Position numbers and translations under genes: made by a program
Source of the DNA: Escherichia coli 042
GTDB taxonomy: Bacteria > Pseudomonadota > Gammaproteobacteria > Enterobacterales > Enterobacteriaceae
DNA length: 64,000 nt
Assembly: GCF_000027125.1 (NCBI RefSeq)
Contig: NC_017626.1
Reading direction: 5' to 3' (one strand)
The notes under the pieces: model-generated
What the model saw: the letters and a program-made list of their open reading frames with translations, nothing else
Told to the model about the DNA's origin: nothing
Databases searched by the model: none
Shown: piece after piece, positions 1 to 64,000 of the stretch
How the letters are laid out: each line of letters opens with the position of its first letter
Position numbering within the stretch: the first letter of the stretch is position 1

Positions 1-1645
1 CATTTGCCACAAAATATCTTGCCGTGCTCCTCGGCAACGCTTCTTGCCCGCGAATCATATCCGCTATTTTCTCGCCAATCATAATCGTCGTGGCGTTCAA
101 ATTGCCGGTGATAATCTGCGGCATAATCGACGCATCCACCACACGCAGGCCTTCTAACCCGTGTACGCGGCCTTCGGCGTCAACCACTGCCATCTCGTCA
201 TAACCCATTTTGCAGGTACCGCACGGATGAAACGCGGTTTCGGCGTGGTTACGCACGAACTCATCGAGCTGCTCATCCGTCTGACATTCCGTGCCGGGGC
301 TGATTTCGCGGCCACGGTATTGATCCAGCGCGGGTTGATGCATGATCTCGCGGGTGATGCGAATTGCGTCGCGGAACTCCTGCCAGTCCTGCTCGTGCGA
401 CATGTAGTTAAACAGAATCGCTGGATGCTGGTGCGGGTCGCGGGATTTAATCCGCACATGCCCACGGCTTGGCGAGCGCATCGAGCCGACGTGGCACTGG
501 AAGCCGTGCTCTTTCACTGCATTCGAGCCGTTATAGTTAATCGCCACTGGCAGGAAATGGTACTGAATATTCGGCCACGCAAATTCCTCACGGCTGCGAA
601 TAAATCCGCCTGCTTCAAAGTGGTTGCTGGCACCAACGCCGGTGCCGCCAAACAGCCACTCCGCACCGATTTTCGGCTGATTCCACCACTGCAGGGCAGG
701 GTAGAGGGAAACCGGTTCTTTGCACTCATATTGCAGATACATCTCCAGGTGATCCTGAAGATTTTCGCCGACGCCAGGTAATTCATGCACCAGCGGAATA
801 TCAAACTCCGCCAGCAGTCCAGCGTTGCCGACGCCGGAGCGTTGCAGGATCTGCGGTGAAGCAATCGCGCCTGCACATAACAGCACTTCTTTATTCGCCG
901 CCGCGCGGGTCGGAATGGTGCTGTCGCCTTCCAGCCACTCGACGCCCACCGCGCGTTTGCCGTCAAAAATGATGTGATCGGTCATGGCGTGAGTACGAAT
1001 GGTCAGGTTAGGGCGCGATTTGGCCTGATCGAGATAGCCACGCGCGGTGCTGGCGCGACGGCCATGCGGCGTGACGGTGCGATCCATCGGGCCAAAACCT
1101 TCCTGCTGATAGCCGTTGAGATCGTCCGTGCGCGGGTAGCCCGCCTGCACGCCCGCTTCAATCATCGCTTCAAACAGCGGATTGACGCCGGGTTTGGAGG
1201 TGGTGACGCTCACCGGGCCATCACCGCCGTGGTAGTCGTTCTCGCCCACATCGCGAGTCTCGGCCTTGCGATAGTAGGGCAGACAGTCGAGGTAGCTCCA
1301 GTTCTCCAGACCGGGTTCTTGCGCCCAGTTATCAAGATCCAGCGCGTTACCACGGATGTAACACATGCCGTTGATCAGTGATGACCCGCCAAGCCCCTTA
1401 CCGCGTCCGCACTCCATGCGACGGTTATTCATAAACGGTTCGGGCTCCGTTTCATAGGCCCAGTTGTAGCGTTTACCCTGTAGCGGGAATGCCAGCGCGG
1501 CGGGCATCTGGGTGCGGAAGTCAAAGCGATAGTCCGGGCCGCCTGCTTCAAGCAGCAGCACGGTTGTGTTCGGATCTTCAGTCAGACGGGTAGCGAGGAC
1601 GTTGCCGGCTGAGCCGGCACCAATAATGATGTAGTCAAATTGCAA
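1..1645 (-). CDS. betA: choline dehydrogenase BetA, 3' end runs off the left edge of the window
   Basis: Reverse-strand translation from 1645 reads (M)[14 protein letters not shown] (FAD-binding GxGxxG) and the window edge reads ...[20 protein letters not shown], matching the BetA C-terminus; first codon is TTG with GGAGG 5 nt upstream; absent from the ORF track because the stop lies outside the window. Confidence 0.9.
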
Positions 1646-1658
1646 ATAAACCTCCTGG

Positions 1659-3131
1659 TTAGAATATGGACTGGAATTTAGCCATCTCAACCTGGATGGA
1701 CTTCACCTGGGTGTAACTCTGGAGCGTCATCACGCCGTTCTCGCGACCAATGCCGGAGTGTTTGTAGCCGCCAACGGGCATCTCAGCAGGGGATTCGCCC
1801 CAGGTGTTGATCCAGCAAATACCCGCTTCCAGCTGATGAATGACGCGATGCGCGCGGTTCAGGTCCGCCGTCACGATGCCCGCCGCCAGGCCGTAGTCGG
1901 TATCATTGGCGCGGCGAATCACTTCGTCCTCAGATTCATAAGTGAGAAGCGACATCACCGGACCGAAGATCTCTTCGCGCACGATAGTCATTTCGTCGCG
2001 GCAATCGGTGAACACGGTCGGTGCAACCCATGCGCCGTTATCGAAGCCATCGCCTTTCAGTACATCGCCGCCGCACAGTACGCGCGCGCCTTCCTCTTTG
2101 CCTTTGGCGATATAGCGCAGCACGTTATCGCGATGCGGGAAGCTGACCAGCGGGCCGAAGTTAGTTTGCGGATCGAAAACGTCGCCCGCGCGAATGCGCT
2201 CAACGCGCGCCAGAATCTTTTGTTCAAATGTGGCTTTGCATTTCGCCGGAACGAAGACGCGGGTGCCATTGGTACACACCTGACCGGAGCTGAAGAAGTT
2301 CGCCATCATGGCGATATCAGCGGCGAGATCGAGATCTGCATCGTCGAAAACGATCAGCGGTGATTTACCGCCCAGCTCCATGGTCACTTCTTTCAGGGAG
2401 GAAGCCGCCGAATTAGCCATCACTTTTTTGCCGCTGGCGACACCGCCGGTAAATGACACTTTGGCAATGCCCGGATGCTCGGTCAGATACTGCCCGGTTT
2501 CCGCACCTACGCCCGGCAGCACGTTAAATACGCCGTCCGGCAGGCCCGCTTCGCTGTAAATTTCGGCCAGCTTTAACGCGGTAAGCGGGGTGACTTCGCT
2601 CGGTTTGAAAATCATCGCGTTGCCTGCCGCCAGCGCCGGTGCGGATTTCCACAAGGCAATCTGGATCGGGTAGTTCCATGCGCCAATCCCTGCCACTACG
2701 CCCAGCGGTTCGCGGCGAGTATAAACAAATGACGTCTCACGCAATGGGATCTGGCTGCCTTCCAGCGACGGGATCAGCCCGGCGTAGTACTCGAGCACGT
2801 CCGCGCCGGTAACGATATCGACGGTTGAGGTTTCCGAATACGCTTTTCCGGTGTCGAGGGTTTCCAGTTTTGCGAGTTCGTCATTGCGTTCACGCAGAAT
2901 ATCAACGGCCCGACGCAGAATACGCGAGCGTTCCATAGCGGTCATCGCTGCCCAGATTTTTTGCCCCTGTTGGGCACTCTTCACGGCGCGATCGACATCC
3001 TCACGCCCGGCGGCCTGCACGGTCGCCAGCACGTTACCGTTGGCCGGGTTAATGGTCTCGAAGGTGCGACCGCTGGTGGCGGAGGTATAACCACCATGTA
3101 TATAAAGCTGCTGTTCTGCCATTCGGGACAT
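1659..3131 (-). CDS. betB: betaine aldehyde dehydrogenase
   Basis: 491-aa ORF in track; aldehyde dehydrogenase family sequence; start set at the second codon ([17 protein letters not shown]) rather than the upstream GTG. Confidence 0.93.
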
Positions 3132-3144
3132 CACGTCTCCTCGG

Positions 3145-3732
3145 TTAATCGGTGGGTAAATGCTGAGAAATAAAGTGACGGGTCAGCGAGTGTGCGAGAG
3201 GTTTATCCAGCGGTTTGCCGCTCAGTGCCGCGCGCAGCCATAATCCGTCAATCAGCGCGGCAAGTCCGTAGCCCGCTTCCTGCGCCTGTTGGCGCGGTAA
3301 CTCGCGGCGAAATTCGCTCACCAGATTCGACAATAAGCGGCGGCTGCTCACCTGCTGCAAACGGTAAAGCATCGGCTGATGCATACTGCTGGCCCAGAAC
3401 GCCAGCCAGGCTTTCATCGCAGCATTACTGACCTGAGTCTCATCGAAATTCCCGTCAACAATCGCCTGTAATCGCTGCTCTGCACTGCCCTGCGGAAGTG
3501 CATGTAATCGATTCAAAACCGCGTCACGCAGCTGAGTGGTGATATCGCGCATGGTTGCTTCCAGCAGACCATTTTTGTCCCTGAAATAGTGGCTGATGAT
3601 CCCCGTAGAAACGCCTGCACGGCGGGCGATCTGCGCGATCGTTGCATCGTGCATGCCCACTTCATTTATTGCTTCCAGCGTGGCGTCGATCAGTTGTCTG
3701 CGCCGGATCGACTGCATCCCCAATTTGGGCAT
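3145..3732 (-). CDS. betI: TetR-family repressor of the bet regulon
   Basis: ORF 3145..3750; conserved N-terminus [22 protein letters not shown] places the start at 3732; TetR-type HTH. Confidence 0.9.
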
Positions 3733-3860
3733 TTTCGCCACTCCATTCATCAGCGTTGTTTATCTATTAAAGCGGTTATTGATTGGACGTTCAATATAAA
3801 ATGTGTCTTAATTGTTACGAATTTGATTTTAAATGGTAACAATAACAGTGGGGATACTGG
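3733..3860. promoter_or_regulatory. divergent betI / betT control region
   Basis: 128-bp AT-rich spacer between divergently oriented betI and betT; individual operator sites not resolved by eye. Confidence 0.5.
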
Positions 3861-5894
3861 ATGACAGACCTTTCACACAGCAGGGAAAAGGACAAAATCA
3901 ATCCGGTGGTGTTTTACACTTCCGCCGGACTGATTTTGTTGTTTTCCCTGACAACGATCCTGTTTCGCGACTTCTCGGCCCTGTGGATTGGCCGCACGCT
4001 GGACTGGGTTTCTAAAACCTTCGGTTGGTACTATCTGCTGGCGGCAACGCTCTATATTGTCTTTGTGGTCTGCATCGCTTGTTCGCGTTTTGGTTCGGTG
4101 AAGCTCGGGCCTGAACAATCCAAACCGGAATTTAGCCTGCTGAGCTGGGCGGCGATGCTGTTTGCTGCCGGGATCGGTATCGACCTGATGTTCTTCTCCG
4201 TAGCCGAACCGGTAACGCAGTATATGCAGCCGCCGGAAGGCGCGGGTCAGACGATTGAGGCCGCGCGTCAGGCGATGGTCTGGACGCTGTTTCACTACGG
4301 CTTAACCGGCTGGTCGATGTATGCGCTGATGGGCATGGCGCTCGGATACTTTAGCTATCGTTATAATTTGCCGCTCACCATCCGCTCAGCGTTGTACCCG
4401 ATCTTCGGTAAACGGATTAATGGGCCGATTGGTCATTCAGTGGATATTGCAGCGGTGATCGGCACCATCTTCGGTATTGCCACTACGCTCGGTATCGGTG
4501 TGGTGCAGCTTAACTATGGCTTGAGCGTACTGTTTGATATTCCTGATTCAATGGCGGCGAAAGCGGCACTGATCGCCTTGTCGGTGATCATCGCAACGAT
4601 CTCTGTCACCTCCGGTGTCGATAAGGGCATTCGCGTGTTATCGGAACTCAACGTTGCGCTGGCGCTGGGGTTGATCCTGTTCGTGCTGTTTATGGGCGAC
4701 ACCTCGTTCCTGCTTAATGCGCTGGTGCTGAACGTTGGCGACTATGTGAATCGCTTTATGGGAATGACGCTCAACAGTTTTGCCTTCGACCGTCCGGTTG
4801 AGTGGATGAATAACTGGACGCTCTTCTTCTGGGCATGGTGGGTGGCATGGTCGCCGTTTGTCGGCCTGTTTCTGGCGCGTATCTCGCGCGGGCGCACCAT
4901 TCGCCAGTTCGTGCTGGGCACGTTGATTATTCCGTTTACCTTCACGCTGTTATGGCTCTCGGTATTCGGCAATAGCGCGCTGTATGAAATCATCCACGGC
5001 GGCGCGGCATTTGCCGAGGAAGCGATGGTCCATCCGGAGCGCGGCTTCTACAGCCTGCTGGCGCAGTATCCGGCGTTTACCTTTAGCGCCTCCGTCGCCA
5101 CCATTACTGGCCTGCTGTTTTATGTGACCTCGGCGGACTCCGGTGCGCTGGTGCTGGGGAATTTCACCTCGCAGCTTAAAGATATCAACAGCGACGCCCC
5201 CGGCTGGCTGCGCGTCTTCTGGTCGGTGGCGATTGGCCTGCTGACGCTTGGCATGCTGATGACCAACGGGATATCCGCGCTGCAAAACACCACGGTGATT
5301 ATGGGGCTGCCGTTCAGCTTTGTGATCTTCTTCGTGATGGCGGGGTTGTATAAATCTCTGAAGGTAGAAGATTACCGCCGTGAAAGTGCCAACCGCGATA
5401 CCGCACCGCGACCGCTGGGGCTTCAGGATCGCCTGAGCTGGAAAAAACGTCTCTCGCGCCTGATGAATTATCCGGGCACGCGTTACACTAAACAGATGAT
5501 GGAGACGGTCTGTTACCCGGCAATGGAAGAAGTGGCGCAGGAGCTGCGGTTGCGCGGCGCGTACGTGGAGCTAAAAAGCCTGCCGCCGGAAGAGGGACAA
5601 CAGTTGGGGCATCTGGATTTGTTGGTGCATATGGGCGAAGAGCAAAACTTTGTCTATCAGATTTGGCCGCAGCAATATTCGGTGCCGGGCTTTACCTACC
5701 GCGCACGTAGCGGTAAATCGACCTACTACCGGCTGGAAACCTTCCTGTTAGAAGGCAGCCAGGGCAACGACCTGATGGACTACAGCAAAGAGCAGGTGAT
5801 CACCGATATTCTCGACCAGTACGAGCGGCACCTTAACTTTATCCATCTCCATCGTGAAGCGCCGGGCCATAGCGTGATGTTCCCGGACGCGTGA
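3861..5894 (+). CDS. betT: choline transporter (BCCT family)
   Basis: 677-aa ORF starting MTDLSHSREKDKINPVVFYTSAGLILLF, polytopic membrane protein. Confidence 0.93.
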   Translation: MTDLSHSREKDKINPVVFYTSAGLILLFSLTTILFRDFSALWIGRTLDWVSKTFGWYYLLAATLYIVFVVCIACSRFGSVKLGPEQSKPEFSLLSWAAMLFAAGIGIDLMFFSVAEPVTQYMQPPEGAGQTIEAARQAMVWTLFHYGLTGWSMYALMGMALGYFSYRYNLPLTIRSALYPIFGKRINGPIGHSVDIAAVIGTIFGIATTLGIGVVQLNYGLSVLFDIPDSMAAKAALIALSVIIATISVTSGVDKGIRVLSELNVALALGLILFVLFMGDTSFLLNALVLNVGDYVNRFMGMTLNSFAFDRPVEWMNNWTLFFWAWWVAWSPFVGLFLARISRGRTIRQFVLGTLIIPFTFTLLWLSVFGNSALYEIIHGGAAFAEEAMVHPERGFYSLLAQYPAFTFSASVATITGLLFYVTSADSGALVLGNFTSQLKDINSDAPGWLRVFWSVAIGLLTLGMLMTNGISALQNTTVIMGLPFSFVIFFVMAGLYKSLKVEDYRRESANRDTAPRPLGLQDRLSWKKRLSRLMNYPGTRYTKQMMETVCYPAMEEVAQELRLRGAYVELKSLPPEEGQQLGHLDLLVHMGEEQNFVYQIWPQQYSVPGFTYRARSGKSTYYRLETFLLEGSQGNDLMDYSKEQVITDILDQYERHLNFIHLHREAPGHSVMFPDA

Positions 5895-5910
5895 TTGTTA
5901 TTGCATAAAA

Positions 5911-5936
5911 CCGCGCCATGTCTGCATATGGCGCGG
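5911..5936 (+). terminator. candidate betT terminator hairpin
   Basis: ccgcgccat / atggcgcgg inverted repeat directly after the betT stop; weak U-tract. Confidence 0.35.
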
Positions 5937-6467
5937 GAATCATTGACTCGCTGTAAAAAATTATGCATATATTATATATGATTGTCATGTCATATCCTGC
6001 AATTCCTCTTGTATCACTTCATGATTTTATATTTTATTAATTAACGATTTTATTTTGTATTAGCTGAATGGATTCAGTCCTATAGAGTTATATATTTATT
6101 AATAAGACGATTCTTATATTTTGATACCTAATAAGAGTTACCACTTTTACCGGCTGTATATTAAATGTATTTCTCTTGCTTTTGTTTATATTTTGAGTTG
6201 ATTTGAGTTCCTGGATACATATAATGCGCAGGTATTAGAGACTGGGGGGGAATGTAATGATAAAGTTAAGAGTGTTAACTTAAAATAAGTTTTCAGTAGT
6301 AACTTGCTATTTTATTACCCTCTGAACTACATACTCAGATATGTGGTTGCCAATGCTATGCAAAATTTTTGAATTTTTATATGCGATGAACAGTAACCGG
6401 AATGGCATTTAATGCGTTGCTGTTTATGCAATCTTGGTTTTATTTGGATGTATTGCTGGAGATTGTG

Positions 6468-9400
6468 ATGAATAAAATATATCGGCTAAAGTGGAACAGG
6501 TCCCGTAACTGTTGGAGCGTCTGCTCGGAGCTGGGGAGTAGAGTAAAAGGAAAAAAGTCCCGGGCTGTTTTAATTAGCGCGATAAGTTTATATTCATCTC
6601 TGGCACTGTCTAAAGATGTCGCTGTAAGTGAAGATTACACAGCTGTATTCGGTAAAGATAACCAGACTATTGATTACCGTATTTCAGTGACCGACAATGC
6701 CAATCTGGTAATCGATGCGACAGATTCTTCTCGTCCACGTCTGACTCTCGCGTCTGGTGGTGGGCTGGATATCACTGGAGGGAAGGTGCATATCAATGGC
6801 TCGCTTAACTTTTTGTTAAAAGGGACGGGGTTTCTGAACGTCGCCAATGCTGGCAGCGAGTTATATGCTGATGATTTATATGAGTCTTACTCTAATATTA
6901 CCCACGATAGAGGCTATTTTAATGTCTCCAACGGCGGCAAAATCCATGTTAAGGGCACCAGCCGTCTGACCTATTTGCAGGGAAATGTCAGCGGTGAAGG
7001 CAGCCAGGTAAATTCTAAAACCTTCTTTATGGGCGTTTACGGCAGTTACGGTGGCAATCAGTATCTGTCAGTTAATAACGGCGGTGAAGTTAATGCCAGT
7101 GAAAAAATTAGCCTAGGCTATTATGATCAAGTCTCCGATACAACACTTGCTGTTTCGGAAGGTGGTAAAATTTATGCGCCGACTATTAGTTTAAGCACCA
7201 ACTCTGAGTTAGCGTTAGGGGCACAGGAAGGAAGTGCTGCGAAGGCAGCAGGGATTATTGATGCCGAAAAAATTGAGTTTGTGTGGGCAAAGACATCCGA
7301 TAAGAAAATCACCTTAAATCACACGGATAAAAACGCGACTATTTCCGCGGATATTGTCAGTGGCAGCGAGGGCCTGGGCTATATCAATGCGCTCAATGGC
7401 ACGACTTACTTAACCGGGGATAACTCCGCCTTTAGCGGTAAAGTCAAAATTGAGCAAAATGGCGCTTTAGGGATCACCCAAAATATAGGTACAGCAGAAA
7501 TCACCAACCGCGGGAAATTACACCTGAAGGCTGACGATAGCATGACCTTTGCCAATAAGATTTCTGGCAACGGTACAATAAGTATCGACAGTGGGACAGT
7601 GACGCTGACTGGCAATAACTATGCATTCAGCGGATATATTGATGTCGCTTCTGGTGCTGTCGCGGTTATTTCTGAAGACAAGAACATCGGCCGTGCAGAA
7701 CTGGATGTTGATGGCAAATTGCAAATTAATGCCAACAAAGATTGGGTATTTGATAACGATCTTGAAGGTAGAGGCATTGTTGAAATAAACATGGGGAATC
7801 ACGAATTCTCCTTCGATGAGTTTGCCTATACAGACTGGTTCCAGGGTTCACTGGCGTTCCAGAACACGACATTTAACCTGGAAAAGAATGCTGAGTTTCT
7901 GCAGAGAGGCGGGATCACTGCGGGTCAGGGAAGCCAGGTAACAGTGGGTAAGGGCGCTCACTCCATTAGCACTTTGGGATTCTCCGGCGGAACGGTTGAT
8001 TTTGGTGCCCTGGCAGCTGGTGCACAGATGACAGAAGGGACAGTCAACGTTAGTAAAACGCTGGATTTGCGTGGCGAGGGTGTGATTCAGGTTTCTGACA
8101 GTGACGTTGTCCGCTCTGTATCTCGTGATATTGACTCTGCGTTATCGCTCACTGAAGTCGATGATGGTAACAGCACCATTAAGTTGGTTGATGCGCAAGG
8201 TGCGGAAGTTCTGGGCGATGCGGGCAATCTGCAATTGCAGGATAAAAATGGACAAATCTTCTCCAGCAGCGCCCAACGTGATATTCAGCAGAATGGGCAA
8301 AAAGCGGCCGTCGGCACTTACGACTATCGTCTGACGAGTGGGGTAAACAATGACGGTCTGTATATCGGTTACGGCCTGACCCAGCTTGAATTGCAGGCTA
8401 CCGACAGTGATGCCCTGGTGCTGAGTGCCAACGGTAAAAGCGAGAATGCCGCCGATCTTAGTGCAAAGATTACCGGCAGTGGTGACCTGGCCTTCAGCAG
8501 CCAGAAAGGTCAGACCGTATCGCTTTCTAACAAAGACAACGACTATACCGGTATTACCGATCTGCGCAGCGGGACGCTTTTGTTGAATAACGATAACGTG
8601 TTGGGTAATACCCATGAACTGCGTCTGGCGGCAGAGACTGAACTGGATATGAATGGTCACAGCCAGATCGTGGGCACGCTCAATGGCAGCGCCGATTCAC
8701 TGCTGAGCTTGAACGGCGGGAGTCTGACGGTTACCAACGGGGGCACTTCAACCGGTTCGTTAACGGGGAGCGGAGAGCTGAATATTCAGGGCGGCACGCT
8801 GGACATCGCGGGCGATAACAGCAACCTGACGGCGAATGTGAACATTGCTAATTCGGCTAATGTCCTGGTAAGTCATGCGCAGGGATTGGGTAGCGCAAAC
8901 GTTGAGAACAACGGTACCCTGGCGTTGAATAATAGCGCTGAAAAAAGAGCGGCTGCGTCTGTGAATTACACCCTGGGCGGCAATCTGACCAACAACGGTA
9001 CGCTGATGACCGGAATGTCAGGACAGCAAGCTGGCAATATGTTAGTGGTGAAGGGGAACTACCACGGTAATAACGGTCAACTAGTAATGAATACGGTACT
9101 GAATGGCGATGACTCAGTAACCGATAAATTGGTTGTCGAGGGCGATACTAGCGGCACGACTGCCGTTACGGTGAATAACGCTGGCGGTACAGGTGCGAAA
9201 ACCCTTAACGGTATCGAACTTATCCATGTTGACGGTAAGTCTGAGGGCGAATTCGTTCAGGCTGGGCGTATCGTTGCGGGGGCATATGACTACACTCTCG
9301 CGCGTGGACAAGGGGCAAATAGTGGTAACTGGTATCTGACCAGCGGCAGTGATTCTCCTGAACTGCAGCCGGAGCCAGACCCGATGCCGAATCCGGAGCC

Positions 9401-10451
9401 AAACCCGAATCCAGAGCCGAACCCTAACCCGACACCTACGCCGGGTCCGGATCTGAATGTGGATAATGACCTGCGACCGGAGGCGGGTAGCTACATTGCG
9501 AACCTTGCAGCAGCGAATACCATGTTCACCACGCGTCTGCATGAGCGTCTGGGTAATACGTACTATACCGACATGGTGACGGGTGAGCAGAAACAAACCA
9601 CTATGTGGATGCGCCATGAAGGTGGTCATAATAAATGGCGTGATGGCAGCGGCCAGCTGAAAACCCAAAGCAATCGCTATGTTCTGCAACTGGGAGGCGA
9701 TATCGCGCAGTGGAGCCAAAACGGCAGCGACAGCTGGCATGTTGGGGTCATGGCGGGATATGGCAACAGCGACAGCAAAACCATTTCCTCGCGAACTGGT
9801 TATCGTGCTAAAGCGAGTGTGAACGGATATAGCACAGGCCTCTATGCCACCTGGTATGCCGATGACGAGTCGCGTAATGGCGCGTATCTCGACAGTTGGG
9901 CGCAGTACAGCTGGTTTGATAACACAGTGAAAGGTGATGATTTACAAAGTGAATCCTATAAATCAAAAGGATTTACCGCTTCACTGGAAGCTGGATACAA
10001 ACACAAATTAGCTGAATTTAATGGCAGCCAGGGAACGCGTAATGAATGGTATGTTCAGCCGCAAGCACAGGTTACCTGGATGGGAGTCAAAGCCGATAAG
10101 CACCGCGAAAACAATGGAACCCTCGTTCATAGCAACGGTGATGGCAATGTTCAAACCCGACTTGGCGTAAAAACCTGGCTGAAGAGCCACCATAAAATGG
10201 ATGACGGTAAATCCCGCGAGTTCCAGCCGTTTGTAGAAGTGAACTGGCTGCATAACAGTAAGGATTTCAGCACCAGTATGGATGGCGTGTCCGTCACTCA
10301 GGATGGAGCCCGAAATATTGCTGAGATAAAAACCGGGGTGGAAGGACAGCTAAATGCCAACCTGAATGTCTGGGGGAATGTGGGCGTTCAGGTTGCCGAT
10401 AGGGGATATAATGACACCTCTGCAATGGTTGGCATTAAGTGGCAATTCTGA
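6468..10451 (+). CDS. ehaA: AIDA-I-type (type Va) autotransporter adhesin, 1327 aa, EhaA-like
   Basis: ORF 6402..10451; start set at ATG 6468 (MNKIYRLKWNRSRNCWSVCSELG... extended autotransporter signal peptide) with GGAGA 6 nt upstream; repetitive Gly/Thr/Asn-rich passenger; Pro-rich PEPDPMPNPEPNPNPEPNPNPTPTPGP linker; C-terminal beta-barrel ending ...GIKWQF. Gene symbol is from memory of the EHEC autotransporter at this locus and is uncertain. Confidence 0.8.
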   Translation: MNKIYRLKWNRSRNCWSVCSELGSRVKGKKSRAVLISAISLYSSLALSKDVAVSEDYTAVFGKDNQTIDYRISVTDNANLVIDATDSSRPRLTLASGGGLDITGGKVHINGSLNFLLKGTGFLNVANAGSELYADDLYESYSNITHDRGYFNVSNGGKIHVKGTSRLTYLQGNVSGEGSQVNSKTFFMGVYGSYGGNQYLSVNNGGEVNASEKISLGYYDQVSDTTLAVSEGGKIYAPTISLSTNSELALGAQEGSAAKAAGIIDAEKIEFVWAKTSDKKITLNHTDKNATISADIVSGSEGLGYINALNGTTYLTGDNSAFSGKVKIEQNGALGITQNIGTAEITNRGKLHLKADDSMTFANKISGNGTISIDSGTVTLTGNNYAFSGYIDVASGAVAVISEDKNIGRAELDVDGKLQINANKDWVFDNDLEGRGIVEINMGNHEFSFDEFAYTDWFQGSLAFQNTTFNLEKNAEFLQRGGITAGQGSQVTVGKGAHSISTLGFSGGTVDFGALAAGAQMTEGTVNVSKTLDLRGEGVIQVSDSDVVRSVSRDIDSALSLTEVDDGNSTIKLVDAQGAEVLGDAGNLQLQDKNGQIFSSSAQRDIQQNGQKAAVGTYDYRLTSGVNNDGLYIGYGLTQLELQATDSDALVLSANGKSENAADLSAKITGSGDLAFSSQKGQTVSLSNKDNDYTGITDLRSGTLLLNNDNVLGNTHELRLAAETELDMNGHSQIVGTLNGSADSLLSLNGGSLTVTNGGTSTGSLTGSGELNIQGGTLDIAGDNSNLTANVNIANSANVLVSHAQGLGSANVENNGTLALNNSAEKRAAASVNYTLGGNLTNNGTLMTGMSGQQAGNMLVVKGNYHGNNGQLVMNTVLNGDDSVTDKLVVEGDTSGTTAVTVNNAGGTGAKTLNGIELIHVDGKSEGEFVQAGRIVAGAYDYTLARGQGANSGNWYLTSGSDSPELQPEPDPMPNPEPNPNPEPNPNPTPTPGPDLNVDNDLRPEAGSYIANLAAANTMFTTRLHERLGNTYYTDMVTGEQKQTTMWMRHEGGHNKWRDGSGQLKTQSNRYVLQLGGDIAQWSQNGSDSWHVGVMAGYGNSDSKTISSRTGYRAKASVNGYSTGLYATWYADDESRNGAYLDSWAQYSWFDNTVKGDDLQSESYKSKGFTASLEAGYKHKLAEFNGSQGTRNEWYVQPQAQVTWMGVKADKHRENNGTLVHSNGDGNVQTRLGVKTWLKSHHKMDDGKSREFQPFVEVNWLHNSKDFSTSMDGVSVTQDGARNIAEIKTGVEGQLNANLNVWGNVGVQVADRGYNDTSAMVGIKWQF

Positions 10452-10473
10452 TCTGAATAATGAGTAAAAGGAG

Positions 10474-10515
10474 AGAGAGCCGAACGGGAGATAATTCGGC
10501 TCTCTGTGTCATTTT
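10474..10515 (+). terminator. rho-independent terminator after the autotransporter gene
   Basis: agagagccgaa / ttcggctctct 11-bp stem with 10-nt loop, followed by a T-rich stretch (gtgtcattttctt). Confidence 0.6.
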
Positions 10516-10592
10516 CTTGCAGCCAGCTTTATCAGTCAGAGTGAAGACTCGCAGATTTAGCTGGCGCACAAGATTTAATCAAGGTGTGTTCA

Positions 10593-11681
10593 ATGGCTTC
10601 GCATGATTTGAGTGTTTTTTTGGAAGAGTTCGGGGCAACGGTGAATTTGACGTTGCCTGGTATCGTGTCCGAAAAAGAACGGCTTTTACTCAAGCTGCTA
10701 ATGGAGGGAATGTCGGTTACAGAAATCTCACAGTACAGAAATCGCAGTGCAAAGACAATTTCACATCAAAAGAAGCAGCTGTATGAAAAACTAGGCATCC
10801 AGAGTGATATTACCTTCTGGCGGGATATCTTTTTTCAATATCATCCGCAAGTCATCAGTGGCACGGGAAATAAAAATAATTTTTATATTCCTGATAACCG
10901 TTGTCACCATATCGTCACGCCTGAAGCCATCAGTCTGGCGTTGGAAAACCATGAATTTAAACCGTGGATCCAACCGGTTTTCTGCGCGCAGACTGGGGTA
11001 CTGACGGGCTGTGAGGTGCTTGTCCGCTGGGAACATCCACAAACGGGAATTATCCCACCGGATCAGTTTATTCCTCTGGCGGAGTCATCTGGTCTTATCG
11101 TCATAATGACTCGCCAGTTGATGAAACAGACTGCGGATATTCTGATGCCGGTAAAACATTTGCTGCCGGACAATTTCCATATTGGCATCAACGTCTCGGC
11201 GGGTTGTTTTTTGGCTGCGGGATTTGAAAAAGAGTGTCTGAACCTGGTTAAGAAATTAGGTAACGATAAAATCAAACTGGTTCTCGAGCTAACGGAACGT
11301 AACCCTATTCCGGTAACGCCAGAAGCCAGAGCGATATTTGACAGCCTTCATCAGCACAACATTACCTTTGCGCTGGATGATTTTGGTACGGGTTATGCGA
11401 CCTATCGTTATTTGCAGGCGTTTCCGGTCGATTTTATTAAGATCGATAAGTCGTTTGTGCAAATGGCGAGTGTCGACGAAATTTCCGGTCATATTGTGGA
11501 CAATATTGTCGAACTGGCGCGTAAGCCTGGTCTGAGTATCGTGGCGGAAGGGGTAGAAACCCAGGAGCAGGCGGATTTAATGATCGGCAAAGGCGTTCAC
11601 TTTTTACAGGGCTATTTGTACTCCCCGCCAGTTCCGGGTAATAAATTTATCTCTGAATGGGTAATGAAAGCAGGTGGTTGA
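10593..11681 (+). CDS. pdeL: c-di-GMP phosphodiesterase with LuxR-type HTH and EAL domain
   Basis: ORF 10584..11681; first ATG at 10593 gives 362 aa; LuxR-type HTH followed by an EAL domain. Confidence 0.88.
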   Translation: MASHDLSVFLEEFGATVNLTLPGIVSEKERLLLKLLMEGMSVTEISQYRNRSAKTISHQKKQLYEKLGIQSDITFWRDIFFQYHPQVISGTGNKNNFYIPDNRCHHIVTPEAISLALENHEFKPWIQPVFCAQTGVLTGCEVLVRWEHPQTGIIPPDQFIPLAESSGLIVIMTRQLMKQTADILMPVKHLLPDNFHIGINVSAGCFLAAGFEKECLNLVKKLGNDKIKLVLELTERNPIPVTPEARAIFDSLHQHNITFALDDFGTGYATYRYLQAFPVDFIKIDKSFVQMASVDEISGHIVDNIVELARKPGLSIVAEGVETQEQADLMIGKGVHFLQGYLYSPPVPGNKFISEWVMKAGG

Positions 11682-11722
11682 TGTAAACCGCTATTCACAG
11701 CGCATCGGGAGGTTGGCAGCGA

Positions 11723-12655
11723 TTAATTCTCCCGATGCAGTAAATCCTGATAGATCCCCGTTAATATGCCATTTGGCGCAAATTGTTTTTTAATCCACTG
11801 CGTCACCTGACCCGTAGCAGAATGCTGAGTCGCCAGTAACATGCGCGAATCCTGGCGCGGATTATGGATTTGTCGGGTAACCAGCAGGGATTGCGTCATC
11901 GCCTCACGGACCATGTAATCCGGCAAAAACCCAATTCCTTCACCTAAAATCTGGCACTGACATTTGGTGTTGAAATCTGGCACCAGAATCGACTCCTGCC
12001 CATGCAGCAACCAGCCCACTTTTTTATTAATCGTATGCGCGGTGTCCTCCACCATGATATTAGGATAGAGACGCAGTTGGCTTTCGGCGATCGGCTCCGG
12101 CACAAAGGCTAATGGGTGATCCGGGGCGATAGCAAAAGCCCAGCGAATTGCGCCAATCTCCGTGTAATCAATGCCGCCGCCGTCCAGCAGTGTGTCGGGC
12201 GCGCCGATAGCAATATTCGCCTGATTATTAATAATCGCATCCCAGACGCCGTTATACACTTCGGTCGTCACGGTAATCTGGCAGGTTGGAAACTGCTTTT
12301 TCAGTACCTGTAATAAGCGTGCGGTGTGTTTGGGCGTATAAAGCAGTTGGTTAATACAAATGCGCACCCGTGCTTCTATACCCTGCGAAATAGTATCGAT
12401 GCTGCGTTTGATGGCGTGAAAATCATTCAGCAGGTCGGTAGCTTTGCGGAAAAAATAACGCCCGGACTCCGTTAACTCAATGCTTCGGGTACTGCGAGTG
12501 AACAGCACCACATCCAGCCCTGTTTCCATTCGCTTGATGGTGTAGCTAATGGCGGAAGTGGTTAAACCCAACTCTTCTGCGGCTTTACTGAAACTGCCAA
12601 AACGCGCAGCGGTAGTAAATGCCAACAGATTCTCTTCGGTAAAAATTGAGTTCAT
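11723..12655 (-). CDS. yahB: LysR-family transcriptional regulator
   Basis: 310-aa ORF; N-terminal HTH (FSKAAEELGLTTSAISYTIKRME) and LysR substrate-binding domain. Confidence 0.88.
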   Translation of the reverse strand: MNSIFTEENLLAFTTAARFGSFSKAAEELGLTTSAISYTIKRMETGLDVVLFTRSTRSIELTESGRYFFRKATDLLNDFHAIKRSIDTISQGIEARVRICINQLLYTPKHTARLLQVLKKQFPTCQITVTTEVYNGVWDAIINNQANIAIGAPDTLLDGGGIDYTEIGAIRWAFAIAPDHPLAFVPEPIAESQLRLYPNIMVEDTAHTINKKVGWLLHGQESILVPDFNTKCQCQILGEGIGFLPDYMVREAMTQSLLVTRQIHNPRQDSRMLLATQHSATGQVTQWIKKQFAPNGILTGIYQDLLHREN

Positions 12656-12746
12656 TAAACCATTCCCGCCATTATCGAATATGAATTTCTCCAGCCATGA
12701 CTGTAGAGGTATCGGTTAAAGATAGATAATCATTTTTGAATAACTT

Positions 12747-13244
12747 TTAATACCCGTCGCGTTTAGTCGTCGCTTCGCTTAATTTTTGTCCGCCATATTC
12801 TGAAATTATCCCCACGCAGTTACCCGCCAGAAAACCCAGTAATGTCACTGTCCAGTTCATCCCGCTGGCAAAAAATAGCGTCATGCCGAGAAAGCCTCCG
12901 GGAATAAAAGACAATAAACCGAAACGTCCTTGCCAGACCACCACCGCCGAGAAGGGTACAGTCATAATCACGCTCGCCCAGAACGTGGACAATCCACTCA
13001 CCGAGGCCAGCCAGCCGGCAGCCAGCGCGGCGAAAAACGCCCACACCATCCCGGAATAATTAACCGCCAGACTTCTGATAAACCCCGATTTACCGCCGCC
13101 TGCGGCATAAAAACTGCAAAAGGCGACGAAGCCAATGGTTCCTAATAATTCCCATCCCTGAGAGAGCCCGACATGTGAAGACACTAACTGCCAAAGCCCT
13201 GCACAAATACCGACGGTGACACCCGTTGCCGTGAGTCCGTTCAT
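12747..13244 (-). CDS. yahC: small hydrophobic inner-membrane protein
   Basis: 165-aa ORF, strongly hydrophobic (multiple predicted TM helices). Confidence 0.8.
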   Translation of the reverse strand: MNGLTATGVTVGICAGLWQLVSSHVGLSQGWELLGTIGFVAFCSFYAAGGGKSGFIRSLAVNYSGMVWAFFAALAAGWLASVSGLSTFWASVIMTVPFSAVVVWQGRFGLLSFIPGGFLGMTLFFASGMNWTVTLLGFLAGNCVGIISEYGGQKLSEATTKRDGY

Positions 13245-13501
13245 CTTGTTCCCCTCTGGTTAGACATGGACGAAAGCTACTCTTACATGTGCAGACTATA
13301 GAGAAATAAAACCTGATTGAGTGAAAGGGTATCGGGTCAAAGAAACAAATATTGCACTACCGCACACTGCGAAAAGATTGTTGAACATCATTCAACAAAA
13401 AGGCGAAATACGGCGAATTAAATTTAAGCGGGTTCTTTTATCAGATTATCGTTGCTATTCTCAATTCATCGAAAACAGCCACAAAAACCAGGGGAATGTG
13501 A

Positions 13502-14107
13502 ATGACTATAAAAAATCTACCTGCCGACTATTTATTGGCTGCGCAACAGGGTGATATCGATAAAGTAAAAACCTGCCTTGCGCTGGGTGTCGATATTAAT
13601 ACCTGCGATCGTCAGGGGAAAACGGCAATTACGCTGGCAAGTTTATATCAGCAATATGCTTGCGTTCAGGCATTAATTGATGCCGGAGCGGATATTAATA
13701 AGCAAGATCAAATATGTTCAAATCCTTTTTTAATTAGCTGCCTGACCGGCGATTTAACCCTGTTACGGATTATTTTATCGGCTAAACCCGATCTTAATTG
13801 CGTCACCCGTTTTGGCGGTGTCGGCCTGACGCCTGCCTGTGAAAAAGGCCATTTAAGTATTGTAAAAGAGCTTTTGGCGCATACGGAGATTAACGTTAAC
13901 CAGACCAACCATGTTGGCTGGACGCCGCTACTGGAAGCAATTGTGCTTAATGATGGCGGGATTAAACAGCAGGCGATTGTCCAGTTATTGCTGGAACACG
14001 GTGCCAGCCCGCACATGACGGATAAATATGGCAAAACGCCGCTGGAACTGGCGCGGGAACGAGGCTTTGAAGAGATTGCGCAGTTACTGATTGCCGCAGG
14101 TGCATAA
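13502..14107 (+). CDS. yahD: ankyrin-repeat protein
   Basis: 201-aa ORF with repeated ankyrin-like motifs (GKTAITLAS..., GLTPACEKGHLSIVKELL, GWTPLLEAI, GKTPLELARERGFEEIAQLL). Confidence 0.85.
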   Translation: MTIKNLPADYLLAAQQGDIDKVKTCLALGVDINTCDRQGKTAITLASLYQQYACVQALIDAGADINKQDQICSNPFLISCLTGDLTLLRIILSAKPDLNCVTRFGGVGLTPACEKGHLSIVKELLAHTEINVNQTNHVGWTPLLEAIVLNDGGIKQQAIVQLLLEHGASPHMTDKYGKTPLELARERGFEEIAQLLIAAGA

Positions 14108-14146
14108 ACCGGGAGGCTTGCTATCAACACACCAGAAAGACGGTGT

Positions 14147-15010
14147 GTGTGGGCGCTAACTGCGGATGCTGATTTTCTGGCGCAGCGGGGGCAAGGACAG
14201 GTTGAACAGGTCTTTGCCAGAGCGGTAAATATCGCACTTCCGGCCCGCCAGCAGTTGCTGACGCTGCTTTGTGAAGAGTACGACAATGCGCCAAACAGTT
14301 GTCGGTTGGCACTCACTCACTTTGATGATCTGTTCCGGCATGGTGATAAGGTTCAGTTTGACGATCAAGGCATTACGGTTGGTCAACATCTTCATATAGA
14401 GATGAGTCGTTGTCGGCGTTGGCTGTCCCCAACCTTGCAAATGACCGCTGTGAATTTTCACCTTATCGCCTGGCAACAGTGGCATGACATTATTCATCAG
14501 CACCTGGGGGAAAATGAAACCCTGTTTAATTATCGCGGCGATAATCCGTTTTATCAGGCGTTAAATAAAGAATTACATATTAAACGACAGGCAGTTATTC
14601 AGGCAGTAAACGATAAACAAAATATCGCCTCAGCGGTCGTCAGTATGATGGGCTTAGGGATTGGCCTTACGCCATCAGCCGACGATTATTTAACAGGTCT
14701 GGCGCTTATTTTATTTATTTCCGGACATCCGTCGGAAAAATACAAAGAGGAATTTTATCTCGGTCTGCAACGCGGCAGAAATAATACCACGTTATTAAGT
14801 GCCATAACGCTGGAAGCCGCATTACAACAACGCTGCCGGGAAAATATTCATCGTTTTATTCATAACATTATTTATGACATCCCTGGGAACGCAACTCAGG
14901 CAATAGAAAAAATTAAACATATTGGCTCCAGTTCCGGCTGCGACATGCTGTATGGCATGGCCGATGGTTGTGCGCTGAGCCAAACCTACGGAGGGAATTA
15001 TGTCAGTTAA
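14147..15010 (+). CDS. yahE: DUF2877-family protein (YlbF-like)
   Basis: 287-aa ORF with GTG start; overlaps yahF start by 11 bp. Confidence 0.8.
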   Translation: MWALTADADFLAQRGQGQVEQVFARAVNIALPARQQLLTLLCEEYDNAPNSCRLALTHFDDLFRHGDKVQFDDQGITVGQHLHIEMSRCRRWLSPTLQMTAVNFHLIAWQQWHDIIHQHLGENETLFNYRGDNPFYQALNKELHIKRQAVIQAVNDKQNIASAVVSMMGLGIGLTPSADDYLTGLALILFISGHPSEKYKEEFYLGLQRGRNNTTLLSAITLEAALQQRCRENIHRFIHNIIYDIPGNATQAIEKIKHIGSSSGCDMLYGMADGCALSQTYGGNYVS

Positions 15011-16547
15011 AATAGTCATTAAACCGAATACCTATTTTGATTCTGTCTCGCTGATGTCTATCTCCACGCGTGCAAATAAACTCGACGGCGTCGAGCAGGC
15101 ATTTGTGGCGATGGCGACCGAAATGAACAAAGGCGTACTGAAGAATTTAGGGCTGCTGACGCCGGAGCTGGAGCAGGCGAAAAACGGCGACCTGATGATT
15201 GTCATTAACGGCAAAGCGGGCGCAGACAACGAGCAGTTGCTGGTGGAGATTGAAGAACTGTTCAACACCAAAGCGCAAAGCGGCTCGCACGAGGCGCGTT
15301 ACGCCACTATTGCCAGCGCCAAAAAGCATATCCCGGAAAGTAACCTGGCGGTGATTTCGGTCAACGGTCTGTTTGCTGCTCGCGAAGCGCGTCAGGCACT
15401 GCAAAACGATCTTAACGTGATGCTGTTTTCCGATAACGTCTCAGTTGAAGATGAACTGGCGCTCAAACAACTGGCCCACGAAAAAGGGCTGCTGATGATG
15501 GGGCCAGACTGCGGCACGGCGATTATCAACGGCGCGGCGCTCTGCTTTGGTAACGCCGTGCGTCGCGGCAACATCGGTATTGTTGGCGCATCTGGCACCG
15601 GCAGCCAGGAGCTGAGCGTCCGTATCCATGAATTTGGCGGCGGCGTTTCGCAACTGATTGGCACCGGCGGGCGCGACCTGAGCGAGAAAATCGGCGGCCT
15701 GATGATGCTCGACGCCATCGGGATGCTGGAAAACGATCCGCAAACTGAAATCATTGTGCTTATCTCCAAACCGCCTGCGCCTGCGGTGGCCCGCAAAGTG
15801 CTGGAACGCGCACGTGCCTGCCGCAAGCCGGTGGTGGTCTGCTTCCTCGGTCGTGGCGAAACGCCAGTGGATGAGCAGGGGCTACAGTTTGCCCGCGGCA
15901 GTAAAGAGGCGGCATTGAAAGCGGTGATGCTCTCCGGCGTGAAACAGGAACATCTCGAGCTGCATACGCTGAACCAGTCGTTGATTGCTGACGTGCGCGC
16001 TCGCCTGCAACCGCAGCAGAAATACATTCGTGGCCTGTTCTGCGGCGGTACGCTGTGTGACGAAACCATGTTCGCGGTGATGGAAAAACATGGCGATGTC
16101 TACAGCAATATTCAGCCCGATCCTGAATTCCGCCTGCAAGATATCAACCGCAGCATCAAACACACCTTCCTCGACTTTGGCGATGACGACTTCACCAACG
16201 GCAAGCCGCATCCAATGATTGACCCGACCAACCGTATCAGCCGCTTGATCGAAGAGGCGCGCGATCCAGAAGTGGCGGTGATCGTGATGGATTTTGTGCT
16301 CGGATTTGGATCGCATGAAGATCCGGTCGGTTCCACCATCGAGGCGATCAAAGAGGCGAAAGCGATCGCCGCTGCCGAAGGACGTGAGTTGATCATTCTC
16401 GCCTATGTGCTGGGTACCGATCTTGATACGCCATCATTAGAACAACAAAGCCAGATGCTGCTTGATGCCGGAGTGATTCTGGCAAGCAGCAGCACCAATA
16501 CCGGATTGCTGGCGCGTGAATTTATCTGCAAAGGGGAGGAAGCCTGA
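15000..16547 (+). CDS. yahF: FdrA-like protein with CoA-binding / succinyl-CoA-synthetase-like fold
   Basis: 515-aa ORF, GGAGGG RBS, Gly-rich nucleotide-binding motifs (GIVGASGTGSQE). Confidence 0.85.
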   Translation: MSVKIVIKPNTYFDSVSLMSISTRANKLDGVEQAFVAMATEMNKGVLKNLGLLTPELEQAKNGDLMIVINGKAGADNEQLLVEIEELFNTKAQSGSHEARYATIASAKKHIPESNLAVISVNGLFAAREARQALQNDLNVMLFSDNVSVEDELALKQLAHEKGLLMMGPDCGTAIINGAALCFGNAVRRGNIGIVGASGTGSQELSVRIHEFGGGVSQLIGTGGRDLSEKIGGLMMLDAIGMLENDPQTEIIVLISKPPAPAVARKVLERARACRKPVVVCFLGRGETPVDEQGLQFARGSKEAALKAVMLSGVKQEHLELHTLNQSLIADVRARLQPQQKYIRGLFCGGTLCDETMFAVMEKHGDVYSNIQPDPEFRLQDINRSIKHTFLDFGDDDFTNGKPHPMIDPTNRISRLIEEARDPEVAVIVMDFVLGFGSHEDPVGSTIEAIKEAKAIAAAEGRELIILAYVLGTDLDTPSLEQQSQMLLDAGVILASSSTNTGLLAREFICKGEEA

Positions 16548-17965
16548 TGAGCCAGTCACTGTTTAGCCAACCGTTGAACGTTATTAACGTCGGCATCGCC
16601 ATGTTTAGCGATGATCTGAAAAAGCAGCATGTAGAAGTGACCCAACTCGACTGGACGCCGCCGGGGCAGGGCAATATGCAGGTGGTGCAGGCGCTGGACA
16701 ACATTGCCGATTCCCCGCTGGCGGACAAAATCGCCTCCGCGAATCAGCAGGCGCTGGAGCGCATTATTCAGTCACATCCGGTGCTGATTGGTTTTGATCA
16801 GGCGATTAACGTGGTGCCGGGCATGACGCCGAAAACCATTCTTCACGCCGGGCCGCCGATCACCTGGGAAAAAATGTGCGGTGCGATGAAAGGCGCGGTC
16901 ACCGGGGCGCTGGTGTTCGAAGGGCTGGCGAAAGATCTCGACGAGGCGGCTGAACTGGCGGCCTCCGGGGAGATCTCCTTCTCGCCGTGCCACGAACATG
17001 ACTGCGTGGGATCGATGGCTGGTGTTACCTCGGCCTCGATGTTTATGCACATCGTAAAAAACAAAACCTACGGCAACATCGCTTACACCAATATGAGCGA
17101 GCAGATGGCGAAGATTTTGCGTATGGGCGCTAACGACCAGAGCGTGATTGACCGCCTCAACTGGATGCGCGATGTGCAGGGGCCCATGCTGCGCGACGCG
17201 ATGAAAATTATCGGCGAGATCGATCTGCGCTTGATGCTGGCGCAGGCGCTGCATATGGGCGATGAATGCCATAACCGCAATAACGCCGGGACTACGCTGC
17301 TGATTCAGGCGCTGACGCCGGGGATTATTCAGGCGGGCTATTCCGTCGAGCAACAGCGCGAAGTGTTTGAGTTTGTCGCCAGCAGCGACTACTTCTCCGG
17401 CCCGACGTGGATGGCGATGTGTAAAGCGGCGATGGATGCGGCGCACGGCATCGAATACAGCACCGTGGTGACCACGATGGCGCGTAACGGCGTCGAGTTC
17501 GGCCTGCGGGTCAGCGGATTACCGGGGCAGTGGTTTACCGGTCCGGCGCAGCAGGTGATCGGCCCGATGTTTGCCGGTTATAAGCCGGAAGATTCTGGAT
17601 TGGATATTGGCGACAGTGCCATCACCGAAACCTACGGTATTGGCGGATTTGCTATGGCGACCGCGCCTGCAATCGTCGCGCTGGTGGGCGGTACGGTGGA
17701 AGAGGCTATCGATTTCTCCCGTCAGATGCGCGAAATCACTCTCGGCGAAAACCCCAACGTCACCATTCCGCTGCTCGGTTTTATGGGCGTGCCGTCGGCA
17801 ATCGACATCACCCGCGTGGGCAGTAGCGGCATTCTGCCAGTGATCAACACCGCCATCGCTCATAAAGATGCGGGCATCGGCATGATTGGCGCGGGCATTG
17901 TGCATCCACCATTCGCCTGCTTCGAAAAAGCCATTCTTGGCTGGTGCGAACGTTACGGCGTCTGA
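16547..17965 (+). CDS. yahG: DUF1116-family protein (YlbE-like)
   Basis: 472-aa ORF; start overlaps yahF stop (TGATGA). Confidence 0.82.
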   Translation: MSQSLFSQPLNVINVGIAMFSDDLKKQHVEVTQLDWTPPGQGNMQVVQALDNIADSPLADKIASANQQALERIIQSHPVLIGFDQAINVVPGMTPKTILHAGPPITWEKMCGAMKGAVTGALVFEGLAKDLDEAAELAASGEISFSPCHEHDCVGSMAGVTSASMFMHIVKNKTYGNIAYTNMSEQMAKILRMGANDQSVIDRLNWMRDVQGPMLRDAMKIIGEIDLRLMLAQALHMGDECHNRNNAGTTLLIQALTPGIIQAGYSVEQQREVFEFVASSDYFSGPTWMAMCKAAMDAAHGIEYSTVVTTMARNGVEFGLRVSGLPGQWFTGPAQQVIGPMFAGYKPEDSGLDIGDSAITETYGIGGFAMATAPAIVALVGGTVEEAIDFSRQMREITLGENPNVTIPLLGFMGVPSAIDITRVGSSGILPVINTAIAHKDAGIGMIGAGIVHPPFACFEKAILGWCERYGV

Positions 17966-17988
17966 CCTGCAAAGTGCGCGTTGTCTCT

Positions 17989-18161
17989 GCCGGATGCGGC
18001 GTGAACGCCTTATCCGGCCTACGAGTGGCGCGAGAATCTGTAGGCCTGATAAGCGTAGCGCATCAGGCATTTGTCACCATTGCCGGATGCGGCGTGAACG
18101 CCTTATCCGGCCTACGAATGGCACGAGAATTCTAGGCCTGATAAGCGTAGCGCATCAGGCA
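17989..18161. repeat. BIME: four alternating REP palindromes
   Basis: gccggatgcggcgtgaacgccttatccggcctacg and gtaggcctgataagcgtagcgcatcaggca units, each present twice. Confidence 0.9.
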
Positions 18162-18210
18162 GTCTGGCGTTGGTCATAACCCCATCACCCTCTGTAGCGG
18201 ACATAACAAC

Positions 18211-19161
18211 ATGAAAGAACTTGTGGTCGTTGCCATTGGTGGCAACAGCATTATCAAAGATAACGCCAGCCAGTCGATTGAGCATCAGGCGGAGGCGGTG
18301 AAAGCCGTGGCCGATACGGTGCTGGAAATGCTGGCTTCCGATTACGACATTGTGCTGACCCACGGCAACGGGCCGCAGGTCGGGCTGGATTTACGCCGTG
18401 CGGAGATTGCCCACGAGCGTGAAGGGCTGCCCTTAATGCCGCTGGCGAACTGTGTGGCAGATACGCAAGGCGGCATTGGCTACTTGATCCAGCAGGCGCT
18501 GAACAACCGACTGGCGCGTCACAGCGAGAAAAAAGCCGTCACCGTGGTGACTCAGGTGGAAGTGGATATAAACGATCCGGGTTTTGCTCATCCCACCAAG
18601 CCCATCGGCGCATTCTTCAGTGAAAGCCAGCGTGACGAATTACAAAAGGCAAACCCTGACTGGCGTTTTGTTGAAGATGCCGGACGGGGCTATCGCCGCG
18701 TGGTCGCCTCGCCGGAACCGAAACGTATTGTCGAGGCACCTGCCATTAAGGCGCTGATCCAACAAGGCTTTGTCGTAATTGGTGCGGGCGGCGGTGGAAT
18801 TCCGGTAGTGCGTACTGACGCGGGGGATTACCAAAGCGTGGACGCGGTTATCGACAAAGATCTCTCTACCGCGCTGCTGGCCCGTGAAATTCACGCCGAC
18901 ATTCTGGTGATCACCACCGGCGTCGAAAAAGTCTGTATTCACTTTGGCAAGCCGCAGCAGCAGGCGCTGGATCGGGTGGATATTGCCACCATGACCCGCT
19001 ATATGCAGGAAGGGCATTTCCCGCCTGGCAGCATGTTGCCAAAAATCATCGCCAGCCTGGCGTTCCTGGAACAGGGCGGCAAAGAAGTGATTATCACCAC
19101 GCCGGAATGCCTGCCTGCGGCGCTGCGTGGTGAAACGGGCACCCACATTATTAAAACGTAA
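18211..19161 (+). CDS. yahI: carbamate kinase-like protein
   Basis: 316-aa ORF, amino-acid kinase fold (MKELVVVAIGGNSI...). Confidence 0.85.
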   Translation: MKELVVVAIGGNSIIKDNASQSIEHQAEAVKAVADTVLEMLASDYDIVLTHGNGPQVGLDLRRAEIAHEREGLPLMPLANCVADTQGGIGYLIQQALNNRLARHSEKKAVTVVTQVEVDINDPGFAHPTKPIGAFFSESQRDELQKANPDWRFVEDAGRGYRRVVASPEPKRIVEAPAIKALIQQGFVVIGAGGGGIPVVRTDAGDYQSVDAVIDKDLSTALLAREIHADILVITTGVEKVCIHFGKPQQQALDRVDIATMTRYMQEGHFPPGSMLPKIIASLAFLEQGGKEVIITTPECLPAALRGETGTHIIKT

Positions 19162-19170
19162 GGACGTAAG

Positions 19171-20550
19171 ATGAAAGAAAACAATAGCCGCCGTGAATTT
19201 CTGAGCCAGAGCGGTAAGATGGTCACCGCCGCCGCGCTGTTTGGTACCTCTGTGCCGCTCGCCCATGCGGCAGTCTCTGGCACAACCCACTGCGACGCGA
19301 ATAACACCATGAAAATCACTGACCCGCACTACTATCTCGACAACGTGCTGCTGGAAACCGGTTTTGACTACGAAAATGGCGTGGCGGTACAGACCCGCAT
19401 GGCGCGCCAGACCGTGGAGATTCAGGACGGTAAAATTGTTGCCCTGCGCGAGAACAAGCAGCATCCGGACGCCACGCTGCCGCACTATGACGCTGGCGGT
19501 AAGCTGATGCTGCCCACCACCCGCGACATGCATATTCATCTCGACAAAACCTTCTACGGCGGGCCGTGGCGCTCGCTCAATCGTCCGGCAGGCACCACTA
19601 TCCAGGACATGATCAAACTCGAGCAGAAAATGCTGCCGGAACTGCAACCGTACACTCAGGAACGAGCGGAAAAACTGATCGATTTATTGCAGTCGAAAGG
19701 CACCACCATTGCCCGCAGCCACTGCAATATCGAACCGGTTTCCGGCCTGAAAAATCTGCAAAATTTGCAGGCGGTGCTGGCGCGACGTCAGGCGGGCTTC
19801 GAGTGTGAAATTGTCGCCTTCCCGCAGCACGGTTTGCTGCTGTCGAAATCGGAACCCTTAATGCGCGAAGCGATGCAGGCAGGGGCGCATTACGTCGGCG
19901 GGCTGGACCCAACCAGTGTTGATGGCGCGATGGAAAAATCCCTCGACACCATGTTCCAGATTGCGCTGGACTACGACAAAGGCGTCGATATTCACCTACA
20001 CGAAACCACTCCGGCAGGCGTGGCAGCCATCAATTATATGGTTGAAACGGTAGAGAAAACGCCACAGCTGAAGGGCAAGCTGACCATCAGCCACGCCTTT
20101 GCGCTGGCAACGCTCAATGAGCAACAGGTAGATGAACTGGCGCACCGGATGGCGGCGCAGCAAATTTCTATCGCCTCGACGGTGCCGATTGGCACGTTGC
20201 ATATGCCGCTCAAACAACTGCACGACAAAGGCGTAAAAGTTATGACCGGCACCGACAGCGTTATCGACCACTGGTCGCCTTACGGCCTGGGCGACATGCT
20301 GGAAAAAGCCAATCTGTACGCGCAGCTCTATATTCGTCCTAACGAACAGAACCTCTCCCGCTCGCTGTTTTTAGCCACTGGCGATGTATTGCCGCTCAAC
20401 GAAAAAGGCGAGCGCGTGTGGCCCAAAGCGCAGGATGACGCCAGTTTTGTGCTGGTGGACGCCTCCTGTTCCGCCGAGGCGGTGGCGCGTATCTCGCCGA
20501 GAACGGCAACGTTCCATAAAGGACAACTGGTGTGGGGGAGTGTGGTGTAA
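19171..20550 (+). CDS. yahJ: Tat-exported amidohydrolase / deaminase (CodA-like metal-dependent hydrolase)
   Basis: 459-aa ORF; N-terminal SRREFLSQ twin-arginine motif followed by a hydrophobic stretch; HIHLD metal-binding motif. Confidence 0.85.
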   Translation: MKENNSRREFLSQSGKMVTAAALFGTSVPLAHAAVSGTTHCDANNTMKITDPHYYLDNVLLETGFDYENGVAVQTRMARQTVEIQDGKIVALRENKQHPDATLPHYDAGGKLMLPTTRDMHIHLDKTFYGGPWRSLNRPAGTTIQDMIKLEQKMLPELQPYTQERAEKLIDLLQSKGTTIARSHCNIEPVSGLKNLQNLQAVLARRQAGFECEIVAFPQHGLLLSKSEPLMREAMQAGAHYVGGLDPTSVDGAMEKSLDTMFQIALDYDKGVDIHLHETTPAGVAAINYMVETVEKTPQLKGKLTISHAFALATLNEQQVDELAHRMAAQQISIASTVPIGTLHMPLKQLHDKGVKVMTGTDSVIDHWSPYGLGDMLEKANLYAQLYIRPNEQNLSRSLFLATGDVLPLNEKGERVWPKAQDDASFVLVDASCSAEAVARISPRTATFHKGQLVWGSVV

Positions 20551-20669
20551 CGTTATCAGCGAGGATATCCGGGCAGGCACTATTCCGATTTTAAAACCCG
20601 ATATCCTCTGCGTTTTGCCCATGACGTACACTGCGGATTATCTTTTTTATCCAGGGATGGATAGACGCC

Positions 20670-21317
20670 GTGAAATTTCTTTGGTTATCGCTGTTGTTTC
20701 TGAGTCAGGCCGTCCTGGCAACTTGCCCTGCTGGAAATTCACAACACGAATGCGAGGCGGTGCGCATACAGCCCCTGGTCACGCCGGAGCAGAAAAAAGA
20801 TGCCTTAACGCAATTGCAAAAGTTTCAGCAAGCGCTGAGTGCAAAGAATGCCACGAAACTAAAAACCTTCTTAAAATTCCCCTACGATACCTATTTCGGC
20901 TTTCTCGCTGAGATTGAGTTGCCTGAATCTGAACCCTTCACAGAAGCACTATTTGATCGCCATTCAGAAACCATTATGCGGCGTCTGCATAATGTCACAA
21001 AATTCACGATACATCCGGGTACCCAATGGATTGATGATTATCTCAGTCATTCGCTGACGCCAGCGGAGCAAAAAAGAAAATATTATCCCCTCAATGATGG
21101 ACGTTTCTATTACGAAGAGAAAGGGGAGCGCCACTACGTCACGGGAATATGTGAACTGGCGATGTCGGGGAATATTTCTGACGATGGCATTACGCTGAAT
21201 ATTGGTTCGCAGGCTAATGAACAAATTCCACCGGCTGTTTGTGATGGCACAACTATACTGGAATTTGGCATGATTAACGGGCAGTTAAAGTTATTGCGTG
21301 TTTCTTTTGCGGGGTAA
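20670..21317 (+). CDS. hypothetical exported protein or lipoprotein, 215 aa
   Basis: GTG-initiated ORF, no upstream ATG in frame; N-terminus MKFLWLSLLFLSQAVLATC is a typical signal peptide (possible lipobox LATC); four Cys in the mature part; I do not recall an annotated K-12 gene between yahJ and yahK. Confidence 0.5.
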   Translation: MKFLWLSLLFLSQAVLATCPAGNSQHECEAVRIQPLVTPEQKKDALTQLQKFQQALSAKNATKLKTFLKFPYDTYFGFLAEIELPESEPFTEALFDRHSETIMRRLHNVTKFTIHPGTQWIDDYLSHSLTPAEQKRKYYPLNDGRFYYEEKGERHYVTGICELAMSGNISDDGITLNIGSQANEQIPPAVCDGTTILEFGMINGQLKLLRVSFAG

Positions 21318-21588
21318 ACGGCGTGTGCGTAATAATTGAATTTCACGGCAGTCTAATTCGCCAGTCACGATACCGCCCCGGTTTTAAGGCGGAAAAGGGA
21401 TATCGCTGGTGCCAGAAAGTGTGATCTGCCACGAAAAACGACACCACTATTGGTCATTAAACTCTCCGGTATCAACGTCTCAGAGCCCATCACGGGCAAC
21501 CATTCATTGGCTATATTGAATGAGCGAGTTTTGCTGCAAAGACGTTCCTCACATCATCCAGATACCTCTTCGAACAGGAGTGAATGCA

Positions 21589-22638
21589 ATGAATATCAAG
21601 GCTATTGGTGCTTATTCCGCGACGCAACCGCTGGAACCGATGGATATTACCAGGCGTGAACCGGGACCGCATGATGTCAAAATTGAAATCGCTTACTGTG
21701 GCGTCTGCCATTCCGATATCCACCAGGTCCGTTCCGAGTGGGCGGGGACGGTTTACCCCTGCGTGCCGGGTCATGAAATTGTGGGGCGTGTGGTAGCCGT
21801 TGGTGATCAGGTAGAAAAACATGCGACGGGCGATCTGGTCGGTGTCGGCTGTATTGTCGACAGTTGTAAACATTGCGAAGAGTGTGAAGACGGGCTGGAA
21901 AACTACTGTGATCACATGACCGGCACCTATAACTCGCCGACGCCGGACGAACCGGGCCATACGCTGGGCGGCTACTCACAACAGATCGTCGTTCATGAGC
22001 GATATGTTCTGCGTATTCGTCACCCGCAAGAGCAGCTGGCGGCGGTGGCTCCTTTATTGTGTGCAGGGATCACCACATACTCGCCGCTACGTCACTGGCA
22101 GGCCGGGCCGGGTAAAAAAGTGGGCGTGGTTGGCATCGGCGGTCTGGGACATATGGGGATTAAGCTGGCCCACGCGATGGGGGCACATGTGGTGGCATTT
22201 ACCACTTCTGAGGCAAAACGCGAAGCGGCAAAAGCCCTGGGGGCCGATGAAGTTGTTAACTCACGCAATGCCGATGAGATGGCGGCTCATCTGAAGAGTT
22301 TCGATTTCATTTTGAATACAGTAGCTGCGCCACATAATCTCGACGATTTTACCACCTTGCTGAAGCGCGATGGCACCATGACGCTGGTTGGTACGCCTGC
22401 GACACCGCATAAATCGCCGGAAGTTTTCAACCTGATCATGAAACGCCGCGCGATAGCCGGCTCTATGATTGGCGGCATTCCAGAAACACAGGAGATGCTC
22501 GATTTTTGCGCCGAACATGGCATCGTGGCTGATATAGAGATGATTCGGGCCGATCAAATTAATGAAGCCTATGAGCGAATGCTGCGAGGAGATGTGAAAT
22601 ATCGTTTTGTTATCGATAATCGCACACTAACAGACTGA
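21589..22638 (+). CDS. yahK: zinc-dependent NADPH aldehyde reductase
   Basis: ORF 21520..22638; start set at ATG 21589 (MNIKAIGAYSA); GHEIVGRV and GxGxxG motifs of the MDR/ADH family. Confidence 0.9.
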   Translation: MNIKAIGAYSATQPLEPMDITRREPGPHDVKIEIAYCGVCHSDIHQVRSEWAGTVYPCVPGHEIVGRVVAVGDQVEKHATGDLVGVGCIVDSCKHCEECEDGLENYCDHMTGTYNSPTPDEPGHTLGGYSQQIVVHERYVLRIRHPQEQLAAVAPLLCAGITTYSPLRHWQAGPGKKVGVVGIGGLGHMGIKLAHAMGAHVVAFTTSEAKREAAKALGADEVVNSRNADEMAAHLKSFDFILNTVAAPHNLDDFTTLLKRDGTMTLVGTPATPHKSPEVFNLIMKRRAIAGSMIGGIPETQEMLDFCAEHGIVADIEMIRADQINEAYERMLRGDVKYRFVIDNRTLTD

Positions 22639-22678
22639 AACAATTAATAAATACCCTGTGGTTTAACATATTAACTTC

Positions 22679-22711
22679 GCTCTCCACTTAACTTTTTAGT
22701 TAAGGAGAGCG
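22679..22711 (+). other. near-perfect stem-loop downstream of yahK
   Basis: cgctctccacttaac / gttaaggagagcg inverted repeat with a ttttta loop; no U-tract follows, so terminator function is uncertain. Confidence 0.3.
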
Positions 22712-22880
22712 AAATAATATCAAAGTAGCGGTAAAACCTATAACGTAAATTCAAATTGTTAAATTAACTCCCTCCAGGACACAATACTTCATACGTTAGT
22801 TATGAGCGATTTCTGATAGTGCCTGGTTTAATCAGGGCTTTATTATCTGCGACGTTTATTTTTATTTAAGAGAGATCGCG

Positions 22881-23696
22881 ATGATATCATTAAAAGCTCC
22901 GTACAATAATTTGATGCCATATACGCAACAAAGCATACTTAATACGGTTAAAAACAATCAGTTACCGGAGGATATCAAAAGCTCCCTGGTTTCCTGTGTC
23001 GATATATTCAAGGTTTTGATTAAACAATATTATGATTATCCTTATGATTGTCGTGATGATTTAGTCGATGATGACAAACTCATTCATCTCATGGCTGCCG
23101 TACGAGACTGTGAGTGGTCAGACGATAACGCACTTACCATAAATGTACAGTTTAATGATTTCCCGGGATTTTATGACTGGATGGATTACCCTGATTACCC
23201 GGTTAAGTTTGTTTTTCGCATACTTGAAAATCAAAAAGGGACAGTTTGGGTATATGACCAGGATGATGCGTTTCTTGATATTAAAGCAAATGTGCAGGCT
23301 GGACGCTTTACCGGGCTTAAGAAATTAGTGCAGTTTATCGATTCAGTGCGAACAGATTGCAAATGTATTCTTCTTGAACACCATATGCCTTTACTGAGAC
23401 TTTTCCCTAAAGGGAAAGAGTGTATGCATGTGGAAAAATGGCTTCGCGAAATGTCGTCTATTCCGGAGAGCGACGCACCAATTAAGCAGGCGCTTGCGCA
23501 TGGATTATTATTACACTTAAAAAATATCTACCCTGTTTTTCCTGAATCGCTGGTGATGTTATTGCTCTCTGTTCTGGACGTAAAAACATACAGAGATGAT
23601 GCGCGATTAAACGAATGGATATCGAATAGAGTGCAGGAATTAGGTGACAGATATTATCCTGTAAATAAGCACGTTAAAATCCGCTACACTCTTTAG
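22881..23696 (+). CDS. yahL: uncharacterised protein
   Basis: 271-aa ORF (MISLKAPYNNLMPY...) in an AT-rich context; position and length match yahL. Confidence 0.75.
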   Translation: MISLKAPYNNLMPYTQQSILNTVKNNQLPEDIKSSLVSCVDIFKVLIKQYYDYPYDCRDDLVDDDKLIHLMAAVRDCEWSDDNALTINVQFNDFPGFYDWMDYPDYPVKFVFRILENQKGTVWVYDQDDAFLDIKANVQAGRFTGLKKLVQFIDSVRTDCKCILLEHHMPLLRLFPKGKECMHVEKWLREMSSIPESDAPIKQALAHGLLLHLKNIYPVFPESLVMLLLSVLDVKTYRDDARLNEWISNRVQELGDRYYPVNKHVKIRYTL

Positions 23697-24108
23697 TTCA
23701 GAAAGGGTTCCACCTGCAAGTTGTTATTCCAGCAGAGAGTGAATCGCAAAGCAGGTGATCATTTCATCTGTATATCCGTATGCCAAATGGCATTCCACCG
23801 CCTTTTTCGCCGATATTTTGTTGTGATCGGCGACGCTTCGCTTAAAAAATCACCAGTAGTAGTTTTGCAGCTATGTGGTGTATAAAAAATGATCTCATGC
23901 AGGTGTTTTGTGAATGTGTGGGTTGACATTCATATGAAAAAAATCATAATTCCATCATGTTTGTGTGGGGTCTTTTCTGTACCTTACGCATCGCACTCAA
24001 GCCTGACAGAAAATATGCTGTAAGGCTCATATCAAAAACCGCCATTAGCTCATCAGGAAGAGCAGACGACAACCAGGATTGTTGTATGGTACGGGGTTCG
24101 AGGCCTCG

Positions 24109-24354
24109 ATGGCGGTCCAACTTTTCATAACTCTTCTGAATCAGCTCCCCTTATTATCATCCCTGCAAAGTGAAACATTGCCATTGTTTGGCTATTCAGG
24201 GCGGGTCAGAGCAATGAAAAAAGCCCACACAGGGGAGAGTGGGCTGAAATGGGAAGCTAAAGACTCAAGTAAACTTATCGGAAATAAGGACCACGCATTA
24301 CGGGGGCTATCATCGCCGATGACCGGGATTTGGCAAATCAGGTTGATTACGTAG
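24109..24354 (+). CDS. yahM: small uncharacterised protein, 81 aa
   Basis: ORF 24079..24354 begins at TTG; first ATG at 24109 (MAVQLF...) gives 81 aa. Confidence 0.6.
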   Translation: MAVQLFITLLNQLPLLSSLQSETLPLFGYSGRVRAMKKAHTGESGLKWEAKDSSKLIGNKDHALRGLSSPMTGIWQIRLIT

Positions 24355-24370
24355 AGAGTAAATTATCTGC

Positions 24371-25042
24371 TCACCGCTGCATCACCCCTTCGTAAATCAG
24401 GCGTAGCGCGAATATACCAATAATTGCACCAATAACCCGACTGGCAACGCGTTGCATACGCCCATAAGCACGACGCACAGCGGGCAAAGAAAACGCCTGA
24501 CTAAGAAAAACGCGCCAGATAACTGATGCGAGCACAATCCCCGCCCAGGCCATTAAACGTGCCCATGTTGGTGTTTCGGCATTTAATGTTACTGAGAAAA
24601 TACTGATAAAAAATAAAACGGTTTGCGGGTTAGAGAGATCGGTAATTAATCCACGTCGAAAAAAAACATACCAGGGGGCGCTAATCGGTTGTTGTAGTGT
24701 GCTCATTTGCGGTGTTGACTGGCGGCGCATGCTGCACCACGCAAACCATAAGAGATAAGCGCCGCCAACGATTCTGATAAGCAAAAAAATCTCCTCACAC
24801 TGCGTAATTAGCGTTGCAAGACCAAACAAACCCAACCCGGAATAAAATGCATCGCCCAACGCCACGCCCAGTCCGGTCAGCACTCCTGCGCGTCGACCGG
24901 AAGCCAGGCTGGTTTGTACTACCACAAAGAGATTGGCTCCCGGATTAAAAAAAGTAATCACGAACAGTCCTACGGTCAGATAAACGGCGTGCAAAGGATC
25001 CATAGTGATTTCATCCATAAATAAGTGAAGTAACTTCATCAT
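24371..25042 (-). CDS. yahN: LysE/RhtB-family amino-acid exporter
   Basis: 223-aa hydrophobic ORF of LysE-type translocator character. Confidence 0.85.
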   Translation of the reverse strand: MMKLLHLFMDEITMDPLHAVYLTVGLFVITFFNPGANLFVVVQTSLASGRRAGVLTGLGVALGDAFYSGLGLFGLATLITQCEEIFLLIRIVGGAYLLWFAWCSMRRQSTPQMSTLQQPISAPWYVFFRRGLITDLSNPQTVLFFISIFSVTLNAETPTWARLMAWAGIVLASVIWRVFLSQAFSLPAVRRAYGRMQRVASRVIGAIIGIFALRLIYEGVMQR

Positions 25043-25188
25043 ATTTCTACCAAAAATAATCGGGTGCGAGAGAGATCACAAAGTGTCTTATTTCCGGTTA
25101 CTGGCGTTTATGCCCTGACTGAACTAATTATTAATCAACCCAATAATGTGGGTGGGTGATAGTGTGATAACAACTCTGGAGCCGTAAT

Positions 25189-25464
25189 ATGAAAATAATC
25201 TCTAAAATGTTAGTCGGTGCGTTAGCGTTTGCCGTTACCAATGTCTATGCCGCAGAATTAATGACCAAAGCGGAATTTGAAAAGGTTGAATCGCAATATG
25301 AAAAAATAGGTGATATTTCAACCAGTAATGAAATGTCGACCGCAGATGCGAAAGAAGATTTGATCAAAAAAGCGGATGAAAAAGGGGCTGATGTGTTGGT
25401 ACTGACCTCTGGTCAAACTGACAATAAGATCCACGGCACGGCAAATATTTATAAGAAGAAGTAA
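25189..25464 (+). CDS. yahO: periplasmic DUF1471 (YhcN/BhsA-family) protein
   Basis: 91-aa ORF with signal peptide [21 protein letters not shown]. Confidence 0.85.
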
Positions 25465-25561
25465 TTCTGAACCCTATGTAAACATCCCCGATGCGTAAGT
25501 TTATCGGTGATCATCTATTGAAATTTATGCCGGAGAAAGCGTTCGCGCTGCATTCGGCAGT

Positions 25562-27148
25562 TCAGCTTTTCAGCCGCCGCCAGAACGTCGTCCGGCTGAT
25601 GCCTAAATAATTCGCCGCTGCTGTTTTATCGCCATTAAATTTCTCCAGTGCCTGTAGTGGTGTCAGCAAGGATGGGGCGGGAATTTTCGCCGACTCGCGC
25701 GCCAGTTCCGGCAGTAGCAGCTGCAAAAATTGCGGCGTTAAATCCGGCGTCGGTTCCACACTTAAAAACAGCGCCAGTCGCTCCATCATATTGCGCAGTT
25801 CACGAATATTGCCCGGCCAGTCGTAGTGCACCAGCACGGTTTCGCTTGCCTGTAATCCCTGGCGTAATGCGGCAGAAAACGGGGCGGAGAGCGCCGCCAG
25901 AGACACTTTCAAAAAGCTTTCCGCCAGCGGCAGAATATCCGTCACCCGCTCGCGCAGTGGTGGCAATTGCAGACGCAAAATACTCAGCCGATAAAACAGA
26001 TCACGGCGAAACTGCCCTTGCCGCATATCTTCTTCCAGATTGCAGTGAGTGGCGCTAATGACTCGCACATCCACCGGAACAGGCTGATGCCCGCCGACGC
26101 GGGTGACCTCTTTTTCTTCCAGCACCCGTAACAGGCGAGTCTGCAAAGGTAGCGGCATTTCGCCAATCTCATCCAGAAACAGCGTACCACCGTGGGCGAT
26201 TTCGAACAGCCCGGCGCGACCTCCGCGTCGCGAGCCGGTAAACGCCCCTTCCTCATAGCCAAACAGCTCTGCCTCCAGCAGCGATTCGGCAATCGCCCCG
26301 CAGTTGACGGCAACAAACGGATGTGACTTTTTGCCCTGTCGCGCATCGTGGCGGGCAAAATATTCCCGATGAATCGCCTGGGCCGCCAGCTCTTTGCCCG
26401 TCCCCGTTTCCCCTTCAATCAACACCGCTGCACTGGAGCGGGCATACAGCAAAATAGTCTGCCGTACCTGTTCCATCTGTGGTGATTGACCGAGCATATC
26501 GCCCAGCACGTAACGAGTACGCTGGGCGTTACGGGTGGCATCGTGAGTGTTATGGCGTAACGACATGCGCGTCATATCCAGCGCATCGCTGAATGCCTGG
26601 CGCACGGTGGCGGCGGAATAGATAAAAATTCCGGTCATTCCGGCTTCTTCTGCCAAATCGGTAATCAGCCCTGCGCCGACCACCGCTTCGGTGCCGTTAG
26701 CTTTCAGCTCGTTAATCTGCCCGCGTGCGTCTTCCTCTGTAATGTAGCTACGTTGGTCGAGGCGCAAATTAAAGGTTTTTTGAAACGCCACCAGCGCTGG
26801 AATGGTTTCCTGATAAGTGACAACGCCGATAGAAGAGGTGAGTTTTCCGGCTTTTGCCAGTGCCTGCAACACATCGTAGCCGCTCGGTTTAATCAAAATA
26901 ACTGGCACTGACAGGCGGCTTTTAAGATATGCGCCGTTAGAGCCAGCAGCGATGATGGCGTCACAGCGTTCGCTTGCCAGTTTCTTGCGGATGTAGGTCA
27001 CCGCTTTTTCAAAGCCAAGCTGGATAGGGGTAATGTTCGCCAGATGATCAAACTCGAGGCTGATATCGCGAAACAGCTCGAACAGGCGCGTCACCGATAC
27101 CGTCCAGATAACCGGTTTGTCGTCATTCAGCCGTGGTGGATGTGCCAT
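25562..27148 (-). CDS. prpR: sigma-54-dependent transcriptional activator of the prp operon
   Basis: ORF 25562..27160 begins at TTG; start set at ATG 27148 ([11 protein letters not shown]); AAA+ sigma-54 interaction domain ([13 protein letters not shown]) and C-terminal HTH. Confidence 0.9.
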
Positions 27149-27324
27149 AGCGCACCGCAAAGTTAAGAAACTGAATATTGGGTTTAGTCTTGTTTCATAA
27201 TTGTTGCAATGAAACGCGGTGAAACATTGCCTGAAACGTTAACTGAAACGCATATTTGCGGATTACTTCATGACTTTATCTCTAACAAATTGAAATAAAA
27301 CATTTAATTTTATTCAGGCAATTG

Positions 27325-27339
27325 TGGCACACCCCTTGC
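27325..27339 (+). promoter_or_regulatory. sigma-54 promoter (-24/-12) of prpBCDE
   Basis: TGGCAC-acccc-TTGC (GG-N10-GC) 48 bp upstream of the prpB ATG, downstream of the divergent prpR. Confidence 0.8.
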
Positions 27340-27386
27340 TTTGTCTTTATTAACGCAAATAACAAGTTGATAACAAAGGATGGGCT

Positions 27387-28277
27387 ATGTCTCTACACTC
27401 TCCAGGTAAAGCGTTTCGCGCTGCACTGACTAAAGAAAATCCATTGCAGATTGTTGGCACCATCAACGCTAACCATGCGCTGTTGGCGCAGCGTGCCGGA
27501 TATCAGGCGATTTATCTTTCCGGCGGTGGCGTGGCGGCAGGTTCGCTGGGGCTGCCCGATCTCGGTATTTCTACCCTTGATGACGTGCTGACCGACATTC
27601 GCCGTATCACCGACGTCTGCTCGCTGCCGCTGCTGGTAGATGCGGATATCGGTTTTGGTTCTTCTGCTTTTAACGTTGCGCGCACCGTGAAATCGATGAT
27701 TAAAGCCGGTGCGGCGGGATTGCATATTGAAGATCAGGTTGGTGCGAAACGCTGCGGCCATCGCCCGAATAAAGCGATCGTCTCGAAAGAGGAGATGGTG
27801 GATCGGATCCGCGCGGCGGTGGATGCGAAAACCGATCCTGATTTTGTGATCATGGCGCGCACCGATGCGCTGGCGGTTGAAGGGCTGGATGCGGCGATCG
27901 AGCGTGCGCGGGCCTATGTTGAAGCGGGTGCCGAGATGTTGTTCCCGGAGGCGATTACCGAACTCGCTATGTACCGCCAGTTTGCCGATGCGGTGCAGGT
28001 GCCAATCCTCGCCAACATTACCGAATTTGGCGCAACACCGCTGTTTACTACCGATGAATTACGCAGTGCCCATGTTGCAATGGCGCTGTACCCGCTTTCA
28101 GCGTTTCGCGCCATGAACCGCGCCGCCGAACATGTCTACAACGTCCTGCGTCAGGAAGGCACGCAGAAAAGCGTCATCGACACCATGCAGACCCGCAACG
28201 AACTGTACGAAAGCATCAACTATTACCAGTACGAAGAGAAGCTCGACGACCTGTTTGCCCGTAGCCAGGCGAAATAA
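27387..28277 (+). CDS. prpB: 2-methylisocitrate lyase
   Basis: 296-aa ORF, isocitrate-lyase/PEP-mutase superfamily. Confidence 0.92.
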
Positions 28278-28298
28278 AAAACGCCCGTTGGTTGTATT

Positions 28299-28770
28299 CG
28301 ACAACCGATGCCTGATGCGCCGCTGACGCGGCTTATCAGGCCTACGGGATGAACTGAACTGTAGGTCGGATAAGACGCATAGCGTCGCATCCGACAACCG
28401 ATGCCTGATGCGCCGCTGACGCGGCTTATCAGGCCTACGGGGTGAACTGAACTGTAGGTCGGATAAGACGCATAGCGTCGCATCCGACAACCGATGCCTG
28501 ATGCGCCGCTGACGCGGCTTATCAGGCCTACGGGGCGTGCTGAACTGTAGGTCGGATAAGACGTATGGCGTCGCATCCGACAACCGATGCCTGATGCGCC
28601 GCTGACGCGACTTATCAGGCCTACGGGGTGAACTGAACTGTAGGTCGGATAAGACGCATGGCGTCGCATCCGACAACCGATGCCTGATGCGACGCTGACG
28701 CGGCTTATCAGGCCTGCGGGGTGAACTGAACTGTAGGTCGGATAAGACGCATAGCGTCGCATCCGACAAC
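28299..28770. repeat. tandem REP/BIME array, about five copies of a 93-bp unit
   Basis: cgacaaccgatgcctgatgcgccgctgacgcggcttatcaggcctacgg...gtaggtcggataagacgcatagcgtcgcatc recurs at 28299, 28392, 28485, 28578 and 28671. Confidence 0.9.
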
Positions 28771-28809
28771 AATCTCGACCCTACAAATGATAACAATGAC
28801 GAGGACAAT

Positions 28810-29979
28810 ATGAGCGACACAACGATCCTGCAAAACAGTACCCATGTCATTAAACCGAAAAAATCTGTGGCACTTTCTGGCGTTCCGGCGGGCAATACGG
28901 CGCTCTGCACCGTGGGTAAAAGTGGCAATGACTTGCATTACCGTGGTTACGATATTATTGATCTGGCGGAACATTGCGAATTTGAAGAAGTGGCGCATCT
29001 GCTGATCCACGGCAAACTGCCGACCCGTGACGAACTCGCCGCTTACAAAACAAAACTGAAAGCCCTGCGCGGTTTACCGGCTAACGTGCGTACCGTGCTG
29101 GAAGCCTTACCGGCGGCGTCGCACCCGATGGATGTCATGCGCACAGGCGTTTCCGCACTCGGTTGCACGCTGCCAGAAAAAGAAGGGCACACTGTCTCTG
29201 GCGCGCGGGATATTGCCGACAAACTGTTGGCGTCGCTTAGCTCGATTCTTCTCTACTGGTATCACTACAGCCACAACGGCGAACGCATCCAGCCAGAAAC
29301 CGATGACGACTCCATCGGCGGTCACTTCCTGCATCTGCTGCATGGCGAAAAGCCGTCGCAAAGCTGGGAAAAGGCGATGCATATTTCGCTGGTGCTGTAC
29401 GCCGAACACGAGTTTAACGCCTCCACCTTTACCAGCCGGGTGATTGCGGGCACCGGCTCTGATATGTATTCCGCGATTATTGGCGCGATTGGCGCACTGC
29501 GCGGGCCGAAACACGGCGGGGCGAATGAAGTGTCGCTGGAGATCCAACAACGCTACGAAACGCCGGACGAAGCCGAAGCCGATATCCGCAAGCGCGTGGA
29601 AAACAGAGAAGTGGTCATTGGTTTTGGTCATCCGGTTTACACCATCGCCGACCCGCGTCATCAGGTGATCAAACGCGTGGCGAAGCAGCTCTCGCAGGAA
29701 GGCGGTTCGCTGAAGATGTACAACATCGCCGATCGCCTGGAAACGGTGATGTGGGAGAGCAAAAAGATGTTCCCCAATCTCGACTGGTTCTCCGCTGTTT
29801 CCTACAACATGATGGGCGTTCCCACCGAGATGTTCACCCCACTGTTTGTTATCGCCCGCGTCACCGGCTGGGCGGCGCACATTATCGAACAACGTCAGGA
29901 CAACAAAATTATCCGTCCTTCCGCCAATTATGTTGGACCGGAAGACCGCCAGTTTGTCGCGCTGGATAAGCGCCAGTAA
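28810..29979 (+). CDS. prpC: 2-methylcitrate synthase
   Basis: 389-aa ORF of the citrate synthase family. Confidence 0.92.
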
Positions 29980-30012
29980 ACCTCTACGAATAACAATAAG
30001 GAAACGTACCCA

Positions 30013-31464
30013 ATGTCAGCTCAAATCAACAACATCCGCCCGGAATTTGATCGTGAAATCGTTGATATCGTCGATTACGTCATGAACTACGAAATTAGCT
30101 CTAAAGTGGCCTACGACACCGCACATTACTGCCTGCTCGACACTCTCGGCTGCGGTCTTGAAGCTCTCGAATACCCGGCCTGTAAAAAACTGCTGGGGCC
30201 AATTGTCCCCGGCACTGTCGTACCTAACGGCGTGCGCGTCCCCGGAACTCAGTTCCAGCTCGACCCCGTCCAGGCGGCATTTAACATTGGCGCGATGATC
30301 CGCTGGCTTGATTTCAACGATACCTGGCTGGCGGCGGAGTGGGGCCATCCTTCCGACAACCTCGGCGGCATTCTGGCAACGGCGGACTGGCTTTCGCGCA
30401 ACGCGGTCGCCAGCGGCAAAGCGCCGTTGACCATGAAACAGGTGCTGACCGCAATGATCAAAGCCCATGAAATTCAGGGCTGCATCGCGCTGGAAAACTC
30501 CTTTAACCGCGTCGGCCTCGACCACGTTCTGTTAGTGAAAGTGGCTTCCACCGCCGTGGTCGCCGAAATGCTCGGCCTGACCCGCGAGGAAATTCTCAAC
30601 GCCGTTTCGCTGGCGTGGGTGGACGGTCAGTCGCTGCGCACCTATCGCCATGCGCCGAACACCGGCACGCGTAAATCCTGGGCGGCGGGCGATGCCACTT
30701 CCCGCGCGGTACGTCTGGCACTGATGGCGAAAACGGGCGAAATGGGTTACCCGTCAGCCCTGACTGCGCCTGTGTGGGGCTTCTACGACGTCTCCTTCAA
30801 AGGTGAGTCGTTCCGCTTCCAGCGCCCGTACGGTTCTTACGTGATGGAAAATGTGCTGTTCAAAATCTCCTTCCCGGCGGAGTTCCACTCCCAGACGGCA
30901 GTTGAAGCAGCGATGACGCTCTATGAACAGATGCAGGCAGCAGGCAAAACGGCGGCAGATATCGAAAAAGTGACCATTCGCACCCACGAAGCCTGTATTC
31001 GCATCATCGACAAAAAAGGACCGCTCAATAACCCGGCAGACCGCGATCACTGCATTCAGTACATGGTGGCGATCCCGCTGCTGTTCGGACGCTTAACGGC
31101 GGCAGATTACGAGGACAACGTTGCGCAAGATAAACGCATCGACGCCCTGCGCGAGAAGATCAATTGCTTTGAAGATCCGGCATTTACCGCTGACTACCAC
31201 GACCCGGAAAAACGTGCCATCGCCAATGCCATAACCCTTGAGTTCACCGACGGTACGCGATTTGAAGAAGTGGTGGTGGAGTACCCAATTGGTCATGCTC
31301 GCCGCCGTCAGGATGGCATTCCGAAACTGGTCGATAAATTCAAAATCAATCTCGCGCGCCAGTTCCCGACTCGCCAACAGCAGCGCATTCTGGAGGTTTC
31401 TCTCGACAGAGCTCGCCTGGAACAGATGCCGGTCAATGAGTATCTCGACCTGTACGTCATTTAA
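30013..31464 (+). CDS. prpD: 2-methylcitrate dehydratase
   Basis: 483-aa ORF of the MmgE/PrpD family. Confidence 0.92.
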
Positions 31465-31503
31465 GCAAACAGCGGTAAGGCGTAAGTTCAACAGGAGAGC
31501 ATT

Positions 31504-33390
31504 ATGTCTTTTAGCGAATTTTATCAGCGTTCGATTAACGAACCGGAGAAGTTCTGGGCCGAGCAGGCCCGGCGTATTGACTGGCAGACGCCCTTTACGC
31601 AAACGCTCGATCACAGCAATCCGCCGTTTGCCCGTTGGTTTTGTGAAGGCCGAACCAACTTGTGTCACAACGCTATCGACCGCTGGCTGGAGAAACAGCC
31701 AGAGGCGCTGGCGCTGATTGCCGTCTCTTCGGAAACAGAAGAAGAGCGCACCTTTACCTTCCGCCAGTTACATGACGAAGTGAATGCGGTGGCCTCAATG
31801 CTGCGCTCGCTGGGTGTGCAGCGCGGCGATCGGGTGCTGGTGTATATGCCGATGATTGCCGAAGCACATATTACTCTGCTGGCTTGCGCGCGCATTGGCG
31901 CTATTCACTCGGTGGTGTTTGGGGGATTTGCCTCGCACAGCGTGGCGGCGCGAATTGATGATGCTAAACCGGTGCTGATTGTCTCGGCTGATGCCGGAGC
32001 GCGCGGTGGCAAAATCATTCCCTATAAAAAATTGCTCGACGATGCGATAAGTCAGGCGCAGCACCAGCCACGCCATGTTTTGCTGGTGGATCGCGGGCTG
32101 GCGAAAATGGCACGCGTCAGCGGGCGGGATGTCGATTTCGCGTCGTTGCGCCATCAACACATCGGCGCGCGGGTACCGGTGGCGTGGCTGGAATCCAACG
32201 AAACCTCCTGCATTCTCTACACCTCCGGCACGACCGGCAAACCTAAAGGCGTGCAGCGTGACGTTGGCGGATATGCGGTGGCGCTGGCGACCTCGATGGA
32301 CACCATTTTTGGCGGCAAAGCGGGCGGTGTGTTCTTTTGTGCTTCGGATATCGGCTGGGTGGTGGGGCATTCGTATATCGTCTACGCGCCGCTGCTGGCG
32401 GGGATGGCGACTATCGTTTACGAAGGATTACCGACCTGGCCGGACTGCGGCGTGTGGTGGAAAATCGTCGAGAAATATCAGGTTAGCCGGATGTTCTCAG
32501 CGCCGACCGCCATTCGCGTGCTGAAAAAATTCCCTACCGCTGAAATTCGCAAACACGATCTCTCGTCGCTGGAAGTGCTCTATCTGGCTGGAGAACCGCT
32601 GGACGAGCCGACCGCCAGTTGGGTGAGCAATACGCTGGATGTGCCAGTGATCGACAATTACTGGCAGACCGAATCCGGCTGGCCGATTATGGCGATTGCT
32701 CGCGGTCTGGACGACAGGCCGACGCGTCTGGGTAGCCCCGGCGTGCCGATGTATGGCTATAACGTGCAGTTGCTTAATGAAGTCACCGGCGAACCGTGTG
32801 GCGTCAACGAGAAAGGGATGCTGGTGGTGGAAGGGCCATTGCCGCCGGGGTGTATTCAGACCATTTGGGGCGACGACGACCGCTTTGTGAAGACGTACTG
32901 GTCGCTGTTTTCCCGTCCGGTGTACGCCACTTTTGACTGGGGTATCCGCGATGCTGACGGTTATCACTTTATTCTCGGGCGCACTGACGATGTGATTAAC
33001 GTTGCCGGGCATCGGCTGGGGACGCGCGAGATTGAAGAGAGTATCTCCAGTCATCCGGGCGTTGCCGAAGTGGCGGTGGTTGGGGTGAAAGATGCGCTGA
33101 AAGGGCAGGTGGCGGTGGCGTTTGTCATTCCGAAAGAGAGCGACAGTCTGGAAGACCGTGAGGTGGCGCACTCGCAAGAGAAGGCGATTATGGCGCTGGT
33201 GGACAGCCAGATTGGCAACTTTGGCCGCCCGGCGCACGTCTGGTTTGTCTCGCAATTGCCGAAAACGCGATCCGGAAAAATGCTGCGCCGCACGATCCAG
33301 GCGATTTGCGAAGGACGCGATCCTGGGGATCTGACGACCATTGATGATCCTGCGTCGTTGGATCAGATCCGCCAGGCGATGGAAGAGTAA
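31504..33390 (+). CDS. prpE: propionyl-CoA synthetase
   Basis: 628-aa ORF with AMP-binding motif YTSGTTGKPKG. Confidence 0.92.
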   Translation: MSFSEFYQRSINEPEKFWAEQARRIDWQTPFTQTLDHSNPPFARWFCEGRTNLCHNAIDRWLEKQPEALALIAVSSETEEERTFTFRQLHDEVNAVASMLRSLGVQRGDRVLVYMPMIAEAHITLLACARIGAIHSVVFGGFASHSVAARIDDAKPVLIVSADAGARGGKIIPYKKLLDDAISQAQHQPRHVLLVDRGLAKMARVSGRDVDFASLRHQHIGARVPVAWLESNETSCILYTSGTTGKPKGVQRDVGGYAVALATSMDTIFGGKAGGVFFCASDIGWVVGHSYIVYAPLLAGMATIVYEGLPTWPDCGVWWKIVEKYQVSRMFSAPTAIRVLKKFPTAEIRKHDLSSLEVLYLAGEPLDEPTASWVSNTLDVPVIDNYWQTESGWPIMAIARGLDDRPTRLGSPGVPMYGYNVQLLNEVTGEPCGVNEKGMLVVEGPLPPGCIQTIWGDDDRFVKTYWSLFSRPVYATFDWGIRDADGYHFILGRTDDVINVAGHRLGTREIEESISSHPGVAEVAVVGVKDALKGQVAVAFVIPKESDSLEDREVAHSQEKAIMALVDSQIGNFGRPAHVWFVSQLPKTRSGKMLRRTIQAICEGRDPGDLTTIDDPASLDQIRQAMEE

Positions 33391-33396
33391 GGTATT

Positions 33397-33863
33397 GTCG
33401 GATGCGTCGTGTGGCGCATCCGACACCGTGCGCCGATGCCTGATGCGACGCTGACGCGTCTTATCATGCCTACAGGCCTGAACCGTAGGTCGGATAAGGC
33501 GCTCGCGCCGCATCCGACACCGTGCGCCGATGCCTGATGCGACGCTGACGCGTCTTATCATGCCTACAGGCCTGAACCGTAGGTCGGATAAGGCGCTCGC
33601 GCCGCATCCGACACCGTGCGCCGATGCCTGATGCGACGCTGGCGCGTCTTATCATGCCTACAGGTCTGAACCGTAGGTCGGATAAGGCGCTCGCGCCGCA
33701 TCCGACACCGTGCGCAGATGCCTGATACGACGCTGGCGCGTCTTATCATGCCTACAGGCCTGAACCGTAGGTCGGATAAGGCGCTCGCGCCGCATCCGAC
33801 ACCGTGCGCAGATGCCTGATGCGACGCTGACGCGTCTTATCATGCCCACAGGCCTGAACCGTG
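33397..33863. repeat. tandem REP/BIME array, about five copies of a 94-bp unit
   Basis: unit cgacaccgtgcgccgatgcctgatgcgacgctgacgcgtcttatcatgcctacaggcctgaaccgtaggtcggataaggcgctcgcgccgcatc recurs at 33421, 33515, 33609, 33703 and 33797. Confidence 0.9.
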
Positions 33864-33999
33864 GATAATTTTTCCCCCACCTTTTTGCACTCATTCATAT
33901 AAAAAATATATTTCCCCACGAAAACGATTGCTTTTTATCTTCAGATGAATAGAATGCGGCGGATTTTTTGGGTTTCAAACAGCAAAAAGGGGGAATTTC

Positions 34000-35259
34000 G
34001 TGTCGCAAGATAACAACTTTAGCCAGGGGCCAGTCCCGCAGTCGGCGCGGAAAGGGGTATTGGCATTGACGTTCGTCATGCTGGGATTAACCTTCTTTTC
34101 CGCCAGTATGTGGACCGGCGGCACTCTCGGAACCGGTCTTAGCTATCATGATTTCTTCCTCGCAGTCCTCATCGGTAATCTTCTCCTCGGTATTTACACT
34201 TCATTTCTTGGTTACATTGGCGCAAAAACCGGCCTGACCACCCATCTTCTTGCTCGCTTCTCGTTTGGTGTTAAAGGCTCATGGCTGCCTTCACTGCTGC
34301 TGGGGGGTACCCAGGTTGGCTGGTTTGGCGTTGGCGTGGCGATGTTTGCCATTCCGGTGGGTAAGGCAACCGGGCTGGATATTAATTTGCTGATTGCCGT
34401 TTCCGGTTTACTGATGACCGTCACCGTCTTCTTTGGCATTTCGGCGCTGACGGTTCTTTCGGTGATTGCGGTTCCGGCTATCGCCTGTCTTGGCGGTTAT
34501 TCCGTGTGGCTGGCCGTTAACGGCATGGGCGGCCTGGACGCATTAAAAGCGGTCGTTCCTGCACAACCGCTAGATTTCAATGTCGCGCTGGCGCTGGTTG
34601 TGGGGTCATTTATCAGCGCGGGTACGCTCACCGCTGACTTTGTCCGGTTTGGTCGCAATGCCAAACTGGCGGTGCTGGTGGCGATGGTGGCCTTTTTCCT
34701 TGGCAACTCGTTGATGTTTATTTTCGGTGCAGCGGGAGCGGCGGCACTGGGCATGGCAGATATCTCTGATGTGATGATTGCTCAGGGCCTGCTGCTACCC
34801 GCGATTGTGGTGCTGGGGCTGAATATCTGGACCACCAACGATAACGCGCTCTATGCGTCGGGCTTAGGTTTCGCCAACATTACCGGTATGTCGAGCAAAA
34901 CCCTTTCGGTGATTAACGGTATTATCGGTACGGTCTGCGCACTATGGCTGTATAACAATTTTGTCGGCTGGCTGACCTTCCTTTCGGCAGCTATTCCTCC
35001 GGTAGGGGGCGTGATCATCGCCGACTATCTGATGAACCGTCGCCGCTATGAGCACTTTGCGACCACGCGTATGATGAGTGTCAATTGGGTGGCGATTCTG
35101 GCGGTCGCCTTGGGGATTGCCGCAGGCCACTGGTTACCGGGAATTGTTCCGGTCAACGCGGTATTAGGTGGCGCGCTGAGCTATCTGATCCTTAACCCGA
35201 TTTTGAATCGTAAAACGACAGCAGCAATGACGCATGTGGAGGCTAACAGTGTCGAATAA
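34000..35259 (+). CDS. codB: cytosine permease
   Basis: 419-aa ORF with GTG start ([14 protein letters not shown]...), NCS1-family membrane protein. Confidence 0.92.
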
Positions 35260-36532
35260 CGCTTTACAAACAATTATTAACGCCCGGTTACCCGGCAAAG
35301 AGGGGCTGTGGCAGATTCATCTGCAGGACGGAAAAATCAGCGCCATTGATGCGCAATCTGGTGTGATGCCCGTAACTGAAAACAGCCTGGATGCCGAACA
35401 AGGTTTAGTTTTACCGCCGTTTGTGGAGCCGCATATTCACCTGGACACCACGCAAACCGCCGGGCAACCGAACTGGAATCAGTCCGGCACGCTGTTTGAA
35501 GGCATTGAACGCTGGGCCGAGCGCAAAGCGTTATTAACCCATGACGATGTGAAACAACGCGCATGGCAAACGCTGAAATGGCAGATTGCCAACGGCATTC
35601 AGCATGTGCGTACCCATGTCGATGTTTCCGACGCAACGCTGACTGCGTTGAAAGCGATGCTGGAAGTGAAACAGGAAGTTGCGCCGTGGATTGATCTGCA
35701 AATCGTCGCCTTCCCGCAGGAAGGGATTTTGTCGTATCCCAACGGTGAAGCGTTGCTGGAAGAGGCGCTACGCTTAGGAGCAGACGTTGTTGGGGCGATT
35801 CCGCATTTTGAATTTACCCGTGAATATGGCGTGGAGTCGCTGCATAAAACCTTCGCCCTGGCGCAAAAATACGACCGTCTCATCGACGTTCACTGTGATG
35901 AGATCGATGATGAGCAGTCGCGCTTTGTCGAAACCGTTGCCGCCCTGGCGCACCGTGAAGGAATGGGCGCACGAGTCACCGCCAGCCATACTACGGCAAT
36001 GCACTCCTATAACGGGGCGTATACCTCACGCCTGTTCCGCCTGCTGAAAATGTCCGGTATTAACTTTGTCGCCAACCCGTTGGTCAATATTCATCTACAA
36101 GGGCGTTTCGATACGTATCCAAAACGTCGCGGCATCACGCGCGTTAAAGAGATGCTGGAGTCAGGCATTAACGTCTGCTTTGGTCACGATGATGTCTTCG
36201 ATCCGTGGTATCCGCTGGGAACGGCGAATATGCTGCAAGTGCTGCATATGGGGCTGCATGTTTGCCAGCTGATGGGCTACGGGCAGATTAACGACGGCCT
36301 GAATTTAATCACCCACCACAGCGCCAGGACGTTGAATTTGCAGGATTACGGCATTGCCGCCGGAAACAGCGCCAACCTGATTATCCTGCCGGCTGAAAAT
36401 GGATTTGATGCGCTGCGCCGTCAGGTTCCGGTACGTTATTCGGTACGTGGCGGCAAGGTGATTGCCAGCACACAACCGGCACAAACCACCGTATATCTGG
36501 AGCAGCCAGAAGCCATCGATTACAAACGGTGA
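35249..36532 (+). CDS. codA: cytosine deaminase
   Basis: ORF 35234..36532; conserved start is GTG 35249 ([15 protein letters not shown]), overlapping the codB stop by 11 bp; HIHLD amidohydrolase motif. Confidence 0.92.
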
Positions 36533-36570
36533 TCGGCTGGGCTGTGTGTTGACAAAGCGAGCGTAGTTTA

Positions 36571-36651
36571 TGCCGGATGCGGCGTGAACGCCTTATCCGG
36601 CCTACGTAGAGCACTGAACTCGTAGGCCTGATAAGCGTAGCGCATCAGGCA
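36571..36651. repeat. BIME: two REP palindromes
   Basis: tgccggatgcggcgtgaacgccttatccggcctacg and gtaggcctgataagcgtagcgcatcaggca. Confidence 0.9.
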
Positions 36652-36664
36652 ATTGTGTCAGTGG

Positions 36665-37564
36665 TTACCGCGATTCATTCCCGCCAACAACCGCGCATTT
36701 ATCCAACGCCATTTGCAAAAATGCCTTCGCGGCGGCTGTCTGCCAGCTATTTTTCCGCCGCAACAAAACCGCCGTTCTCTTCAGTAGTGGTGGGGCAAGA
36801 GAAATAGCTTTAAGCCCTTCATGTTGTGTGGCAATCGCTGCTGGCAACAATGTGGAAAGGGAAGTGCGGCGAATCAGCTCCAGAACCGCGCTAATTGAGT
36901 TCGCCTCAATGACCACCTGTGGATGTAGCCCCGCTTTCTCGCAGTAGTGGTCAATTTGCTCTCTGGTGGCAAATTCCGCGCTGAGCAGGACCAGTTTTTC
37001 ATCATGCAAGCGACTCAACGCCACCTGTTCACAGGCAGCCAGCGGATGATGTTGCGCCACGACTAACGCTAAACTTTCTGTCAGTAAAGGAATTGCCTCC
37101 AGCTCCGGCGAATGCACAGGCGCGAAGGCAATCCCAACGTCCAACTCGTCGCGACAAAGCAGATCTTCGATTTTCTCCTGCGACATTTCCTGTAGCTGGA
37201 GCGTGATGCCGGGGTAGCGCGCATAGAAACCCGCCATTAAAGGGCCGATAAAGTAGCTTGTAAAGGTGGGAGTGACGGCGATACGCAGCGATCCTCGCGT
37301 CAGATCGGCAACATCATGAATCGCCCGTTTACCCGCCCCGAGTTCCTGTAACGCCCGGCTGGCGTACTGTCGCCAGACTTCTCCTGCATCAGTGAGACGA
37401 ATCGTTCGCCCGCTACGGTCAAACAGCGGCACGCCTAAACTCTCCTCTAACTGGCGAATCTGCTGGGAAAGCGCAGGCTGGGAGACGTGCAACACACTGG
37501 CGGCACGGGTGAAGCTGCCATGTTCAGCCACGGCAAGAAAATAATTGATATGTCGAGAGAGCAT
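36665..37564 (-). CDS. cynR: LysR-family regulator of the cyn operon
   Basis: ORF 36665..37588 begins at TTG; start set at ATG 37564 ([22 protein letters not shown]). Confidence 0.9.
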
Positions 37565-37673
37565 TCGCCAACCTATAAGTAAATCCAATAGAACTCATCA
37601 TAAATGAGTCTTTTACCTTATGACAATCGGCGAGTAGTCTGCCTCTCATTCCAGAGACAGACAGAGGTTAACG

Positions 37674-38333
37674 GTGAAAGAGATTATTGATGGATTCCTT
37701 AAATTCCAGCGCGAGGCATTTCCGAAGCGGGAAGCCTTGTTTAAACAGCTGGCGACACAGCAAAGCCCGCGCACCCTTTTTATCTCCTGCTCCGACAGCC
37801 GTCTGGTCCCTGAGCTGGTGACGCAACGTGAACCTGGCGATCTGTTCGTTATTCGCAACGCGGGCAATATCGTCCCTTCCTACGGGCCAGAACCCGGTGG
37901 CGTTTCTGCTTCGGTGGAGTACGCCGTCGCTGCGCTTCGGGTATCTGACATTGTGATTTGCGGTCATTCCAACTGTGGCGCAATGACCGCTATTGCCAGC
38001 TGCCAGTGCATGGACCATATGCCTGCCGTCTCTCACTGGCTGCGTTATGCCGATTCTGCCCGCGTCGTTAATGAGGCGCGCCCGCATCGTGATTTACCGT
38101 CAAAAGCTGCGGCGATGGTGCGTGAAAACGTGATTGCTCAGTTGGCTAATCTGCAAACGCATCCATCGGTGCGCCTGGCGCTCGAAGAGGGGCGGATCGC
38201 CCTGCACGGCTGGGTCTACGACATTGAAAGCGGCAGCATCGCAGCTTTTGACGGCGCAACCCGCCAGTTTGTGCCACTGGCCGCTAATCCTCGCGTTTGT
38301 GCCATACCGCTACGCCAACCGACCGCAGCGTAA
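37674..38333 (+). CDS. cynT: beta-class carbonic anhydrase
   Basis: 219-aa ORF with GTG start; CSDSR and HxxCG zinc-ligand motifs. Confidence 0.92.
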
Positions 38334-38345
38334 CCTTATTTTTAA

Positions 38346-38834
<489 letters not shown>

Positions 38835-38866
38835 CAACCATGCGCGACCATCAAAAGACGTTCACG

Positions 38867-40021
38867 ATGCTGCTGGTTCTGGTGCTGATTGGTCTTAATA
38901 TGCGACCACTGCTCACCTCCGTCGGACCACTGCTACCGCAATTGCGTCAGGCGAGTGGAATGAGCTTTAGCGTGGCAGCCCTGTTGACCGCTCTGCCGGT
39001 GGTTACCATGGGCGGGCTGGCGCTGGCCGGAAGCTGGCTTCATCAGCATGTCAGCGAACGTCGCAGCGTCGCCATCAGTTTGTTACTGATTGCCGTCGGT
39101 GCATTGATGCGTGAGCTTTACCCCCAAAGTGCGCTGCTGCTTAGCAGCGCACTGCTTGGTGGAGTGGGGATCGGCATCATTCAGGCAGTGATGCCTTCGG
39201 TAATTAAGCGGCGGTTTCAGCACCGTACGCCACTGGTGATGGGGCTGTGGTCCGCGGCTCTGATGGGCGGCGGTGGACTTGGTGCCGCCATTACGCCCTG
39301 GTTAGTTCAACATAGCGAAACCTGGTATCAAACACTCGCCTGGTGGGCGCTGCCTGCCGTTGTTGCGCTCTTTGCCTGGTGGTGGCAAAGCGCCCGCGAG
39401 GTCGCCTCTTCTCACAAGACAACAACCACTCCGGTTCGCGTGGTATTTACTCCCCGCGCCTGGACGCTGGGTGTTTACTTCGGTCTGATTAACGGCGGTT
39501 ACGCCAGCCTGATTGCCTGGTTACCCGCTTTCTATATTGAGATTGGTGCCAGCGCGCAGTACAGCGGTTCCTTGCTGGCATTGATGACGCTTGGGCAAGC
39601 AGCAGGGGCATTGCTGATGCCTGCTATGGCTCGCCATCAGGATCGGCGCAAACTTTTGATGCTGGCGCTGGCGTTACAACTGGTGGGGTTCTGCGGCTTT
39701 ATCTGGCTGCCGCTGCAATTGCCGGTATTGTGGGCAATGGTGTGCGGATTAGGTCTGGGCGGCGCATTTCCGCTCTGTTTGCTGCTGGCGCTCGATCACT
39801 CTGCGCAACCGGCTATTGCTGGCAAACTGGTGGCGTTTATGCAGGGGATCGGTTTTATCATCGCCGGGCTTGCTCCCTGGTTTTCTGGCGTGCTGCGTAG
39901 TATCAGTGGCAATTACTTGATGGACTGGGCGTTTCATGCGCTGTGCGTCGTTGGGCTGATGATCATAACCCTGCGTTTTGCACCAGCACGTTTTCCGCAG
40001 CTGTGGGTCAAAGAGGCATGA
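38867..40021 (+). CDS. cynX: MFS cyanate transporter
   Basis: ORF 38840..40021; start set at ATG 38867 (MLLVLVLIGLNMRPLL, 384 aa); the upstream ATG at 38840 is an alternative. Confidence 0.85.
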   Translation: MLLVLVLIGLNMRPLLTSVGPLLPQLRQASGMSFSVAALLTALPVVTMGGLALAGSWLHQHVSERRSVAISLLLIAVGALMRELYPQSALLLSSALLGGVGIGIIQAVMPSVIKRRFQHRTPLVMGLWSAALMGGGGLGAAITPWLVQHSETWYQTLAWWALPAVVALFAWWWQSAREVASSHKTTTTPVRVVFTPRAWTLGVYFGLINGGYASLIAWLPAFYIEIGASAQYSGSLLALMTLGQAAGALLMPAMARHQDRRKLLMLALALQLVGFCGFIWLPLQLPVLWAMVCGLGLGGAFPLCLLLALDHSAQPAIAGKLVAFMQGIGFIIAGLAPWFSGVLRSISGNYLMDWAFHALCVVGLMIITLRFAPARFPQLWVKEA

Positions 40022-40063
40022 TGCGACGCTTGTTTCGCCAGATAATGGAAGAGTGAATTATTG

Positions 40064-40090
40064 TCGGATGTGCCCAATGGCGCATCCGAC
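40064..40090. repeat. REP palindrome
   Basis: gtcggatgtgcccaatggcgcatccgac. Confidence 0.75.
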
Positions 40091-40108
40091 ATTTATTTCA
40101 GTGCTTAT

Positions 40109-40720
40109 TTAAACTGAAGGCTCAACTTTATAATCTTTGTAATAATAGTGCTTATCCCGGTCGTTTATTTCGCGAATAACCCGACAAGGAACGCCAGCAG
40201 CCACGACGTTTGGTGGAATGTCTTTTATGACGACACTACCCGCGCCAATAACAGAATTATCCCCGATGGTGACGCCTGGATTAATGACCACATGACTTCC
40301 GATCCAGACGTTATTGCCAATCGTTATCGGAAAAGAGTACATCTCACCGTTTTTTCTTAATTCATGGTGTACCGGGTGTCCCGTAACGGAAAGAGTAACG
40401 TTGGGTGCAATCAGTACGTTATCACCGATTGTTACCGTGTAGTCATCGACAATGGTTAAATTAAAATTTGCATAAAAATTGCGGCCTATATGGATGTTGG
40501 AACCGTAAGAGAAATAGACGGGAGGTTCTACCCAGGCGTTTTCCCCTACCGTGGCAAACATTTCTTTAATCAGGCTTTCTCTTTTTTCAACTTCTGATGG
40601 ATGCGAGTGATTAAACTCATACATTAACGTTTTCCCACGAAGTCTTTTTTCCGGTAAGCCTTCGCACATATCGGTAAATAGCTTGCCTGCTTTTATTCTT
40701 TCGGTCATTGGCATGTTCAT
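40109..40720 (-). CDS. lacA: galactoside O-acetyltransferase
   Basis: ORF 40109..40771 extends into a REP element; start set at ATG 40720 (MNMPMTERI, 203 aa); hexapeptide-repeat acetyltransferase. Confidence 0.92.
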   Translation of the reverse strand: MNMPMTERIKAGKLFTDMCEGLPEKRLRGKTLMYEFNHSHPSEVEKRESLIKEMFATVGENAWVEPPVYFSYGSNIHIGRNFYANFNLTIVDDYTVTIGDNVLIAPNVTLSVTGHPVHHELRKNGEMYSFPITIGNNVWIGSHVVINPGVTIGDNSVIGAGSVVIKDIPPNVVAAGVPCRVIREINDRDKHYYYKDYKVEPSV

Positions 40721-40746
40721 TGCGATCATTCCGTTATGATATGTTG

Positions 40747-40776
40747 GTCGGATAAGGCGCTCGCGCCGCATCCGAC
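40747..40776. repeat. REP palindrome between lacY and lacA
   Basis: gtcggataaggcgctcgcgccgcatccgac. Confidence 0.8.
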
Positions 40777-40785
40777 ATTGATTGC

Positions 40786-42084
<1,299 letters not shown>

Positions 42085-42090
42085 TTATTA

Positions 42091-45203
<3,113 letters not shown>

Positions 45204-45209
45204 CCACAC

Positions 45210-45240
45210 AACATACGAGCCGGACGCATAAAGTGTAAAG
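45210..45240 (-). promoter_or_regulatory. lacZYA promoter (-35 TTTACA, -10 TATGTT)
   Basis: reverse strand reads GGCTTTACACTTTATGCGTCCGGCTCGTATGTTGTGTGG. Confidence 0.9.
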
Positions 45241-45251
45241 CCTGGGGTGCC

Positions 45252-45275
45252 TAATGAGTGAGCTGACTCACATTA
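45252..45275. promoter_or_regulatory. CRP (CAP) binding site of the lac promoter
   Basis: reverse strand reads TAATGTGAGTCAGCTCACTCATTA (TGTGA-N6-TCACT). Confidence 0.85.
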
Positions 45276-45295
45276 ATTGCGTTGCGCTCACTGCC
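45275..45295. promoter_or_regulatory. lac operator O3, overlapping the lacI 3' end
   Basis: aattgcgttgcgctcactgcc, the reverse complement of GGCAGTGAGCGCAACGCAATT; about 92 bp from O1. Confidence 0.85.
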
Positions 45296-46370
45296 CGCTT
45301 TCGAGTCGGGAAATTTGTCGCGCCAGCTGCATTAAAGAATCTGCCAACGCCTGGGGAGAAGCGGTTTGCGTATTGGGCGGAAGGGTGGTTTTTCTTTTCA
45401 CCAGTGAGACGGGCAACAGCTGATTGCCCTTCACCGCCTGGCCCTGAGAGAGTTGCAGCAAGCGGTCCACGCTGGTTTGCCCCAGCAGGCGAAAATCCTG
45501 TTTGATGGTGGTTAACGGCGGGATATAACACGAGCTGTCTTCGGTATCGTCGTATCCCACTACCGAGATATCCGCACCAACGCACAGCCCGGACTCGGTA
45601 ATGGCGCGCATTGCGCCCAGCGCCATCTGATCGTTGGCAACCAGCATCGCAGTGGGGACGATGCCCTCATTCAGCATTTGCATGGTTTGTTGAAAACCGG
45701 ACATGGCACTCCAGTCGCCTTCCCGTTCTGCTATCGGCTGAATTTGATTGCGAGTGAGATATTTATGCCAGCCCGCCAGACGCAGACGCGCCGAGACAGA
45801 ACTTAATGGGCCCGCTAACAGCGCGATTTGCTGGTGACCCAATGCGACCAGATGCTCCACGCCCAGTCGCGTACCGTCTTCATGGGAGAAAATAATACTG
45901 TTGATGGGAGTCTGGTCAGAGACATCAAGAAATAACGCCGGAACATTAGCGCAGGCAGCTTCCACAGCAATGGCATCCTGGTCATCCAGCGGATAGTTAA
46001 TGATCAGCCCACTGACGCGTTGCGCGAGAAGATTGTGCACCGCCGCTTTACAGGCTTCGACGCCGCTTCGTTCTACCATCGACACCACCACGCTGGCACC
46101 CAGTTGATCAGCGCGAGATTTAATCGCCGCGACAATTTGCGACGGCGCGTGCAGGGCCAGACTGGAAGTGGCAACGCCAATCAGCAACGACTGTTTGCCC
46201 GCCAGTTGTTGTGCCACGCGGTTGGGAATGTAATTCAGCTCCGCCATCGCCGCTTCCACTTTTTCCCGCGTTTTCGCAGAAACGTGGCTGGCCTGGTTCA
46301 CCACGCGGGAAACGGTCTGATAAGAGACACCGGCATACTCTGCGACATCGTATAGCGTTACTGGTTTCAC
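45288..46370 (-). CDS. lacI: lactose repressor
   Basis: ORF 45288..46379; conserved GTG start at 46370 (KPVTLYDVAEYAGVSYQTVSRVVNQ, 360 aa). Confidence 0.95.
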   Translation of the reverse strand: MKPVTLYDVAEYAGVSYQTVSRVVNQASHVSAKTREKVEAAMAELNYIPNRVAQQLAGKQSLLIGVATSSLALHAPSQIVAAIKSRADQLGASVVVSMVERSGVEACKAAVHNLLAQRVSGLIINYPLDDQDAIAVEAACANVPALFLDVSDQTPINSIIFSHEDGTRLGVEHLVALGHQQIALLAGPLSSVSARLRLAGWHKYLTRNQIQPIAEREGDWSAMSGFQQTMQMLNEGIVPTAMLVANDQMALGAMRAITESGLCVGADISVVGYDDTEDSSCYIPPLTTIKQDFRLLGQTSVDRLLQLSQGQAVKGNQLLPVSLVKRKTTLPPNTQTASPQALADSLMQLARQISRLESGQ

Positions 46371-46446
46371 ATTCACCACCCTGAATTGACTTTCTTCCGG
46401 GCGCTATCATGCCATACCACGAAAGGTTTTGCGCCATTCGATGGTG

Positions 46447-47280
46447 TCAACGTAAATGCACGCCGCTTCGCCGTCCGGCCACCAGAATAGCCTGCGATTC
46501 AACCCCTTCTTCGATCTGTTTTGCCACCCGTTGTAGCGCCGGAAGATGCTTTTCCGCTGCCTGTTCAATGGTCATTGCGCTCGCCATATACACCAGATTC
46601 AGACAGCCAATCACCCGTTGTTCACTGCGCAGCGGTACGGCAATGGAGGCGATCTTTTCTTCTTGATCCCAGCCGCGGTAGTTCTGTCCGTACCCCTCTT
46701 TGCGCGCCCGCGCCAGAATGGCTTCCAGTTTTAACGGTTCCCGTGCCAGTTGATAGTCATCACCGGGACGGGTGGCTAACATTTCGATTAATTCCTTGCG
46801 TTCTTGTTCGGGGCAAAAGGCCAGCCAGGTCAGGCCCGAGGCGGTTTTCAGAAGCGGTAACCGTCGCCCGACCATTGCCCGGTGAAAGGATAAGCGGCTG
46901 AAACGGTGGGTGGTTTCGCGTACCACCATTGCATCAACATCCAGCGTGGACACATCTGTCGGCCATACCACTTCGCGCAACAGATCGCCCAGCAGTGGGG
47001 CCGCCAGTGCAGAAATCCACTGTTCGTCACGAAATCCTTCGCTTAATTGCCGCACTTTGATGGTCAAACGGAAACTATCATCGGAGGGACTACGCCGGAC
47101 ATATCCCTCTTCCTGCAGCGTCTCCAGCAGTCGCCGCACAGTGGTGCGATGCAGGCCGCTGAGTTCCGCCAGCAGCCCGACGCTGGCACCGCCATCAAGT
47201 TTATTTAACATATTTAATAACATTAGACCGCGGGTTAAGCCGCGCACGGTTTTGTATTCCGTCTGCTCATTGTTCTGCAT
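46447..47280 (-). CDS. mhpR: IclR-family activator of the mhp operon
   Basis: ORF 46447..47292 (MSINMQNNEQ...); start set at the second ATG, 47280, to match the N-terminus I recall; 47292 is an alternative. Confidence 0.85.
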   Translation of the reverse strand: MQNNEQTEYKTVRGLTRGLMLLNMLNKLDGGASVGLLAELSGLHRTTVRRLLETLQEEGYVRRSPSDDSFRLTIKVRQLSEGFRDEQWISALAAPLLGDLLREVVWPTDVSTLDVDAMVVRETTHRFSRLSFHRAMVGRRLPLLKTASGLTWLAFCPEQERKELIEMLATRPGDDYQLAREPLKLEAILARARKEGYGQNYRGWDQEEKIASIAVPLRSEQRVIGCLNLVYMASAMTIEQAAEKHLPALQRVAKQIEEGVESQAILVAGRRSGVHLR

Positions 47281-47312
47281 ATTAATTGACATTTATATAG
47301 TTAAAACAACGT

Positions 47313-47328
47313 GGTGCACCTGGTGCAC
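47313..47328. promoter_or_regulatory. palindromic candidate MhpR operator in the mhpR/mhpA divergent region
   Basis: ggtgcacctggtgcac (two GTGCAC hexamers) about 145 bp upstream of mhpA. Confidence 0.5.
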
Positions 47329-47470
47329 ATTCGGGCATGTTTTGATTGTAGCCGAAAACACCCTTCCTATACTGAGCGCACAATAAAAAATCATTTACAT
47401 GTTTTTAACAAAATAAGTTGCGCTGTACTGTGCGCGCAACGGCATTTTGTCCGAGTCGTGAGGTACTGAA

Positions 47471-49135
47471 ATGGCAATACAACACCCTGACATCCAGCCT
47501 GCTGTTAACCATAGCGTTCAGGTGGCGATCGCTGGTGCCGGTCCGGTCGGGCTGATGATGGCGAACTATCTCGGCCAGATGGGCATTGACGTGCTGGTGG
47601 TGGAGAAACTCGATAAGTTGATCGACTACCCGCGTGCGATTGGTATTGATGACGAGGCGCTGCGCACCATGCAGTCGGTTGGCCTGGTCGATAATGTTCT
47701 GCCGCACACTACGCCGTGGCACGCGATGCGTTTTCTCACCCCAAAAGGTCGCTGTTTTGCTGATATTCAGCCAATGACCGATGAATTTGGCTGGCCGCGC
47801 CGTAACGCCTTTATTCAGCCTCAGGTCGATGCGGTGATGCTGGAAGGATTGTCGCGTTTTCCGAATGTGCGCTGCCTGTTTTCCCGCGAGCTGGAGGCCT
47901 TCAGCCAGCAAGATGACGAAGTGACCTTGCACCTGAAAACGGCAGAAGGGCAGCGGGAAACGGTCAAAGCCCAGTGGCTGGTGGCCTGTGATGGTGGGGC
48001 AAGTTTTGTCCGTCGCACCCTGAATGTGCCGTTTGAAGGTAAAACTGCGCCAAATCAGTGGATTGTGGTAGATATCGCCAACGATCCGTTAAGTACGCCG
48101 CATATCTATTTGTGTTGTGATCCGGTGCGCCCGTATGTTTCTGCCGCGCTGCCTCATGCGGTACGTCGCTTTGAATTTATGGTGATGCCGGGAGAAACCG
48201 AAGAACAGCTGCGTGAGCCGCAAAATATGCGCAAGCTGTTAAGCAAAGTGCTGCCTAATCCGGACAATGTTGAATTGATTCGCCAGCGTGTCTACACCCA
48301 CAACGCGCGACTGGCGCAACGTTTTCGTATTGATCGCGTACTGCTGGCGGGCGATGCCGCGCACATCATGCCGGTATGGCAGGGGCAGGGCTATAACAGT
48401 GGCATGCGCGACGCCTTTAACCTCGCATGGAAACTGGCGTTGGTTATCCAGGGGAAAGCCCGCGATGCGCTGCTCGATACCTATCAACAAGAACGTCGCG
48501 ATCACGCCAAAGCGATGATTGACCTGTCTGTGACGGCGGGCAACGTGCTGGCTCCGCCGAAACGCTGGCAGGGTACGTTACGTGACGGCGTTTCCTGGCT
48601 GCTGAATTATCTGCCGCCAGTAAAACGCTACTTCCTCGAAATGCGCTTCAAGCCGATGCCGCAATATTACGGCGGTGCACTGGTGCGTGAGGGCGAGGCG
48701 AAGCACTCTCCGGTCGGCAAGATGTTTATTCAACCGAAAGTCACGCTGGAAAACGGCGACGTGACGCTACTCGATAACGCGATCGGCGCGAACTTCGCGG
48801 TAATTGGCTGGGGATGCAATCCACTGTGGGGGATGAGCGACGAGCAAATCCAGCAGTGGCGCGCGTTGGGCACACGCTTTATTCAGGTGGTGCCGGAAGT
48901 GCAAATTCATACCGCACAGGATAACCACGACGGCGTACTACGCGTGGGGGATACGCAAGGTCGCCTGCGTAGCTGGTTCGCGCAACACAATGCTTCGCTG
49001 GTGGTGATGCGCCCGGATCGCTTTGTTGCCGCCACCGCCATTCCGCAAACCCTGGGCAAGACCCTGAATAAACTGGCGTCGGTGATGACGCTGACCCGCC
49101 CTGATGCCGACGTTTCTGTCGAAAAGGTAGCCTGA
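47471..49135 (+). CDS. mhpA: 3-(3-hydroxyphenyl)propionate hydroxylase (FAD monooxygenase)
   Basis: 554-aa ORF with N-terminal FAD motif [18 protein letters not shown]. Confidence 0.92.
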
Positions 49136-49136
49136 T

Positions 49137-50081
49137 ATGCACGCTTATCTTCACTGTCTTTCCCACTCGCCGCTGGTGGGATATGTCGACCCGGCGCAAG
49201 AGGTACTCGATGAGGTCAATGGCGTGATTGCCAGCGCCCGCGAGCGTATTGCGGCTTTCTCCCCTGAACTGGTGGTGCTGTTTGCGCCAGATCACTACAA
49301 CGGCTTTTTCTATGACGTGATGCCACCGTTCTGTTTAGGCGTTGGAGCGACGGCAATTGGTGATTTCGGCAGTGCGGCAGGAGAGCTGCCCGTGCCTGTT
49401 GAGCTGGCGGAGGCCTGTGCGCATGCCGTCATGAAGAGCGGAATCGATCTTGCCGTTTCTTACTGTATGCAGGTGGACCACGGGTTCGCCCAGCCGCTGG
49501 AGTTCCTGCTCGGTGGGCTGGATAAGGTGCCGGTTCTGCCTGTGTTCATCAACGGTGTCGCCACGCCATTGCCCGGTTTCCAGCGTACCCGCATGTTGGG
49601 GGAAGCCATTGGACGTTTCACCAGCACTCTCAATAAACGCGTGCTGTTCCTTGGGTCCGGTGGGCTTTCCCATCAGCCACCGGTACCAGAACTGGCGAAA
49701 GCCGATGCCCATATGCGCGACCGTCTGTTGGGGAGCGGGAAAGATTTACCCGCCAGTGAGCGCGAATTGCGTCAGCAGCGGGTGATTAGCGCCGCTGAGA
49801 AGTTTGTTGAGGATCAGAGAACGCTGCATCCCCTCAACCCGATTTGGGATAACCAGTTCATGACTTTGCTGGAGCAGGGACGCATACAGGAACTGGATGC
49901 CGTCAGTAACGAAGAGCTTTCCGCCATTGCCGGAAAGTCGACACATGAAATCAAAACCTGGGTCGCCGCTTTTGCCGCTATTTCTGCGTTTGGCAACTGG
50001 CGTAGCGAAGGGCGTTATTACCGCCCAATCCCGGAGTGGATTGCCGGATTTGGCTCGTTAAGCGCCAGAACAGAGAACTGA
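49137..50081 (+). CDS. mhpB: 3-(2,3-dihydroxyphenyl)propionate extradiol dioxygenase
   Basis: 314-aa ORF starting 2 bp after the mhpA stop. Confidence 0.92.
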
Positions 50082-50098
50082 ATATGCAGGAGAAGATG

Positions 50099-50965
50099 AT
50101 GAGTTATCAGCCACAAACCGAAGCCGCCACCAGCCGTTTTCTGAATGTAGAAGAAGCGGGTAAAACGCTGCGCATCCATTTTAATGACTGCGGACAAGGC
50201 GACGAAACTGTTGTCCTGCTGCATGGTTCCGGCCCGGGTGCTACTGGCTGGGCGAACTTCAGCCGCAATATCGATCCGCTGGTAGAGGCGGGCTATCGGG
50301 TGATCCTGCTGGATTGTCCGGGTTGGGGTAAGAGCGATTCGATCGTTAATAGTGGTTCGCGATCGGATCTTAATGCGCGAATCCTGAAAAGCGTGGTGGA
50401 TCAACTGGATATCGCCAAAATCCACCTGCTGGGCAACTCGATGGGCGGCCACAGTTCTGTGGCGTTCACTCTTAACTGGCCGGAGCGCGTCGGCAAACTG
50501 GTGCTGATGGGCGGCGGTACGGGCGGCATGAGTTTGTTTACGCCGATGCCAACCGAAGGTATTAAGCGACTGAATCAGCTTTATCGTCAGCCGACTATCG
50601 AAAACCTGAAGCTGATGATGGATATCTTCGTTTTTGATACCAGCGATTTGACCGACGCCCTGTTTGAAGCGCGCCTGAATAATATGCTGTCGCGCCGCGA
50701 TCACCTGGAAAACTTCGTTAAGAGCCTGGAAGCCAATCCGAAACAGTTCCCGGATTTTGGCCCACGTCTGGCGGAAATCAAAGCGCAAACCCTGATTGTC
50801 TGGGGGCGCAACGACCGCTTTGTGCCGATGGATGCGGGTCTGCGTCTGCTGTCCGGCATTGCCGGTTCTGAACTGCATATCTTCCGCGACTGTGGTCACT
50901 GGGCGCAGTGGGAACATGCCGACGCTTTCAATCAACTGGTGCTGAATTTCCTCGCACGCCCTTAA
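50099..50965 (+). CDS. mhpC: 2-hydroxy-6-ketonona-2,4-dienedioate hydrolase (alpha/beta hydrolase)
   Basis: ORF 50036..50965; start set at ATG 50099 ([22 protein letters not shown], 288 aa); GNSMGG nucleophile elbow. Confidence 0.9.
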
Positions 50966-52727
<1,762 letters not shown>

Positions 52728-52731
<4 letters not shown>

Positions 52732-53741
52732 ACGGTAAAAAACTATATATCTCGGACGTCACGTTGCGTGACGGTATGCACGCCATTCGTCATCAGTATT
52801 CGCTGGAAAACGTTCGCCAGATTGCCAAAGCACTGGACGATGCCCGCGTGGATTCGATTGAAGTGGCCCACGGCGACGGTTTGCAGGGGTCCAGCTTTAA
52901 CTATGGTTTCGGCGCACATAGCGACCTTGAATGGATTGAAGCAGCGGCGGATGTGGTGAAGCACGCCAAAATCGCGACGTTGTTGCTGCCAGGAATCGGC
53001 ACTATTCACGATTTGAAAAATGCCTGGCAGGCTGGCGCGCGGGTGGTTCGTGTGGCAACGCACTGTACCGAAGCTGATGTTTCCGCCCAGCATATTCAGT
53101 ATGCCCGCGAGCTCGGAATGGACACCGTTGGTTTTCTGATGATGAGCCATATGACCACGCCAGAGAATCTCGCAAAGCAGGCAAAGCTGATGGAAGGCTA
53201 CGGTGCGACCTGTATTTATGTGGTGGATTCTGGCGGTGCGATGAACATGAGCGATATCCGTGACCGTTTCCGCGCCCTGAAAGCAGTGCTGAAACCAGAA
53301 ACGCAAACCGGCATGCACGCTCACCATAACCTGAGTCTTGGCGTGGCGAACTCTATCGCGGCGGTGGAAGAGGGCTGTGACCGAATCGACGCCAGTCTCG
53401 CAGGAATGGGCGCGGGCGCAGGTAACGCGCCGCTGGAAGTGTTTATTGCCGCCGCGGATAAACTGGGCTGGCAGCATGGGACCGATCTCTATGCGTTAAT
53501 GGATGCCGCTGACGACCTGGTGCGTCCGTTGCAGGATCGTCCGGTACGAGTCGATCGCGAAACGCTGGCGCTGGGATACGCTGGTGTTTACTCCAGCTTC
53601 CTGCGTCACTGTGAAACGGCGGCGGCGCGTTATGGCTTAAGCGCGGTGGATATTCTCGTTGAGCTGGGCAAACGCCGGATGGTTGGCGGCCAGGAGGATA
53701 TGATCGTTGACGTGGCGCTGGATCTGCGCAACAACAAATAA
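52728..53741 (+). CDS. mhpE: 4-hydroxy-2-oxovalerate aldolase
   Basis: 337-aa ORF; 4-bp overlap with mhpF. Confidence 0.92.
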
Positions 53742-53788
53742 TATTGACTGCCGAGAACGTGCATTTTGTATGCCCATCCCAGCACGAC

Positions 53789-53940
53789 TGCCGGATGCGG
53801 CGTGAACGCCTTATCCGGCCTACGGATGGCGCGAGAATTTGTAGGCCAGATAAGACGCGTTAGCGTCGCATCAGGCATCTGAGCACGACTGCCGGATGCG
53901 GCGTAAACGTCTTGTTCGGCCTACATTTCGCCTGTAGGCA
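53789..53940. repeat. BIME: three to four REP palindromes
   Basis: tgccggatgcggcgtgaacgccttatccggcctacg, gtaggccagataagacgcgttagcgtcgcatcaggca and a degenerate third copy. Confidence 0.88.
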
Positions 53941-54017
53941 GTCATTAAATGGTTCTGATTACGCGGCTGACAATGTATCAGCCGCGATTCACCTGCACTC
54001 GCAACGAGGTTCATCTT

Positions 54018-55229
54018 ATGTCGACTCGTACCCCTTCATCATCTTCATCCCGCCTGATGCTGACCATCGGGCTTTGTTTTTTGGTCGCTCTGATGGAAGG
54101 GCTGGATCTTCAGGCGGCTGGCATTGCGGCGGGTGGCATCGCCCAGGCTTTCGCACTCGATAAAATGCAAATGGGCTGGATATTCAGCGCCGGAATACTC
54201 GGTTTGCTACCCGGCGCGCTGGTTGGCGGAATGCTGGCGGACCGTTATGGTCGTAAGCGTATTTTAATTAGCTCAGTTGCGCTGTTTGGTTTGTTCTCAC
54301 TGGCAACGGCGATTGCCTGGGATTTCCCCTCACTGGTCTTTGCGCGGCTGATGACCGGTGTCGGGCTGGGGGCGGCGTTGCCGAATCTTATCGCCCTGAC
54401 GTCTGAAGCCGCGGGTCCACGTTTTCGTGGGACGGCAGTGAGCCTGATGTATTGCGGTGTTCCCATTGGCGCGGCGCTGGCGGCGACACTGGGTTTCGCG
54501 GGGGCAAACTTAGCATGGCAAACGGTGTTTTGGGTCGGTGGTGTGGTGCCGTTGATTCTGGTGCCGCTATTAATGCGTTGGCTGCCGGAGTCGGCGGTGT
54601 TCGCTGGCGAAAAACAGGCTGCGCCACCACTGCGTGCCTTATTTGCGCCAGAAACGGCCACCGCGACGCTGCTGCTGTGGTTGTGTTATTTCTTCACTCT
54701 GCTGGTGGTCTACATGTTGATCAACTGGCTACCGCTGCTTTTGGTGGAGCAAGGATTCCAGCCATCGCAGGCGGCAGGGGTGATGTTTGCACTGCAAATG
54801 GGGGCGGCAAGCGGGACGTTAATGTTGGGCGCATTGATGGATAAGCTGCGTCCAGTAACCATGTCGCTACTGATTTATAGCGGCATGTTAGCTTCGCTGC
54901 TGGCGCTGGGAACGGTGTCGTCATTTAACGGTATGTTGCTGGCGGGATTCGTCGCGGGGTTGTTTGCGACAGGTGGGCAAAGCGTTTTGTATGCCCTGGC
55001 ACCGTTGTTTTACAGTTCGCAGATCCGCGCAACAGGTGTGGGAACAGCCGTGGCGGTAGGGCGTCTGGGGGCTATGAGCGGTCCGTTACTGGCCGGGAAA
55101 ATGCTGGCATTAGGTACTGGCACGGTTGGCGTAATGGCCGCTTCAGCGCCGGGTATTCTTGTTGCTGGCCTGGCAGTGTTTATTTTGATGAGCCGGAGAT
55201 CACGAATGCAGCCGTGTGCCGATGCCTGA
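54018..55229 (+). CDS. mhpT: MFS 3-hydroxyphenylpropionate transporter
   Basis: ORF 53949..55229; start set at ATG 54018 (MSTRTPSSSSSRLMLTIGLCF, 403 aa). Confidence 0.9.
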   Translation: MSTRTPSSSSSRLMLTIGLCFLVALMEGLDLQAAGIAAGGIAQAFALDKMQMGWIFSAGILGLLPGALVGGMLADRYGRKRILISSVALFGLFSLATAIAWDFPSLVFARLMTGVGLGAALPNLIALTSEAAGPRFRGTAVSLMYCGVPIGAALAATLGFAGANLAWQTVFWVGGVVPLILVPLLMRWLPESAVFAGEKQAAPPLRALFAPETATATLLLWLCYFFTLLVVYMLINWLPLLLVEQGFQPSQAAGVMFALQMGAASGTLMLGALMDKLRPVTMSLLIYSGMLASLLALGTVSSFNGMLLAGFVAGLFATGGQSVLYALAPLFYSSQIRATGVGTAVAVGRLGAMSGPLLAGKMLALGTGTVGVMAASAPGILVAGLAVFILMSRRSRMQPCADA

Positions 55230-55330
55230 CGCGCCTTATTAAGTAGGGGCGAAAGGGACTTGCCCCCAATACACCTACGGCGTTTACAGGTATACTCGCT
55301 AAAAATTATTCAGCGGGTTTGGAAACAAAG

Positions 55331-55870
55331 ATGGCAAAACTTACCTTACAAGAGCAGTTGCTCAAAGCAGGATTAGTCACCAGCAAAAAAGCGGCGAAGG
55401 TCGAGAGAACGGCGAAAAAATCGCGCGTTCAGGCGCGTGAAGCTCGGGCGGCGGTAGAAGAAAATAAAAAGGCACAGCTTGAACGTGATAAACAGCTTAG
55501 CGAGCAGCAAAAACAAGCGGCGTTGGCGAAAGAATATAAAGCTCAGGTGAAGCAGCTCATTGAAATGAACCGAATCACCATTGCTAATGGCGATATTGGT
55601 TTTAACTTCACTGACGGTAATCTGATTAAGAAAATCTTTGTCGATAAGCTCACGCAAGCGCAGTTGATTAATGGTCGTCTGGCGATTGCCCGCTTGTTGG
55701 TCGATAACAATAGCGAAGGTGAATACGCAATTATTCCCGCCAGCGTTGCCGATAAAATTGCTCAGCGTGATGCCAGCAGTATTGTGTTGCACAGCGCGCT
55801 CAGTGCCGAAGAGCAGGATGAAGACGATCCGTATGCCGACTTCAAAGTGCCTGATGATTTGATGTGGTAA
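55331..55870 (+). CDS. yaiL: DUF2058-family protein
   Basis: ORF 55319..55870; start set at ATG 55331 (MAKLTLQEQLLKAGLV, 179 aa); Lys/Glu-rich. Confidence 0.85.
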   Translation: MAKLTLQEQLLKAGLVTSKKAAKVERTAKKSRVQAREARAAVEENKKAQLERDKQLSEQQKQAALAKEYKAQVKQLIEMNRITIANGDIGFNFTDGNLIKKIFVDKLTQAQLINGRLAIARLLVDNNSEGEYAIIPASVADKIAQRDASSIVLHSALSAEEQDEDDPYADFKVPDDLMW

Positions 55871-55890
55871 ACATAGATAAGTCGTGCGCA

Positions 55891-55980
55891 GATGCCTGAT
55901 GCGACGCTATGCGCGTCTTATCATGCCTACGGCCTGCGGGCGAAATGTAGGCGGATAAGGCGTTCACGCCGCATCCGGCA
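55891..55980. repeat. BIME: two REP palindromes
   Basis: gatgcctgatgcgacgctatgcgcgtcttatcatgcctacgg and gtaggcggataaggcgttcacgccgcatccggca. Confidence 0.88.
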
Positions 55981-55994
55981 GTCGTGCACTATTA

Positions 55995-56828
55995 TTAACG
56001 CATATTCAGTTTATTGGCGTGGTAGGCAATATGCTCGCCAATAAAACTGGAGACAAAATAATAGCTGTGATCATAACCCTCGTGATAACGGATTAACGTC
56101 TTGATATTCATCTCCTGGCAGATCTTTTCAAGATTTGGAGTCCGCAGCTGTTCTGCGTAAAAATCATCACTCAACCCCTGATCAACCATTATTTCCGCAA
56201 CGCGTTGACCTTGTGAAATAAGGCTCACCGGATCGTAATCCAAGCACGCCTCTTTATTTTCACCAAGATATGCGGTAAAGGCTTGCTGTCCCCACGGTAC
56301 TTGCGATGGGGAGACAATGGGCGAAAACGCCGAGACGCTGACATATTCATCTGGGTTACGTAACGCCAGCACCAGTGCGCCCAGCCCGCCCATAGAATGA
56401 CCTGAGATAGACTTTCTGGCCGTTGCCGGAAAATGTTGCATCACTAAATCCGGCAGCTCGTTGTGGATATAATCATACATTTTGTAATGTTCATTCCACG
56501 GCGCTTGCGTTGCGTTCAGGTAAAACCCGGCACCTTGCCCGAGATCGTAACGGTCGGCATCTGCGACATGACTGCCTCGCGGACTGGTGTCTGGCGCAAC
56601 AACAATAATGTTGTGCTCAGCCGCGTAACGTTGCATCCCCGATTTAGTAATGAAATTCTGCTCGTTGCAAGTCAGCCCTGAAAGCCAGTACAACACCGGC
56701 AATTTTTCACTTGCGGCTTTTGGTGGGAGATAGACGCCGACATTCATTTCACATTTCAGTGATGGGGAATAATGCCGATACACATTTTGCCAGCCGCCAA
56801 AGCTGGCATGTTTTTCAATGAGTTCCAT
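55995..56828 (-). CDS. frmB: S-formylglutathione hydrolase
   Basis: 277-aa ORF, esterase-D family with GHSMGG nucleophile motif. Confidence 0.92.
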   Translation of the reverse strand: MELIEKHASFGGWQNVYRHYSPSLKCEMNVGVYLPPKAASEKLPVLYWLSGLTCNEQNFITKSGMQRYAAEHNIIVVAPDTSPRGSHVADADRYDLGQGAGFYLNATQAPWNEHYKMYDYIHNELPDLVMQHFPATARKSISGHSMGGLGALVLALRNPDEYVSVSAFSPIVSPSQVPWGQQAFTAYLGENKEACLDYDPVSLISQGQRVAEIMVDQGLSDDFYAEQLRTPNLEKICQEMNIKTLIRYHEGYDHSYYFVSSFIGEHIAYHANKLNMR

Positions 56829-56919
56829 CAGTCATTATCTCACGGTTAATCCCCCGGACGGCTGCCCGGGGAGAGTATTAAGAACCCCGTCTGAACTGGA
56901 CGGGTAAACCTGCGGGAAA

Positions 56920-58059
<1,140 letters not shown>

Positions 58060-58063
58060 TCAG

Positions 58064-58339
58064 CTATTTAAGATAGGCACGAACCAGTTCAATAGTGTCG
58101 TCAACGGATTGGCTGACTTCGCGGCTGTAGCAGTCATTTCGGTCAAACGTTTCCCGGATATGGCTTTCAAGCACTTCTGCCATCAGCCCGTTAGCCGCGC
58201 CCCGAACGGCAGCGATCTGTTGGAGTATGGCACGGCATTCGGCATCACCCTCCAGCGACCGTTCCAGAGCATCAATCTGCCCCCGAATACGACGAACTCG
58301 AGTAAGGACCTTTTTCTTCTCTTCCGGAGTACTGGGCAT
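58064..58339 (-). CDS. frmR: formaldehyde-responsive repressor (CsoR/RcnR family)
   Basis: ORF 58064..58360 begins at GTG; start set at ATG 58339 ([21 protein letters not shown], 91 aa). Confidence 0.9.
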
Positions 58340-58363
58340 TTCGCACCTCATCATCTGCACGCA

Positions 58364-58416
58364 ATATACTATAGGGGGGTATGCTATATGTCAATGCATA
58401 CCCCCCTATAGTATAT
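58364..58416. promoter_or_regulatory. perfect 21-bp inverted repeat in the frmRAB promoter, candidate FrmR operator
   Basis: atatactataggggggtatgc - 11 bp spacer - gcatacccccctatagtatat, 25 to 77 bp upstream of the frmR start. Confidence 0.7.
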
Positions 58417-58454
58417 AACACTGGAGAATAAAATTTATCCGGTGAATGTGGTCG

Positions 58455-58502
58455 GAAAACAAAGAGGAAAGGGGGGGGCTAATCGGCAGGGAAGGCCCCC
58501 CC
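58455..58502 (-). terminator. rho-independent terminator of yaiO
   Basis: on the reverse strand a G7 / C8 stem (ccggggggg...cccccccc) is followed by tttcctctttgtttt; 23 bp downstream of the yaiO stop. Confidence 0.6.
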
Positions 58503-58524
58503 GGATAGCGGGCGGCAGAAGGAA

Positions 58525-59298
58525 TCAGAATTTCCAGGTCAGATGGGCTGCAAGTTGCAGACCGTTATAATCATCGGTTGGGGTGTCGTACCACACTTTA
58601 CCTGCCGTCAGCCCGAGATTAAGTTGCTCAGTCAGCGGTTGAATACGTTGCAGACTGACGCTCTTCATGCTGCCGTAGCGTGTTTCTGGCGTCCAGTCAT
58701 AGGTGTAAGCACCTGTTCCGCGGCTTAGCCATAGTTGCGTATAACCAGTGCCGCGCGGGTCATTCAGACGCACGGAAATCATATTGCTGTAACTACCACC
58801 TGCATCGCTGGAGTCATAATGGGTATAGCGATAGCTGGTGATCACCGGGCCAGTATAGAGGGATACGCCGCCTTGCCAGGCATCGACTTCGACATCATCG
58901 TAATATTTAGTGTAGCGATAACCGGTCGTGAAAAGCGTTTTTGGCAACAGTGCCAGGTTAATATCCTGACGAAAATCCTGGCGGGCAAAGACCGGCGTAT
59001 TATCCGCAAAGGCAATACCCGTTCGGGTTGTCAGCCAGTTATTCCATTTATACCAGACCGCACCCTGACCGCGAGTGGCATTGAAATGTTCAGTTTCATA
59101 ATCACGACGCCCCTGGGAAAGATTAAAAAGCAGCGTTGCGTTTTCAACTTTCGCCACCAGTTCAGCATACGCTAAATTACGGTTGCCATGATCGCCAGAA
59201 TAATCGGTAAAATCGTAGCCCGCGGTAATGGAAGTTAACCCGGCATAAGCGGGCAATGTGCTAAAAATTGCTGCCGCTAATAACGTCCGTTTTATCAT
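58525..59298 (-). CDS. yaiO: outer-membrane beta-barrel protein
   Basis: 257-aa ORF with signal peptide MIKRTLLAAAIFSTLPAYA and C-terminal ...HLTWKF. Confidence 0.88.
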   Translation of the reverse strand: MIKRTLLAAAIFSTLPAYAGLTSITAGYDFTDYSGDHGNRNLAYAELVAKVENATLLFNLSQGRRDYETEHFNATRGQGAVWYKWNNWLTTRTGIAFADNTPVFARQDFRQDINLALLPKTLFTTGYRYTKYYDDVEVDAWQGGVSLYTGPVITSYRYTHYDSSDAGGSYSNMISVRLNDPRGTGYTQLWLSRGTGAYTYDWTPETRYGSMKSVSLQRIQPLTEQLNLGLTAGKVWYDTPTDDYNGLQLAAHLTWKF

Positions 59299-59299
59299 T

Positions 59300-60010
59300 T
59301 TAATCTCCTGTACGGATAAGTTCTTGTCGGAGTGAATAAGTTCCGGTAGGTAAATTACGTTCTACAATCACGCGCGGGCCAAGTTGCGTGTTCGGGGAAA
59401 TAATTCGCCCAGGCAAAATAATAACTTGTACACCAAGGCGTGAACGCTGCCCGATATAACAACCTAATTTATCGCATTCGGTAGCGATAATTCCCTCTGG
59501 AGTTCGAACAGATACGGGCTGTTGATCCAGACGATGATTACTGGTACGTACTTGTGCGCCCAAATATGTCTGGTTTGCAACTACCGAGTCGGCGATAAAG
59601 CATTGCGGACCAATCGTTGCTTCCGCTTCAATAACCGCATTTTTAATTTCGGTGGCAAAACCAATTTTTACGCCATTGCTGATTATTGTGCCAGGACGAA
59701 TAAACGCATAATTACCTATCAGGCAGTTTGCGCCAATCACTACCGGACCCTGAATAACGGCACCGTGACAAATACGGGTATTCGCGCCGATAACAACTTC
59801 ACCTGCAGTTTCATCAATAATTACCTGGTCTGCAATCTGAATATTTTTCTCTTTAACATTAAGCTTCAGAAAGTTTTTCAGTTCCTGTGACAGAAGGTTG
59901 GGAATAAGCGGTTGACGCTTCCACCAGTGCGGAATAGCGGGTGGGTTTGTCGCGCTGAGGTTCGCGTCCAGTAAAAAAGGCAATAAGTCCATAAATAATC
60001 CAGATGGCAT
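59300..60010 (-). CDS. yaiX: hexapeptide-repeat (LbH) acyltransferase, uninterrupted; start codon uncertain
   Basis: 236-aa ORF with repeated [LIV]G-x-x-x-x-I hexapeptide motifs; the N-terminal ~50 codons overlap the yaiP 3' end in another frame; stop lies 1 bp from the yaiO start. Confidence 0.65.
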   Translation of the reverse strand: MPSGLFMDLLPFLLDANLSATNPPAIPHWWKRQPLIPNLLSQELKNFLKLNVKEKNIQIADQVIIDETAGEVVIGANTRICHGAVIQGPVVIGANCLIGNYAFIRPGTIISNGVKIGFATEIKNAVIEAEATIGPQCFIADSVVANQTYLGAQVRTSNHRLDQQPVSVRTPEGIIATECDKLGCYIGQRSRLGVQVIILPGRIISPNTQLGPRVIVERNLPTGTYSLRQELIRTGD

Positions 60011-61055
60011 AAGCTAATAATACATACACAACGGAAAGCGGTGCTAAAGGCACCAACAACCAGCAACGATGAAACCAGGCGCTAAAAGCACCAATAACAC
60101 AAACTACGCCGACCCAGATAAGCGGAAACATTGCCAACACCACACCATGCGGCCCGGTGGTAATGAATTCATTAAACCAGGTAGTGAGATAAATCCCAAC
60201 GCCATAAAGCACAACCAACAGCATAGGAAATATACTGAAGATACCGAAGCGGCTAAATAAAAGTCTTTTATGCAGGCGCATACAGACCGCGTAGCCCACA
60301 ATCCAACGCCGCCAGCGACGCCACTCCTCACGCGGGCTGTTGCATTCCTGTGGGTATACGATGCAGCGATTCGCCTGCCGAATACGGTAGCCGTTTGCCA
60401 CCAATGTCCAGGTGAGATCAAGGTCTTCGACTTTAGTACGATCCGAGAAACCGAACTTACGCAATACATCAGTACGGAACATCCCGCAGGCACCGCTGAT
60501 AATAAACGGTGCGCCGCCCACGAGCTGCTGTAGCGTGCGCTTCATAACAATCATCGGCAACTTTACGGTCGCGCGGATGTGTGGTAACAGACCCGCGCCT
60601 TTCAACGCAGTAGAGGGAATGCCGCCTACGGCATCGGCACCGCGCTCAATTTCTGCCAGCATATAGCCCATTCCGTCTTGATCGGGCGGAACATAGGTGT
60701 CGGCATCACTTAAAAAAACCTGGTCGCAGGTGGCGTAATTGAGGCCATTCATCAGCGCACCACCTTTACCGGTATTTTTTTGCGTGACGGCAACAAAGCG
60801 GTCGCCCCATTTGCGTTTGACTTCCTCCATGACCGATTCGGTATTGTCCGTGGAGCCGTCGTTTACGCAAATTACCCGGCAAAAATAAGGGTTACGCAGC
60901 AGATTATCCAGTGACTGTGCCAGACACGGGCCTTCGTTATAAGCAGGTATAATGGCGTCAATACAGCCTTTCTTTTGACTGGGTTTACGTTTTAGCGTAC
61001 TTAAAAACCATAGCAACATTGCTATGGACATACAGATAAATATCCAGGTTTTCAT
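59859..61055 (-). CDS. yaiP: family-2 glycosyltransferase with C-terminal transmembrane region
   Basis: 398-aa ORF; GT-A features (IIPAYNE, DGSTDNT, DAD, VEDLDLTW, ...REEWRRW) followed by several hydrophobic helices. Confidence 0.85.
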   Translation of the reverse strand: MKTWIFICMSIAMLLWFLSTLKRKPSQKKGCIDAIIPAYNEGPCLAQSLDNLLRNPYFCRVICVNDGSTDNTESVMEEVKRKWGDRFVAVTQKNTGKGGALMNGLNYATCDQVFLSDADTYVPPDQDGMGYMLAEIERGADAVGGIPSTALKGAGLLPHIRATVKLPMIVMKRTLQQLVGGAPFIISGACGMFRTDVLRKFGFSDRTKVEDLDLTWTLVANGYRIRQANRCIVYPQECNSPREEWRRWRRWIVGYAVCMRLHKRLLFSRFGIFSIFPMLLVVLYGVGIYLTTWFNEFITTGPHGVVLAMFPLIWVGVVCVIGAFSAWFHRCWLLVPLAPLSVVYVLLAYAIWIIYGLIAFFTGREPQRDKPTRYSALVEASTAYSQPSVTGTEKLSEA

Positions 61056-61064
61056 GCAATTTGC

Positions 61065-61736
61065 TCAAAGAATCATTTTATGAATTACAAAGCCTTCACC
61101 CAGATCGCTATTGACCTGTTGCCCGCGAAATTGTGCAACTGCACGCAGGCGATCCGGGCGCATATAATCACGATGGCCCTGGCTCTTATGCTGTTTTAAT
61201 GCAGCCAGTTTAATGGTGAAATATTCTTCTTCCACGGATTCAAAAACCTGTGGCATAAATGAAAGCCAGGTACTTGGCGTTTCATAGCCGAGAATTTGCG
61301 GAATAGCGCGACAGGCAACCATTGAGGCTTGATAGACTGCAAGATGATCCTGATGGCGGTCAGCATCATGCATGGTGTATACACGAATGATTTCTACATC
61401 AGACGGAATTTGTTTTTTAAGGACATCTTCCAGAGCGGAAATCATATCATTAAGTTGTAAATGAGTACGGGTGTCAGCAAAATTAAAATGAATAGTTTGT
61501 TGACACCCCAAAATGTTTAATGCTTCGAGTGATTCTTGATGTCGATTAATTATTTCACTCACGCCGGAATTACCCGATGTCATCACTACCGCTGCAATAT
61601 AGAACCCTTTTTTTGCAAGACGAGCGAGCGACGCGCCACAGCCCAATTCTATATCGTCAGGATGTGCGCCAATAGCAAGGATACCCTTTCTTTTATTTGC
61701 CGAAGAAAGGATGGCTGAATCTAAAACCTTATCCAC
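61065..61736 (-). CDS. yaiS: PIG-L/LmbE-family N-acetylglucosaminyl deacetylase
   Basis: 223-aa ORF with GTG start; conserved AHPDDIELG motif near the N-terminus; 9 bp upstream of yaiP. Confidence 0.8.
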   Translation of the reverse strand: MDKVLDSAILSSANKRKGILAIGAHPDDIELGCGASLARLAKKGFYIAAVVMTSGNSGVSEIINRHQESLEALNILGCQQTIHFNFADTRTHLQLNDMISALEDVLKKQIPSDVEIIRVYTMHDADRHQDHLAVYQASMVACRAIPQILGYETPSTWLSFMPQVFESVEEEYFTIKLAALKQHKSQGHRDYMRPDRLRAVAQFRGQQVNSDLGEGFVIHKMIL

Positions 61737-62343
61737 TTAATGACACTCCATTTTATTTATTATACTACAAGCACAACGATGCCCACAGAGACGTAATCTC
61801 TGGCGCAGACAGATGCTAATATTTAAGTGTTAAAAATTGCTGATAGCTGAAAAATAAGGGGCTTTCAGGTACGTGGATACGACTGCGTAATCTTTTATGT
61901 AGTTCATATGTTAAGTGTTTGTGTGTTTGGTTTGTATAGTTATTTTGTTTTATATATTGTATTTAGATGTGATTTAGTTTGTCAATTAATTACATATTAA
62001 AAATATGTTCTATGCACGAATATGGATTATATACATTATGTGAATATATTATGTGGTTGATTGAGAATGATACAGTTATATATGCAATGTGAATATAATG
62101 GTTTCATTATATGTATTGCTGTTAATAAAATAAAAGACATTATAATCTGCTTGTTTATGCATTAATAAAATGAAGTGCAGTAACTTACTGAATTGTCAGA
62201 GTGGGTGTAATTGCATATTTAATCTTTCCTTTGCCGCTTTTTTGCTAAGAATAAAATCATCTGTGCGATAACGACTAATTCTTTTAATGAATGTTTTTAT
62301 TCCTGAATACTGCTCCTATAACAAGACAGGGGAGCAGACAATC

Positions 62344-63306
62344 ATGGCAATTTCATCGCGTAACACACTTCTTGCCGCACTGGCATTCATCGCTTTTCAG
62401 GCACAGGCGGTGAACGTCACCGTGGCCTATCAAACCTCCGCTGAACCGGCGAAAGTGGCTCAGGCTGATAACACCTTTGCTAAAGAGAGCGGGGCGACGG
62501 TGGACTGGCGTAAGTTTGACAGCGGAGCCAGCATCGTGCGGGCGCTGGCTTCAGGCGATGTCCAAATCGGTAACCTCGGTTCCAGCCCATTAGCGGTGGC
62601 AGCCAGCCAACAGGTGCCGATTGAAGTCTTCTTACTGGCGTCAAAACTGGGTAACTCCGAAGCGCTGGTGGTAAAGAAAACTATCAGCAAACCGGAAGAT
62701 CTGATTGGCAAACGCATCGCCGTACCGTTTATCTCCACCACCCATTACAGCCTGCTGGCGGCGCTGAAACACTGGGGTATAAAACCCGGACAAGTGGAGA
62801 TAGTGAACCTGCAGCCACCCGCGATTATCGCCGCATGGCAACGGGGAGACATTGATGGTGCTTATGTCTGGGCACCGGCGGTTAACGCCCTGGAAAAAGA
62901 CGGCAAGGTGCTGACCGATTCTGAACAGGTCGGGCAGTGGGGCGCGCCGACGCTGGATGTTTGGGTAGTGCGCAAAGATTTTGCCGAGAAACATCCTGAG
63001 GTAGTGAAAGCGTTCGCTAAAAGCGCCATCGATGCTCAGCAACCGTACATTGCTAACCCAGACGCGTGGCTGAAACAGCCGGAAAACATCAGCAAGCTGG
63101 CGCGTTTAAGCGGCGTGCCGGAAGGTGACGTGCCGGGGCTGGTGAAGGGGAATACCTATCTGACGCCGCAGCAACAAACGGCAGAACTGACCGGACCGGT
63201 GAACAAAGCAATTATCGACACCGCGCAGTTTTTGAAAGAGCAGGGCAAAGTCCCCGCCGTGGCGAATGATTACAGCCAGTACGTTACCTCGCGCTTCGTA
63301 CAATAA
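62344..63306 (+). CDS. tauA: taurine ABC transporter periplasmic binding protein
   Basis: ORF 62287..63306; start set at ATG 62344 (MAISSRNTLLAALAFIAFQAQA signal peptide, 320 aa). Confidence 0.92.
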   Translation: MAISSRNTLLAALAFIAFQAQAVNVTVAYQTSAEPAKVAQADNTFAKESGATVDWRKFDSGASIVRALASGDVQIGNLGSSPLAVAASQQVPIEVFLLASKLGNSEALVVKKTISKPEDLIGKRIAVPFISTTHYSLLAALKHWGIKPGQVEIVNLQPPAIIAAWQRGDIDGAYVWAPAVNALEKDGKVLTDSEQVGQWGAPTLDVWVVRKDFAEKHPEVVKAFAKSAIDAQQPYIANPDAWLKQPENISKLARLSGVPEGDVPGLVKGNTYLTPQQQTAELTGPVNKAIIDTAQFLKEQGKVPAVANDYSQYVTSRFVQ

Positions 63307-63318
63307 AAGGAGGCGCGG

Positions 63319-64000
63319 ATGCTGCAAATCTCTCATCTCTATGCCGATTATGGCGGCAAACTGGCGTTGGAAGATATCAACCTGACGCTGGAAAGCGGCG
63401 AGCTGCTGGTGGTGCTGGGGCCGTCTGGCTGCGGCAAAACCACCTTGCTGAATCTGATTGCCGGTTTTGTGCCTTATCAGCATGGCAGCATTCAACTGGC
63501 GGGTAAGTGCATTGAGGGACCGGGAGCAGAGCGGGGCGTGGTTTTTCAGAATGAAGGGCTGTTGCCGTGGCGTAATGTGGTAGACAACGTGGCGTTCGGC
63601 CTGCAACTGGCAGGTGTAGAGAAAGCACTGCGCCTGGAAATCGCGCACCAGATGCTGAAAAAAGTGGGGCTGGAAGGCGCAGAAAAACGCTATATCTGGC
63701 AGCTTTCCGGCGGTCAACGTCAGCGGGTAGGGATTGCCCGCGCGCTGGCGGCGAATCCCCAGCTGTTATTACTCGACGAACCGTTTGGCGCGCTGGACGC
63801 CTTCACCCGCGATCAGATGCAAACTCTGCTGCTGAAACTCTGGCAGGAGACAGGTAAGCAGGTGCTGTTGATTACCCACGATATAGAAGAAGCGGTGTTT
63901 ATGGCAACCGAACTGGTTCTGCTTTCACCCGGCCCAGGCCGTGTGCTGGAGCGGCTGCCGCTCAACTTTGCTCGCCGCTTTGTTGCGGGAGAGTCGAGCC
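63319..64000 (+). CDS. tauB: taurine ABC transporter ATP-binding protein, 3' end runs off the right edge of the window
   Basis: ATG 63319 after AAGGAGG; translation [14 protein letters not shown]...GPSGCGKTT (Walker A) ...LSGGQRQR (signature) ...LLLDEPF (Walker B). Confidence 0.9.

Follow-up and report, generated by a model that had tools for sequence, protein, structure and literature searches.

The choline dehydrogenase gene betA of Escherichia coli 042 begins with TTG, and this codon (1645..1643, minus strand; coordinates refer to the window, i.e., the whole stretch of 64,000 nucleotides that was analyzed) is very probably the genuine and normal initiation codon of the gene, positioned by a Shine-Dalgarno (SD) sequence, fixed in E. 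coli, and representing an old, lineage-specific state. As judged by comparison of sequences and annotations, the TTG is the ordinary, conserved, and annotated state of the reference, is already known as such, and is not specific to this strain. The original prediction of a TTG-initiated betA with GGAGG 5 nt upstream is borne out by the minus-strand sequence, whereas its further proposal that the TTG lowers BetA relative to BetB is plausible on general grounds, the evidence being mixed and indirect.

In coding orientation, the minus strand at the betB-betA junction reads AAA TTC CAG TCC ATA TTC TAA CC AGGAGGT TTAT TTG CAA TTT GAC TAC ATC ATT ATT GGT GCC GGC. The betB stop codon TAA (1661..1659, minus strand) lies 13 nt before the betA start, in the same geometry as in the K-12 annotation, and is followed by the SD sequence AGGAGGT (1656..1650, minus strand), the core of which, GGAGG, occupies 1655..1651. 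The core is separated from the TTG by the 5-nt spacer TTTAT (1646..1650, minus strand), with position 1650 also belonging to the extended AGGAGGT match, and the codons after the TTG, CAA TTT GAC TAC, encode Q-F-D-Y. Canonical UUG-initiated genes are recognized by an in-frame TTG with an SD sequence 4–9 nt upstream, and betA has this arrangement with its GGAGG core at 5 nt. The span originally singled out (1643–1660) takes in the start codon, the spacer, the SD sequence, and all but one base of the betB stop codon; the accompanying remark on the absence of an in-frame ATG after the betB stop is correct, but in a gap of only 13 nt it is trivial. The betA coding sequence, defined by its translation and a match to TIGR01810, extends over 1..1645 on the minus strand, with its 3′ end beyond the window edge. 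The upstream cistron betB, encoding betaine-aldehyde dehydrogenase and defined by its open reading frame (ORF) and a match to NF009725, starts with ATG and occupies 1659..3131 on the minus strand, and the betI-betB junction, TAA CCGAGGAGACGTG ATG (3132..3144, minus strand), likewise has a 13-nt stop-to-start gap. The betI-betB (region 3132–3147, minus strand) and betB-betA junctions resemble each other in both the 13-nt spacing and a TAACC...AGGAG layout.

The identity of the gene and the fit of its N-terminus both accord with initiation at the TTG. BetA scored 1026 bits against the NCBIfam model TIGR01810 (choline dehydrogenase, GMC oxidoreductase), an equivalog family model the curated cut-off of which, 732 bits, was used to decide BetA membership. 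Residues 4–537 of BetA align with positions 1–532 of the 532 positions of this profile, and the TTG start consequently fits the N-terminus of the family because the profile begins at BetA residue 4; in the NF002550 profile, profile position 4 aligns with BetA residue 1. The FAD-binding GxGxxG motif is found as GAGSAG at residues 9–14 of the TTG-initiated protein. Furthermore, BetB matched NF009725 with 917 bits over residues 1–490, and the bet operon context is present as betI-betB-betA with divergent betT, betB being assigned by hidden Markov model and betI and betT by ORF size and arrangement. The K-12 bet operon is annotated with the same betI-betB-betA/betT arrangement.

Initiation at this codon has been captured in vitro by INRI-seq, in which all K-12 start regions, synthesized as a pool and each extending from −30 to +150 nt, were translated in a cell-free system with the initiation inhibitor retapamulin (PMC9825163). 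The betA oligonucleotide of that study contains exactly the TTG junction of the window (PMC9825163), and the betA TTG thus already forms part of a published oligonucleotide pool with which E. coli start sites were examined by ribosome profiling in a cell-free system. On this identical K-12 sequence, initiating ribosomes were arrested at the annotated betA start (327247), with 105, 89, 85, 70, and 91 counts per million (CPM) in five of five replicates, and the start was called as detected (PMC9825163, Table S2); the betB start gave 29–52 CPM, and no alternative betA start was called (PMC9825163). The in vitro initiation peak of the betA start region is thus approximately twice that of the betB ATG, or approximately 3.6 times when expressed per transcript. 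In vivo retapamulin profiling (Ribo-RET), also listed in the INRI-seq table, has values of 0 for betA and betB alike (PMC9825163), most likely because the operon was uninduced. The part of the TRAINSPOTTER N-terminal proteomics table covered here has no entry for P17444 or b0311, hence no BetA N-terminal peptide, a search for further N-terminal data was likewise negative, and full-text literature searches, the coverage of which did not extend to the 1991 bet sequence paper, returned no explicit statement on the betA start codon. Regarding betB, Table S3 of the INRI-seq study lists an additional in-frame ATG initiation 9 nt into the K-12 gene (codon 4 of MSRM; 8.6 CPM, two replicates), and the MSRM sequence is also present in betB of the window (3122–3131, minus strand).

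Upstream of the annotated start, the nearest stop in the betA frame (TGA, 1705..1703) is 20 codons away, which gives some room for a true start elsewhere, either at an in-frame TTG (1690..1688, minus strand), 15 codons upstream within the 3′ end of betB, or at the first downstream in-frame ATG, which is codon 47. Neither ATG nor GTG occurs in the betA frame across the 20-codon interval. The upstream TTG was left out of the INRI-seq template, which reaches only 30 nt upstream and is read in a peak window of 12–18 nt from the start, and this candidate was formally beyond the reach of the assay. It was nevertheless rejected: it has no properly spaced SD sequence, it lies inside betB, Pluralibacter gergoviae and Enterobacter sp. 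Ag1 carry stops in the matching interval, and it would append 15 residues absent from every orthologue. The ATG at codon 47 was rejected as well, on the grounds that it would remove the GAGSAG motif, while the family profiles begin at residues 1–4. ATT at 1647..1645 is out of frame and cannot encode BetA. Moreover, in 116 of 116 listed orthologous loci, the start is found 8–14 codons before the GxGxxG motif. A true start at either of the two in-frame positions is accordingly very improbable, which leaves the TTG at 1645..1643 as the one sensible betA start, no other start keeping the FAD motif in the way expected from the family profiles and the orthologues.

The TTG is shared with the K-12 reference. 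In K-12 MG1655, the annotated betA (b0311, NP_414845.1; NC_000913.3 325577..327247, minus strand) begins with the same TTG, and the betB-betA junction is base-for-base identical to that of the window, with the same TTG, SD sequence, and 13-nt gap. The original prediction had left aside whether the reference also uses TTG; it does, which makes the codon a normal conserved start and not a peculiarity of this sequence, the very outcome that the prediction had itself named as its refutation. The NCBI annotation pipeline likewise starts betA at TTG in a window-identical strain and in a K-12 derivative, and the RefSeq starts of K-12 and of the window-identical strain therefore agree with TTG initiation of BetA. 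The surrounding 501 nt are approximately 97% identical in K-12 MG1655, and BetA is annotated with 562 amino acids in the window-identical strain compared with 556 in K-12, a C-terminal difference that falls outside the window. The betA/betB region (positions 1–1900 of the window) is 100% identical to strain BEC1-S17-ESBL-09 but only about 97.4% identical to K-12-like strains.

Among E. coli records in general, a 41-nt junction query centered on the start codon was 100% identical in 5149 of 5183 records, the latter coming from 5179 of 5426 genomes. Exact-match queries with the TTG of this 41-mer replaced by ATG or GTG found none in the 5183 records. The other 34 records have one difference in the 41-mer; the single variant inspected had lost a C in TAACC and kept the TTG, and exact-match queries found an ATG or GTG start in none of the 34 variant-junction records, other changes of the TTG being possible there. 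A sequencing error, raised as a possibility in the original prediction, or a private mutation of the strain is refuted by a junction identical in so many records, K-12 MG1655 included, and its probability is practically nil.

The distribution of the codon outside E. coli was obtained by searching a single genome of each species for the BetA motif, which gave at least 120 loci, 116 of them with enough upstream sequence; for each locus, the start was called as the in-frame start codon 8–14 codons before the GxGxxG motif. Among the matches listed, betA starts with ATG in 112 of 116, TTG in three, and GTG in one. The TTG loci among these matches, all in unannotated sequence, belong to Enterobacter sp. 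BIGb0383, an Enterobacter metagenome-assembled genome, and Lelliottia nimipressuralis, and all three have the homologous junction TAACCGGGAGGTTT(A/T)TTTGCAATTTGAC. Furthermore, records of a plasmid collection include Klebsiella pneumoniae and K. aerogenes, in which the homologous TTG is annotated as the start, making five species besides E. coli that have it. In betA of Klebsiella, Enterobacter, and Lelliottia, the homologous TTG start is likewise placed directly after the stop codon of betB, and a seven-sequence alignment shows no variation in the GGAGG core, whereas the spacer, 5 nt in K. pneumoniae, Enterobacter, and Lelliottia, is one nucleotide longer in K. aerogenes, reads TTTTT in some sequences, and is accompanied by synonymous-site changes. 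By contrast, betA is started by ATG in Pluralibacter, Pantoea, Rosenbergiella, Brenneria, Rahnella, Proteus, Providencia, Moellerella, and Xenorhabdus among the Enterobacterales and in Pseudomonas, Acinetobacter, Halomonas, Xanthomonas, and Burkholderia elsewhere. These ATG orthologues are the same enzyme, with the N-terminus likewise 8–14 codons before GxGxxG; Pluralibacter betA has an ATG and yet the same 13-nt gap after betB, and in several other species betA also directly follows betB.

Because the distant BetA orthologues mostly use ATG, the TTG appears to be derived within one branch of the Enterobacteriaceae, and it is most simply explained as an old derived state of the Escherichia-Klebsiella-Enterobacter group that would have arisen by one substitution. 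The TTG lineages probably reflect one ancestral event, and the association of TTG with a strong SD sequence therefore counts as one observation rather than six.

The SD sequence of betA is unusually strong. Its predicted duplex with the anti-SD at the 3′ end of 16S rRNA has an energy of −11.5 kcal/mol in all six TTG lineages, compared with a median of −8.0 kcal/mol in the 112 listed ATG orthologues, approximately 5% of which are as strong; within the same operon, the predicted values are −8.9 kcal/mol for betB and −6.7 kcal/mol for betI. The 100-nt betA start region has no significant predicted structure relative to shuffled sequence (z = −1.67), and its UUG remains unpaired. A weak start codon is here combined with such an SD sequence, and the site as a whole is not evidently a weak one.

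These features are compatible with a simple mode of initiation. The betA TTG is very probably read as fMet by the initiator tRNA, with the 30S subunit positioned by the near-perfect SD sequence AGGAGGU, the GGAGG core of which ends 5 nt before the TTG. The geometry of a coupled pair is present, comprising the 13-nt gap and an SD sequence that begins 2 nt past the TAA at the end of the upstream gene, and because of the latter a ribosome terminating on betB would sit at the betA start, such that ribosomes ending betB could be set free right at the start of betA. Coupled translation of betB and betA, or re-initiation, is accordingly suggested by this geometry as the likely arrangement, and the TTG, a canonical but weaker start codon of E. 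coli, may here be offset by the unusually strong SD sequence. Non-ATG starts of this canonical kind are likewise found on other operon genes, such as lacA (TTG in K-12) and lacI (GTG).

Whether the TTG has a regulatory meaning is a separate matter. Start-codon choice sets the expression level (10.1101/063800, PMC11445065): approximately 3% of E. coli genes start with UUG, which in reporter constructs supports initiation at 10–100% of the level seen with AUG (10.1101/063800), and an 8- to 12-fold lower expression from TTG has been quoted (PMC11445065). Such published reductions relative to ATG lend some weight to the proposal, doubtful in our estimation, that the TTG is a selected brake holding BetA, which makes betaine aldehyde, below BetB, which consumes it, on one transcript. 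BetA is membrane-associated and for this reason probably under-sampled by proteomics, a point against the proposal. In the absolute proteome data of Mori et al. (2021; Dataset EV8), all 30 samples yielded a value for BetB, while BetA was quantified in 13 and undetected in 17, and in the 13 samples with both proteins the BetA/BetB mass ratio had a median of 0.30 (range 0.11–0.44), or approximately 0.25 by mole. This excess of BetB is what a brake on BetA would produce, and retention of the TTG across Escherichia, Klebsiella, Enterobacter, and Lelliottia points in the same direction. Against it stand the in vitro peak of betA, which exceeds that of betB, the SD sequence, which is among the strongest of the family and does not obviously act as a brake, and the use of ATG by most of the listed orthologues in the same operon context; the invariance of the three bases of the codon is uninformative, most columns of the seven-sequence alignment being invariant. 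No report of a TTG-to-ATG swap at betA was found in the papers searched.

A further comparison is provided by lacA, the start codon of which (40720..40718, minus strand) is ATG in the window and TTG in K-12 MG1655; the corresponding 41-mer with the ATG allele of the window has exact matches in 312 E. coli records and that with the K-12 TTG allele in 1556. The lacA start thus varies among strains, showing that start-codon polymorphism can persist in E. coli, whereas neither ATG nor GTG replaces the betA TTG in any of the records searched. This contrast would favor selection on the betA codon and is suggestive, no more. It also counts against the alternative of a neutral history, in which the TTG went to fixation a single time, by accident, in the common ancestor of Escherichia, Klebsiella, and Enterobacter and, devoid of regulatory meaning, is tolerated because the strong SD sequence and coupling to betB provide sufficient BetA; the point is weak, however, in that a single-step change to ATG or GTG in 0 of 5183 records concerns one site. 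In favor of neutrality, the junction is homologous in every TTG lineage found, as expected of a single origin, and each of them has a strong SD sequence; initiation in vitro is not weak, and TTG is an ordinary start for a few percent of E. coli genes. We hold this neutral account tentatively, at a little less than an even chance. A more elaborate proposal, in which the weak TTG and the exceptional SD sequence after the betB stop form a selected design whereby BetA would be synthesized mainly by ribosomes arriving from betB, at a BetA:BetB ratio of approximately 1:4 that would guard against build-up of betaine aldehyde, is considered improbable.

The betA start is a tidy case of a weak codon joined to a strong SD sequence at a 13-nt operon junction and in itself matters little, but, in a pathway of two steps linked by a toxic aldehyde, the betB-betA junction could be used for testing how the choice of start codon and translational coupling set the ratio of the enzymes.

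Elsewhere in the window, an ORF of 1349 amino acids (6402–10451, plus strand) lies between betT and a pdeL-like gene and carries an extended type V signal peptide (ESPR), an autochaperone domain, and an autotransporter beta-domain. It may presumably correspond to the EhaA autotransporter of O157:H7. In K-12, no annotated gene is listed between betT and pdeL (b0314 and b0315, in the order of the INRI-seq table). Furthermore, matches to the Rfam family naRNA4 (REP-derived nucleoid-associated RNA) form repeat clusters at 28364–28714, 33488–33846, 18043–18112, and 53844–53921, comprising two arrays of four copies each and two single copies.

Follow-up and report, generated by a model that had tools for sequence, protein, structure and literature searches.

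The 64,000-nt stretch of Escherichia coli 042 DNA analysed here (the window) carries a long autotransporter gene between betT and pdeL, and the locus raises the question of what this gene is, how it would be controlled, and whether it was acquired. The initial annotation read the region as an island of acquired DNA whose adhesin, placed behind an AT-rich, H-NS-silenced leader, would probably be cryptic under laboratory conditions, and it linked the gene to c-di-GMP through the adjacency of pdeL. Its features were found where it had placed them or within a few bases, and its reading of the adhesin type, the absence from K-12, and the AT-richness held, whereas acquisition is doubtful and crypticity is contradicted in vivo. 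Taken jointly, the locus is very probably best explained as ehaA of O-island 15 (OI-15), encoding a type Va autotransporter adhesin, with pdeL-like regulation and an old haplotype, the latter two as we infer them.

By sequence comparison, the gene is ehaA, the single gene of OI-15 of E. coli O157:H7 at betT-pdeL and an already characterised adhesin. EhaA had been named in the initial annotation merely as a comparison protein; the product proves to be EhaA itself, with 1282 of 1327 residues identical (97%) to ECs_0362 of strain Sakai (EhaA, Z0402), no gaps, equal length (1327 aa), and the same position between betT and pdeL, and near-identical genes are named ‘autotransporter adhesin EhaA’ in RefSeq. 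The island is not new: EhaA and OI-15 were described in 2008 (Wells et al. 2008, as cited in PMC8565820), and ehaA occupies this position in 1385 of 5426 complete E. coli genomes (~26%, about a quarter). Because ehaA has already been characterised, the finding is in itself ordinary.

The edges of the locus agree with this assignment (all features described are on the plus strand). On the left, betT (3861..5894), a conserved core gene for a choline transporter, lies in a block (398..5934) that is 96.5% identical to K-12, rising to 98.7% over its final ~200 bp, and since K-12 homology stops at 5934, inside the 3′ arm of the betT terminator hairpin (5911..5936), this hairpin bounds the variable block on the left. 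The segment without a BLAST-alignable K-12 counterpart, 5935..10577, measures 4643 bp, which matches the published length of OI-15, an island with ehaA as its sole ORF (PMC8565820). The gene is indeed absent from K-12, where betT and pdeL are 874 bp apart with only the 24-aa yahV between them, and the K-12 site is not empty, as the position of ehaA is taken by 820 bp of different AT-rich DNA (33% GC).

The mechanical open reading frame spans 6402..10451 (1349 aa), and the ATG at 6468 (MNKIYRLKWN...) gives the intact 1327-aa coding sequence (6468..10451) that had been proposed; this start is preferred because a Shine-Dalgarno GGAG (6458-6461) lies six bases upstream, the ESPR Pfam match begins at residue 1, and near-identical genes are so annotated in RefSeq. 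The extended signal peptide region (ESPR plus Sec signal, ~aa 1-49, 6468..6614) matches PF13018 over aa 1-39 (E 1.5e-9), with cleavage predicted after ...SSLALS. The passenger is rich in Gly, Thr, and Asn, as noted initially (G 13.5%, S 9.3%, N 9.2%, T 8.3%), and its N-terminal tip (6590..7100) is hypervariable and represented here by a rare allele: among 1399 ehaA-bearing records, 10 have at least 99% identity to it, 466 have 90-95%, and 922 have 80-90%. Of the 45 residues at which the protein departs from Sakai EhaA, most fall within aa 46-300. Downstream are an AC_1 autochaperone domain (aa 839-944, 8982..9299; PF18883 E 1e-28; PDB 3ML3, the IcsA autochaperone, E 1.8e-28), a PEPNPNP linker (aa 961-995, 9348..9452; 43% Pro, with 12/24-nt tandem repeats) that contains the Pro-rich stretch placed earlier at 9367..9450, and an alpha-helical linker with a 12-stranded beta-barrel translocator (9453..10448) that ends, as described, in F (...IKWQF). 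The barrel matches PF03797 (aa 1046-1305, E 8.6e-47), TIGR01414 (E 2e-124), and PDB 4MEE, the AIDA-I beta-domain (aa 1001-1327, E 3.4e-92). With Pfam domains ESPR, AC_1, Pertactin, and Autotransporter, the TIGR01414 match, and PDB matches 4MEE, 3ML3, and 5KE1, the assignment to the type Va (classical) autotransporter adhesins, broadly of AIDA-I/pertactin kind, is well supported. Autotransporter phylogeny places EhaA in Group 8 with MisL, ShdA, IcsA, YfaL, and UpaE (PMC9289746), with which the partial NCBIfam matches agree, and residues 989-1327 of EhaA function as a beta-domain for display (PMC3781032).

Going by what is known of the family and by published studies, the 1327-aa precursor would be exported by Sec via its extended signal peptide, the C-terminal 12-stranded barrel would enter the outer membrane with the assistance of BAM/TAM, and the beta-helical passenger would thread outward and fold from the autochaperone segment; retained at the surface, it makes cells aggregate with one another, form biofilms, and adhere to bovine rectal epithelial cells. 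EhaA-mediated aggregation is TAM-dependent (PMC11014939). EhaA is known to be surface-located and to confer aggregation, biofilm formation, and adhesion (PMC8565820). The expectation that the adhesin is cryptic is contradicted in vivo, as in pig ileal loops bearing attaching-effacing lesions ehaA transcripts rise ~9-fold (PMC4474639) and a deletion mutant adheres less in pig ileal loops (PMC8565820).

The leader (5935..6467, 533 bp, 30.4% GC) is as AT-rich as had been described: 5895..6467 has 31.6% GC, whereas the window averages 52.5% (sd 5.8%, 500-bp windows), and just three stretches of the 64 kb, the leader among them, fall below 38% GC. Across 1401 E. coli genomes, it is 95-99% identical. 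At 6063..6078 it holds a Cra (FruR) operator-like palindrome, GCTGAATGGATTCAGT, equal to a site upstream of K-12 pdeL; this Cra box, GCTGAATGGATTCAG, is common to two regions that are otherwise unalignable. The pattern has a single match in the window at up to 2 mismatches (0.01 expected by chance) and is invariant in all six readable loci (the window, Sakai, E. whittamii, K-12, Escherichia sp. E1V33, and strain SCPM-O-B-8794), which cover both the ehaA-type (E) and K-12-type (K) haplotypes and several Escherichia species. A sigma-70 promoter is predicted at 6198..6225 (TTGATT 6198-6203, 16-nt spacer, TATAAT 6220-6225; 10/12 matches), with a transcription start near 6232 and thus a 5′ UTR of ~235 nt. 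It lies within a block, TATTTTnAGTTGATyTG...TATAATGCG, that is conserved in seven of seven loci examined (the seventh being E. albertii), including upstream of pdeL in K-12, and the TTGATy-16-TATAAT promoter stands 155-158 bp from the Cra box in all six readable loci. The predicted Cra box sits ~120 bp upstream of the -35 element, a long distance for a simple activator. PdeL boxes were not identifiable in the sequence of either haplotype, and a scan of the leader for the H-NS high-affinity motif TCGATAAATT gave no match at up to 2 mismatches.

In K-12, both Cra and PdeL are needed for pdeL transcription, which falls when c-di-GMP is high and is relieved of repression when hns is mutated (bioRxiv 10.1101/2021.10.01.462762; PMC5052742; bioRxiv 10.1101/2022.01.19.477023). 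The identical Cra operator and core promoter at equal spacing argue for a promoter of the K-12 pdeL type ahead of ehaA, and the leader thus appears to be something other than anonymous foreign DNA; the conserved blocks are equated with the characterised K-12 elements on the ground that the K-12 intergenic region has just one perfect Cra-like site. ehaA probably shares the promoter control of K-12 pdeL (Cra, PdeL, c-di-GMP, H-NS): its transcription would start at the promoter equivalent to that of K-12 pdeL, Cra would activate it, perhaps with PdeL at low c-di-GMP, and H-NS would silence it. The near-identity of the PdeL helix-turn-helix core in the two alleles (2 of ~45 residues differ) fits such control. 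Silencing by H-NS is plausible from the homology to the pdeL promoter together with the AT-richness; the literature searched held no evidence of H-NS acting on ehaA. The proposed c-di-GMP link, drawn from adjacency alone, now has genuine, if indirect, support of another kind in the shared Cra box and core promoter. Neither an experiment on ehaA regulation, nor a transcript map, nor a report of these shared elements was found in the literature searched, so it is the shared elements, and not the identity of the gene, that go beyond that literature.

The conserved elements could instead serve a small leader ORF, an sRNA, or long-range control of pdeL, with the ehaA promoter elsewhere in the leader. 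A second, weaker promoter-like site at 6257-6286 (9/12 matches), the ending of the small ORF yahV at the Cra box in K-12, and small hydrophobic ORFs at a comparable position in the leader would fit such a role; however, yahV and the leader ORFs lack sequence similarity, no Rfam family matches, and ehaA is the first long same-strand ORF downstream of the promoter in every ehaA-bearing locus, which makes this distinctly unlikely. Unlikely, too, is the acquired-island model built on the initial annotation: an island set in a short K-12-like gap, cryptic behind its own H-NS-silenced AT-rich promoter, with pdeL its neighbour by accident of the insertion site. The leader’s 30% GC, which places it with two other stretches as the most AT-rich in the window, the restriction of the gene to ~26% of complete E. 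coli genomes, and the literature’s term O-island speak for that model. Acquisition is nevertheless doubtful because no integrase, tRNA, IS, or flanking direct repeats were found at the locus, the coding GC of ehaA (49.4%, GC3 0.52) resembles that of its neighbours pdeL and yahD, and an intact orthologue sits at the equivalent place in E. whittamii (91% aa, a species-level divergence) and a decayed relic at this locus in E. albertii. Also against an island are the AT-rich K-12 DNA with its identical Cra box and promoter, the expression and phenotype of ehaA in vivo, the continuation of divergence 400 bp into pdeL, and, alongside the outgroup orthologues, the failure to see any empty-site allele precisely lacking 5935..10577. 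The case for a recently acquired foreign island is accordingly weak, and the ehaA-bearing form is likely old, to judge from these comparisons: the 5′ part of pdeL groups by haplotype across species and its 3′ part by species, in line with a pair of old haplotypes, one carrying ehaA and one lacking it, that reach ~400 bp into pdeL and are common to Escherichia species.

The pdeL allele linked to ehaA (10593..11681; a LuxR-HTH plus EAL c-di-GMP phosphodiesterase/transcription factor) is 99.7% identical in amino acids to that of Sakai and 93% to that of K-12, and its divergent 5′ part (10578..10977), within the haplotype block, has ~83% nucleotide identity to K-12 versus 95-100% further downstream. 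Linkage of ehaA with this pdeL allele is indicated by genome totals that agree with one another (1385, 1394, and 1401) and by 39 of 39 listed rows. The ehaA-pdeL gap holds a conserved hairpin (10474..10505, within the region as first delimited, which ends at 10515) that has a poor U-tract, GUGUCAUUUUCUU, is kept in Sakai, E. whittamii, and the E. albertii relic, and may act as a weak or partial terminator. A possible, if doubtful, extension is that one transcript from the Cra/PdeL/H-NS promoter at ~6198-6225 covers both ehaA and pdeL, with partial termination at the hairpin. The poor U-tract agrees with this, as do the absence of a sigma-70-like promoter on the plus strand of 10000-10592 in a consensus scan, the promoter module that E. 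albertii keeps ahead of its decayed ehaA with pdeL intact, a helix-turn-helix recognition region alike in both PdeL alleles (2 of ~45 core residues differ), and the requirement of K-12 PdeL autoregulation for sites adjoining the Cra box. The hairpin, however, is strong (11-bp GC-rich stem) and conserved, as a real terminator would be, an AT-poor gene of 4.2 kb separates the promoter from pdeL, and the consensus scan is crude, so a pdeL promoter within the 3′ end of ehaA could escape it. Were co-transcription to hold, the PdeL positive-feedback switch of K-12 would directly drive an adhesin in ehaA-positive strains, and the K-12 arrangement would be the ehaA-pdeL transcription unit minus ehaA.

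Among known systems, the locus most resembles that of O157:H7, with a leader 98.9% identical in nucleotides, a linked pdeL allele 99.7% identical in amino acids, and the same 4643-bp block relative to K-12. It differs from Sakai in the N-terminal ~170 aa of the passenger (the tip is ~90% identical in nucleotides to O157 alleles), in the surroundings of the signal-peptide cleavage site (ALS/KDVAVSEDYTAV here, VFA/DDVIVNQDKTID in Sakai EhaA), and by 3 substitutions in the beta-domain. AIDA-I, the self-associating autotransporter of diffuse-adhering E. coli, shares the type Va class and a homologous beta-domain; unlike AIDA-I, EhaA scores only 339 bits against a cut-off of 1200 with the NCBIfam AIDA-I model, through the beta-domain alone, its passenger is not AIDA-like, and no glycosyltransferase gene adjoins it. 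UpaC is reportedly an H-NS-repressed E. coli autotransporter, and the likeness to it is that of an AT-rich region upstream of an adhesin weakly expressed in the laboratory. The K-12 pdeL promoter region contains a Cra site, Cra-dependent and Cra-independent PdeL boxes, and H-NS sites (Reinders et al., bioRxiv 10.1101/2021.10.01.462762). It shares with the ehaA leader the identical 16-nt Cra-type palindrome and the conserved -35/-10 block, at a spacing of 158 bp versus 155 bp here and a GC content of 33% versus 30%, but the sequence between and around these blocks is unalignable, K-12 has ~250 bp more upstream of the Cra box, and the module here precedes ehaA, with pdeL 4.1 kb further on, behind the hairpin.

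The six-frame ORF list gave a single long reading frame, 6402..10451 (+), between betT (3861..5894) and pdeL (10593..11681), and translation from the ATG at 6468 yields a 1327-aa protein opening with MNKIYRLKWN, the autotransporter with an extended signal peptide that the initial annotation had recognised. Position 6468 is the biologically sensible start because GGAG lies six bases 5′ of it, because the match to the extended signal peptide region (ESPR) runs from that residue, and because the RefSeq start in near-identical genes is its counterpart. The comparison with EhaA that had been proposed gave 1282 of 1327 identical residues and no gaps against ECs_0362/Z0402 of O157:H7 Sakai, a gene likewise flanked by betT and pdeL (yahA). 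Homology with K-12 MG1655 breaks off at 5934, within the betT terminator, and restarts at 10578, 15 bp 5′ of the pdeL start codon, which delimits a block of 4643 bp with no K-12 counterpart; in K-12 the interval is filled by 820 bp of different DNA, with the 24-aa yahV as its sole gene, as expected from the earlier statement that the adhesin gene is absent from K-12 at this position. O-island 15 (OI-15) of O157:H7 has been described as “a 4643 bp genomic region” with the single ORF ehaA/z0402 (PMC8565820), and the gapless identity, the shared neighbours, and the matching block length thus identify the gene as ehaA, the name it also bears in RefSeq (“autotransporter adhesin EhaA”). Counting the block as present at ≥ 80% coverage of a 5.5-kb query, we found it in 1385 of 5426 complete E. 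coli genomes, the majority of the remainder matching the flanks alone. The gene is therefore the already known ehaA of OI-15, and the finding as first written holds nothing new: EhaA has been catalogued as an adhesin, is covered by typing in virulence screens, and has served as a display scaffold, and the value of the locus lies in its regulatory and evolutionary context.

Elsewhere, the window and K-12 are colinear over the betA–yaiS interval, at 94–97.5% identity. Between yahJ and yahK (20546–21574), approximately 1 kb lacks a K-12 counterpart, the same interval holding 370 bp in K-12 and a 5.5-kb sugar ABC transporter island in O157 Sakai; a 215-aa ORF at 20670..21317 (+) has a signal-peptide-like N-terminus (MKFLWLSLLFLSQAVLA). 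Near 59715, the IS2 that splits yaiX in K-12 MG1655 is missing, so yaiX is apparently uninterrupted. A 5.1-kb contig deposited as “MAG: Collinsella sp.” (JAIJJM010000200.1) is 96% identical to window 5901–11002, covering ehaA and the start of pdeL within an actinobacterial metagenome bin, and is almost certainly E. coli DNA that was mis-binned into a MAG.

Pfam searches placed the ESPR of type V secretion (PF13018) at aa 1–39 (E 1.5e-9), a pertactin domain in the C-terminal part of the passenger (E 2.9e-7), an AC_1 autochaperone at aa 839–944 (E 1e-28), and an autotransporter beta-domain (PF03797) at aa 1046–1305 (E 8.6e-47). The Pro-rich PEPNPNP linker lies at aa 961–995 (nt 9348..9452; 43% Pro) and the protein terminates in KWQF, with an aromatic final residue; both the linker and the beta-barrel ending in F had been read correctly from the sequence. 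TIGR01414 was matched at 415.7 bits (cut-off 16). The passenger and autochaperone matched the IcsA structures 5KE1 and 3ML3 (E 1e-27 to 1e-28), matches to PATR repeats in the passenger were weak (E 0.016 or worse), and the passenger is predicted to be beta-helical with the autochaperone at its C-terminal end. A Sec signal with ESPR, a passenger with autochaperone, and a predicted 12-stranded beta-barrel are the attributes of a classical type Va autotransporter, and with this set of domains the protein would thus be secreted by the standard type Va mechanism, which is well established.

The O157 protein is located at the surface, where it makes cells aggregate, form biofilm, and adhere to bovine terminal-rectum cells (PMC8565820); its aggregation phenotype is lost in tamAB mutants (PMC11014939), and residues 989–1327 form a self-sufficient beta-domain that has been used in nanobody display (PMC3781032). 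By analogy with this literature, the EhaA of the window may have these activities when expressed. Its passenger has an N-terminal tip (aa ~42–211, window 6590–7100) that is hypervariable among alleles: that of the window has a ≥ 99% match in 10 of 1399 ehaA-bearing records, most others falling at 80–95%, and the leader and the rest of ehaA are 95–99% identical among ehaA-bearing records. The initial description of the adhesin as probably cryptic was too strong, as ehaA is expressed with a phenotype in pig ileal loops, where its mRNA rose about 9-fold in the presence of attaching-effacing lesions (PMC4474639) and its deletion lessened adherence (PMC8565820).

Whether the block is an acquired island, as had been supposed, or one of two old haplotypes can be judged from its content and from its relatives in Escherichia. 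The AT-rich leader and the limited spread of the gene among E. coli genomes would suit a single recent insertion; however, the evidence leans against one. The ORF list of the betT–pdeL block contained no integrase, IS, or long ORF besides ehaA, no tRNA was present within 1–20000, no flanking direct repeats were found at the block boundaries, and no Rfam family matched in 5800–10700. Composition is mixed: the leader has 30% GC, but the ehaA CDS, at 49.4% (GC3 0.52), lies close to pdeL (45.6%) and yahD (46.4%), and the alternative K-12 DNA is, at 33%, as AT-rich as the leader. In a query against one genome per bacterial species, full-length PdeL was restricted to Escherichia, and within the genus an intact 1333-aa EhaA orthologue (91% aa identity) is encoded directly 5′ of pdeL in E. 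whittamii, at a locus 90.6% identical at the nucleotide level to window 5869..12697, about the level seen in the flanking genes. In the E. albertii type strain, the leader, three ehaA fragments, and the post-ehaA hairpin remain ahead of an intact pdeL, ehaA itself having decayed; the K-12-type arrangement occurs in Escherichia sp. E1V33 and strain SCPM-O-B-8794. In E. whittamii, the bet operon is missing save for the terminal 26 bp of betT with the betT terminator, kept 5′ of the ehaA leader (L004 3260–3325, the E. whittamii locus); its upstream place is taken by three ORFs of 241, 475, and 280 aa, and the K-type pdeL region of E1V33 is preceded by ORFs of these three lengths.

The divergence continues into pdeL itself, the first ~400 bp of which are 74–91% identical to K-12 in 100-bp steps vs 95–100% for the rest, and the variable block thus extends beyond OI-15. 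Two deeply diverged pdeL 5′ alleles (window 10578–10977) track the presence or absence of ehaA across Escherichia, as seen in a comparison of the window with L001 (the K-12 locus), L004, L005 (E1V33), L003, L006, and L007, which spans E. coli, E. whittamii, E. albertii, and two other Escherichia lineages. Across these loci, seven in all, pdeL clusters by haplotype over its 5′ 385 bp and by species over its 3′ 704 bp, with 5′ identities of 88.6–99.5% within the ehaA type, 93–96% within the K type, and 78–83% between types. The 5′ alleles are sharply bimodal in E. coli (1394 records at ≥ 95%, 3760 at 80–90%), the 1394 records of the allele agree with the counts of genomes bearing the ehaA leader (1401) and the complete island (1385), and among the matches listed 11/11 ehaA-positive and 28/28 ehaA-negative rows show the corresponding pdeL annotation; the RefSeq pipeline labels the ehaA-linked allele merely “EAL domain-containing protein.” From these patterns, we infer that two old haplotypes have been exchanged through homologous recombination and that ehaA has been lost on repeated occasions; a single recent insertion is the poorer fit. 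The K-12 5′ UTR (L001:6045–6371) was considered as a remnant of ehaA coding sequence and rejected, its similarity not exceeding chance.

The AT-richness reported for the leader was confirmed, its GC content being 31.6% over 5895..6467 and 30.4% over 5935..6467 vs an average of 52.5% for the window. Three stretches of the 64 kb fall below 38% GC: the leader, 61476–62500 (yaiP/yaiS region; minimum 27.8%), and 22476–23350 (yahL region; minimum 34.2%), with minima taken in 500-bp windows. The H-NS motif TCGATAAATT, allowing ≤ 2 mismatches, occurred 0 times in the leader vs 1.2 times per kb across the window, which favours neither view of the H-NS silencing proposed for it. When the K-12 betT–pdeL intergenic region was compared with the window, two short colinear matches fell within the ehaA leader; none of 200 dinucleotide shuffles reached the best local score, and the semi-global score lay 3.6 sd above the shuffles. 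The first match, ATTAGCTGAATGGATTCAGTCCTATAGAGT at 6059–6088, contains a near-perfect palindrome, GCTGAATGGATTCAGT (6063–6078), that is identical to the K-12 site, that we take to fit the Cra consensus, and that is a predicted Cra operator; its pattern occurs once in the whole window vs 0.01 expected by chance. The second, TTGATT-16-TATAAT at 6198–6225, ranks first among the promoter-like sites of the region.

Both elements recur across the genus. The Cra box is identical in six loci save for T/C at its final base, and the promoter block TATTTTnAGTTGATyTG...TATAATGCG is kept in seven, preceding ehaA in the window, Sakai, E. whittamii, and the E. albertii relic and preceding pdeL in K-12, E1V33, and SCPM-O-B-8794. 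The distance between box and promoter is constantly 155–158 bp, the Cra box lies unusually far from the -35, and the sequence around the blocks is unalignable. An inverted-repeat search upstream of the Cra box, seeking a candidate PdeL box, found no palindrome common to both haplotypes; both have TCATGA-centred palindromes, but these lie at different distances (41 and 138 bp) and were thus not taken as the same element. A 25-aa hydrophobic ORF in the leader (5963–6040) stops 23 bp before the Cra box, and the unrelated yahV of K-12 (L001:5803–5877; 24 aa, very hydrophobic) stops at the K-12 box, a parallel that is probably a by-product of T-rich DNA.

In K-12, a PdeL-binding palindrome in the pdeL region is followed downstream by a Cra site (PMC5052742), and the pdeL promoter is co-activated by Cra and PdeL, with PdeL-dependent activation turned off at high c-di-GMP, silencing by H-NS, and bistable expression (bioRxiv 10.1101/2021.10.01.462762). 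The helix-turn-helix cores of the two PdeL alleles differ at E38Q and Y64F alone. The most economical reading of the leader is that the promoter of ehaA would correspond to the K-12 pdeL promoter, with regulatory inputs in common. The c-di-GMP link proposed in the initial annotation may then be right by luck, the shared Cra box and promoter module giving it a concrete candidate mechanism; the link had been drawn from adjacency to pdeL. Within the searchable literature, no paper on ehaA regulation turned up, nor any that connects ehaA to pdeL, Cra, or H-NS, and the likeness of the leader to the K-12 pdeL region appears unreported there. The fullest version of this proposal, which we advance only tentatively, is that a bistable Cra/PdeL/c-di-GMP/H-NS switch drives ehaA, perhaps as a unit with pdeL, such that EhaA would be produced heterogeneously, at low c-di-GMP and under gluconeogenic conditions, in which Cra is active; the K-12 arrangement would be this unit after loss of ehaA, and the two forms would make up an ancient polymorphism common to Escherichia species.

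How pdeL itself is expressed in ehaA-bearing strains bears on the extent of that unit. The 141-bp ehaA–pdeL spacer contains a conserved hairpin with an 11-bp stem and a poor U-tract, as well as a second hairpin, and folds more stably than shuffles (z -3.2); a consensus scan of the spacer found no promoter. Read-through from the ehaA promoter into pdeL, forming an operon, is conceivable though doubtful, and the alternative is a pdeL promoter within the 3′ end of ehaA. In O157:H7 strain PV15-279 (L049 5734–7016), IS1203 sits right after ehaA, and the 5′ end of pdeL is removed, leaving a pseudogene; a recombinant of ehaA with a K-type pdeL was considered for this strain and rejected, as the IS1203 insertion deleted the pdeL 5′ end.

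If the proposed control holds, about one quarter of E. coli, O157:H7 included, have an adhesin gene behind a pdeL-type switch, the switch would probably have this adhesin among its natural outputs in many strains, wild as well as pathogenic, and EhaA production would be tied to Cra. Cra controls virulence genes in EHEC. PdeL has been studied in K-12 only, where sslE and the fliFGHIK operon are also under its control, and its physiological role has been described as an open question (bioRxiv 10.1101/2022.01.19.477023).

With respect to known systems, the label “AIDA-I-type” stands in its broad sense, the beta-domain structure of AIDA-I (4MEE) being matched at E 3.4e-92, but membership in the self-associating subgroup of AIDA-I proper was rejected: its whole-protein model NF033176 gave 339 bits vs a cut-off of 1200 and aligned to aa 1001–1327, the beta-domain, alone, leaving the AIDA-type repeat passenger unmatched, and AIDA-I proper has an adjacent heptosyltransferase (aah-like) gene, whereas neither the betT–ehaA nor the ehaA–pdeL interval contains an ORF. 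None of the NCBIfam models reached its cut-off for the whole protein, and the best matches (the ECSE_1600 family, MisL, AIDA-I, ShdA, and YfaL) were partial and mostly to the C-terminal part, in agreement with a published phylogeny that groups EhaA with MisL, ShdA, IcsA, YfaL, and UpaE (PMC9289746). The ehaA leader, for its part, shares with the K-12 pdeL promoter the predicted Cra box, the core promoter, the spacing between them, and AT-richness.

Follow-up and report, generated by a model that had tools for sequence, protein, structure and literature searches.

The yah genes discussed here lie at positions 11,723 to 20,550 of a 64,000-nucleotide stretch of the Escherichia coli 042 chromosome (the window). 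Compared at full length with E. coli chromosomes, the yah stretch is 97.9% identical, and the matching chromosomes carry the names yahB, yahC, yahD, yahE, fdrA/yahF, yahG, yahI and yahJ with, in the same order, the family labels LysR, DUF1097, ankyrin, DUF2877, FdrA, DUF1116, carbamate kinase family and amidohydrolase. NCBIfam and Pfam scans agree with this annotation. An earlier sequence-only reading had placed the same eight genes here, with yahB and yahC divergent from yahD–yahJ; all eight reading frames match it exactly, the first two on the minus strand and the rest on the plus strand (Table 1). Purifying selection acts on all eight (dN/dS 0.02–0.26 against Kluyvera and Citrobacter orthologues, with Providencia used only where dS was not saturated), and of 5426 complete E. 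coli genomes, 5005 (92%) carry yahD–yahG at a coverage of at least 80%. Literature searches found no paper assigning a function to the yah genes, and a 2024 survey of the y-ome still counts the cluster among the uncharacterised (PMC11551758).

Table 1 Features of the yah locus, in window coordinates.
Feature	Description	Coordinates	Strand
yahB	LysR-type regulator, AllS paralogue, presumed activator of yahD-J	11723..12655	-
yahC	small polytopic membrane protein (DUF1097), candidate importer, Escherichia-type layout	12747..13244	-
control region	conserved, upstream of yahD; roles putative	13350..13461	+
yahD	ankyrin-repeat protein, opens the operon, accessory subunit confined to the yah lineage	13502..14107	+
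yahE	AllH-like (DUF2877) subunit	14147..15010	+
yahF	AllF/FdrA-like subunit, succinyl-CoA-synthetase-alpha-like fold	15000..16547	+
yahG	AllG-like (DUF1116) subunit	16547..17965	+
REP units	two in tandem, former 'yahH'	17988..18161	none
yahI	carbamate kinase family protein	18211..19161	+
yahJ	Tat-exported amidohydrolase, CodA/AtzC (deaminase) type	19171..20550	+

Two noncoding intervals complete the locus. Upstream of yahD, an alignment of 18 such regions, from Escherichia to Aeromonas and with Janthinobacterium, reveals conserved blocks: TGCAC-N4-GCAC (13353-13366), the palindrome ATTGTTGAA-N5-TTCAACAA (13377-13398), GAAT..TTTAAGCGG (13412-13433) and TTGCTATTCT (13452-13461), the last read as an extended -10. 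The palindrome, a perfect inverted repeat of 8 nt around a 5-nt spacer, also emerged from a search independent of the alignment, and a scan of the region for the plain sigma-70 consensus returned nothing. The blocks may represent a LysR operator and a promoter. The 245-bp gap between yahG and yahI contains no gene and holds two tandem REP units, with direct repeats of 50 and 29 nt lying 92-93 nt apart; this stretch has a median of 32 matching places per E. coli genome, and yahH has been described as 'filled with REP23 sites' (PMC11551758).

The sequence-only reading had likened yahE, yahF, yahG and yahI to ylbF, fdrA, ylbE and ybcF of the allantoin region. Pairwise comparison gives significant similarity for all four: YahF with AllF (FdrA; 39% identity, E 6e-103), YahG with AllG (YlbE; 46%, E 4e-120), YahE with AllH (YlbF; 25%, E 1e-10) and YahI with AllK (YbcF; 38%, E 1e-57). 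Its statement that the latter genes encode an oxamate carbamoyltransferase working with a carbamate kinase is correct and now published: AllFGH, the product of fdrA, ylbE and ylbF, is the oxamic transcarbamylase obtained in purified form in 2024 (PMC11326118), and AllK, encoded by ybcF, is a catabolic carbamate kinase (PMC9843812). A further parallel, not drawn in that reading, joins YahB to K-12 AllS (39% identity, E 5e-73 by BLASTP), the activator of allFGHK (PMC12535856). The best NCBIfam match of YahB is likewise AllS, at 268 bits and below the cut-off of 372, followed by PunR. Both operons thus combine the same three subunit families (FdrA-like, DUF1116 and DUF2877) with a carbamate kinase and LysR regulators of one subfamily, for five paralogous protein pairs at 25-46% identity. 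They differ in gene order (H-F-G-K in yah, F-G-H-K in all) and in the placement of a 45-residue module, which sits on YahG in one set and on AllF in the other. Parts found only in the yah set are an ankyrin subunit, a dedicated membrane protein and an amidohydrolase of the deaminase type that is exported by Tat; the set has no linkage to allantoin genes and forms a separate lineage, far more conserved than the all set. This comparison supports the view that the yah cluster is a gene-for-gene counterpart of the E. coli pathway from oxalurate through carbamoyl phosphate to ATP, with added parts.

YahF scores 492 bits against the NCBIfam FdrA subfamily (cut-off 433) and matches the FdrA structure PDB 3dmy at E 8e-83. 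YahG matches PDB 3clq, a protein probably from Enterococcus faecalis, at E 1.4e-195 and ~72% identity, making the latter a YahG-lineage protein. In the NCBIfam scan, residues 8-52 of YahG align with the last 45 residues of the FdrA model. This module swap, together with an E-F fusion protein, ~1000-aa proteins with a C-terminal DUF1116 domain that we read as F-G fusions, and a confirmed 795-aa Ligase_CoA-AllG protein, suggests that the core subunits probably interact physically. YahD matches ankyrin-repeat models only, and its gene lies directly upstream of the AllH/AllF/AllG-like genes in 59 of 59 enterobacterial loci. The same position is kept in Brevibacillus, Janthinobacterium, Aeromonas, Trichococcus and Jeotgalibaca; YahD is absent from the Peribacillus locus and from that encoding 3clq, and in some lineages YahE or YahD is lacking. 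YahI, in turn, reaches 641 bits against the NCBIfam carbamate kinase model NF009007 (cut-off 266) and matches the solved carbamate kinases 1e19 (E 1e-81) and 1b7b (E 8e-73).

Distribution sets the yah system apart from its paralogues. YahG orthologues from Enterobacterales, Aeromonas, Janthinobacterium and Bacilli are 76-88% identical and form one cluster at 50% identity, with all other DUF1116 representatives at or below 49%. YahB, YahD, YahF, YahG, YahI and YahJ are present in each of the 59 complete enterobacterial and Aeromonas loci. Genome-context comparison finds this core accompanied by a carbamate kinase in Brevibacillus, Janthinobacterium and Peribacillus; the kinase is not adjacent to the core in Trichococcus, in Jeotgalibaca or at the 3clq locus, where none lies in the 10 kb upstream or the 8 kb downstream. 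By these sequence comparisons, the yah set is an old, widely spread and tightly conserved separate lineage rather than a local duplicate, and yahD and yahJ, whose place in the system the sequence-only reading had missed, are conserved parts of it.

YahJ carries Pfam Amidohydro_3 and Amidohydro_1 domains, and its nearest solved structures are 6nbo, named AtzC (E 4e-44), and AtzC itself (2qt3, E 3e-30), followed by CodA structures (E 1e-17 to 1e-21). It shares the amidohydrolase fold of AtzC (N-isopropylammelide isopropylaminohydrolase) and CodA (cytosine deaminase), with the metal ligands and catalytic residues conserved: CodA H61, H63, Q156, H214, E217, H246 and D313 all have aligned YahJ equivalents. 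YahJ falls under every cut-off of the NCBIfam cytosine deaminase models and differs from both relatives in belonging to the unnamed subfamily PRK06846 (713 bits) and in bearing a Tat signal. The twin-arginine motif, RR-x-F-[LI], is present in 75 of 75 YahJ orthologues and indicates a periplasmic enzyme, a point absent from the sequence-only reading; YahJ also appears on a list of Tat substrates, and an ExPEC strain lacking yahJ had a mild disadvantage in mice (competitive index 0.70, p 0.02; PMC7549933). Homologues with 36-44% identity adjoin the core in Trichococcus and Peribacillus, and YahJ is missing from the Janthinobacterium, Aeromonas allosaccharophila and Brevibacillus loci.

The membrane component, by comparison, appears to be interchangeable. 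YahC has several membrane-spanning segments by hydropathy. Twelve of the 59 loci have yahC and 47 have a gene for a 517-aa membrane protein between yahG and yahI, the slot filled by REP units in E. coli; no locus has both and none has neither. In Bacilli, an NCS1 permease or a ~395-aa membrane protein stands in, so that four unrelated membrane proteins fill one slot in the system and may serve one importer role, an interchange that the sequence-only reading had missed for yahC. The layout without the 517-aa gene extends to Kluyvera, Raoultella, Pseudocitrobacter, Citrobacter amalonaticus and Klebsiella spallanzanii, always with yahC, which points to replacement and not loss. In a low-confidence model, the weak fold matches of the 517-aa protein are mainly to SLC26/BicA-type anion transporters, with the nucleobase transporters AZG and UraA lower down.

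We consider it probable that yah encodes a catabolic module in which a periplasmic deaminase, an importer, the phosphorolysis of a carbamoyl compound and a carbamate kinase act together; we infer the catalytic steps, their order and the roles of the membrane proteins. YahJ would begin the pathway in the periplasm by deaminating a precursor of the carbamoyl-amidine or guanidino type, a reaction that would create an acylurea motif. The product would be imported by YahC, or by the 517-aa protein in most other genera and the NCS1 permease or ~395-aa protein in Bacilli. A catalytic core of YahF and YahG, with YahE (AllH-like) and the ankyrin protein YahD as accessory subunits, would then use phosphate to cut the carbamoyl group off a small ureide, most probably an N-acylurea resembling oxalurate, yielding carbamoyl phosphate and an amide or amine. 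YahI would convert carbamoyl phosphate and ADP to ATP, ammonia and CO2, and YahB may control the operon from the palindrome conserved ahead of yahD. The function first suggested from the sequence, in which a carbamoyl or ureido compound is cleaved and ATP recovered, is thus supported by homology and gene context. Should the YahJ precursor be a heterocycle, a ring-opening step would be unaccounted for, because CodA/AtzC-type enzymes deaminate and do not open rings.

Less likely, YahEFG is a second oxamate transcarbamylase, fed by external oxalurate or its precursor parabanate and not by allantoin. YahE, YahF, YahG and YahI each have a homologue in AllFGH or AllK, the ~72% identity of 3clq puts that protein in the YahG lineage, and the anion-transporter fold matches of the 517-aa protein would suit an anionic substrate. 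Older references cited in PMC11326118 describe an oxalurate-inducible transcarbamylase with its own carbamate kinase in Streptococcus faecalis, and induction of the transcarbamylase by parabanic acid in a Streptococcus. However, identities of 25-46% between yah and all within one genome, set against 76-88% for YahG across phyla, are typical of distinct specificities. The conserved periplasmic deaminase and ankyrin subunit would be left unexplained, and the 3clq locus has no carbamate kinase nearby. In addition, after anaerobic growth of a delta-allF strain on allantoin, HPLC showed no oxalurate-forming activity in its crude lysate (PMC11326118), so in these conditions yah was either unexpressed, possibly for want of induction, or inactive on oxalurate.

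That no carbamoyl transfer occurs, with YahF an acyl-CoA synthetase, as its RefSeq name has it, and YahI acting on another acyl phosphate, is very unlikely. YahF does carry the domains CoA_binding and Ligase_CoA, with a match to succinyl-CoA synthetase alpha at E 1e-17, and the nearest-outgroup F-G pairs lie in unrelated contexts with ferredoxin, dehydrogenases and peptidases, which suggests a functionally diverse family. In the alignment, however, YahF has Tyr and AllF has Phe at the position of the SucD phosphohistidine, the neighbouring genes include none for a beta (ATP-grasp) subunit, YahI lies far above the carbamate kinase cut-off, and the sole characterised member of the three-subunit family is a transcarbamylase (PMC11326118). 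Also very unlikely is a silent remnant in Escherichia, its transporter gene lost to REP elements: REP units do occupy that slot and no K-12 phenotype or inducer is known (PMC11551758), but the eight intact, selected reading frames, the 92% retention of yahD–yahG, the yahC-bearing layout common to several genera and the delta-yahJ effect in mice all argue against it.

The proposed phosphorolytic module can be compared with known systems. In the arginine and agmatine deiminase pathways, a deiminase works together with a catabolic transcarbamylase (of ornithine or putrescine), a carbamate kinase and an antiporter. The yah module would resemble them in using deamination to make a ureido group from an amidino or guanidino one, in passing by phosphorolysis through carbamoyl phosphate to substrate-level ATP, and in having a dedicated membrane protein. 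The carbamate kinase is the sole homologous protein; the yah transcarbamylase would be of the AllFGH type and not of the ATCase/OTCase fold, and its deaminase is a periplasmic member of the amidohydrolase superfamily. The ygeW-yqeA genes of E. coli similarly pair a putative carbamoyltransferase with a carbamate-kinase-like protein, in anaerobic urate use (PMC12623156), and so resemble yah as a carbamoyltransferase candidate and kinase paralogue in nitrogen-heterocycle catabolism. Unlike yah, they include no FdrA, DUF1116 or DUF2877 proteins, YgeW being a single-gene enzyme of the classical transcarbamylase fold (PMC11326118).

Closer parallels are the third and fourth H-F-G sets, on the tkt1 island (ExPEC, APEC O1) and on IncHI2 plasmids, which are 42-48% identical to the Yah proteins and, like yah, have a carbamate kinase gene after H-F-G. 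A nucleobase-type permease goes with both, and the tkt1 set also has a LysR regulator; neither has an ankyrin protein or YahJ. Their feeder enzymes are a BiuH/RutB-like cysteine hydrolase and an allophanate-hydrolase-related protein on the island, and a ring-opening amidohydrolase of the AtzD/barbiturase family on the plasmids, a family found beside more than one H-F-G set. The paralogous sets, two of them with a carbamate kinase, thus adjoin ureide-type hydrolases, which supports acylureas as the substrate class. The yah cluster would be a self-contained catabolic module built around the enzyme type that serves the oxamate branch when allantoin is degraded.

The stretch matches E. coli chromosomes at 97.9% identity across its full length, and on these it is annotated with yahB, yahC, yahD, yahE, fdrA (yahF), yahG, yahI and yahJ. 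All eight reading frames named in the sequence-only reading were found, with coordinates that match exactly, and the families it had given agree with family scans for all eight products. The cluster has betT, pdeL and yahK as neighbors, and in the yah region the best identity to complete E. coli genomes is about 98 to 99%; YahG is 99% identical to the Escherichia whittamii protein and to that of another Escherichia species, so the stretch may derive from an Escherichia lineage other than E. coli. The 245-bp gap between yahG and yahI, described as the former yahH in a 2024 y-ome survey that leaves the cluster uncharacterized (PMC11551758), holds two tandem REP units, and because of these it matches dozens of places per genome. 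The betT-pdeL interval carries a 1349-aa reading frame which by eye resembles an AIDA-type autotransporter, with a repetitive passenger and a beta-barrel-like C-terminal end, and E. coli strain N3 has only ~0.8 kb there. Strain N3 in turn has a 5.5-kb insertion between yahJ and yahK, with an ASCH-domain gene and an autoinducer-2-type ABC transporter, that is absent from the window.

Features of the yah region and of comparison loci, with BLASTP matches of the Yah proteins to the K-12 ALL cluster and K-12 AllS (L-numbers denote loci in other genomes; other coordinates are window positions)
Feature	Coordinates	Assignment	Basis	K-12 protein	Identity	E value
yah cluster	11723-20550
yahB		LysR regulator	family scan	AllS	39%	5e-73
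yahC		DUF1097 membrane protein	annotation of matching E. coli chromosomes
yahD		ankyrin protein	family scan
yahE		DUF2877 protein	annotation of matching E. coli chromosomes	AllH (YlbF)	25%	1e-10
yahF		FdrA-like protein	family scan	AllF (FdrA)	39%	6e-103
yahG		DUF1116 protein	annotation of matching E. coli chromosomes	AllG (YlbE)	46%	4e-120
yahI		carbamate kinase family protein	family scan	AllK (YbcF)	38%	1e-57
yahJ		amidohydrolase	family scans
REP units	17988-18161
1349-aa reading frame	6402-10451
yahJ-yahK interval	20545-21575
codA	35234-36532
Strain N3 insertion	L001:14823-20297
512-534-aa membrane family	Aeromonas L006:11540-13093; L005:11656-13209; L090:5743-7287; L097:9532-11082
393-397-aa membrane family	L087:11198-12379; L088:11485-12669; L089:11892-13085
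yah cluster, E. coli IncF plasmid	L097:3638-12071
tkt1 island, APEC O1	L096:5797-13993
IncHI2-type set, Klebsiella aerogenes plasmid	L098:1452-10168
Related metagenome locus	L091:7614-11428

YahE, YahF, YahG and YahI had been likened to YlbF, FdrA, YlbE and YbcF of the allantoin region (AllH, AllF, AllG and AllK), and pairwise alignment bears this out for all four, at 25 to 46% identity. That the latter form an oxamate carbamoyltransferase working with a carbamate kinase, as the sequence-only reading had it, now stands in print: purified AllF-AllG-AllH is an oxamic transcarbamylase that converts oxalurate and phosphate to carbamoyl phosphate and oxamate (PMC11326118), and the catabolic carbamate kinase is YbcF/AllK (PMC9843812). 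Crude lysate of a delta-allF strain under allantoin-inducing conditions lacked oxalurate-forming activity (PMC11326118), and activation of the allF operon by AllS has been shown (PMC12535856). The yah genes go unmentioned in all three papers. The three subunits have homologs in the separate products of yahF, yahG (DUF1116) and yahE (DUF2877), Pfam finds HMA_AllF_N/Ligase_CoA, AllG and AllH on yah orthologs, and yahI follows yahG 245 bp downstream on the same strand. YahI belongs to the carbamate kinase family by a curated cut-off (641 bits against NF009007, a carbamate kinase subfamily with a cut-off of 266) and by solved structures, with which it aligns over its full length (PDB 1e19, E 1.4e-81) including the GGN, HGNGPQVG and DKD segments; against the stricter arcC equivalog TIGR00746 it scores 347.7, just under the cut-off of 358.25. 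The predicted structure of YahE is confident (pLDDT 91.4) and its GLGxGLTPxxDD motif is invariant; no solved relative was found. Annotation pipelines already recognize the homology, as seen in the current Pfam names AllF_N, AllG and AllH and in some RefSeq records, where YahE goes under the name 'oxamate carbamoyltransferase subunit AllH family protein'.

Homology to the All proteins does not extend to orthology with AllF, AllG and AllH, as YahG is 46% identical to AllG vs 76 to 88% among YahG orthologs from other phyla. Identity among YahG orthologs is 86 to 99% within Enterobacterales and falls from 88% (Aeromonas) through 79% (Janthinobacterium) to 76 to 77% (Brevibacillus, Paenibacillus and Psychrobacillus). 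Clustering a library at 50% identity leaves one representative for the whole lineage, and no other DUF1116 representative is more than 49% identical to it. A scan of one-genome-per-species contigs found relatives at 491 matched places. The lineage includes PDB 3clq, a solved yet uncharacterized structure whose locus may come from Enterococcus faecalis. Judged by these identities, the yah set is a lineage of its own and no local duplicate; a recent duplication of allFGHK is rejected because of the conservation across phyla. The K-12 ALL cluster is a separate locus, with no linkage of yah to allB, allC, allD or allE, and the Pfam lists of genes annotated at the other yah-type loci examined include no families specific to allantoinase or allantoate amidohydrolase.

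In Pseudocitrobacter (L010 and L011), YahF, YahG, YahI and YahJ are 96 to 99% identical to those of the window, next to 72% for YahD, 55 to 58% for YahE and 72 to 74% for YahC, a mosaic pointing to a breakpoint between yahE and yahF, left by recombination or transfer. A conjugative E. coli IncF plasmid carries a yah cluster without yahJ, of the type that has a 517-aa membrane protein gene, flanked by IS1 and IS100 and with a YahG at 90% identity; YahG copies at 90 to 95% identity occur in about 68 plasmid records.

Genome context was compared across 84 loci tabulated with tblastn, 59 of them with complete flanks. YahB, YahD, YahF, YahG, YahI and YahJ are encoded in all 59, and two layouts divide these loci. 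Twelve have yahC and an empty yahG-yahI gap (Escherichia, Kluyvera, Raoultella, Pseudocitrobacter, Citrobacter amalonaticus and Klebsiella spallanzanii), while 47 lack yahC and have a 517-aa polytopic membrane protein encoded in the gap; none of the 59 has both and none has neither. The REP units of the window sit exactly where most other genera have this gene. Brevibacillus encodes an NCS1 permease at this position (best match the allantoin permease model, at 435 bits under a cut-off of 620), and an unannotated membrane protein of 393 to 397 aa fills it in Peribacillus, Trichococcus and the 3clq locus. That four unrelated membrane proteins occupy one position argues that they may transport the substrate of the pathway. 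Conservation of the 517-aa protein is 78 to 89% across Proteobacteria, and the Jeotgalibaca copy is 55% identical; the family, of 512 to 534 aa, always lies inside yah-type clusters. Sequence searches of Pfam, NCBIfam and PDB gave no match to it; Foldseek matches only 7+7-fold transporters (SLC26, BicA, AZG and UraA), which is only a hint because the AlphaFold model is poor (pLDDT 51.6). Members of the 393-397-aa family lie in Firmicute yah-type clusters directly 3' of the AllG-like gene and have about 9 to 10 hydrophobic segments; the L087 and L088 copies are 68% identical, and the Peribacillus protein of 397 aa, with no BLASTP match to the L087 copy at E 1e-3, is assumed to be a member from its size and position.

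In some lineages YahE is dispensable. YahE is absent from 15 Enterobacter-group loci and from Jeotgalibaca, and the ankyrin protein YahD from Peribacillus and the 3clq locus. One protein of 817 aa, encoded upstream of the YahG match in Zophobihabitans entericus (L065), combines YahE with YahF, and a 795-aa Ligase_CoA-AllG protein was confirmed; proteins of ~1000 aa are read as putative F-G fusions from their C-terminal DUF1116 domain. A 45-residue module is found at the C terminus of AllF and at the N terminus of YahG. From the losses, the fusions and the differing place of the module, F and G form the conserved core, to which D and E seem to be added as accessory subunits within one complex.

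AllS is the best-scoring family for YahB at 268 bits, under the AllS equivalog cut-off of 372, so by score YahB is a paralog of AllS and not AllS itself. Cross-genus alignment upstream of yahD reveals four sequence blocks conserved from Escherichia to Aeromonas and Janthinobacterium, among them a perfect palindrome, TTGTTGAA-N5-TTCAACAA (also written ATTGTTGAA-N5-TTCAACAA), which is a putative YahB operator. TTGCTATTCT is a putative extended -10 element; scanning the yahC-yahD spacer for the sigma-70 consensus gave no hit.

YahJ may supply the first step. Among solved structures it is closest to s-triazine aminohydrolases of the AtzC type (E 4e-44 and 3e-30) and to cytosine deaminase, and its best family is the unnamed PRK06846 (713 bits); cytosine deaminase proper it is not, with 72 to 103 bits against cut-offs of 403 to 483. 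The window's own CodA, encoded on the same strand about 15 kb downstream, was used as active-site reference. The complete mononuclear deaminase site (HxH, Gln, His, acidic residue, His, Asp) is present in YahJ, with HIH matching H61/H63, AFPQ Q156, IHLHE H214/E217, SHA H246 and TDS D313; in Firmicute homologs the acidic residue is Asp. Since every CodA catalytic residue has an equivalent, YahJ is predicted to be of deaminase type and not a ring-opening enzyme. A ring-opening hydantoinase or allantoinase is rejected on the strong matches and catalytic residues, all of CodA/AtzC deaminase type; the hydantoinase model matches only at E 1.6e-5 over 60 residues. At the N terminus, SRREFLSQSGKMVTAAALFGTSVPLAHA, a twin-arginine motif precedes a hydrophobic stretch and an AxA cleavage site, RR-x-F-[LI] is kept in 75 of 75 proteobacterial orthologs, and Firmicute homologs have no signal of any kind. 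The proteobacterial enzyme is thus predicted from sequence to be a Tat-exported periplasmic protein. YahJ is among the listed E. coli Tat substrates in PMC7549933, where an ExPEC strain lacking yahJ competed slightly less well in mice (competitive index 0.70). The gene lies directly 3' of yahI in 59/59 complete loci, and homologs at 36 to 44% identity adjoin the core in Trichococcus and Peribacillus (two copies each); Brevibacillus instead has a small cytidine-deaminase-fold deaminase and a PucR regulator. By position, YahJ travels with the core.

Other sets of AllH-, AllF- and AllG-like (H-F-G) genes can be used to narrow the substrate class. The tkt1 island of APEC O1, an ExPEC strain, holds a third set and encodes in order a cysteine hydrolase (BiuH/RutB-like), DUF2877, FdrA, DUF1116, carbamate kinase, an allophanate-hydrolase-related protein, a cytosine-type permease and a LysR regulator. 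Its proteins are 42 to 48% identical to Yah proteins, and the set is about equally far (33 to 48%) from the yah and all proteins. Conjugative IncHI2 plasmids of several genera have a fourth set, in which H-F-G and carbamate kinase follow the genes for an AtzD-type ring-opening amidohydrolase (cyanuric-acid-hydrolase/barbiturase family) and an NCS2 permease. In a nearest outgroup, which is metagenomic, an AtzD-family gene lies directly 5' of F-G. Each of these sets is, by gene content, paired with a different ureide-type feeder enzyme. Such feeders, together with oxalurate as the substrate of AllFGH, suggest that the H-F-G family cleaves small N-acylureas. On chemical grounds, deamination of a cytosine-like carbamoyl-amidine motif, a CodA/AtzC-type reaction, would create the acylurea motif.

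Three rival explanations of the yah cluster were weighed. The main one, which we regard as unlikely, is that YahEFG is a second oxalurate enzyme; the oxalurate-inducible transcarbamylase of enterococci, from classical work as cited in PMC11326118, would fit an enzyme of the yah lineage if 3clq is enterococcal. A non-carbamoyl function, such as that of a CoA ligase, is considerably harder to credit. YahF does match succinyl-CoA synthetase alpha, but in the alignment the position of the SucD phosphohistidine (GHAGA loop) is taken by Tyr in YahF and by Phe in AllF, and no beta-subunit gene is found in the cluster. YahF is thus rejected as a true CoA ligase, and 'acyl-CoA synthetase', the name it has in RefSeq, probably does not fit its chemistry. 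Most improbable of all is a silent remnant, because the genes are not in decay: dN/dS is 0.02 to 0.26 for all eight against orthologs from other genera (a YahF value of 0.80 against E. albertii was disregarded as an alignment artifact of that draft contig), and yahD-yahG are present in 5005 of 5426 complete E. coli genomes.

We consider it probable that yah encodes a pathway of deaminase, importer, phosphorolytic carbamoyltransferase and carbamate kinase, acting in that order and with every catalytic step predicted, whose logic would be analogous to that of the arginine and agmatine deiminase pathways. A more specific version, offered tentatively, is a previously unrecognized deiminase-type route to ATP. 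Here a carbamoyl-amidine or acyl-guanidine compound would be deaminated in the periplasm by the CodA/AtzC-like enzyme; it could be an oxidized-guanine breakdown product (such as an oxalyl-guanidine or an imino-ureide), guanylurea or an ammelide-like ring. The acylurea product would be imported, and a four-component, ankyrin-containing phosphorylase would split it to give carbamoyl phosphate, from which YahI would make ATP. Such a module would be ancient, is kept at 76 to 88% identity across Proteobacteria and Firmicutes, and is also found on conjugative plasmids.

Full-text searches of the literature and targeted reading turned up no study on the function of a yah gene. The cluster is not a new category, since databases already contain the homology and the enzyme type has been in the literature since 2024; it has an architecture of its own, with no function assigned in the literature found. 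Three families without any annotation are also flagged: the 517-aa membrane protein, the ~395-aa membrane protein and the AllH fold. If the proposed role holds, eight adjacent E. coli genes that are near-core in the species would gain a concrete, testable role. The three-subunit transcarbamylase of 2024 would become the founding member of a modular enzyme family, with at least four paralogous sets on enterobacterial chromosomes and plasmids, each apparently coupled to a different ureide-generating hydrolase. The pathway would point to a nitrogen and energy source of gut and soil bacteria that is missing from current metabolic models.

Follow-up and report, generated by a model that had tools for sequence, protein, structure and literature searches.

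The first gene of the yah block of Escherichia coli, yahD, encodes a small cytoplasmic ankyrin-repeat protein that is under strong, enzyme-like purifying selection, and the pattern of its conservation makes a dedicated binding partner likely. The reading that we place first, tentatively, is that YahD is a dedicated accessory subunit, with a groove in repeats 4 to 6 that would bind a protein of the yah module, the YahF-YahG core being the best candidate. The DNA examined was a window of 64,000 nucleotides from E. coli 042 (contig NC_017626.1), in which the ATG-started reading frame at issue is E. coli yahD and the DNA around it is the E. coli yahC-yahD-yahE region (Table 1). As an ankyrin gene, yahD is already in public annotation (RefSeq label “yahD: ankyrin repeat domain-containing protein”) and is carried by 5091 of the 5426 complete genomes available for E. 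coli; what is new is its context. A literature search found no paper characterizing YahD and no reported phenotype; overall this is a known gene for which a plausible role can be proposed.

Table 1. Features of the yahB-yahJ region (nucleotide positions in the window) and the repeats of YahD (residue numbers)
Feature	Position	Strand	Basis or remark
yahB, LysR-type regulator	11723..12655	-	Pfam HTH_1 and LysR_substrate
yahC, DUF1097 inner-membrane protein	12747..13244	-	Pfam DUF1097, 93.8 bits
Conserved box TGCAC-N4-GCACA, candidate regulator site	13353..13366		Alignment from E. coli to Aeromonas; putative function
Conserved dyad ATTGTTGAA-N5-TTCAACAAA	13377..13399		Kept in nearly all genera
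Conserved box GAATTAAATTTAAGCGG, 5′ of the -10-like element	13415..13431		Near-invariant in alignment
Extended -10-like TGCTATTCT within nearly invariant GTTGCTATTCTCA, candidate yahD promoter	13453..13461	+	Alignment, 19 genera
Shine-Dalgarno-like AGGGG of yahD	13490..13494	+	7 nt 5′ of the ATG
yahD, cytoplasmic ankyrin protein, 201 aa, six repeats	13502..14107	+	Open reading frame, Pfam, AlphaFold2
Strong Shine-Dalgarno GGGAGG of yahE	14111..14116	+	3 nt past the yahD stop codon
yahE, AllH family (DUF2877), from the probable ATC start	14123..15010	+	Pfam AllH, 99.2 bits
yahF, AllF/FdrA-like subunit (succinyl-CoA-synthetase-alpha-like)	15000..16547	+	Pfam CoA_binding and Ligase_CoA
yahG, AllG-family subunit	16547..17965	+	Pfam AllG, 297 bits
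REP-type repeats in the yahG-yahI gap (former “yahH”)	17988..18161		Two repeat families, 50 nt and 29 nt
yahI, carbamate kinase, paralogue of AllK/YbcF	18211..19161	+	NCBIfam carbamate kinase subfamily, 641 bits
yahJ, amidohydrolase, cytosine-deaminase-like superfamily	19171..20550	+	Pfam Amidohydro_3; NCBIfam PRK06846, 713 bits
YahD repeat R1	residues 3-35		Hand-assigned register
YahD repeat R2	residues 36-68		Hand-assigned register
YahD repeat R3	residues 69-101		Hand-assigned register
YahD repeat R4	residues 102-135		Hand-assigned register
YahD repeat R5	residues 136-173		Hand-assigned register
YahD repeat R6	residues 174-201		Hand-assigned register

By its Pfam scores and its stacked repeat fold, YahD is a member of the ankyrin repeat superfamily. 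All of the Pfam ankyrin models score well above threshold, at 3 to 4 times their cut-offs: Ank_4 at 96.4 bits (cut-off 22.7, E 7.7e-28), Ank_2 at 94.3 (27.3), Ank at 86.1 (21.1), Ank_5 at 64.7 (27), and Ank_3 at 64 (22.3). A sequence search of the PDB with YahD as query returned 439 ankyrin chains at E<=1e-3, and the AlphaFold2 model (mean pLDDT 92.1, pTM 0.87) consists of six consecutive stacked helix pairs spanning residues 3-198, so that the preliminary description of YahD as almost entirely ankyrin repeats is accurate. Repeats 3 to 5 are atypical. R3 and R4 are without the TPLH motif, and R5 holds an almost invariant 5-residue insertion, N150-I154, in which N150, G152, and G153 are invariant, with D151 at 0.99 and I154 at 0.55. 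No catalytic domain was found in YahD, and no signal peptide is visible in its sequence.

The same description placed yahD at the head of its operon and translationally close to yahE. In the window, as in all 77 related loci with upstream DNA, the plus-strand block does begin with yahD. The annotated start of yahE, which is also the one called mechanically, is GTG 14147, 39 nt past the yahD stop. Several genera, however, have no canonical start near the yahE 5′ end, an ATC or ATT codon is conserved at 14123, and the conserved peptide extends up to that codon; the ATC is probably the true start, which would leave only 15 nt after yahD. The AGGAG core of the yahE Shine-Dalgarno sequence is conserved in the 21 loci aligned. 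A candidate hairpin by the yahE start, pairing CACACC (14129-14134) with GGTGTG (14143-14148), was rejected: RNAalifold did not find this pairing, and 68% of cells were paired, with no compensatory change. Further along, yahE and yahF overlap by 11 nt and yahF and yahG by 1 nt (ATGA). REP elements intervene between yahG and yahI, the former yahH having been described as “filled with REP23 sites” (PMC11551758). A sequence scan found no plus-strand terminator-like site between 12600 and 20800, and so none from yahD to yahJ. An operon yahDEFGIJ has been proposed (PMC4765031), and the conserved promoter-like region and tight cistrons are consistent with a single putative yahD-headed operon, either yahDEFG or yahDEFGIJ.

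To look at control of this unit, the 170 nt 5′ of yahD were aligned between genera, and a promoter-like region with dyads is conserved in all genera aligned. The candidate promoter was detected by this comparison only; a simple sigma-70 scan called no plus-strand promoter upstream of yahD, missing the -10-like element because the -35 is weak. A GGAG/GGGG motif is kept across genera at the position of the yahD Shine-Dalgarno sequence. The dyad at 13377 is a candidate recognition site for a LysR-type regulator, namely YahB, an assignment made because this is the usual architecture of LysR-regulated divergent promoters. The best NCBIfam matches of YahB are AllS (268 bits, below the 372-bit cut-off) and then PunR; AllS is the activator of the allantoin regulon. 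The gene yahC separates yahB from yahD in the Escherichia/Kluyvera/Raoultella group alone and is missing from most other genera. On the enzyme side, YahF scores 492 bits against the NCBIfam FdrA subfamily, over its 433-bit cut-off, and YahJ bears at its N-terminus a twin-arginine-type motif, SRREFL (read from the translation), that is fairly conserved and would direct Tat export.

For conservation analysis, a HMMER search with YahD itself against 1.84 billion representatives was useless for distant orthologues, its 239,735 matches being dominated by giant multi-ankyrin proteins. The set used comprises, among the matches listed, 80 loci with YahG, of which 77 are species loci with upstream DNA; a further 287 YahG/AllG relatives lie outside it. 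Among these matches YahG is 86-99% identical across all 80 loci, and yahD is directly upstream of the enzyme genes in 77 of 77. The loci span more than 20 genera, from the Enterobacterales (Escherichia to Providencia) to Zophobihabitans and Aeromonas, and their outer flanks differ between genera, which indicates that the yah cassette travels as a unit. An unclassified permease joins it in most genera and is absent from E. coli. The length of YahD is 201 aa in 75 of 77 orthologues, 80 of its 201 alignment columns are invariant, and its median dN/dS (0.083) is of the order seen for the enzymes YahF (0.056), YahI (0.058), and YahJ (0.069). YahE, at 0.223 and 35-95% identity, is the fastest-evolving protein of the block. 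Moreover, 25 of the 77 loci carry no yahE; there yahD runs straight into yahF, and in these lineages there is no relaxation: YahD keeps a dN/dS of 0.06-0.09 and the same invariant groove.

The groove in question comprises the canonical ankyrin positions 2, 3, 5, 13, 14, and 33, which were set by a hand register against the randomized positions of the DARPin consensus and not from the structure of a complex. On this definition, the top-residue frequency is 0.92 in the groove versus 0.74 on the convex face (Mann-Whitney p=4e-5), and invariant positions make up 16 of 32 in the former and 3 of 34 in the latter. The groove is conserved on a par with the hydrophobic core. It is less conserved in repeats 1-3 and invariant in repeats 4-6; invariant residues of YahD include R103, F104, G106, E114, K115, T135, V138, W140, V148, L149, T173, K175, and Y176. 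A selectively conserved groove of this kind is the pattern expected from a dedicated protein partner.

As to which partner, distance-matrix correlation shows the divergence of YahD following that of YahF most closely (r 0.76, partial 0.76) and then that of YahG (r 0.59, partial 0.36); the correlations with YahB, YahI, and YahJ are negative. This split of D, F, and G from B, I, and J could alternatively have arisen if recombination replaced the central segment, with no physical co-evolution involved. Taken with the loss of YahE in the face of an unrelaxed YahD, this tracking makes YahF/YahG a better fit than YahE. The idea that YahD is a scaffold or regulatory subunit of a YahEFG complex is a reasonable hypothesis. 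Linkage to the enzyme genes is strict, but YahE, lost from 25 of 77 loci and with a dN/dS of 0.22, is the least likely member to be bound. An AlphaFold2 run on a YahD-(GGGGS)6-YahF fusion (pTM 0.56, mean pLDDT 76) gave no confident docking and no gain of confidence in the YahD part; the test was a weak one, with a shallow 14-row alignment, a linker fusion, a monomeric YahF, and output that included no pairwise error. A block-diagonal YahD-YahF-YahG(1-57) alignment was dropped because MAFFT placed YahD rows on YahF at 23-29% identity. A global interaction study of E. coli has YahD in its supplements only in tables of functional modules (context-based) and properties, and no interaction pair was found.

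The obvious system for comparison is allFGH, identified in 2024 as the oxamic transcarbamylase (oxamate carbamoyltransferase), with activity reconstituted from AllF, AllG, and AllH alone (PMC11326118); the yah genes are not mentioned in that paper. YahF, YahG, YahE, YahI, and YahB are one-to-one paralogues of AllF, AllG, AllH, AllK, and AllS, and both sets of genes lie in clusters and share their domain families, at identities of 38.8% for YahF/AllF, 45.5% for YahG/AllG, 24.5% for YahE/AllH, and 38.3% for YahI/YbcF. In the window, a carbamate kinase gene sits in one cluster with genes of the AllF, AllG, and AllH types. The differences are several. The gene order is F-G-H-K in all and D-H'-F'-G'-K'-J in yah, a segment of about 50 aa is C-terminal in AllF and N-terminal in YahG, and yah adds the Tat-type amidohydrolase and, in most genera, the permease. 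With identities of 25-46% and these extra proteins, the Yah substrate may differ from that of AllFGH, in which the carbamoyl group passes between carbamoyl phosphate and oxamate/oxalurate. The K-12 all cluster (allE-allC-allD / fdrA-ylbE-ylbF-ybcF) has no ankyrin gene, whereas yah has yahD. Since AllFGH is active with no ankyrin protein, YahD cannot be classed as a known subunit of that family, and such a subunit is not intrinsically needed, which counts against our proposal. A stronger version of the proposal, in which a YahD-YahF-YahG core is a new form of three-gene carbamoyltransferase acting on an N-carbamoyl substrate, with YahD an obligatory structural subunit and the AllH-like subunit dispensable (as the yahE-less loci might suggest), we consider rather unlikely. 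If it is true, no ankyrin-repeat protein before YahD would have been shown to form an integral part of a catabolic enzyme in bacteria.

Among known structures, the best Foldseek matches to YahD are PDB 5D66 (ABAYE2397 of Acinetobacter baumannii; TM 0.91, rmsd 1.7 A, 42% identity) and 3HRA (EF0377 of Enterococcus faecalis; TM 0.88, 37% identity). Both are six-repeat structural-genomics proteins of about 200 aa that align with YahD end to end, and 5D66 appears to share the repeat-5 insertion, since its alignment has no need of the 6-residue gap seen with designed ankyrins; both are functionally uncharacterized and, at 37-42% identity, not clearly YahD orthologues. DARPins and eukaryotic ankyrins share the fold and repeat consensus (30-36% identity, TM 0.8-0.87), but YahD differs from them in its atypical repeats 3-5 and its R5 insertion. 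A 428-aa protein, P0160 (43% identity), was considered as a “Rosetta-stone” fusion and discarded, since it proved to be only an ankyrin protein doubled in tandem, with unrelated neighboring genes. For function, the closest precedent for an ankyrin protein that assists an enzyme from its own operon is AnkB of the Pseudomonas aeruginosa katB-ankB operon, in work by Howell et al. in 2000, a small ankyrin protein reportedly co-transcribed with its enzyme and required for full enzyme activity. AnkB is reported to be encoded 3′ of its enzyme and to be membrane- or periplasm-associated, whereas YahD comes from a first cistron and lacks a signal sequence. For inhibition or gating, a precedent is Bd3460 of Bdellovibrio bacteriovorus, described by Lambert et al. 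in 2015, an operon-encoded self-protection ankyrin whose concave face reportedly binds and blocks the neighboring enzymes; its function is periplasmic immunity to peptidoglycan hydrolases and is unconnected with carbamoyl metabolism.

Other targets for YahD have to be weighed against the YahF-YahG core. It might bind YahE, as a chaperone or as an adaptor bringing the AllH-like subunit to YahF/G, and the adjacency of the two genes, with spacing from the yahD stop to the yahE Shine-Dalgarno sequence and probable ATC so close as to suggest translational coupling, would suit such a role. So would the sub-stoichiometric presence of AllH in AllFGH (PMC11326118), and repeats 1-3, with their lower groove conservation, could pair with a fast-evolving partner. 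Nevertheless, binding to YahE is improbable, given that yahE can be lost with the groove unchanged and that YahE falls to 35% identity against an invariant groove in repeats 4-6. Equally improbable is a regulatory partnership with YahB, in which YahD would be an induced anti-activator or co-activator providing feedback on the divergent promoter. Here every locus that extends far enough upstream has yahB, pointing away from yahD, the control region between them is conserved and dyad-rich, and ankyrin proteins can sequester transcription factors, as in the eukaryotic IkB/NF-kB pair; against it stand a partial correlation of -0.38 between YahD and YahB divergence and the fact that a partner-switching regulator normally shares its transcript with the regulator it acts on and not with target enzymes, and no ankyrin protein is known to control a LysR-type regulator. 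Service to another protein of the module, whether as a proofreading chaperone for the twin-arginine-exported YahJ or as a tether for the permease, strikes us as highly improbable. YahJ has its Tat-type signal and is found in all loci that extend far enough, and Tat substrates often have operon-encoded chaperones, but none of the known Tat chaperones (the TorD, DmsD, and NapD families) is an ankyrin protein, the partial correlation of YahD with YahJ is again -0.38, and yahD is the gene of the block most distant from yahJ; as for a tether, E. coli has no permease and its YahD is unchanged.

It is also conceivable that the target lies outside the cluster, in the cell-division machinery or, for a secreted effector, in a host protein, and that the position in the operon is incidental. 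A UTI89 fragment over yahD, yahE, and yahF was enriched 17-fold in a filamentation overexpression screen, which did not resolve the gene responsible among the three (PMC6206680), and YahD-like ankyrin proteins (43% identity) do occur in unrelated gene contexts, a point that also weighs against a YahF-YahG partner. YahD also has weak similarity to the type IV (Dot/Icm) ankyrin effectors of Legionella and Coxiella, but identity as one was rejected: the best match, to AnkG, reaches 74 bits where 500 are required, and the others 20-57 against 550-1400, matches that look like generic repeat similarity only. No signal peptide is visible, and linkage in 77 of 77 loci and co-variation with YahF/G favor a role internal to the cluster; we regard an outside target as improbable too. 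The simplest notion, that yahD is a decaying or functionless hitchhiker, has as its sole point the lack of any YahD phenotype in the literature, and it is effectively refuted by the selection analysis, in which dN/dS, length, invariant columns, and prevalence in E. coli genomes all speak for constraint; we give it almost no chance.

Returning to YahD as an accessory subunit, the scheme is that its gene would be the leading cistron of the yah catabolic block, expressed from a conserved promoter under the probable control of the LysR-type YahB. YahE, YahF, and YahG would presumably phosphorolyse some N-carbamoyl compound to carbamoyl phosphate, which YahI would then turn into ATP. The concave groove of repeats 4-6 would bind a conserved protein of the module, most likely the YahF-YahG core and less likely YahE, and YahD would thereby assemble, stabilize, or gate the enzyme, whichever the direction may be (activation, stabilization, or inhibition).

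The yah block is among the dense clusters of uncharacterized genes that remain in E. coli K-12 (PMC11551758), and its enzyme core has been interpretable only since 2024, once the oxamate carbamoyltransferase, long sought, had been traced to allFGH. Of the yah components, only YahD is without a counterpart in that system. For the utilitarian goal of reconstituting YahFG, the lesson is that YahD should be co-expressed and that YahE should not be assumed to be the key partner. Should YahD prove to be a genuine subunit or gatekeeper, that would account for the assembly or control of the paralogous enzyme, and YahD would be a rare case of an ankyrin protein inside bacterial core metabolism rather than a host-targeted effector.

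Built almost wholly of ankyrin repeats according to the preliminary description, YahD is borne out as such by Pfam scores, PDB matches and a structural model. Every Pfam ankyrin model exceeded its curated cut-off 3- to 4-fold (Ank_4, 96.4 bits; Ank_2, 94.3; Ank, 86.1), a PDB sequence search returned 439 ankyrin chains, and the AlphaFold2 model from 78 orthologues (mean pLDDT 92.1, pTM 0.87) forms six helix pairs over residues 3-198. Its best structural matches, 5D66 of Acinetobacter baumannii (top; TM 0.91, 42% identity) and 3HRA of Enterococcus faecalis (TM 0.88, 37% identity), are, like YahD, bacterial ankyrin proteins of ~200 aa, and both are uncharacterised. The ankyrin nature was already known and restates public annotation: RefSeq labels the gene, flanked by yahC and yahE, "yahD: ankyrin repeat domain-containing protein". 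The ORF lies in the yah locus of E. coli; of 5426 complete genomes of this species, 5091 contain a match of 95-100% identity to a 1.1-kb query around yahD.

Features of the yah region, in window coordinates
Feature	Position	Strand	Remarks
Autotransporter gene	6402-10451		1349-aa ORF upstream of pdeL/yahA; autotransporter-like on reading of the translation only (passenger repeats, PEPNPNPEPNP linker, C-terminal beta-barrel-like end)
pdeL/yahA	10584-11681		
yahB, yahC	between pdeL/yahA and yahD	-	
Conserved upstream elements	13353-13461		TGCAC-N4-GCACA; dyad ATTGTTGAA-N5-TTCAACAAA; GAATTAAATTTAAGCGG; GTTGCTATTCTCA
yahD	13502-14107	+	ATG start, 201-aa ORF, AGGGG ribosome-binding motif 7 nt 5'
Filamentation fragment, equivalent	13502-16547		UTI89 361,550-364,162
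Shine-Dalgarno GGGAGG	14111-14116		strong; 3 nt past yahD stop
yahE start, probable	14123		ATC, 8 codons 5' of annotated GTG (14147)
yahE, yahF, yahG	after yahD, in that order	+	
Segment shared with AllF	16547-16717		YahG residues 1-57; AllF C-terminus at L005:7180-7345 (compared locus)
REP-type repeats	17988-18161		between yahG and yahI
yahI, yahJ	after REP-type repeats	+	
yahJ 5' end	19171-19270		MKENNSRREFLSQSGKMVTAAALFGTSVPLAHA, including SRREFL

The E. coli allFGH genes (fdrA-ylbE-ylbF) were shown in 2024 to encode the long-sought oxamic transcarbamylase (PMC11326118), in a paper that makes no mention of the yah genes; the Pfam family names of YahE ("oxamate carbamoyltransferase subunit AllH") and YahG ("AllG") follow that demonstration. 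Aligned directly against the K-12 all cluster, YahE shares 24.5% identity with AllH, YahF 38.8% with AllF, YahG 45.5% with AllG and YahI 38.3% with AllK/YbcF, and the top curated family for YahB is AllS, the allantoin activator. Judged by these matches, the yah block holds a full paralogous set of the allantoin-regulon enzyme, kinase and regulator genes. To these it adds an ankyrin protein (YahD), an amidohydrolase (YahJ) and a membrane protein (YahC in E. coli); the K-12 all cluster has no ankyrin gene. A segment of ~50 residues (LNVINVGIAMFSDDL.../VAVINIGLRSFALEL...) is N-terminal in YahG and C-terminal in AllF (YahG residues 8-52 match FdrA model positions 509-553, E 1.5e-4), so that the subunit boundary has shifted between the two systems. 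In most genera a multi-pass membrane protein of 515-530 aa, matching no Pfam or NCBIfam family, is encoded between yahG and yahI (L025:11537-13087 in one compared locus, and equivalents). In E. coli this interval, the former "yahH", holds nothing but REP-type repeats, and yahC (DUF1097) is found between yahB and yahD instead. YahJ is a cytosine-deaminase-like amidohydrolase with an N-terminal twin-arginine-type signal, which suggests that the pathway begins in the periplasm; Citrobacter, Enterobacter, Providencia and Aeromonas keep this motif.

A scan with a YahG/AllG alignment, one genome per species, gave 80 loci from more than 20 Enterobacterales genera, Zophobihabitans and Aeromonas cavernicola, all with YahG orthologues of at least 86% identity. 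Complete yahD genes are present in 77 (two of the others have no upstream DNA and one has only a truncated copy), in every case directly upstream of the enzyme genes, and 75 of the 77 encode a protein of 201 aa. Since the outer flanks vary among genera, the cassette, yahD included, moves as a unit. Median dN/dS is 0.083 for YahD, against 0.056 for YahF, 0.031 for YahG, 0.058 for YahI, 0.069 for YahJ and 0.223 for YahE. In Escherichia albertii NBRC 107761, yahF (L008:5616-7166) has an in-frame stop codon and a 2-aa insertion and may be a pseudogene; yahD is intact there.

The placement of yahD as first cistron gains support from the 170 nt upstream, where one regulatory pattern recurs in the alignment in all genera from E. 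coli to Aeromonas. Two dyads are accompanied by GTTGCTATTCTCA, which is almost invariant and resembles an extended -10 element; the pattern fits a candidate promoter activated by a LysR-type regulator, and is retained in E. coli despite the insertion of yahC between yahB and yahD. An EHEC translatome study proposes a yahDEFGIJ operon (PMC4765031). At the other end of the gene, yahE shares the reading frame of yahD, and its probable start is a non-canonical ATC about 15-18 nt past the yahD stop: the codon is conserved as ATC or ATT across L009-L058 (compared loci; equivalents of window 14105-14150), with ATG in Yokenella and GTG in Providencia, Atlantibacter and Zophobihabitans, and the conserved YahE peptide reaches back as far as this codon. 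Several loci of Citrobacter and Serratia offer no canonical in-frame start until 15-37 codons further 3'.

The preliminary description suggested that YahD may be a scaffold or regulatory subunit of a putative YahEFG complex and stressed YahE. This reading is supported in part: the tie to the enzyme genes stands, on the linkage in 77 of 77 loci and the dN/dS of 0.083, and YahE emerges as the weakest candidate partner. Its identity falls to 35% among loci, and yahE is absent from 25 of the 77 (L036-L063, L065, L080; Enterobacter, Leclercia, Lelliottia, Silvania, Huaxiibacter, Serratia sp. DD3 and Aeromonas), where YahD shows no relaxation (dN/dS 0.06-0.09; YahD/YahF distance ratio 1.41, vs 1.20 where yahE is present). 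AllFGH reportedly needs AllH for activity (PMC11326118), whereas these 25 loci lack the AllH-like gene. The yahD-yahF gap is about 105-109 nt in 23 of them, 509 nt in Serratia sp. DD3 and 282 nt in Aeromonas. About 10-45 nt past the yahD stop, before yahF, yahE-less loci (L036-L063) carry a GC-rich stem-loop, e.g. GGCCAGCC-N6-GGCTGGCC; no T-run follows, so it is not a canonical terminator; it may have been left by the deletion or may stabilise the mRNA. A single 817-aa ORF of Zophobihabitans entericus (L064:7536-9989) joins YahE to YahF, a link of YahE with YahF and not with YahD.

Across 69 loci, mirror-tree distances of YahD correlate best with those of YahF (r 0.76; partial r, controlling for the other proteins, 0.76) and next with YahG (0.59, partial 0.36), while partial correlations with YahB, YahI and YahJ are negative. 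These correlations are consistent with YahD associating with YahF/G, and equally with replacement of the central D-F-G segment by recombination. A fused YahD-(GGGGS)6-YahF model reached mean pLDDT 76 and pTM 0.56 with no gain in confidence for YahD, figures equally expected of two undocked bodies and hence neither support nor counter-evidence for binding: the input was shallow (13 paired rows plus AllF), the YahF N-terminal domain was poorly predicted, YahF, here a single fused chain, is probably dimeric (PMC11326118), and no inter-residue error was given.

Eighty of the 201 YahD columns are invariant in an alignment of 78 distinct sequences, with conservation increasing from repeat 1 to repeat 5. 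Repeat positions 2, 3, 5, 13, 14 and 33 form the groove, the target-binding face of ankyrin proteins. With the repeats in the canonical 33-residue register, with which the six modelled helix pairs agree, groove positions have a mean top-residue frequency of 0.92 (16 of 32 invariant), hydrophobic core positions 0.89, and the convex face 0.74 (3 of 34 invariant; Mann-Whitney p=4e-5 vs groove). In repeats 4-6, 13 of 17 groove positions are invariant (R103, F104, G106, E114, K115, T135, V138, W140, V148, L149, T173, K175, Y176) and the remaining four range from 0.91 to 0.96; in a five-residue insertion of repeat 5, N150, G152 and G153 are invariant, with D151 at 0.99 and I154 at 0.55. A conserved macromolecular partner would produce such a signature, which is not proof of one.

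Our literature search found no characterisation of YahD, and a 2024 y-ome review lists the yah region among dense clusters of uncharacterised E. coli genes (PMC11551758). A 2009 functional atlas placed yahD/E/F/G/H/I in one module with fdrA, ylbF, ybcF and others. In a UTI89 overexpression screen, a fragment with yahD, yahE and part of yahF was enriched 17-fold in filamentous cells, the causal gene not being separated (PMC6206680); FdrA, the YahF paralogue, was originally reported as a multicopy suppressor of ftsH mutants (cited in PMC11326118). Very probably, YahD serves the Yah module as a dedicated protein-binding component; its likely partner, which it would assemble, stabilise, activate or inhibit, is the conserved YahF-YahG core rather than YahE. 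The closest functional precedents are two bacterial ankyrin accessory proteins encoded in operons: AnkB, paired with the catalase KatB, and Bd3460, paired with its endopeptidases. A more novel reading, which we consider unlikely, is that YahD would be an integral, ankyrin subunit of a variant carbamoyltransferase able to dispense with an AllH-type subunit.

Follow-up and report, generated by a model that had tools for sequence, protein, structure and literature searches.

In Bacillus, Tat translocases are encoded next to their substrates, PhoD with TatAd/TatCd and EfeB/YwbN with TatAy/TatCy, and in Pseudomonas aeruginosa the periplasmic ankyrin protein AnkB, whose gene lies beside katB, is required for full catalase activity. 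Published tables already list YahJ, with this leader, among the Tat substrates of E. coli, one of the lists being TATFIND-based (PMC7549933, PMC3027627), and YahJ is a TatP-predicted substrate in Table 2 of PMC7549933. The non-redox-cofactor Tat substrates AmiA, AmiC, SufI, MdoD and YcbK resemble YahJ in having an S/T-R-R-x-F-L-type leader, a moderate h-region and an AxA site; YahJ itself, with the same leader, is named in these published lists, so that this is the same protein, with no difference of kind. The Tat signal of YahJ is not new: papers on E. coli have listed it for about two decades, and because YahJ is standard in E. coli Tat-substrate lists, its leader alone adds nothing to what was known.

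The transcarbamylase AllFGH has recently been defined experimentally as an oxamic transcarbamylase and, with the carbamate kinase AllK, belongs to anaerobic allantoin degradation (PMC11326118). YahE, YahF, YahG and YahI fall in the same families and their genes are likewise adjacent. The yah locus is nonetheless a separate paralogous locus, and it has an ankyrin protein and a predicted Tat-exported amidohydrolase, both of which the all cluster lacks; yah is not mentioned in the AllFGH paper. Literature searches on yah operon function, on YahD and on DUF1116/DUF2877 clusters with an ankyrin protein returned nothing relevant, and found no work on YahEFG biochemistry.

Here we describe the yah operon of Escherichia coli 042 within a 64,000-nucleotide stretch of contig NC_017626.1 (the window; Table 1). 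YahJ very probably belongs to the CodA/AtzC branch of mononuclear-metal amidohydrolases and acts outside the cytoplasm; its textbook twin-arginine signal makes export of the folded protein to the periplasm almost certain. The analysis supplies context for an uncharacterized operon, in which a predicted periplasmic CodA/AtzC-type hydrolase is accompanied by an AllFGH-transcarbamylase paralogue and a carbamate kinase, together with a concrete co-export hypothesis.

Table 1. Features of the yah operon and of codA, with positions in the window.
Feature	Position	Strand	Basis or remark
yahB, LysR-type regulator, divergent	11723..12655	-	Pfam HTH_1 and LysR_substrate; co-occurs in 37/85 loci
yahD, 201-aa ankyrin-repeat protein, no signal peptide, first in operon	13502..14107	+	Pfam Ank families
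yahE, AllH-family	14147..15010	+	Pfam PF11392 AllH, E = 2.7e-28
yahF, AllF/FdrA-like	15000..16547	+	Pfam CoA_binding and Ligase_CoA; NCBIfam PRK06091 FdrA, 492 bits
yahG, AllG-family	16547..17965	+	Pfam PF06545 AllG, E = 7e-89
yahI, carbamate kinase, immediately 5' of yahJ	18211..19161	+	NCBIfam PRK12352, 641 bits; annotation
Shine-Dalgarno AAGGA, 6 nt 5' of the yahJ ATG, overlapping the yahI stop codon (19159-19161)	19160..19164	+	Sequence read
yahJ CDS, amidohydrolase with Tat signal, 459 aa + stop	19171..20550	+	ORF, translation
Predicted YahJ signal peptide, residues 1-33, MKENNSRREFLSQSGKMVTAAALFGTSVPLAHA	19171..19269	+	Sequence, TATFIND-like rule, published leader
Twin-arginine motif S6-R7-R8-E9-F10-L11	19186..19203	+	Sequence, conservation in 83 loci
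Hydrophobic core M17-L30, MVTAAALFGTSVPL	19219..19260	+	Inside 25-residue uncharged stretch
A31-H32-A33 signal peptidase I site, predicted cleavage A33/A34	19261..19269	+	Sequence
H121-I-H123-L-D125, HxH metal-binding motif	19531..19545	+	Aligns with CodA H61/H63
H275-L-H277-E278, third metal histidine and catalytic acid	19993..20004	+	Aligns with CodA H214...E217 and HLHE of PDB 6nbo
H308, equivalent of CodA H246	20092..20094	+	At least 90% conserved; alignments with CodA and solved structures
D362, metal-binding aspartate, equivalent of CodA D313	20254..20256	+	Invariant; alignments
codA, cytosolic cytosine deaminase (comparison)	35249..36532	+	Translation

The yahJ gene and its leader

In E. 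coli genome annotations yahJ carries the label "amidohydrolase family protein", and its ATG is the earliest start possible downstream of the preceding stop codon. The first-pass annotation had described a leader with an S-R-R-x-F-L motif, a hydrophobic core and an AxA cleavage site at 19171-19270. This description is borne out by the sequence, the published lists and the comparative data given below, and the leader does start where it was placed, but codons 1-33 stop at 19269, one base earlier. The leader in the window is identical at 32 of 33 residues to that printed in PMC7549933, the one substitution being N4 here for S4. The motif SRREFL conforms to the S/T-R-R-x-F-L-K consensus with S replacing the final K, and the h-region has a best 10-residue Kyte-Doolittle mean of 1.63 within an uncharged stretch ending in A31-H32-A33.

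Leaders in the window were scored with our own simplified TATFIND-like rule, which asks for an RR motif within the first 35 aa, an uncharged run of 13 residues or more after it, and a small-x-small site. Of 1245 candidate starts, drawn from 149 open frames, YahJ alone is a genuine N-terminus that passes, all other matches being internal starts within a membrane protein. When the first 60 YahJ residues were shuffled 200,000 times, only 24 shuffles passed; because shuffles and other starts pass so rarely, the leader pattern lies beyond chance. The Pfam TAT_signal and NCBIfam/TIGR Tat-signal HMMs do not match full-length YahJ or, even at E values up to 10, its isolated 50-residue N-terminus, which we treat as a limit of sensitivity, as these models are very short and HMMER filters discard weak matches. 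A match to such a model helps to detect a Tat signal but does not define one. Residues 1-46 are disordered in the AlphaFold model (pLDDT <50) and on that basis lie outside the fold. A disulfide involving Cys41 was considered as a periplasmic hallmark and rejected, since Cys41 is not conserved and Cys432 is conserved in cytoplasmic relatives too.

Conservation of the leader and the route of export

Orthologous yahJ loci were compared in Proteobacteria, Bacillota and Bacteroidota (83 loci, 50-99% identity to YahJ). The RR-x-F-[LI] motif is invariant across them (R 83/83, R/K 79/4, F 83/83, L/I 66/17) while the h- and c-regions of the leader drift; S precedes the RR core in 67 of the loci, and small-x-small sites (AYA, GYA, AWA, ASA) occur at the same leader position. 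The RR core is also retained in 114/120 of the closest YahJ homologues, and the sole RR-to-RH variant seen belongs to one Xenorhabdus lineage. Relatives with 45% identity or less are ~400-415 aa long, lack the first ~50 residues and begin at about YahJ residue 50, and the NCBIfam model PRK06846 matches YahJ strongly (712.9 bits against a cut-off of 447) over residues 49-458 only; from these common starting points the leader is an added targeting module. In an orthologue at 35% identity, the AllH-AllF-AllG-kinase synteny persists together with the RR leader. Three signal-less relatives adjoin ABC importers and have no ankyrin or AllFGH genes near them.

In Priestia, tatA and then tatC come directly after the orthologue (51% identity, motif SRRRFI), and a Xan_ur_permease gene lies divergently upstream of it. 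This is the arrangement of the dedicated Tat substrates in Bacillus, with an amidohydrolase as cargo rather than a phosphodiesterase or peroxidase, and the dedication of this TatAC pair is putative. The adjacency is particular to Priestia (L003 and L004), as no Neobacillus or proteobacterial locus has it.

Fused to many E. coli Tat leaders, reporters compatible with Sec leave by the Sec route, and the YahJ leader could be a Sec or dual-route signal, the protein being exported unfolded via SecYEG and binding its metal in the periplasm. Its h-region is reasonably hydrophobic, its c-region carries no basic "Sec-avoidance" residue of the kind that often blocks Sec use, and its motif departs from the S-R-R-x-F-L-K consensus in having no K. 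A Sec peptide, however, has no need of the R-R-x-F-[LI] motif that is strict over 83 loci and three phyla; the best hydrophobicity window, only 1.63, lies in the moderate range usual in Tat leaders, and the position of tatA-tatC immediately 3' of the Priestia orthologue likewise speaks for Tat. We consider Sec export improbable.

Even less credible are two readings in which YahJ is not released into the periplasm. YahJ would be cytoplasmic, like its operon partners, if the RR leader were vestigial or were bypassed by starting at Met47, the region where signal-less relatives begin; such homologues exist, all other yah products are predicted to be cytoplasmic, and Met47 stands two residues ahead of the start of the PRK06846 family model. 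Yet Met47 has no Shine-Dalgarno sequence (the sequence 5' of it is GCGAATAACACC) and is not conserved across YahJ orthologues, and a Met47 start for a cytoplasmic isoform was rejected on both counts. A vestigial leader, moreover, would not hold an invariant motif and an AxA-type site over 83 loci, with loss of the second arginine to histidine confined to the single Xenorhabdus lineage. Retention of an uncleaved leader, leaving YahJ anchored N-terminally in the inner membrane and facing the periplasm, draws on the existence of membrane-anchored Tat substrates, the subject of PMC10924467, and on the flexible ~13-residue linker that follows the predicted cleavage site. Against such an anchor stand the canonical A-H-A site with its small-x-small equivalents in orthologues and an h-region of only ~14 residues, which is broken by G, T and S and so is short for a stable transmembrane helix; we rate it very unlikely, on a par with the cytoplasmic reading.

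For export of folded YahJ by Tat, we envisage that the precursor folds and takes up its metal in the cytoplasm; the analogy with CodA and AtzC makes Fe2+ or Zn2+ the probable metal. The TatBC receptor would bind S-R-R-E-F-L, YahJ would pass the inner membrane folded, and signal peptidase I would cleave after A-H-A33 to give a soluble periplasmic protein of ~426 residues.

The amidohydrolase domain

YahJ matches Pfam Amidohydro_1 (68.9 bits, cut-off 29.7) and Amidohydro_3 (29.7 bits, cut-off 25), and contains the full set of amidohydrolase metal ligands (HxH, third His and Asp) together with the catalytic His and acid. Residues H121, H123, D125, K126, H275, H277 and D362 are invariant in a 22-sequence family alignment; E278, the equivalent of the CodA catalytic Glu, is present in YahJ and replaced in some relatives. 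The AlphaFold model has a (beta/alpha)8-barrel fold, with TM scores of 0.84 to 6nbo, 0.81-0.82 to AtzC and 0.74 to CodA.

The first-pass annotation called YahJ CodA-like, pointing to an HIHLD metal site and to a copy of CodA in the same window. Both are where they should be (Table 1), CodA having its own HIHLD at 35432, and the likeness holds for the metal and catalytic residues: the two proteins belong to the same superfamily branch, with identical HIHLD and conserved equivalents of CodA Q156, H214, E217, H246 and D313. It does not extend to a close relationship. Identity is 26% over 323 aa (E = 2e-22), YahJ has Ser where CodA has D314, and CodA is cytoplasmic and has no leader. YahJ also falls far below the NCBIfam cytosine-deaminase cut-offs (PRK07572, 103/438; PRK09230, 82/483; PRK07583, 72/403) and should therefore not be called a cytosine deaminase.

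By both sequence and fold, YahJ is closer to the AtzC-type N-isopropylammelide isopropylaminohydrolases than to CodA. AtzC-type proteins (PDB 6nbo, 2qt3 and 4cqb) are its best solved-structure sequence matches (E = 4e-44 and 3e-30) and share its HxHLDK, H-x-H-E/D, SHA and D-x-x-x-D-x-W motifs, although identity is only 22-28%. The solved chains have no comparable leader, alignments beginning at chain residue ~43-51 against ~104-107 in YahJ, and AtzC acts in atrazine catabolism whereas YahJ belongs to a carbamate-kinase operon.

Operon neighbors and the ankyrin protein YahD

Adjacency of the AllH, AllF, AllG and carbamate kinase genes is kept in 28-34 of 85 yahJ loci, including a Neobacillus locus and that of the orthologue at 35% identity. 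Citrobacter, Providencia and others have, between yahG and yahI, a gene for a 516-aa protein with 12 TM segments, which sources name as a xanthine or AGZA-family permease. This permease is absent from the window and from most E. coli, and a search of the window for a remnant of the gene found none, the yahG-yahI gap consisting of REP repeats. The yah operon ancestrally had a purine-type permease, which most E. coli have lost.

Periplasmic YahJ would most likely deaminate or dealkylaminate a nucleobase-like heterocycle. The first-pass annotation had concluded from the leader that the substrate is processed in the periplasm, which is reasonable and consistent with both the permease and the exported ankyrin partner of relatives. 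More loosely, the YahJ product or a derivative may be imported, in most enterics by the purine-type permease encoded between yahG and yahI, and could feed a cytoplasmic carbamoyl-group pathway in which YahE/F/G (AllH/F/G paralogues) and then YahI yield ATP and ammonia. Carbamate kinase requires ADP/ATP and the yah products other than YahJ all look cytoplasmic, which makes this link from periplasm to cytoplasm conjectural. Together, the predicted periplasmic hydrolase, the AllFGH paralogue with its carbamate kinase, the ancestral permease and the ankyrin partner confine the likely yah substrates to nucleobase-like compounds met outside the cell.

Across species the commonest neighbor of yahJ is yahD, which lies within 10 kb in 41/85 loci, and yahD-like genes stand beside yahJ orthologues even in loci that have no yahEFGI. 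The YahD-like proteins encoded next to yahJ orthologues carry signal peptides in Microvirga and a lipobox in Pontibacter and neither in enterics, and 48 of 56 short alphaproteobacterial YahD homologues have signal-like N-termini. YahD accordingly has the attributes of one half of a hitchhiker pair: it is signal-less, its gene lies beside that of a Tat substrate, and it has extracytoplasmic homologues elsewhere.

Since yahD accompanies yahJ without yahEFGI, and the Microvirga and Pontibacter versions have gained Sec or lipoprotein signals, we suggest as a speculative and rather unlikely possibility that YahD is a partner of YahJ outside the cytoplasm and may be carried into the periplasm in complex with folded YahJ, by way of the Tat signal of YahJ. 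Such hitchhiking, if true, would explain why a non-redox hydrolase uses Tat at all. An AlphaFold2 model of YahD-(G4S)6-YahJ, made with monomer weights, a shallow set of 19 paired rows and no negative control, has a pTM of 0.58 with both domains confident and undocked. Like the YahD-like proteins of Microvirga and Pontibacter, AnkB is an ankyrin-repeat protein with an export signal whose gene lies beside that of an enzyme; it differs from YahD in its enzyme partner and in that enteric YahD has no signal.

The twin-arginine leader of YahJ

Codons 1-33 of yahJ translate as MKENNSRREFLSQSGKMVTAAALFGTSVPLAHA, which exactly matches the N-terminal sequence reported in the first-pass annotation; the end coordinate of 19270 assigned to the leader there is one base too far. 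A simplified TATFIND-like rule of our own asks for an RR motif in residues 1-35, an uncharged stretch of at least 13 residues starting no more than 12 residues past the motif, and a small-x-small site. Over the window (1245 candidate starts, 149 open frames) YahJ is the sole genuine N-terminus to pass, the remaining passes being internal starts in a polytopic membrane protein, and just 24 of 200,000 shuffles of YahJ residues 1-60 pass. The S-R-R-x-F-L motif, hydrophobic core and AxA site described earlier are confirmed. Curated Tat-signal HMMs give no match to YahJ, which we regard as a limit of such very short profiles.

The Tat signal is already known. Tullman-Ercek et al. (2007), who tested E. 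coli Tat leaders systematically with reporters, reportedly included that of YahJ. The protein (b0324, 'putative deaminase') is among the TATFIND-based E. coli substrates in PMC3027627, and Table 2 of PMC7549933, on an ExPEC strain, gives it as one of 25 Tat substrates predicted by TatP and prints its leader as MKESNSRREFLSQSGKMVTAAALFGTSVPLAHA, to which the window leader is identical at 32 of 33 positions; a yahJ deletion mutant in that study had a modest competitive defect (competitive index 0.70, p = 0.02). The Tat interpretation is supported by published lists and by motif conservation, yet is not new.

Homologues were collected by searching 1.84 billion cluster representatives with HMMER, and their N-termini were inspected. 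RR leaders (SRRAFL, SRRRFI, SRREFL, SRRALL, SRRRTF) are present in relatives at ~49-62% identity and in one at 35%; most relatives at or below 45% identity are 400-415 aa long, with an N-terminus aligning at YahJ residue ~50. The NCBIfam PRK06846 model spans residues 49-458 only, and in the AlphaFold model residues 1-46 have pLDDT <50 and the catalytic domain is confident. The motif is kept in 114 of the 120 closest homologues; of the other six, four are read-through products joining YahI to YahJ, one is a truncated entry, and one is a Xenorhabdus lineage that has R-H. A locus set was assembled from 80 loci at 50-99% identity, found by a separate scan of one genome per species, and five earlier ones, and the motif was counted over the 83 of these 85 with a readable 5' end. 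The first arginine and the phenylalanine are present in 83/83, the second arginine is R in 79 and K in 4, the last position is L in 66 and I in 17, and position -1 is S in 67; the h- and c-regions vary freely. All four R-K loci are from Bacteroidota.

Every Bacteroidota orthologue (Flavobacterium, Pontibacter; loci L081, L083, L084 and L085, protein P0124) has R-K and none R-R (SRKKFL, NRKQFL, TRKDFI, SRKGFL), a natural variation on the twin-arginine pair that extends across the lineage. The Xenorhabdus szentirmaii protein P0092 (NRHEFL, His for the second arginine) may represent a copy that is decaying or whose export is naturally impaired. The carbamate kinase-YahJ fusions (P0002-P0004 and P0008, 677-780 aa, each a single-member cluster) are probably read-through or frameshift artefacts over the 9-nt yahI-yahJ gap.

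In Priestia (Bacillaceae), tatA and tatC lie directly downstream of the yahJ orthologue, with a divergent Xan_ur_permease gene upstream of it; dedicated Tat cargo genes are known to adjoin tatA/tatC in Bacillus. Judging its localisation from sequence and comparison, we consider it very probable that YahJ folds and binds metal in the cytoplasm, is exported by Tat, is cleaved after A33, and then works in soluble form in the periplasm, deaminating or dealkylaminating a nucleobase-like compound. Sec or dual-route export seems improbable, and we give very little credence either to the reading that the leader is vestigial or that a cytoplasmic isoform starts at Met47, or to the reading that it stays uncleaved as a membrane anchor. 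One or more of four observations weaken each of these rivals: strict conservation of the motif, its AxA site, the lack of a ribosome-binding site before Met47, and the tatAC adjacency.

Coordinates of features in the window and in compared loci
Feature	Sequence	Position	Strand	Remarks
yahG-yahI gap	window	17966-18210		REP repeats
yahJ nucleotide query	window	19100-20600
AAGGA	window			6 nt upstream of yahJ ATG; overlaps stop codon of preceding carbamate-kinase gene
yahJ ORF	window	19171-20550	+	459 codons; ATG is earliest possible start past upstream stop codon
yahJ leader, codons 1-33	window	19171-19269	+
ORF downstream of yahJ	window	20670-21317	+	215 aa
codA	window	35249-36532	+
Polytopic membrane protein, internal starts	window	near 38.9-39.6 kb
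Extra gene between yahG and yahI	L010	7461-9011
Extra gene between yahG and yahI	L036	7247-8809
Ankyrin-TPR-like fusion	L006	2783-4039		418 aa
Second yah-like cluster	L090	3107-11575

Enzyme class

YahJ belongs to Pfam families Amidohydro_3 and Amidohydro_1 and aligns with the CodA of the window at 26% identity over 323 residues (E = 2e-22). Common to both are H61/H63 (HIHLD), Q156, H214, E217, H246 and D313 in CodA numbering, whereas D314 of CodA is Ser in YahJ; in a 22-sequence family alignment H121, H123, D125, K126, Q219, H275, H277 and D362 of YahJ are invariant, and H308 nearly so. The closest solved structures are AtzC-type N-isopropylammelide isopropylaminohydrolases, 6nbo (E = 4e-44, TM 0.84) and AtzC (E = 3e-30, TM 0.81-0.82), with CodA behind them (E = 2e-16, TM 0.74). 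Scores against NCBIfam cytosine-deaminase models are far under the cut-offs and AtzC is nearer, so cytosine deaminase orthology was rejected. The earlier description of YahJ as CodA-like therefore holds only as far as the metal site and the branch within the superfamily are concerned: its sequence places YahJ in the CodA/AtzC branch, closer to AtzC, and does not reveal the substrate.

The yah cluster and its putative permease gene

The Tat finding as stated is of little interest; the by-products more worth pursuing are the AllFGH paralogy, the lost permease, the exported ankyrin partner and the tatAC adjacency in Priestia. YahE matches Pfam AllH, YahG matches AllG, YahF combines CoA_binding with Ligase_CoA and is matched by the FdrA model of NCBIfam, and YahI is a carbamate kinase by profile match. 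Work from 2024 established AllFGH as the oxamic transcarbamylase in the anaerobic breakdown of allantoin (PMC11326118, which makes no mention of yah genes).

Megablast places yahJ in 5042 of the 5426 complete E. coli genomes, where its product is annotated as a member of the amidohydrolase family and yahD-yahE-fdrA(yahF)-yahG-yahI lies upstream. Surveyed by tblastn, the 85 loci fall into three contexts. Many Enterobacterales have the full cluster, with yahB divergent from yahD-E-F-G-(extra gene)-I-J; it is rearranged in Gallibacterium, Neobacillus and the contig L006, whose orthologue keeps both RR leader and synteny at 35% identity. A minimal module takes two forms: in Cedecea, Enterobacter sp. 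and Erwinia yahB diverges from yahD-yahJ, and in Microvirga and Pontibacter the ankyrin gene follows yahJ. Elsewhere yahJ stands alone. Three signal-less relatives, including those of Lysinibacillus and Acinetobacter, lie beside ABC importers without yah-type neighbours.

The extra gene, found in Citrobacter, Providencia, Serratia and Enterobacter among others, encodes a product of 516-520 aa with ~12 transmembrane segments that has no match in Pfam, NCBIfam or PDB and is named a xanthine permease or AGZA-family permease in source databases. Its sequences from Proteobacteria and Bacillota share 65-98% identity. No permease remnant was found in the yahG-yahI gap of the window. More speculatively, where the permease is present the YahJ product would be imported through it, and a ureido intermediate, possibly after further steps, would be phosphorolysed by YahEFG, after which YahI would make ATP.

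A second yah-like cluster, mostly plasmid-borne, is present in 142 of 5426 E. coli genomes; its genes run ankyrin-AllH-FdrA-AllG-permease-carbamate kinase, and a LysR gene points away from them. In L090 (E. coli plasmid pSA186_2, NZ_CP022731.1) yahJ ends right after the K-E-S-D-R-R-R-E-F-L codons, upstream of an IS3 element, so that the plasmid copy has the permease and no YahJ and the chromosomal copy YahJ and no permease.

The yahJ query reaches at most 98.1% nucleotide identity among complete E. coli genomes, so that the window may derive from an Escherichia lineage that has diverged. Compared with 'Pseudocitrobacter' (L007/L008), YahF, G, I and J of the window are 96-99% identical and YahC, D and E only 55-74%, whereas all yah proteins compared are 90-98% identical in Escherichia albertii (L009); this split suggests that the yahFGIJ half may have been recently exchanged between genera. 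The ORF just downstream of yahJ, a hypothetical protein in the E. coli EcPF15 annotation with no Pfam or NCBIfam family, begins VKFLWLSLLFLSQAVLATC, resembling a Sec-type signal that may include a lipobox.

YahD, a possible ankyrin partner

YahD-like genes are the most frequent yahJ neighbour (41/85 loci, tblastn) and remain nearby where yahEFGI are absent. Enteric YahD (201 aa) has ankyrin repeats from its very N-terminus. Four Microvirga species have an adjacent homologue (~40% identity over full length, E = 1e-52) with an N-terminal extension evolving as a signal peptide, e.g. MRRSLAISILAALGIMGHSMTAGG/Q, and the Pontibacter homologue, whose ATG overlaps the yahJ stop codon, starts with a lipoprotein box, MSTLLLIFSFIFLTSC. 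Signal-like N-termini occur in 48 of 56 short alphaproteobacterial homologues, most of the other eight having a later annotated start codon. These export signals beside yahJ suggest that the ankyrin protein may act with YahJ outside the cytoplasm, and enteric YahD could possibly be co-exported on the YahJ Tat signal. As a crude test, an AlphaFold2 model of a YahD-YahJ linker fusion with 19 paired sequences gave pTM 0.58, both domains confident and undocked, and so lent no support to a docked complex.

In L006 and L086 (Neobacillus niacini) a YahD-like ankyrin domain is fused to C-terminal TPR-like repeats, the L086 protein having 395 aa and neither a signal peptide. Our literature search found no paper addressing YahD. 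The YahD part of the model superimposes on PDB 5d66 (Acinetobacter baumannii ABAYE2397; TM 0.94, 43% identity), an ankyrin domain lacking an assigned function and a possible structural template for YahD.

Follow-up and report, generated by a model that had tools for sequence, protein, structure and literature searches.

The 215-aa ORF between yahJ and yahK of Escherichia coli 042 is a genuine accessory gene: already annotated, uncharacterized, and in this sense ordinary. We consider it probable, taking the account as a whole, that this gene encodes an exported NTF2-like binding module which has lost a DUF4431 domain, reached E. coli on a recombinant segment, and is retained in its short form by selection. 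The existence of the gene, the selection acting on it, its distribution, fold class, domain loss, and recombinant origin are established by the analysis, and the route of export, the disulfide, and the binding role are inferred from it. This provides an orphan E. coli accessory gene with a fold, a family, and an origin. The weight for general biology is small—the gene is already in the databases, and its fold class is common. All positions refer to the window, that is, the entire stretch of 64,000 nucleotides that was analyzed.

20670–21317, + strand: CDS of the 215-aa exported protein, GTG start and TAA stop, from the ORF list and the sequence; an identical PGAP CDS exists (WP_000670937.1).

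The 648-bp ORF begins with GTG and encodes a product whose N terminus reads MKFLWLSLLFLSQAVLATC. It is found exactly as the initial annotation had described it, on the same strand as yahJ and yahK, and the predicted succession of an N-terminal signal peptide and a hydrophilic, cysteine-containing domain holds for what is a real gene. Its neighbors, all on the same strand, are yahI (18211–19161) and yahJ (19171–20550) upstream, the latter separated from the ORF by 119 bp, and yahK downstream, whose annotated start is at 21589 of the window versus 21520 in the mechanical ORF list. YahJ itself begins with MKENNSRREFLSQ—a twin-arginine motif (SRREFL), which agrees with the Tat export that had been ascribed to it.

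The gene had been suspected to be overlooked, which it is not. PGAP calls the same CDS, as a "hypothetical protein" (WP_000670937.1), in Ecol_316 and 58 other carriers, and UniProt holds D3GTB5 ("Exported protein", E. coli O44:H18 strain 042), which a Foldseek search against AFDB50 returns at 100% identity over 215 aa. Both deposited entries are the same gene as the window ORF with no sequence difference, and both come without family, fold, or function. Database entries of 132 and 185 aa have the identical sequence, shortened by a start called further downstream. No mention of this gene turned up in the literature on DUF4431, D3GTB5, WP_000670937, and yahI/J/K that was searched. By our own estimate from length alone, ~0.2 ORFs of such length are expected per 64-kb window; we take the gene as real because of its homology, its dN/dS of 0.13–0.20, and its confident fold, rather than because of ORF length. 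An artefact of another reading frame was rejected, as the overlapping ORFs on the opposite strand have only 70–86 aa and are unsupported.

Of 5426 complete E. coli genomes, 59 (~1%; megablast of the yahJ–yahK interval) have the gene intact, each time as a single chromosomal copy; a tblastn search of plasmids with the 215-aa protein gave no match. Identity to the window is at least 99% in 58 carrier genomes and 99.0% in strain GF4-3. The conjecture that the ORF is strain specific is thus borne out, K-12 being without it, and no gene is annotated at this site in K-12, in agreement with the initial annotation. The question whether the K-12 copy is intact or degraded has to be answered with neither. 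Window positions 20546–21505 (960 bp) replace 300 bp of K-12, and tblastn of the 215-aa protein against the K-12 locus gives a single match of 34 aa at E = 0.1. A degraded K-12 copy was rejected on the grounds of this sole match and of the unrelated spacer, which is explained by an ABC-permease remnant. In K-12 and CFT073, the yahJ–yahK spacer holds a 75-bp pseudogene, LALWGTLLLCFIQARGMLGLDRVV* (L003 4724–4798 and L004 1869–1943, respectively), corresponding to the C terminus of a sugar ABC-transporter permease that is intact in strain 2015C-4944 (L005 1542–2498), 87 bp upstream of yahK. Because the intact permease lies directly upstream of yahK in this strain, the yahF–J cluster and the ABC transporter are alternative occupants of the site. 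A further difference concerns the yahG–yahI region, where K-12 has several copies (L003 1757–2116) of a ~80–175-bp stretch that is present only once in the window (17988–18161); K-12 has "yahH" annotated there, and no yahH occurs in the window or in other strains carrying the ORF.

Two regions of the protein need to be distinguished when it is compared with its relatives:

20721–20777, + strand: short linker TCPAGNSQHECEAVRIQPL, aa 18–36, with Cys19 and Cys28; relatives have a DUF4431 domain of ~100 aa there.
20778–21314, + strand: conserved domain of ~180 aa belonging to no curated family, predicted to be an NTF2/SnoaL-like alpha+beta cone.

The 215-aa protein has no Pfam match even at E ≤ 10, only one NCBIfam match, to the lipoprotein family TIGR04454, which at 14.5 bits stays below the cutoff of 35, no match in PHROGs and PADLOC searches, and nothing below E = 0.28 in a PDB sequence-profile search. 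A word-indexed search of 5.8 billion proteins with the single sequence returns only an E. coli cluster of 79 members, all hypothetical; with a profile as query, mainly Fusobacteria-type singletons are found. Exhaustive HMMER searching of 1.84 billion representatives yields 19 proteins at E ≤ 0.001, with P0016 being a fragment of the 215-aa protein. The matches span aa ~36–215 and are either the C-terminal domain of secreted proteins of 307–659 aa or standalone secreted proteins of ~200–227 aa. In other Enterobacterales, the domain forms the C-terminal module of longer proteins, and Fusobacteriota and Bacteroidota have it by itself. Relatives with a name belong to Citrobacter, Affinibrenneria, Hafnia, Siccibacter, Salmonella Albany, Serratia, Sebaldella, and Cloacibacterium. 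At their N terminus, the longer homologues contain DUF4431 (four proteins), YARHG (one), or DUF4459 (one). We flag a small domain family of Enterobacterales, Fusobacteriota, and Bacteroidota that neither Pfam nor NCBIfam covers.

Among species-representative genomes, homologues with 36–42% identity are found in Lelliottia, five Citrobacter species, Phytobacter, and Kosakonia. In all of these genera except Lelliottia, the homologue sits before the convergent actP–yjcH–acs cluster, most such loci having lysR and cidA/lrgB-like genes on the opposite side, and yah genes are never adjacent. The neighborhoods of the homologues are otherwise uninformative, being short contigs or a singleton between unrelated operons. 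In Kosakonia sp. S29, the copy (L017 5559–6144) is apparently disrupted: tblastn recovers pieces for aa 2–148 and 153–200, and the C-terminal domain is mostly gone.

The relation to these longer proteins is most apparent at the N terminus. The closest comparison is Citrobacter gillenii A0ABD6M691 (P0017; 317 aa, DUF4431 type), which shares a near-identical signal peptide, the GTG start, and the Shine-Dalgarno region with the window gene. The first 21 residues are identical to those of P0017 (MKYLWLSALLFSHAVLAWCPA...) at 15 of 21 positions, versus ~40% over the remaining protein. The C-terminal ~180 aa of the DUF4431-type proteins are 39–43% identical to the window protein, with the same conserved cysteine pair and the common motifs QFQQFQQAL, RKYY, YYY, GxCD, and NGKLKL. 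What differs is the ~100-aa DUF4431 domain, which the window protein does not have, and the genomic site—between yahJ and yahK for the window gene, between lrgB-like genes and actP for the DUF4431-type genes. Global alignments to P0017 and to the homologue of locus L011 open a gap of ~100 residues exactly at their DUF4431. DUF4431 (PF14485) matches four homologues (best E-value 7.8e-11) and gives no match in the window protein; Cys19 and Cys28, which bracket the start of DUF4431 in the relatives, are retained in it. Apart from the Escherichia-type alleles, every enterobacterial relative has the N-terminal domain. Deletion of the DUF4431 domain is the most parsimonious origin of the short form, which is a domain-loss derivative: it has kept the signal peptide and start region of the DUF4431-type relatives and is short of ~100 residues of DUF4431. 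The window protein also deviates from the family consensus at conserved positions, with QF replaced by QL, CD by CE, and the loop PGLSE by P-PAV.

The gene lies on a segment that differs from its surroundings in composition and in similarity to K-12:

20546–21631, no strand assigned: lower-GC segment replacing the 300-bp yahJ–yahK spacer of K-12, delimited by the break points versus K-12 and entering yahK by ~15 codons.

Its GC content is 44–49% versus 54–60% in yahI, yahJ, and yahK. Homology to K-12 restarts at 21506, yet at only ~73% up to ~21631, covering the first ~15 codons of yahK. A metagenome-derived contig (L018) has the order yahI–yahJ–ORF–yahK with an ORF allele that is 93% identical to that of the window and a 475-bp insert (3253–3727) between ORF and yahK relative to the window. 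Within 21533–21631, the window is 94–100% identical to L018 and 52–78% to K-12; from ~21632 on, it is 92–100% K-12-like and 86–88% L018-like. This switch of similarity at ~21632 is a recombination crossover inside yahK. The L018-type allele is absent from the complete E. coli genomes, the best match being 90%, and the donor was, therefore, a divergent Escherichia-like lineage. By these comparisons, the ~1.1-kb segment is one that entered E. coli by recombination from such a lineage. It has moved between E. coli lineages as well, since segment identity between the window lineage and GF4-3 (99.0–99.6%) exceeds that of the flanks (~95–98%, with yahJ at only ~95%). L018 is also without yahL, its yahN-like LysE/RhtB exporter directly following yahK (5017–5384).

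A third allele comes from two independent samples (L021 99–1353 and L022 1–1031) and combines the 3' end of yahJ, the ORF at ~93% nucleotide identity, and a convergent actP sharing only 84% identity with its E. coli counterpart. The yahJ–ORF junction is, hence, kept in all three alleles, with a downstream neighbor that is either yahK (window, L018) or actP (L021, L022). The yahJ–yahK junction is thereby documented as a hot spot of recombination, at which no fewer than three structural alleles occur. The short 215-aa form thus also occurs in a non-E. coli enterobacterium, at a place where Citrobacter has the long DUF4431 form.

Domain loss and horizontal acquisition raise the question whether the gene still does anything. 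It could be a relic in decay, whose reading frame is still open although the horizontally acquired, domain-deleted fragment has ceased to function, and the loss of DUF4431, the rarity of the gene in E. coli, the deviations at some consensus positions, and the failure to predict a promoter would all fit such a relic. Within E. coli, moreover, only three nonsynonymous versus two synonymous differences are counted, which are too few to judge. The wider comparison speaks against decay. For the window, L018-type, and L021-type alleles, the Nei–Gojobori method gives a dS of 0.17–0.26 and a dN/dS of 0.13–0.20; all three are 648 bp long, start with GTG, and are free of indels. In addition, the gene is intact in all 59 carrier genomes, and its domain models at high confidence. 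We therefore regard a relic as improbable: judged by these substitution rates, the short form is maintained by purifying selection. It reached a minority of E. coli lineages on the recombinant segment and has been kept by selection.

The predicted structure of the conserved domain (pLDDT 95) conforms to the NTF2-like cone, in which some three helices lead into a strongly curved antiparallel sheet with five or six strands. It can be compared with the NTF2-like/SnoaL-like superfamily as represented by PDB entries 3h3h, 2rcd, and 3f7s and by the C-terminal domains of Pgp2 (6xj7) and Csd6 (4xzz). The window-protein domain is ~50 residues larger than a typical NTF2 domain, and its predicted disulfide and Tyr-rich motifs are specific to its family within the superfamily. 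The likeness is one of fold: sequence families of the NTF2 clan (SnoaL, DUF4440, and others) give no significant curated-profile match, and Foldseek against the PDB gives none at E ≤ 0.001. By this model, residues 37–215 fold into a divergent NTF2/SnoaL-like alpha+beta cone that is probably pinned by a disulfide between two cysteines:

21150–21152, + strand: family-conserved Cys161.
21240–21242, + strand: family-conserved Cys191.

Among 16 family members, 14 retain Cys161 and 13 retain Cys191, which suggests a Cys161–Cys191 disulfide; such a bond would fit a periplasmic location. Besides C161 and C191, the conserved polar positions are K42, Q48, Q53, Y138, Y147, Y148, N183, and D/E162.

An alternative is an enzymatic reading, in which the protein would act as an isomerase, dehydratase, hydrolase, or iota-carbonic-anhydrase type enzyme on a periplasmic small molecule. 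The acidic D/E162 beside Cys161 is conserved, which leaves catalysis conceivable. It is, however, the only conserved acidic position, no histidine is conserved, sequence identity to any such enzyme is 5–15%, the best matches are to designed binders and to proteins whose function is unknown, and no Pfam enzyme family matches. An enzyme is, hence, unlikely. Because only one acidic position and no histidine are conserved, we favor a binder, and our working hypothesis is that the protein may bind a small ligand or an envelope component as a module without catalytic activity, being neither an enzyme nor a lipoprotein.

How the protein leaves the cytoplasm was assessed by inspection of its N terminus:

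20670–20720, + strand: signal peptide MKFLWLSLLFLSQAVLA, aa 1–17, with a probable signal peptidase I cleavage site after V-L-A.

The signal peptide consists of MK followed by FLWLSLLFLSQAVLA; ahead of T18, position −3 is V and position −1 is A. The hydropathy maximum, and with it the strongest hydrophobic stretch, is at aa 3–17, a core of 15 residues; the basic n-region, an h-region within 10–15 residues, and small residues at −3 and −1 are, by inspection, all those of a Sec/signal peptidase I substrate. A possible lipobox had been proposed for the same region. In this case, Cys19 would be lipid-modified after signal peptidase II cleavage and would anchor the protein to the membrane, for which one can point to the cysteine directly following the hydrophobic core (L-A-T-C), to the faint sub-threshold match to TIGR04454, and to remote structural relatives from Bacteroidota that are labelled lipoproteins. 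A canonical lipobox needs G, A, or S at −1 (PROSITE PS51257). The sequence L-A-T-C has T at this position and, thus, does not conform to the pattern [LVI][ASTVI][GAS]-C; this site is W or F in the closest homologues sharing the signal peptide (AVLA|WC in P0017), and in the relatives, this cysteine is the first conserved one of the DUF4431 domain rather than a lipidation site. A lipoprotein is accordingly quite improbable in our view. Owing to the Thr at −1 and the W or F of the homologues, signal peptidase I cleavage after Ala17 (VLA|T) is more likely, and the lipobox proposal is not supported. The product would be made with a Sec-type signal peptide, probably be cut by signal peptidase I after Ala17, and be released as a soluble periplasmic protein of ~22 kDa. 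Taken together with the K-12 comparison, this removes a false lead—toward a missed K-12 gene and toward a lipoprotein.

Signals for expression are sparse around the gene:

20653–20662, + strand: weak Shine-Dalgarno-like AGGGATGGAT, 8–14 nt before the GTG, read from the sequence.
20561–20608, + strand: imperfect 12-bp hairpin just after the yahJ stop (inverted repeat I5), not a convincing terminator.

Citrobacter-type homologues conserve the GTG start and have AAGGA at the homologous Shine-Dalgarno position, where the window has the weaker ATGGA. Scanning of 20300–21800 detected neither a sigma-70-like promoter on the + strand upstream of the ORF nor a terminator separating it from yahJ, and an Rfam search of the same interval gave nothing credible. 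The hairpin after yahJ has a fold z-score of −1.75 and its stem is not maintained in allele L022; both the hairpin and the region after the ORF fold no better than shuffled sequence. Transcriptional read-through from yahJ into the ORF is, on these scans, plausible. The ORF is also flanked by a perfect 11-nt inverted repeat, GCCGTGAAATT at 20667–20677 and AATTTCACGGC at 21339–21349, reaching from the start codon to 22 nt past the stop. Chance would give ~0.3 pairs of this kind per 1.5 kb, and L021 does not share the stretch holding the downstream arm; the repeat is, hence, probably fortuitous.

Read-through leads to the possibility that the protein is a periplasmic partner of YahJ, encoded by the co-transcribed last gene of the fdrA/yahF–yahG–yahI–yahJ cluster and binding or converting the substrate or product of YahJ. 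The ORF follows yahJ on the same strand at 119 bp, no convincing terminator intervenes, a periplasmic location is predicted for both products, and the junction persists in all three alleles despite two different downstream neighbors. However, ~99% of yahJ-bearing E. coli genomes are without the ORF, the DUF4431-type relatives of Citrobacter, Phytobacter, and Kosakonia adjoin actP and lrgB-like genes with no yah gene nearby, and the linkage could reflect one ancestral junction spread by recombination with yahJ as homology arm. Such a partnership is, thus, not to be expected, at a likelihood similar to that of an enzyme. The more general claim of a functional link to the Tat-exported amidohydrolase YahJ we rate low as well, slightly below that, given that the ORF is missing from nearly all yahJ-bearing E. 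coli and that the longer relatives occupy other sites. One might go further and picture an undescribed secreted NTF2-like domain family whose short form has been fixed downstream of YahJ, as its partner, in Escherichia-like lineages, acting in the periplasm. If this were true, the protein would act on the substrate or product of the uncharacterized yahF–J nitrogen-compound pathway or on YahJ itself; we give this picture little credence. The genes neighboring the ORF in the window offer no functional clue, and a soluble periplasmic binding module remains the favored description.

NTF2-like immunity proteins exist, and we considered whether the protein could neutralize a cell-wall-targeting toxin as an immunity or inhibitor protein of the periplasm. 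The starting point is a Citrobacter homologue (L011) that adjoins a 133-aa amidase-like gene and a gene for a 187-aa signal-peptide protein. This pair is specific to L011, where it is an insertion flanked by a duplicated lrgB 3' end, and it is missing from the other six syntenic loci; an immunity role deduced from these neighbors was rejected for this reason. In the window, no toxin gene adjoins the ORF, its neighbors being yahJ and yahK, and PADLOC and PHROGs had returned nothing. An immunity function is, hence, highly improbable. The insertion itself, found in Citrobacter sp. Awk 4 (L011 4097–5516), is flanked by repeated lrgB aa 164–229 and resembles a small toxin/immunity-type cassette.
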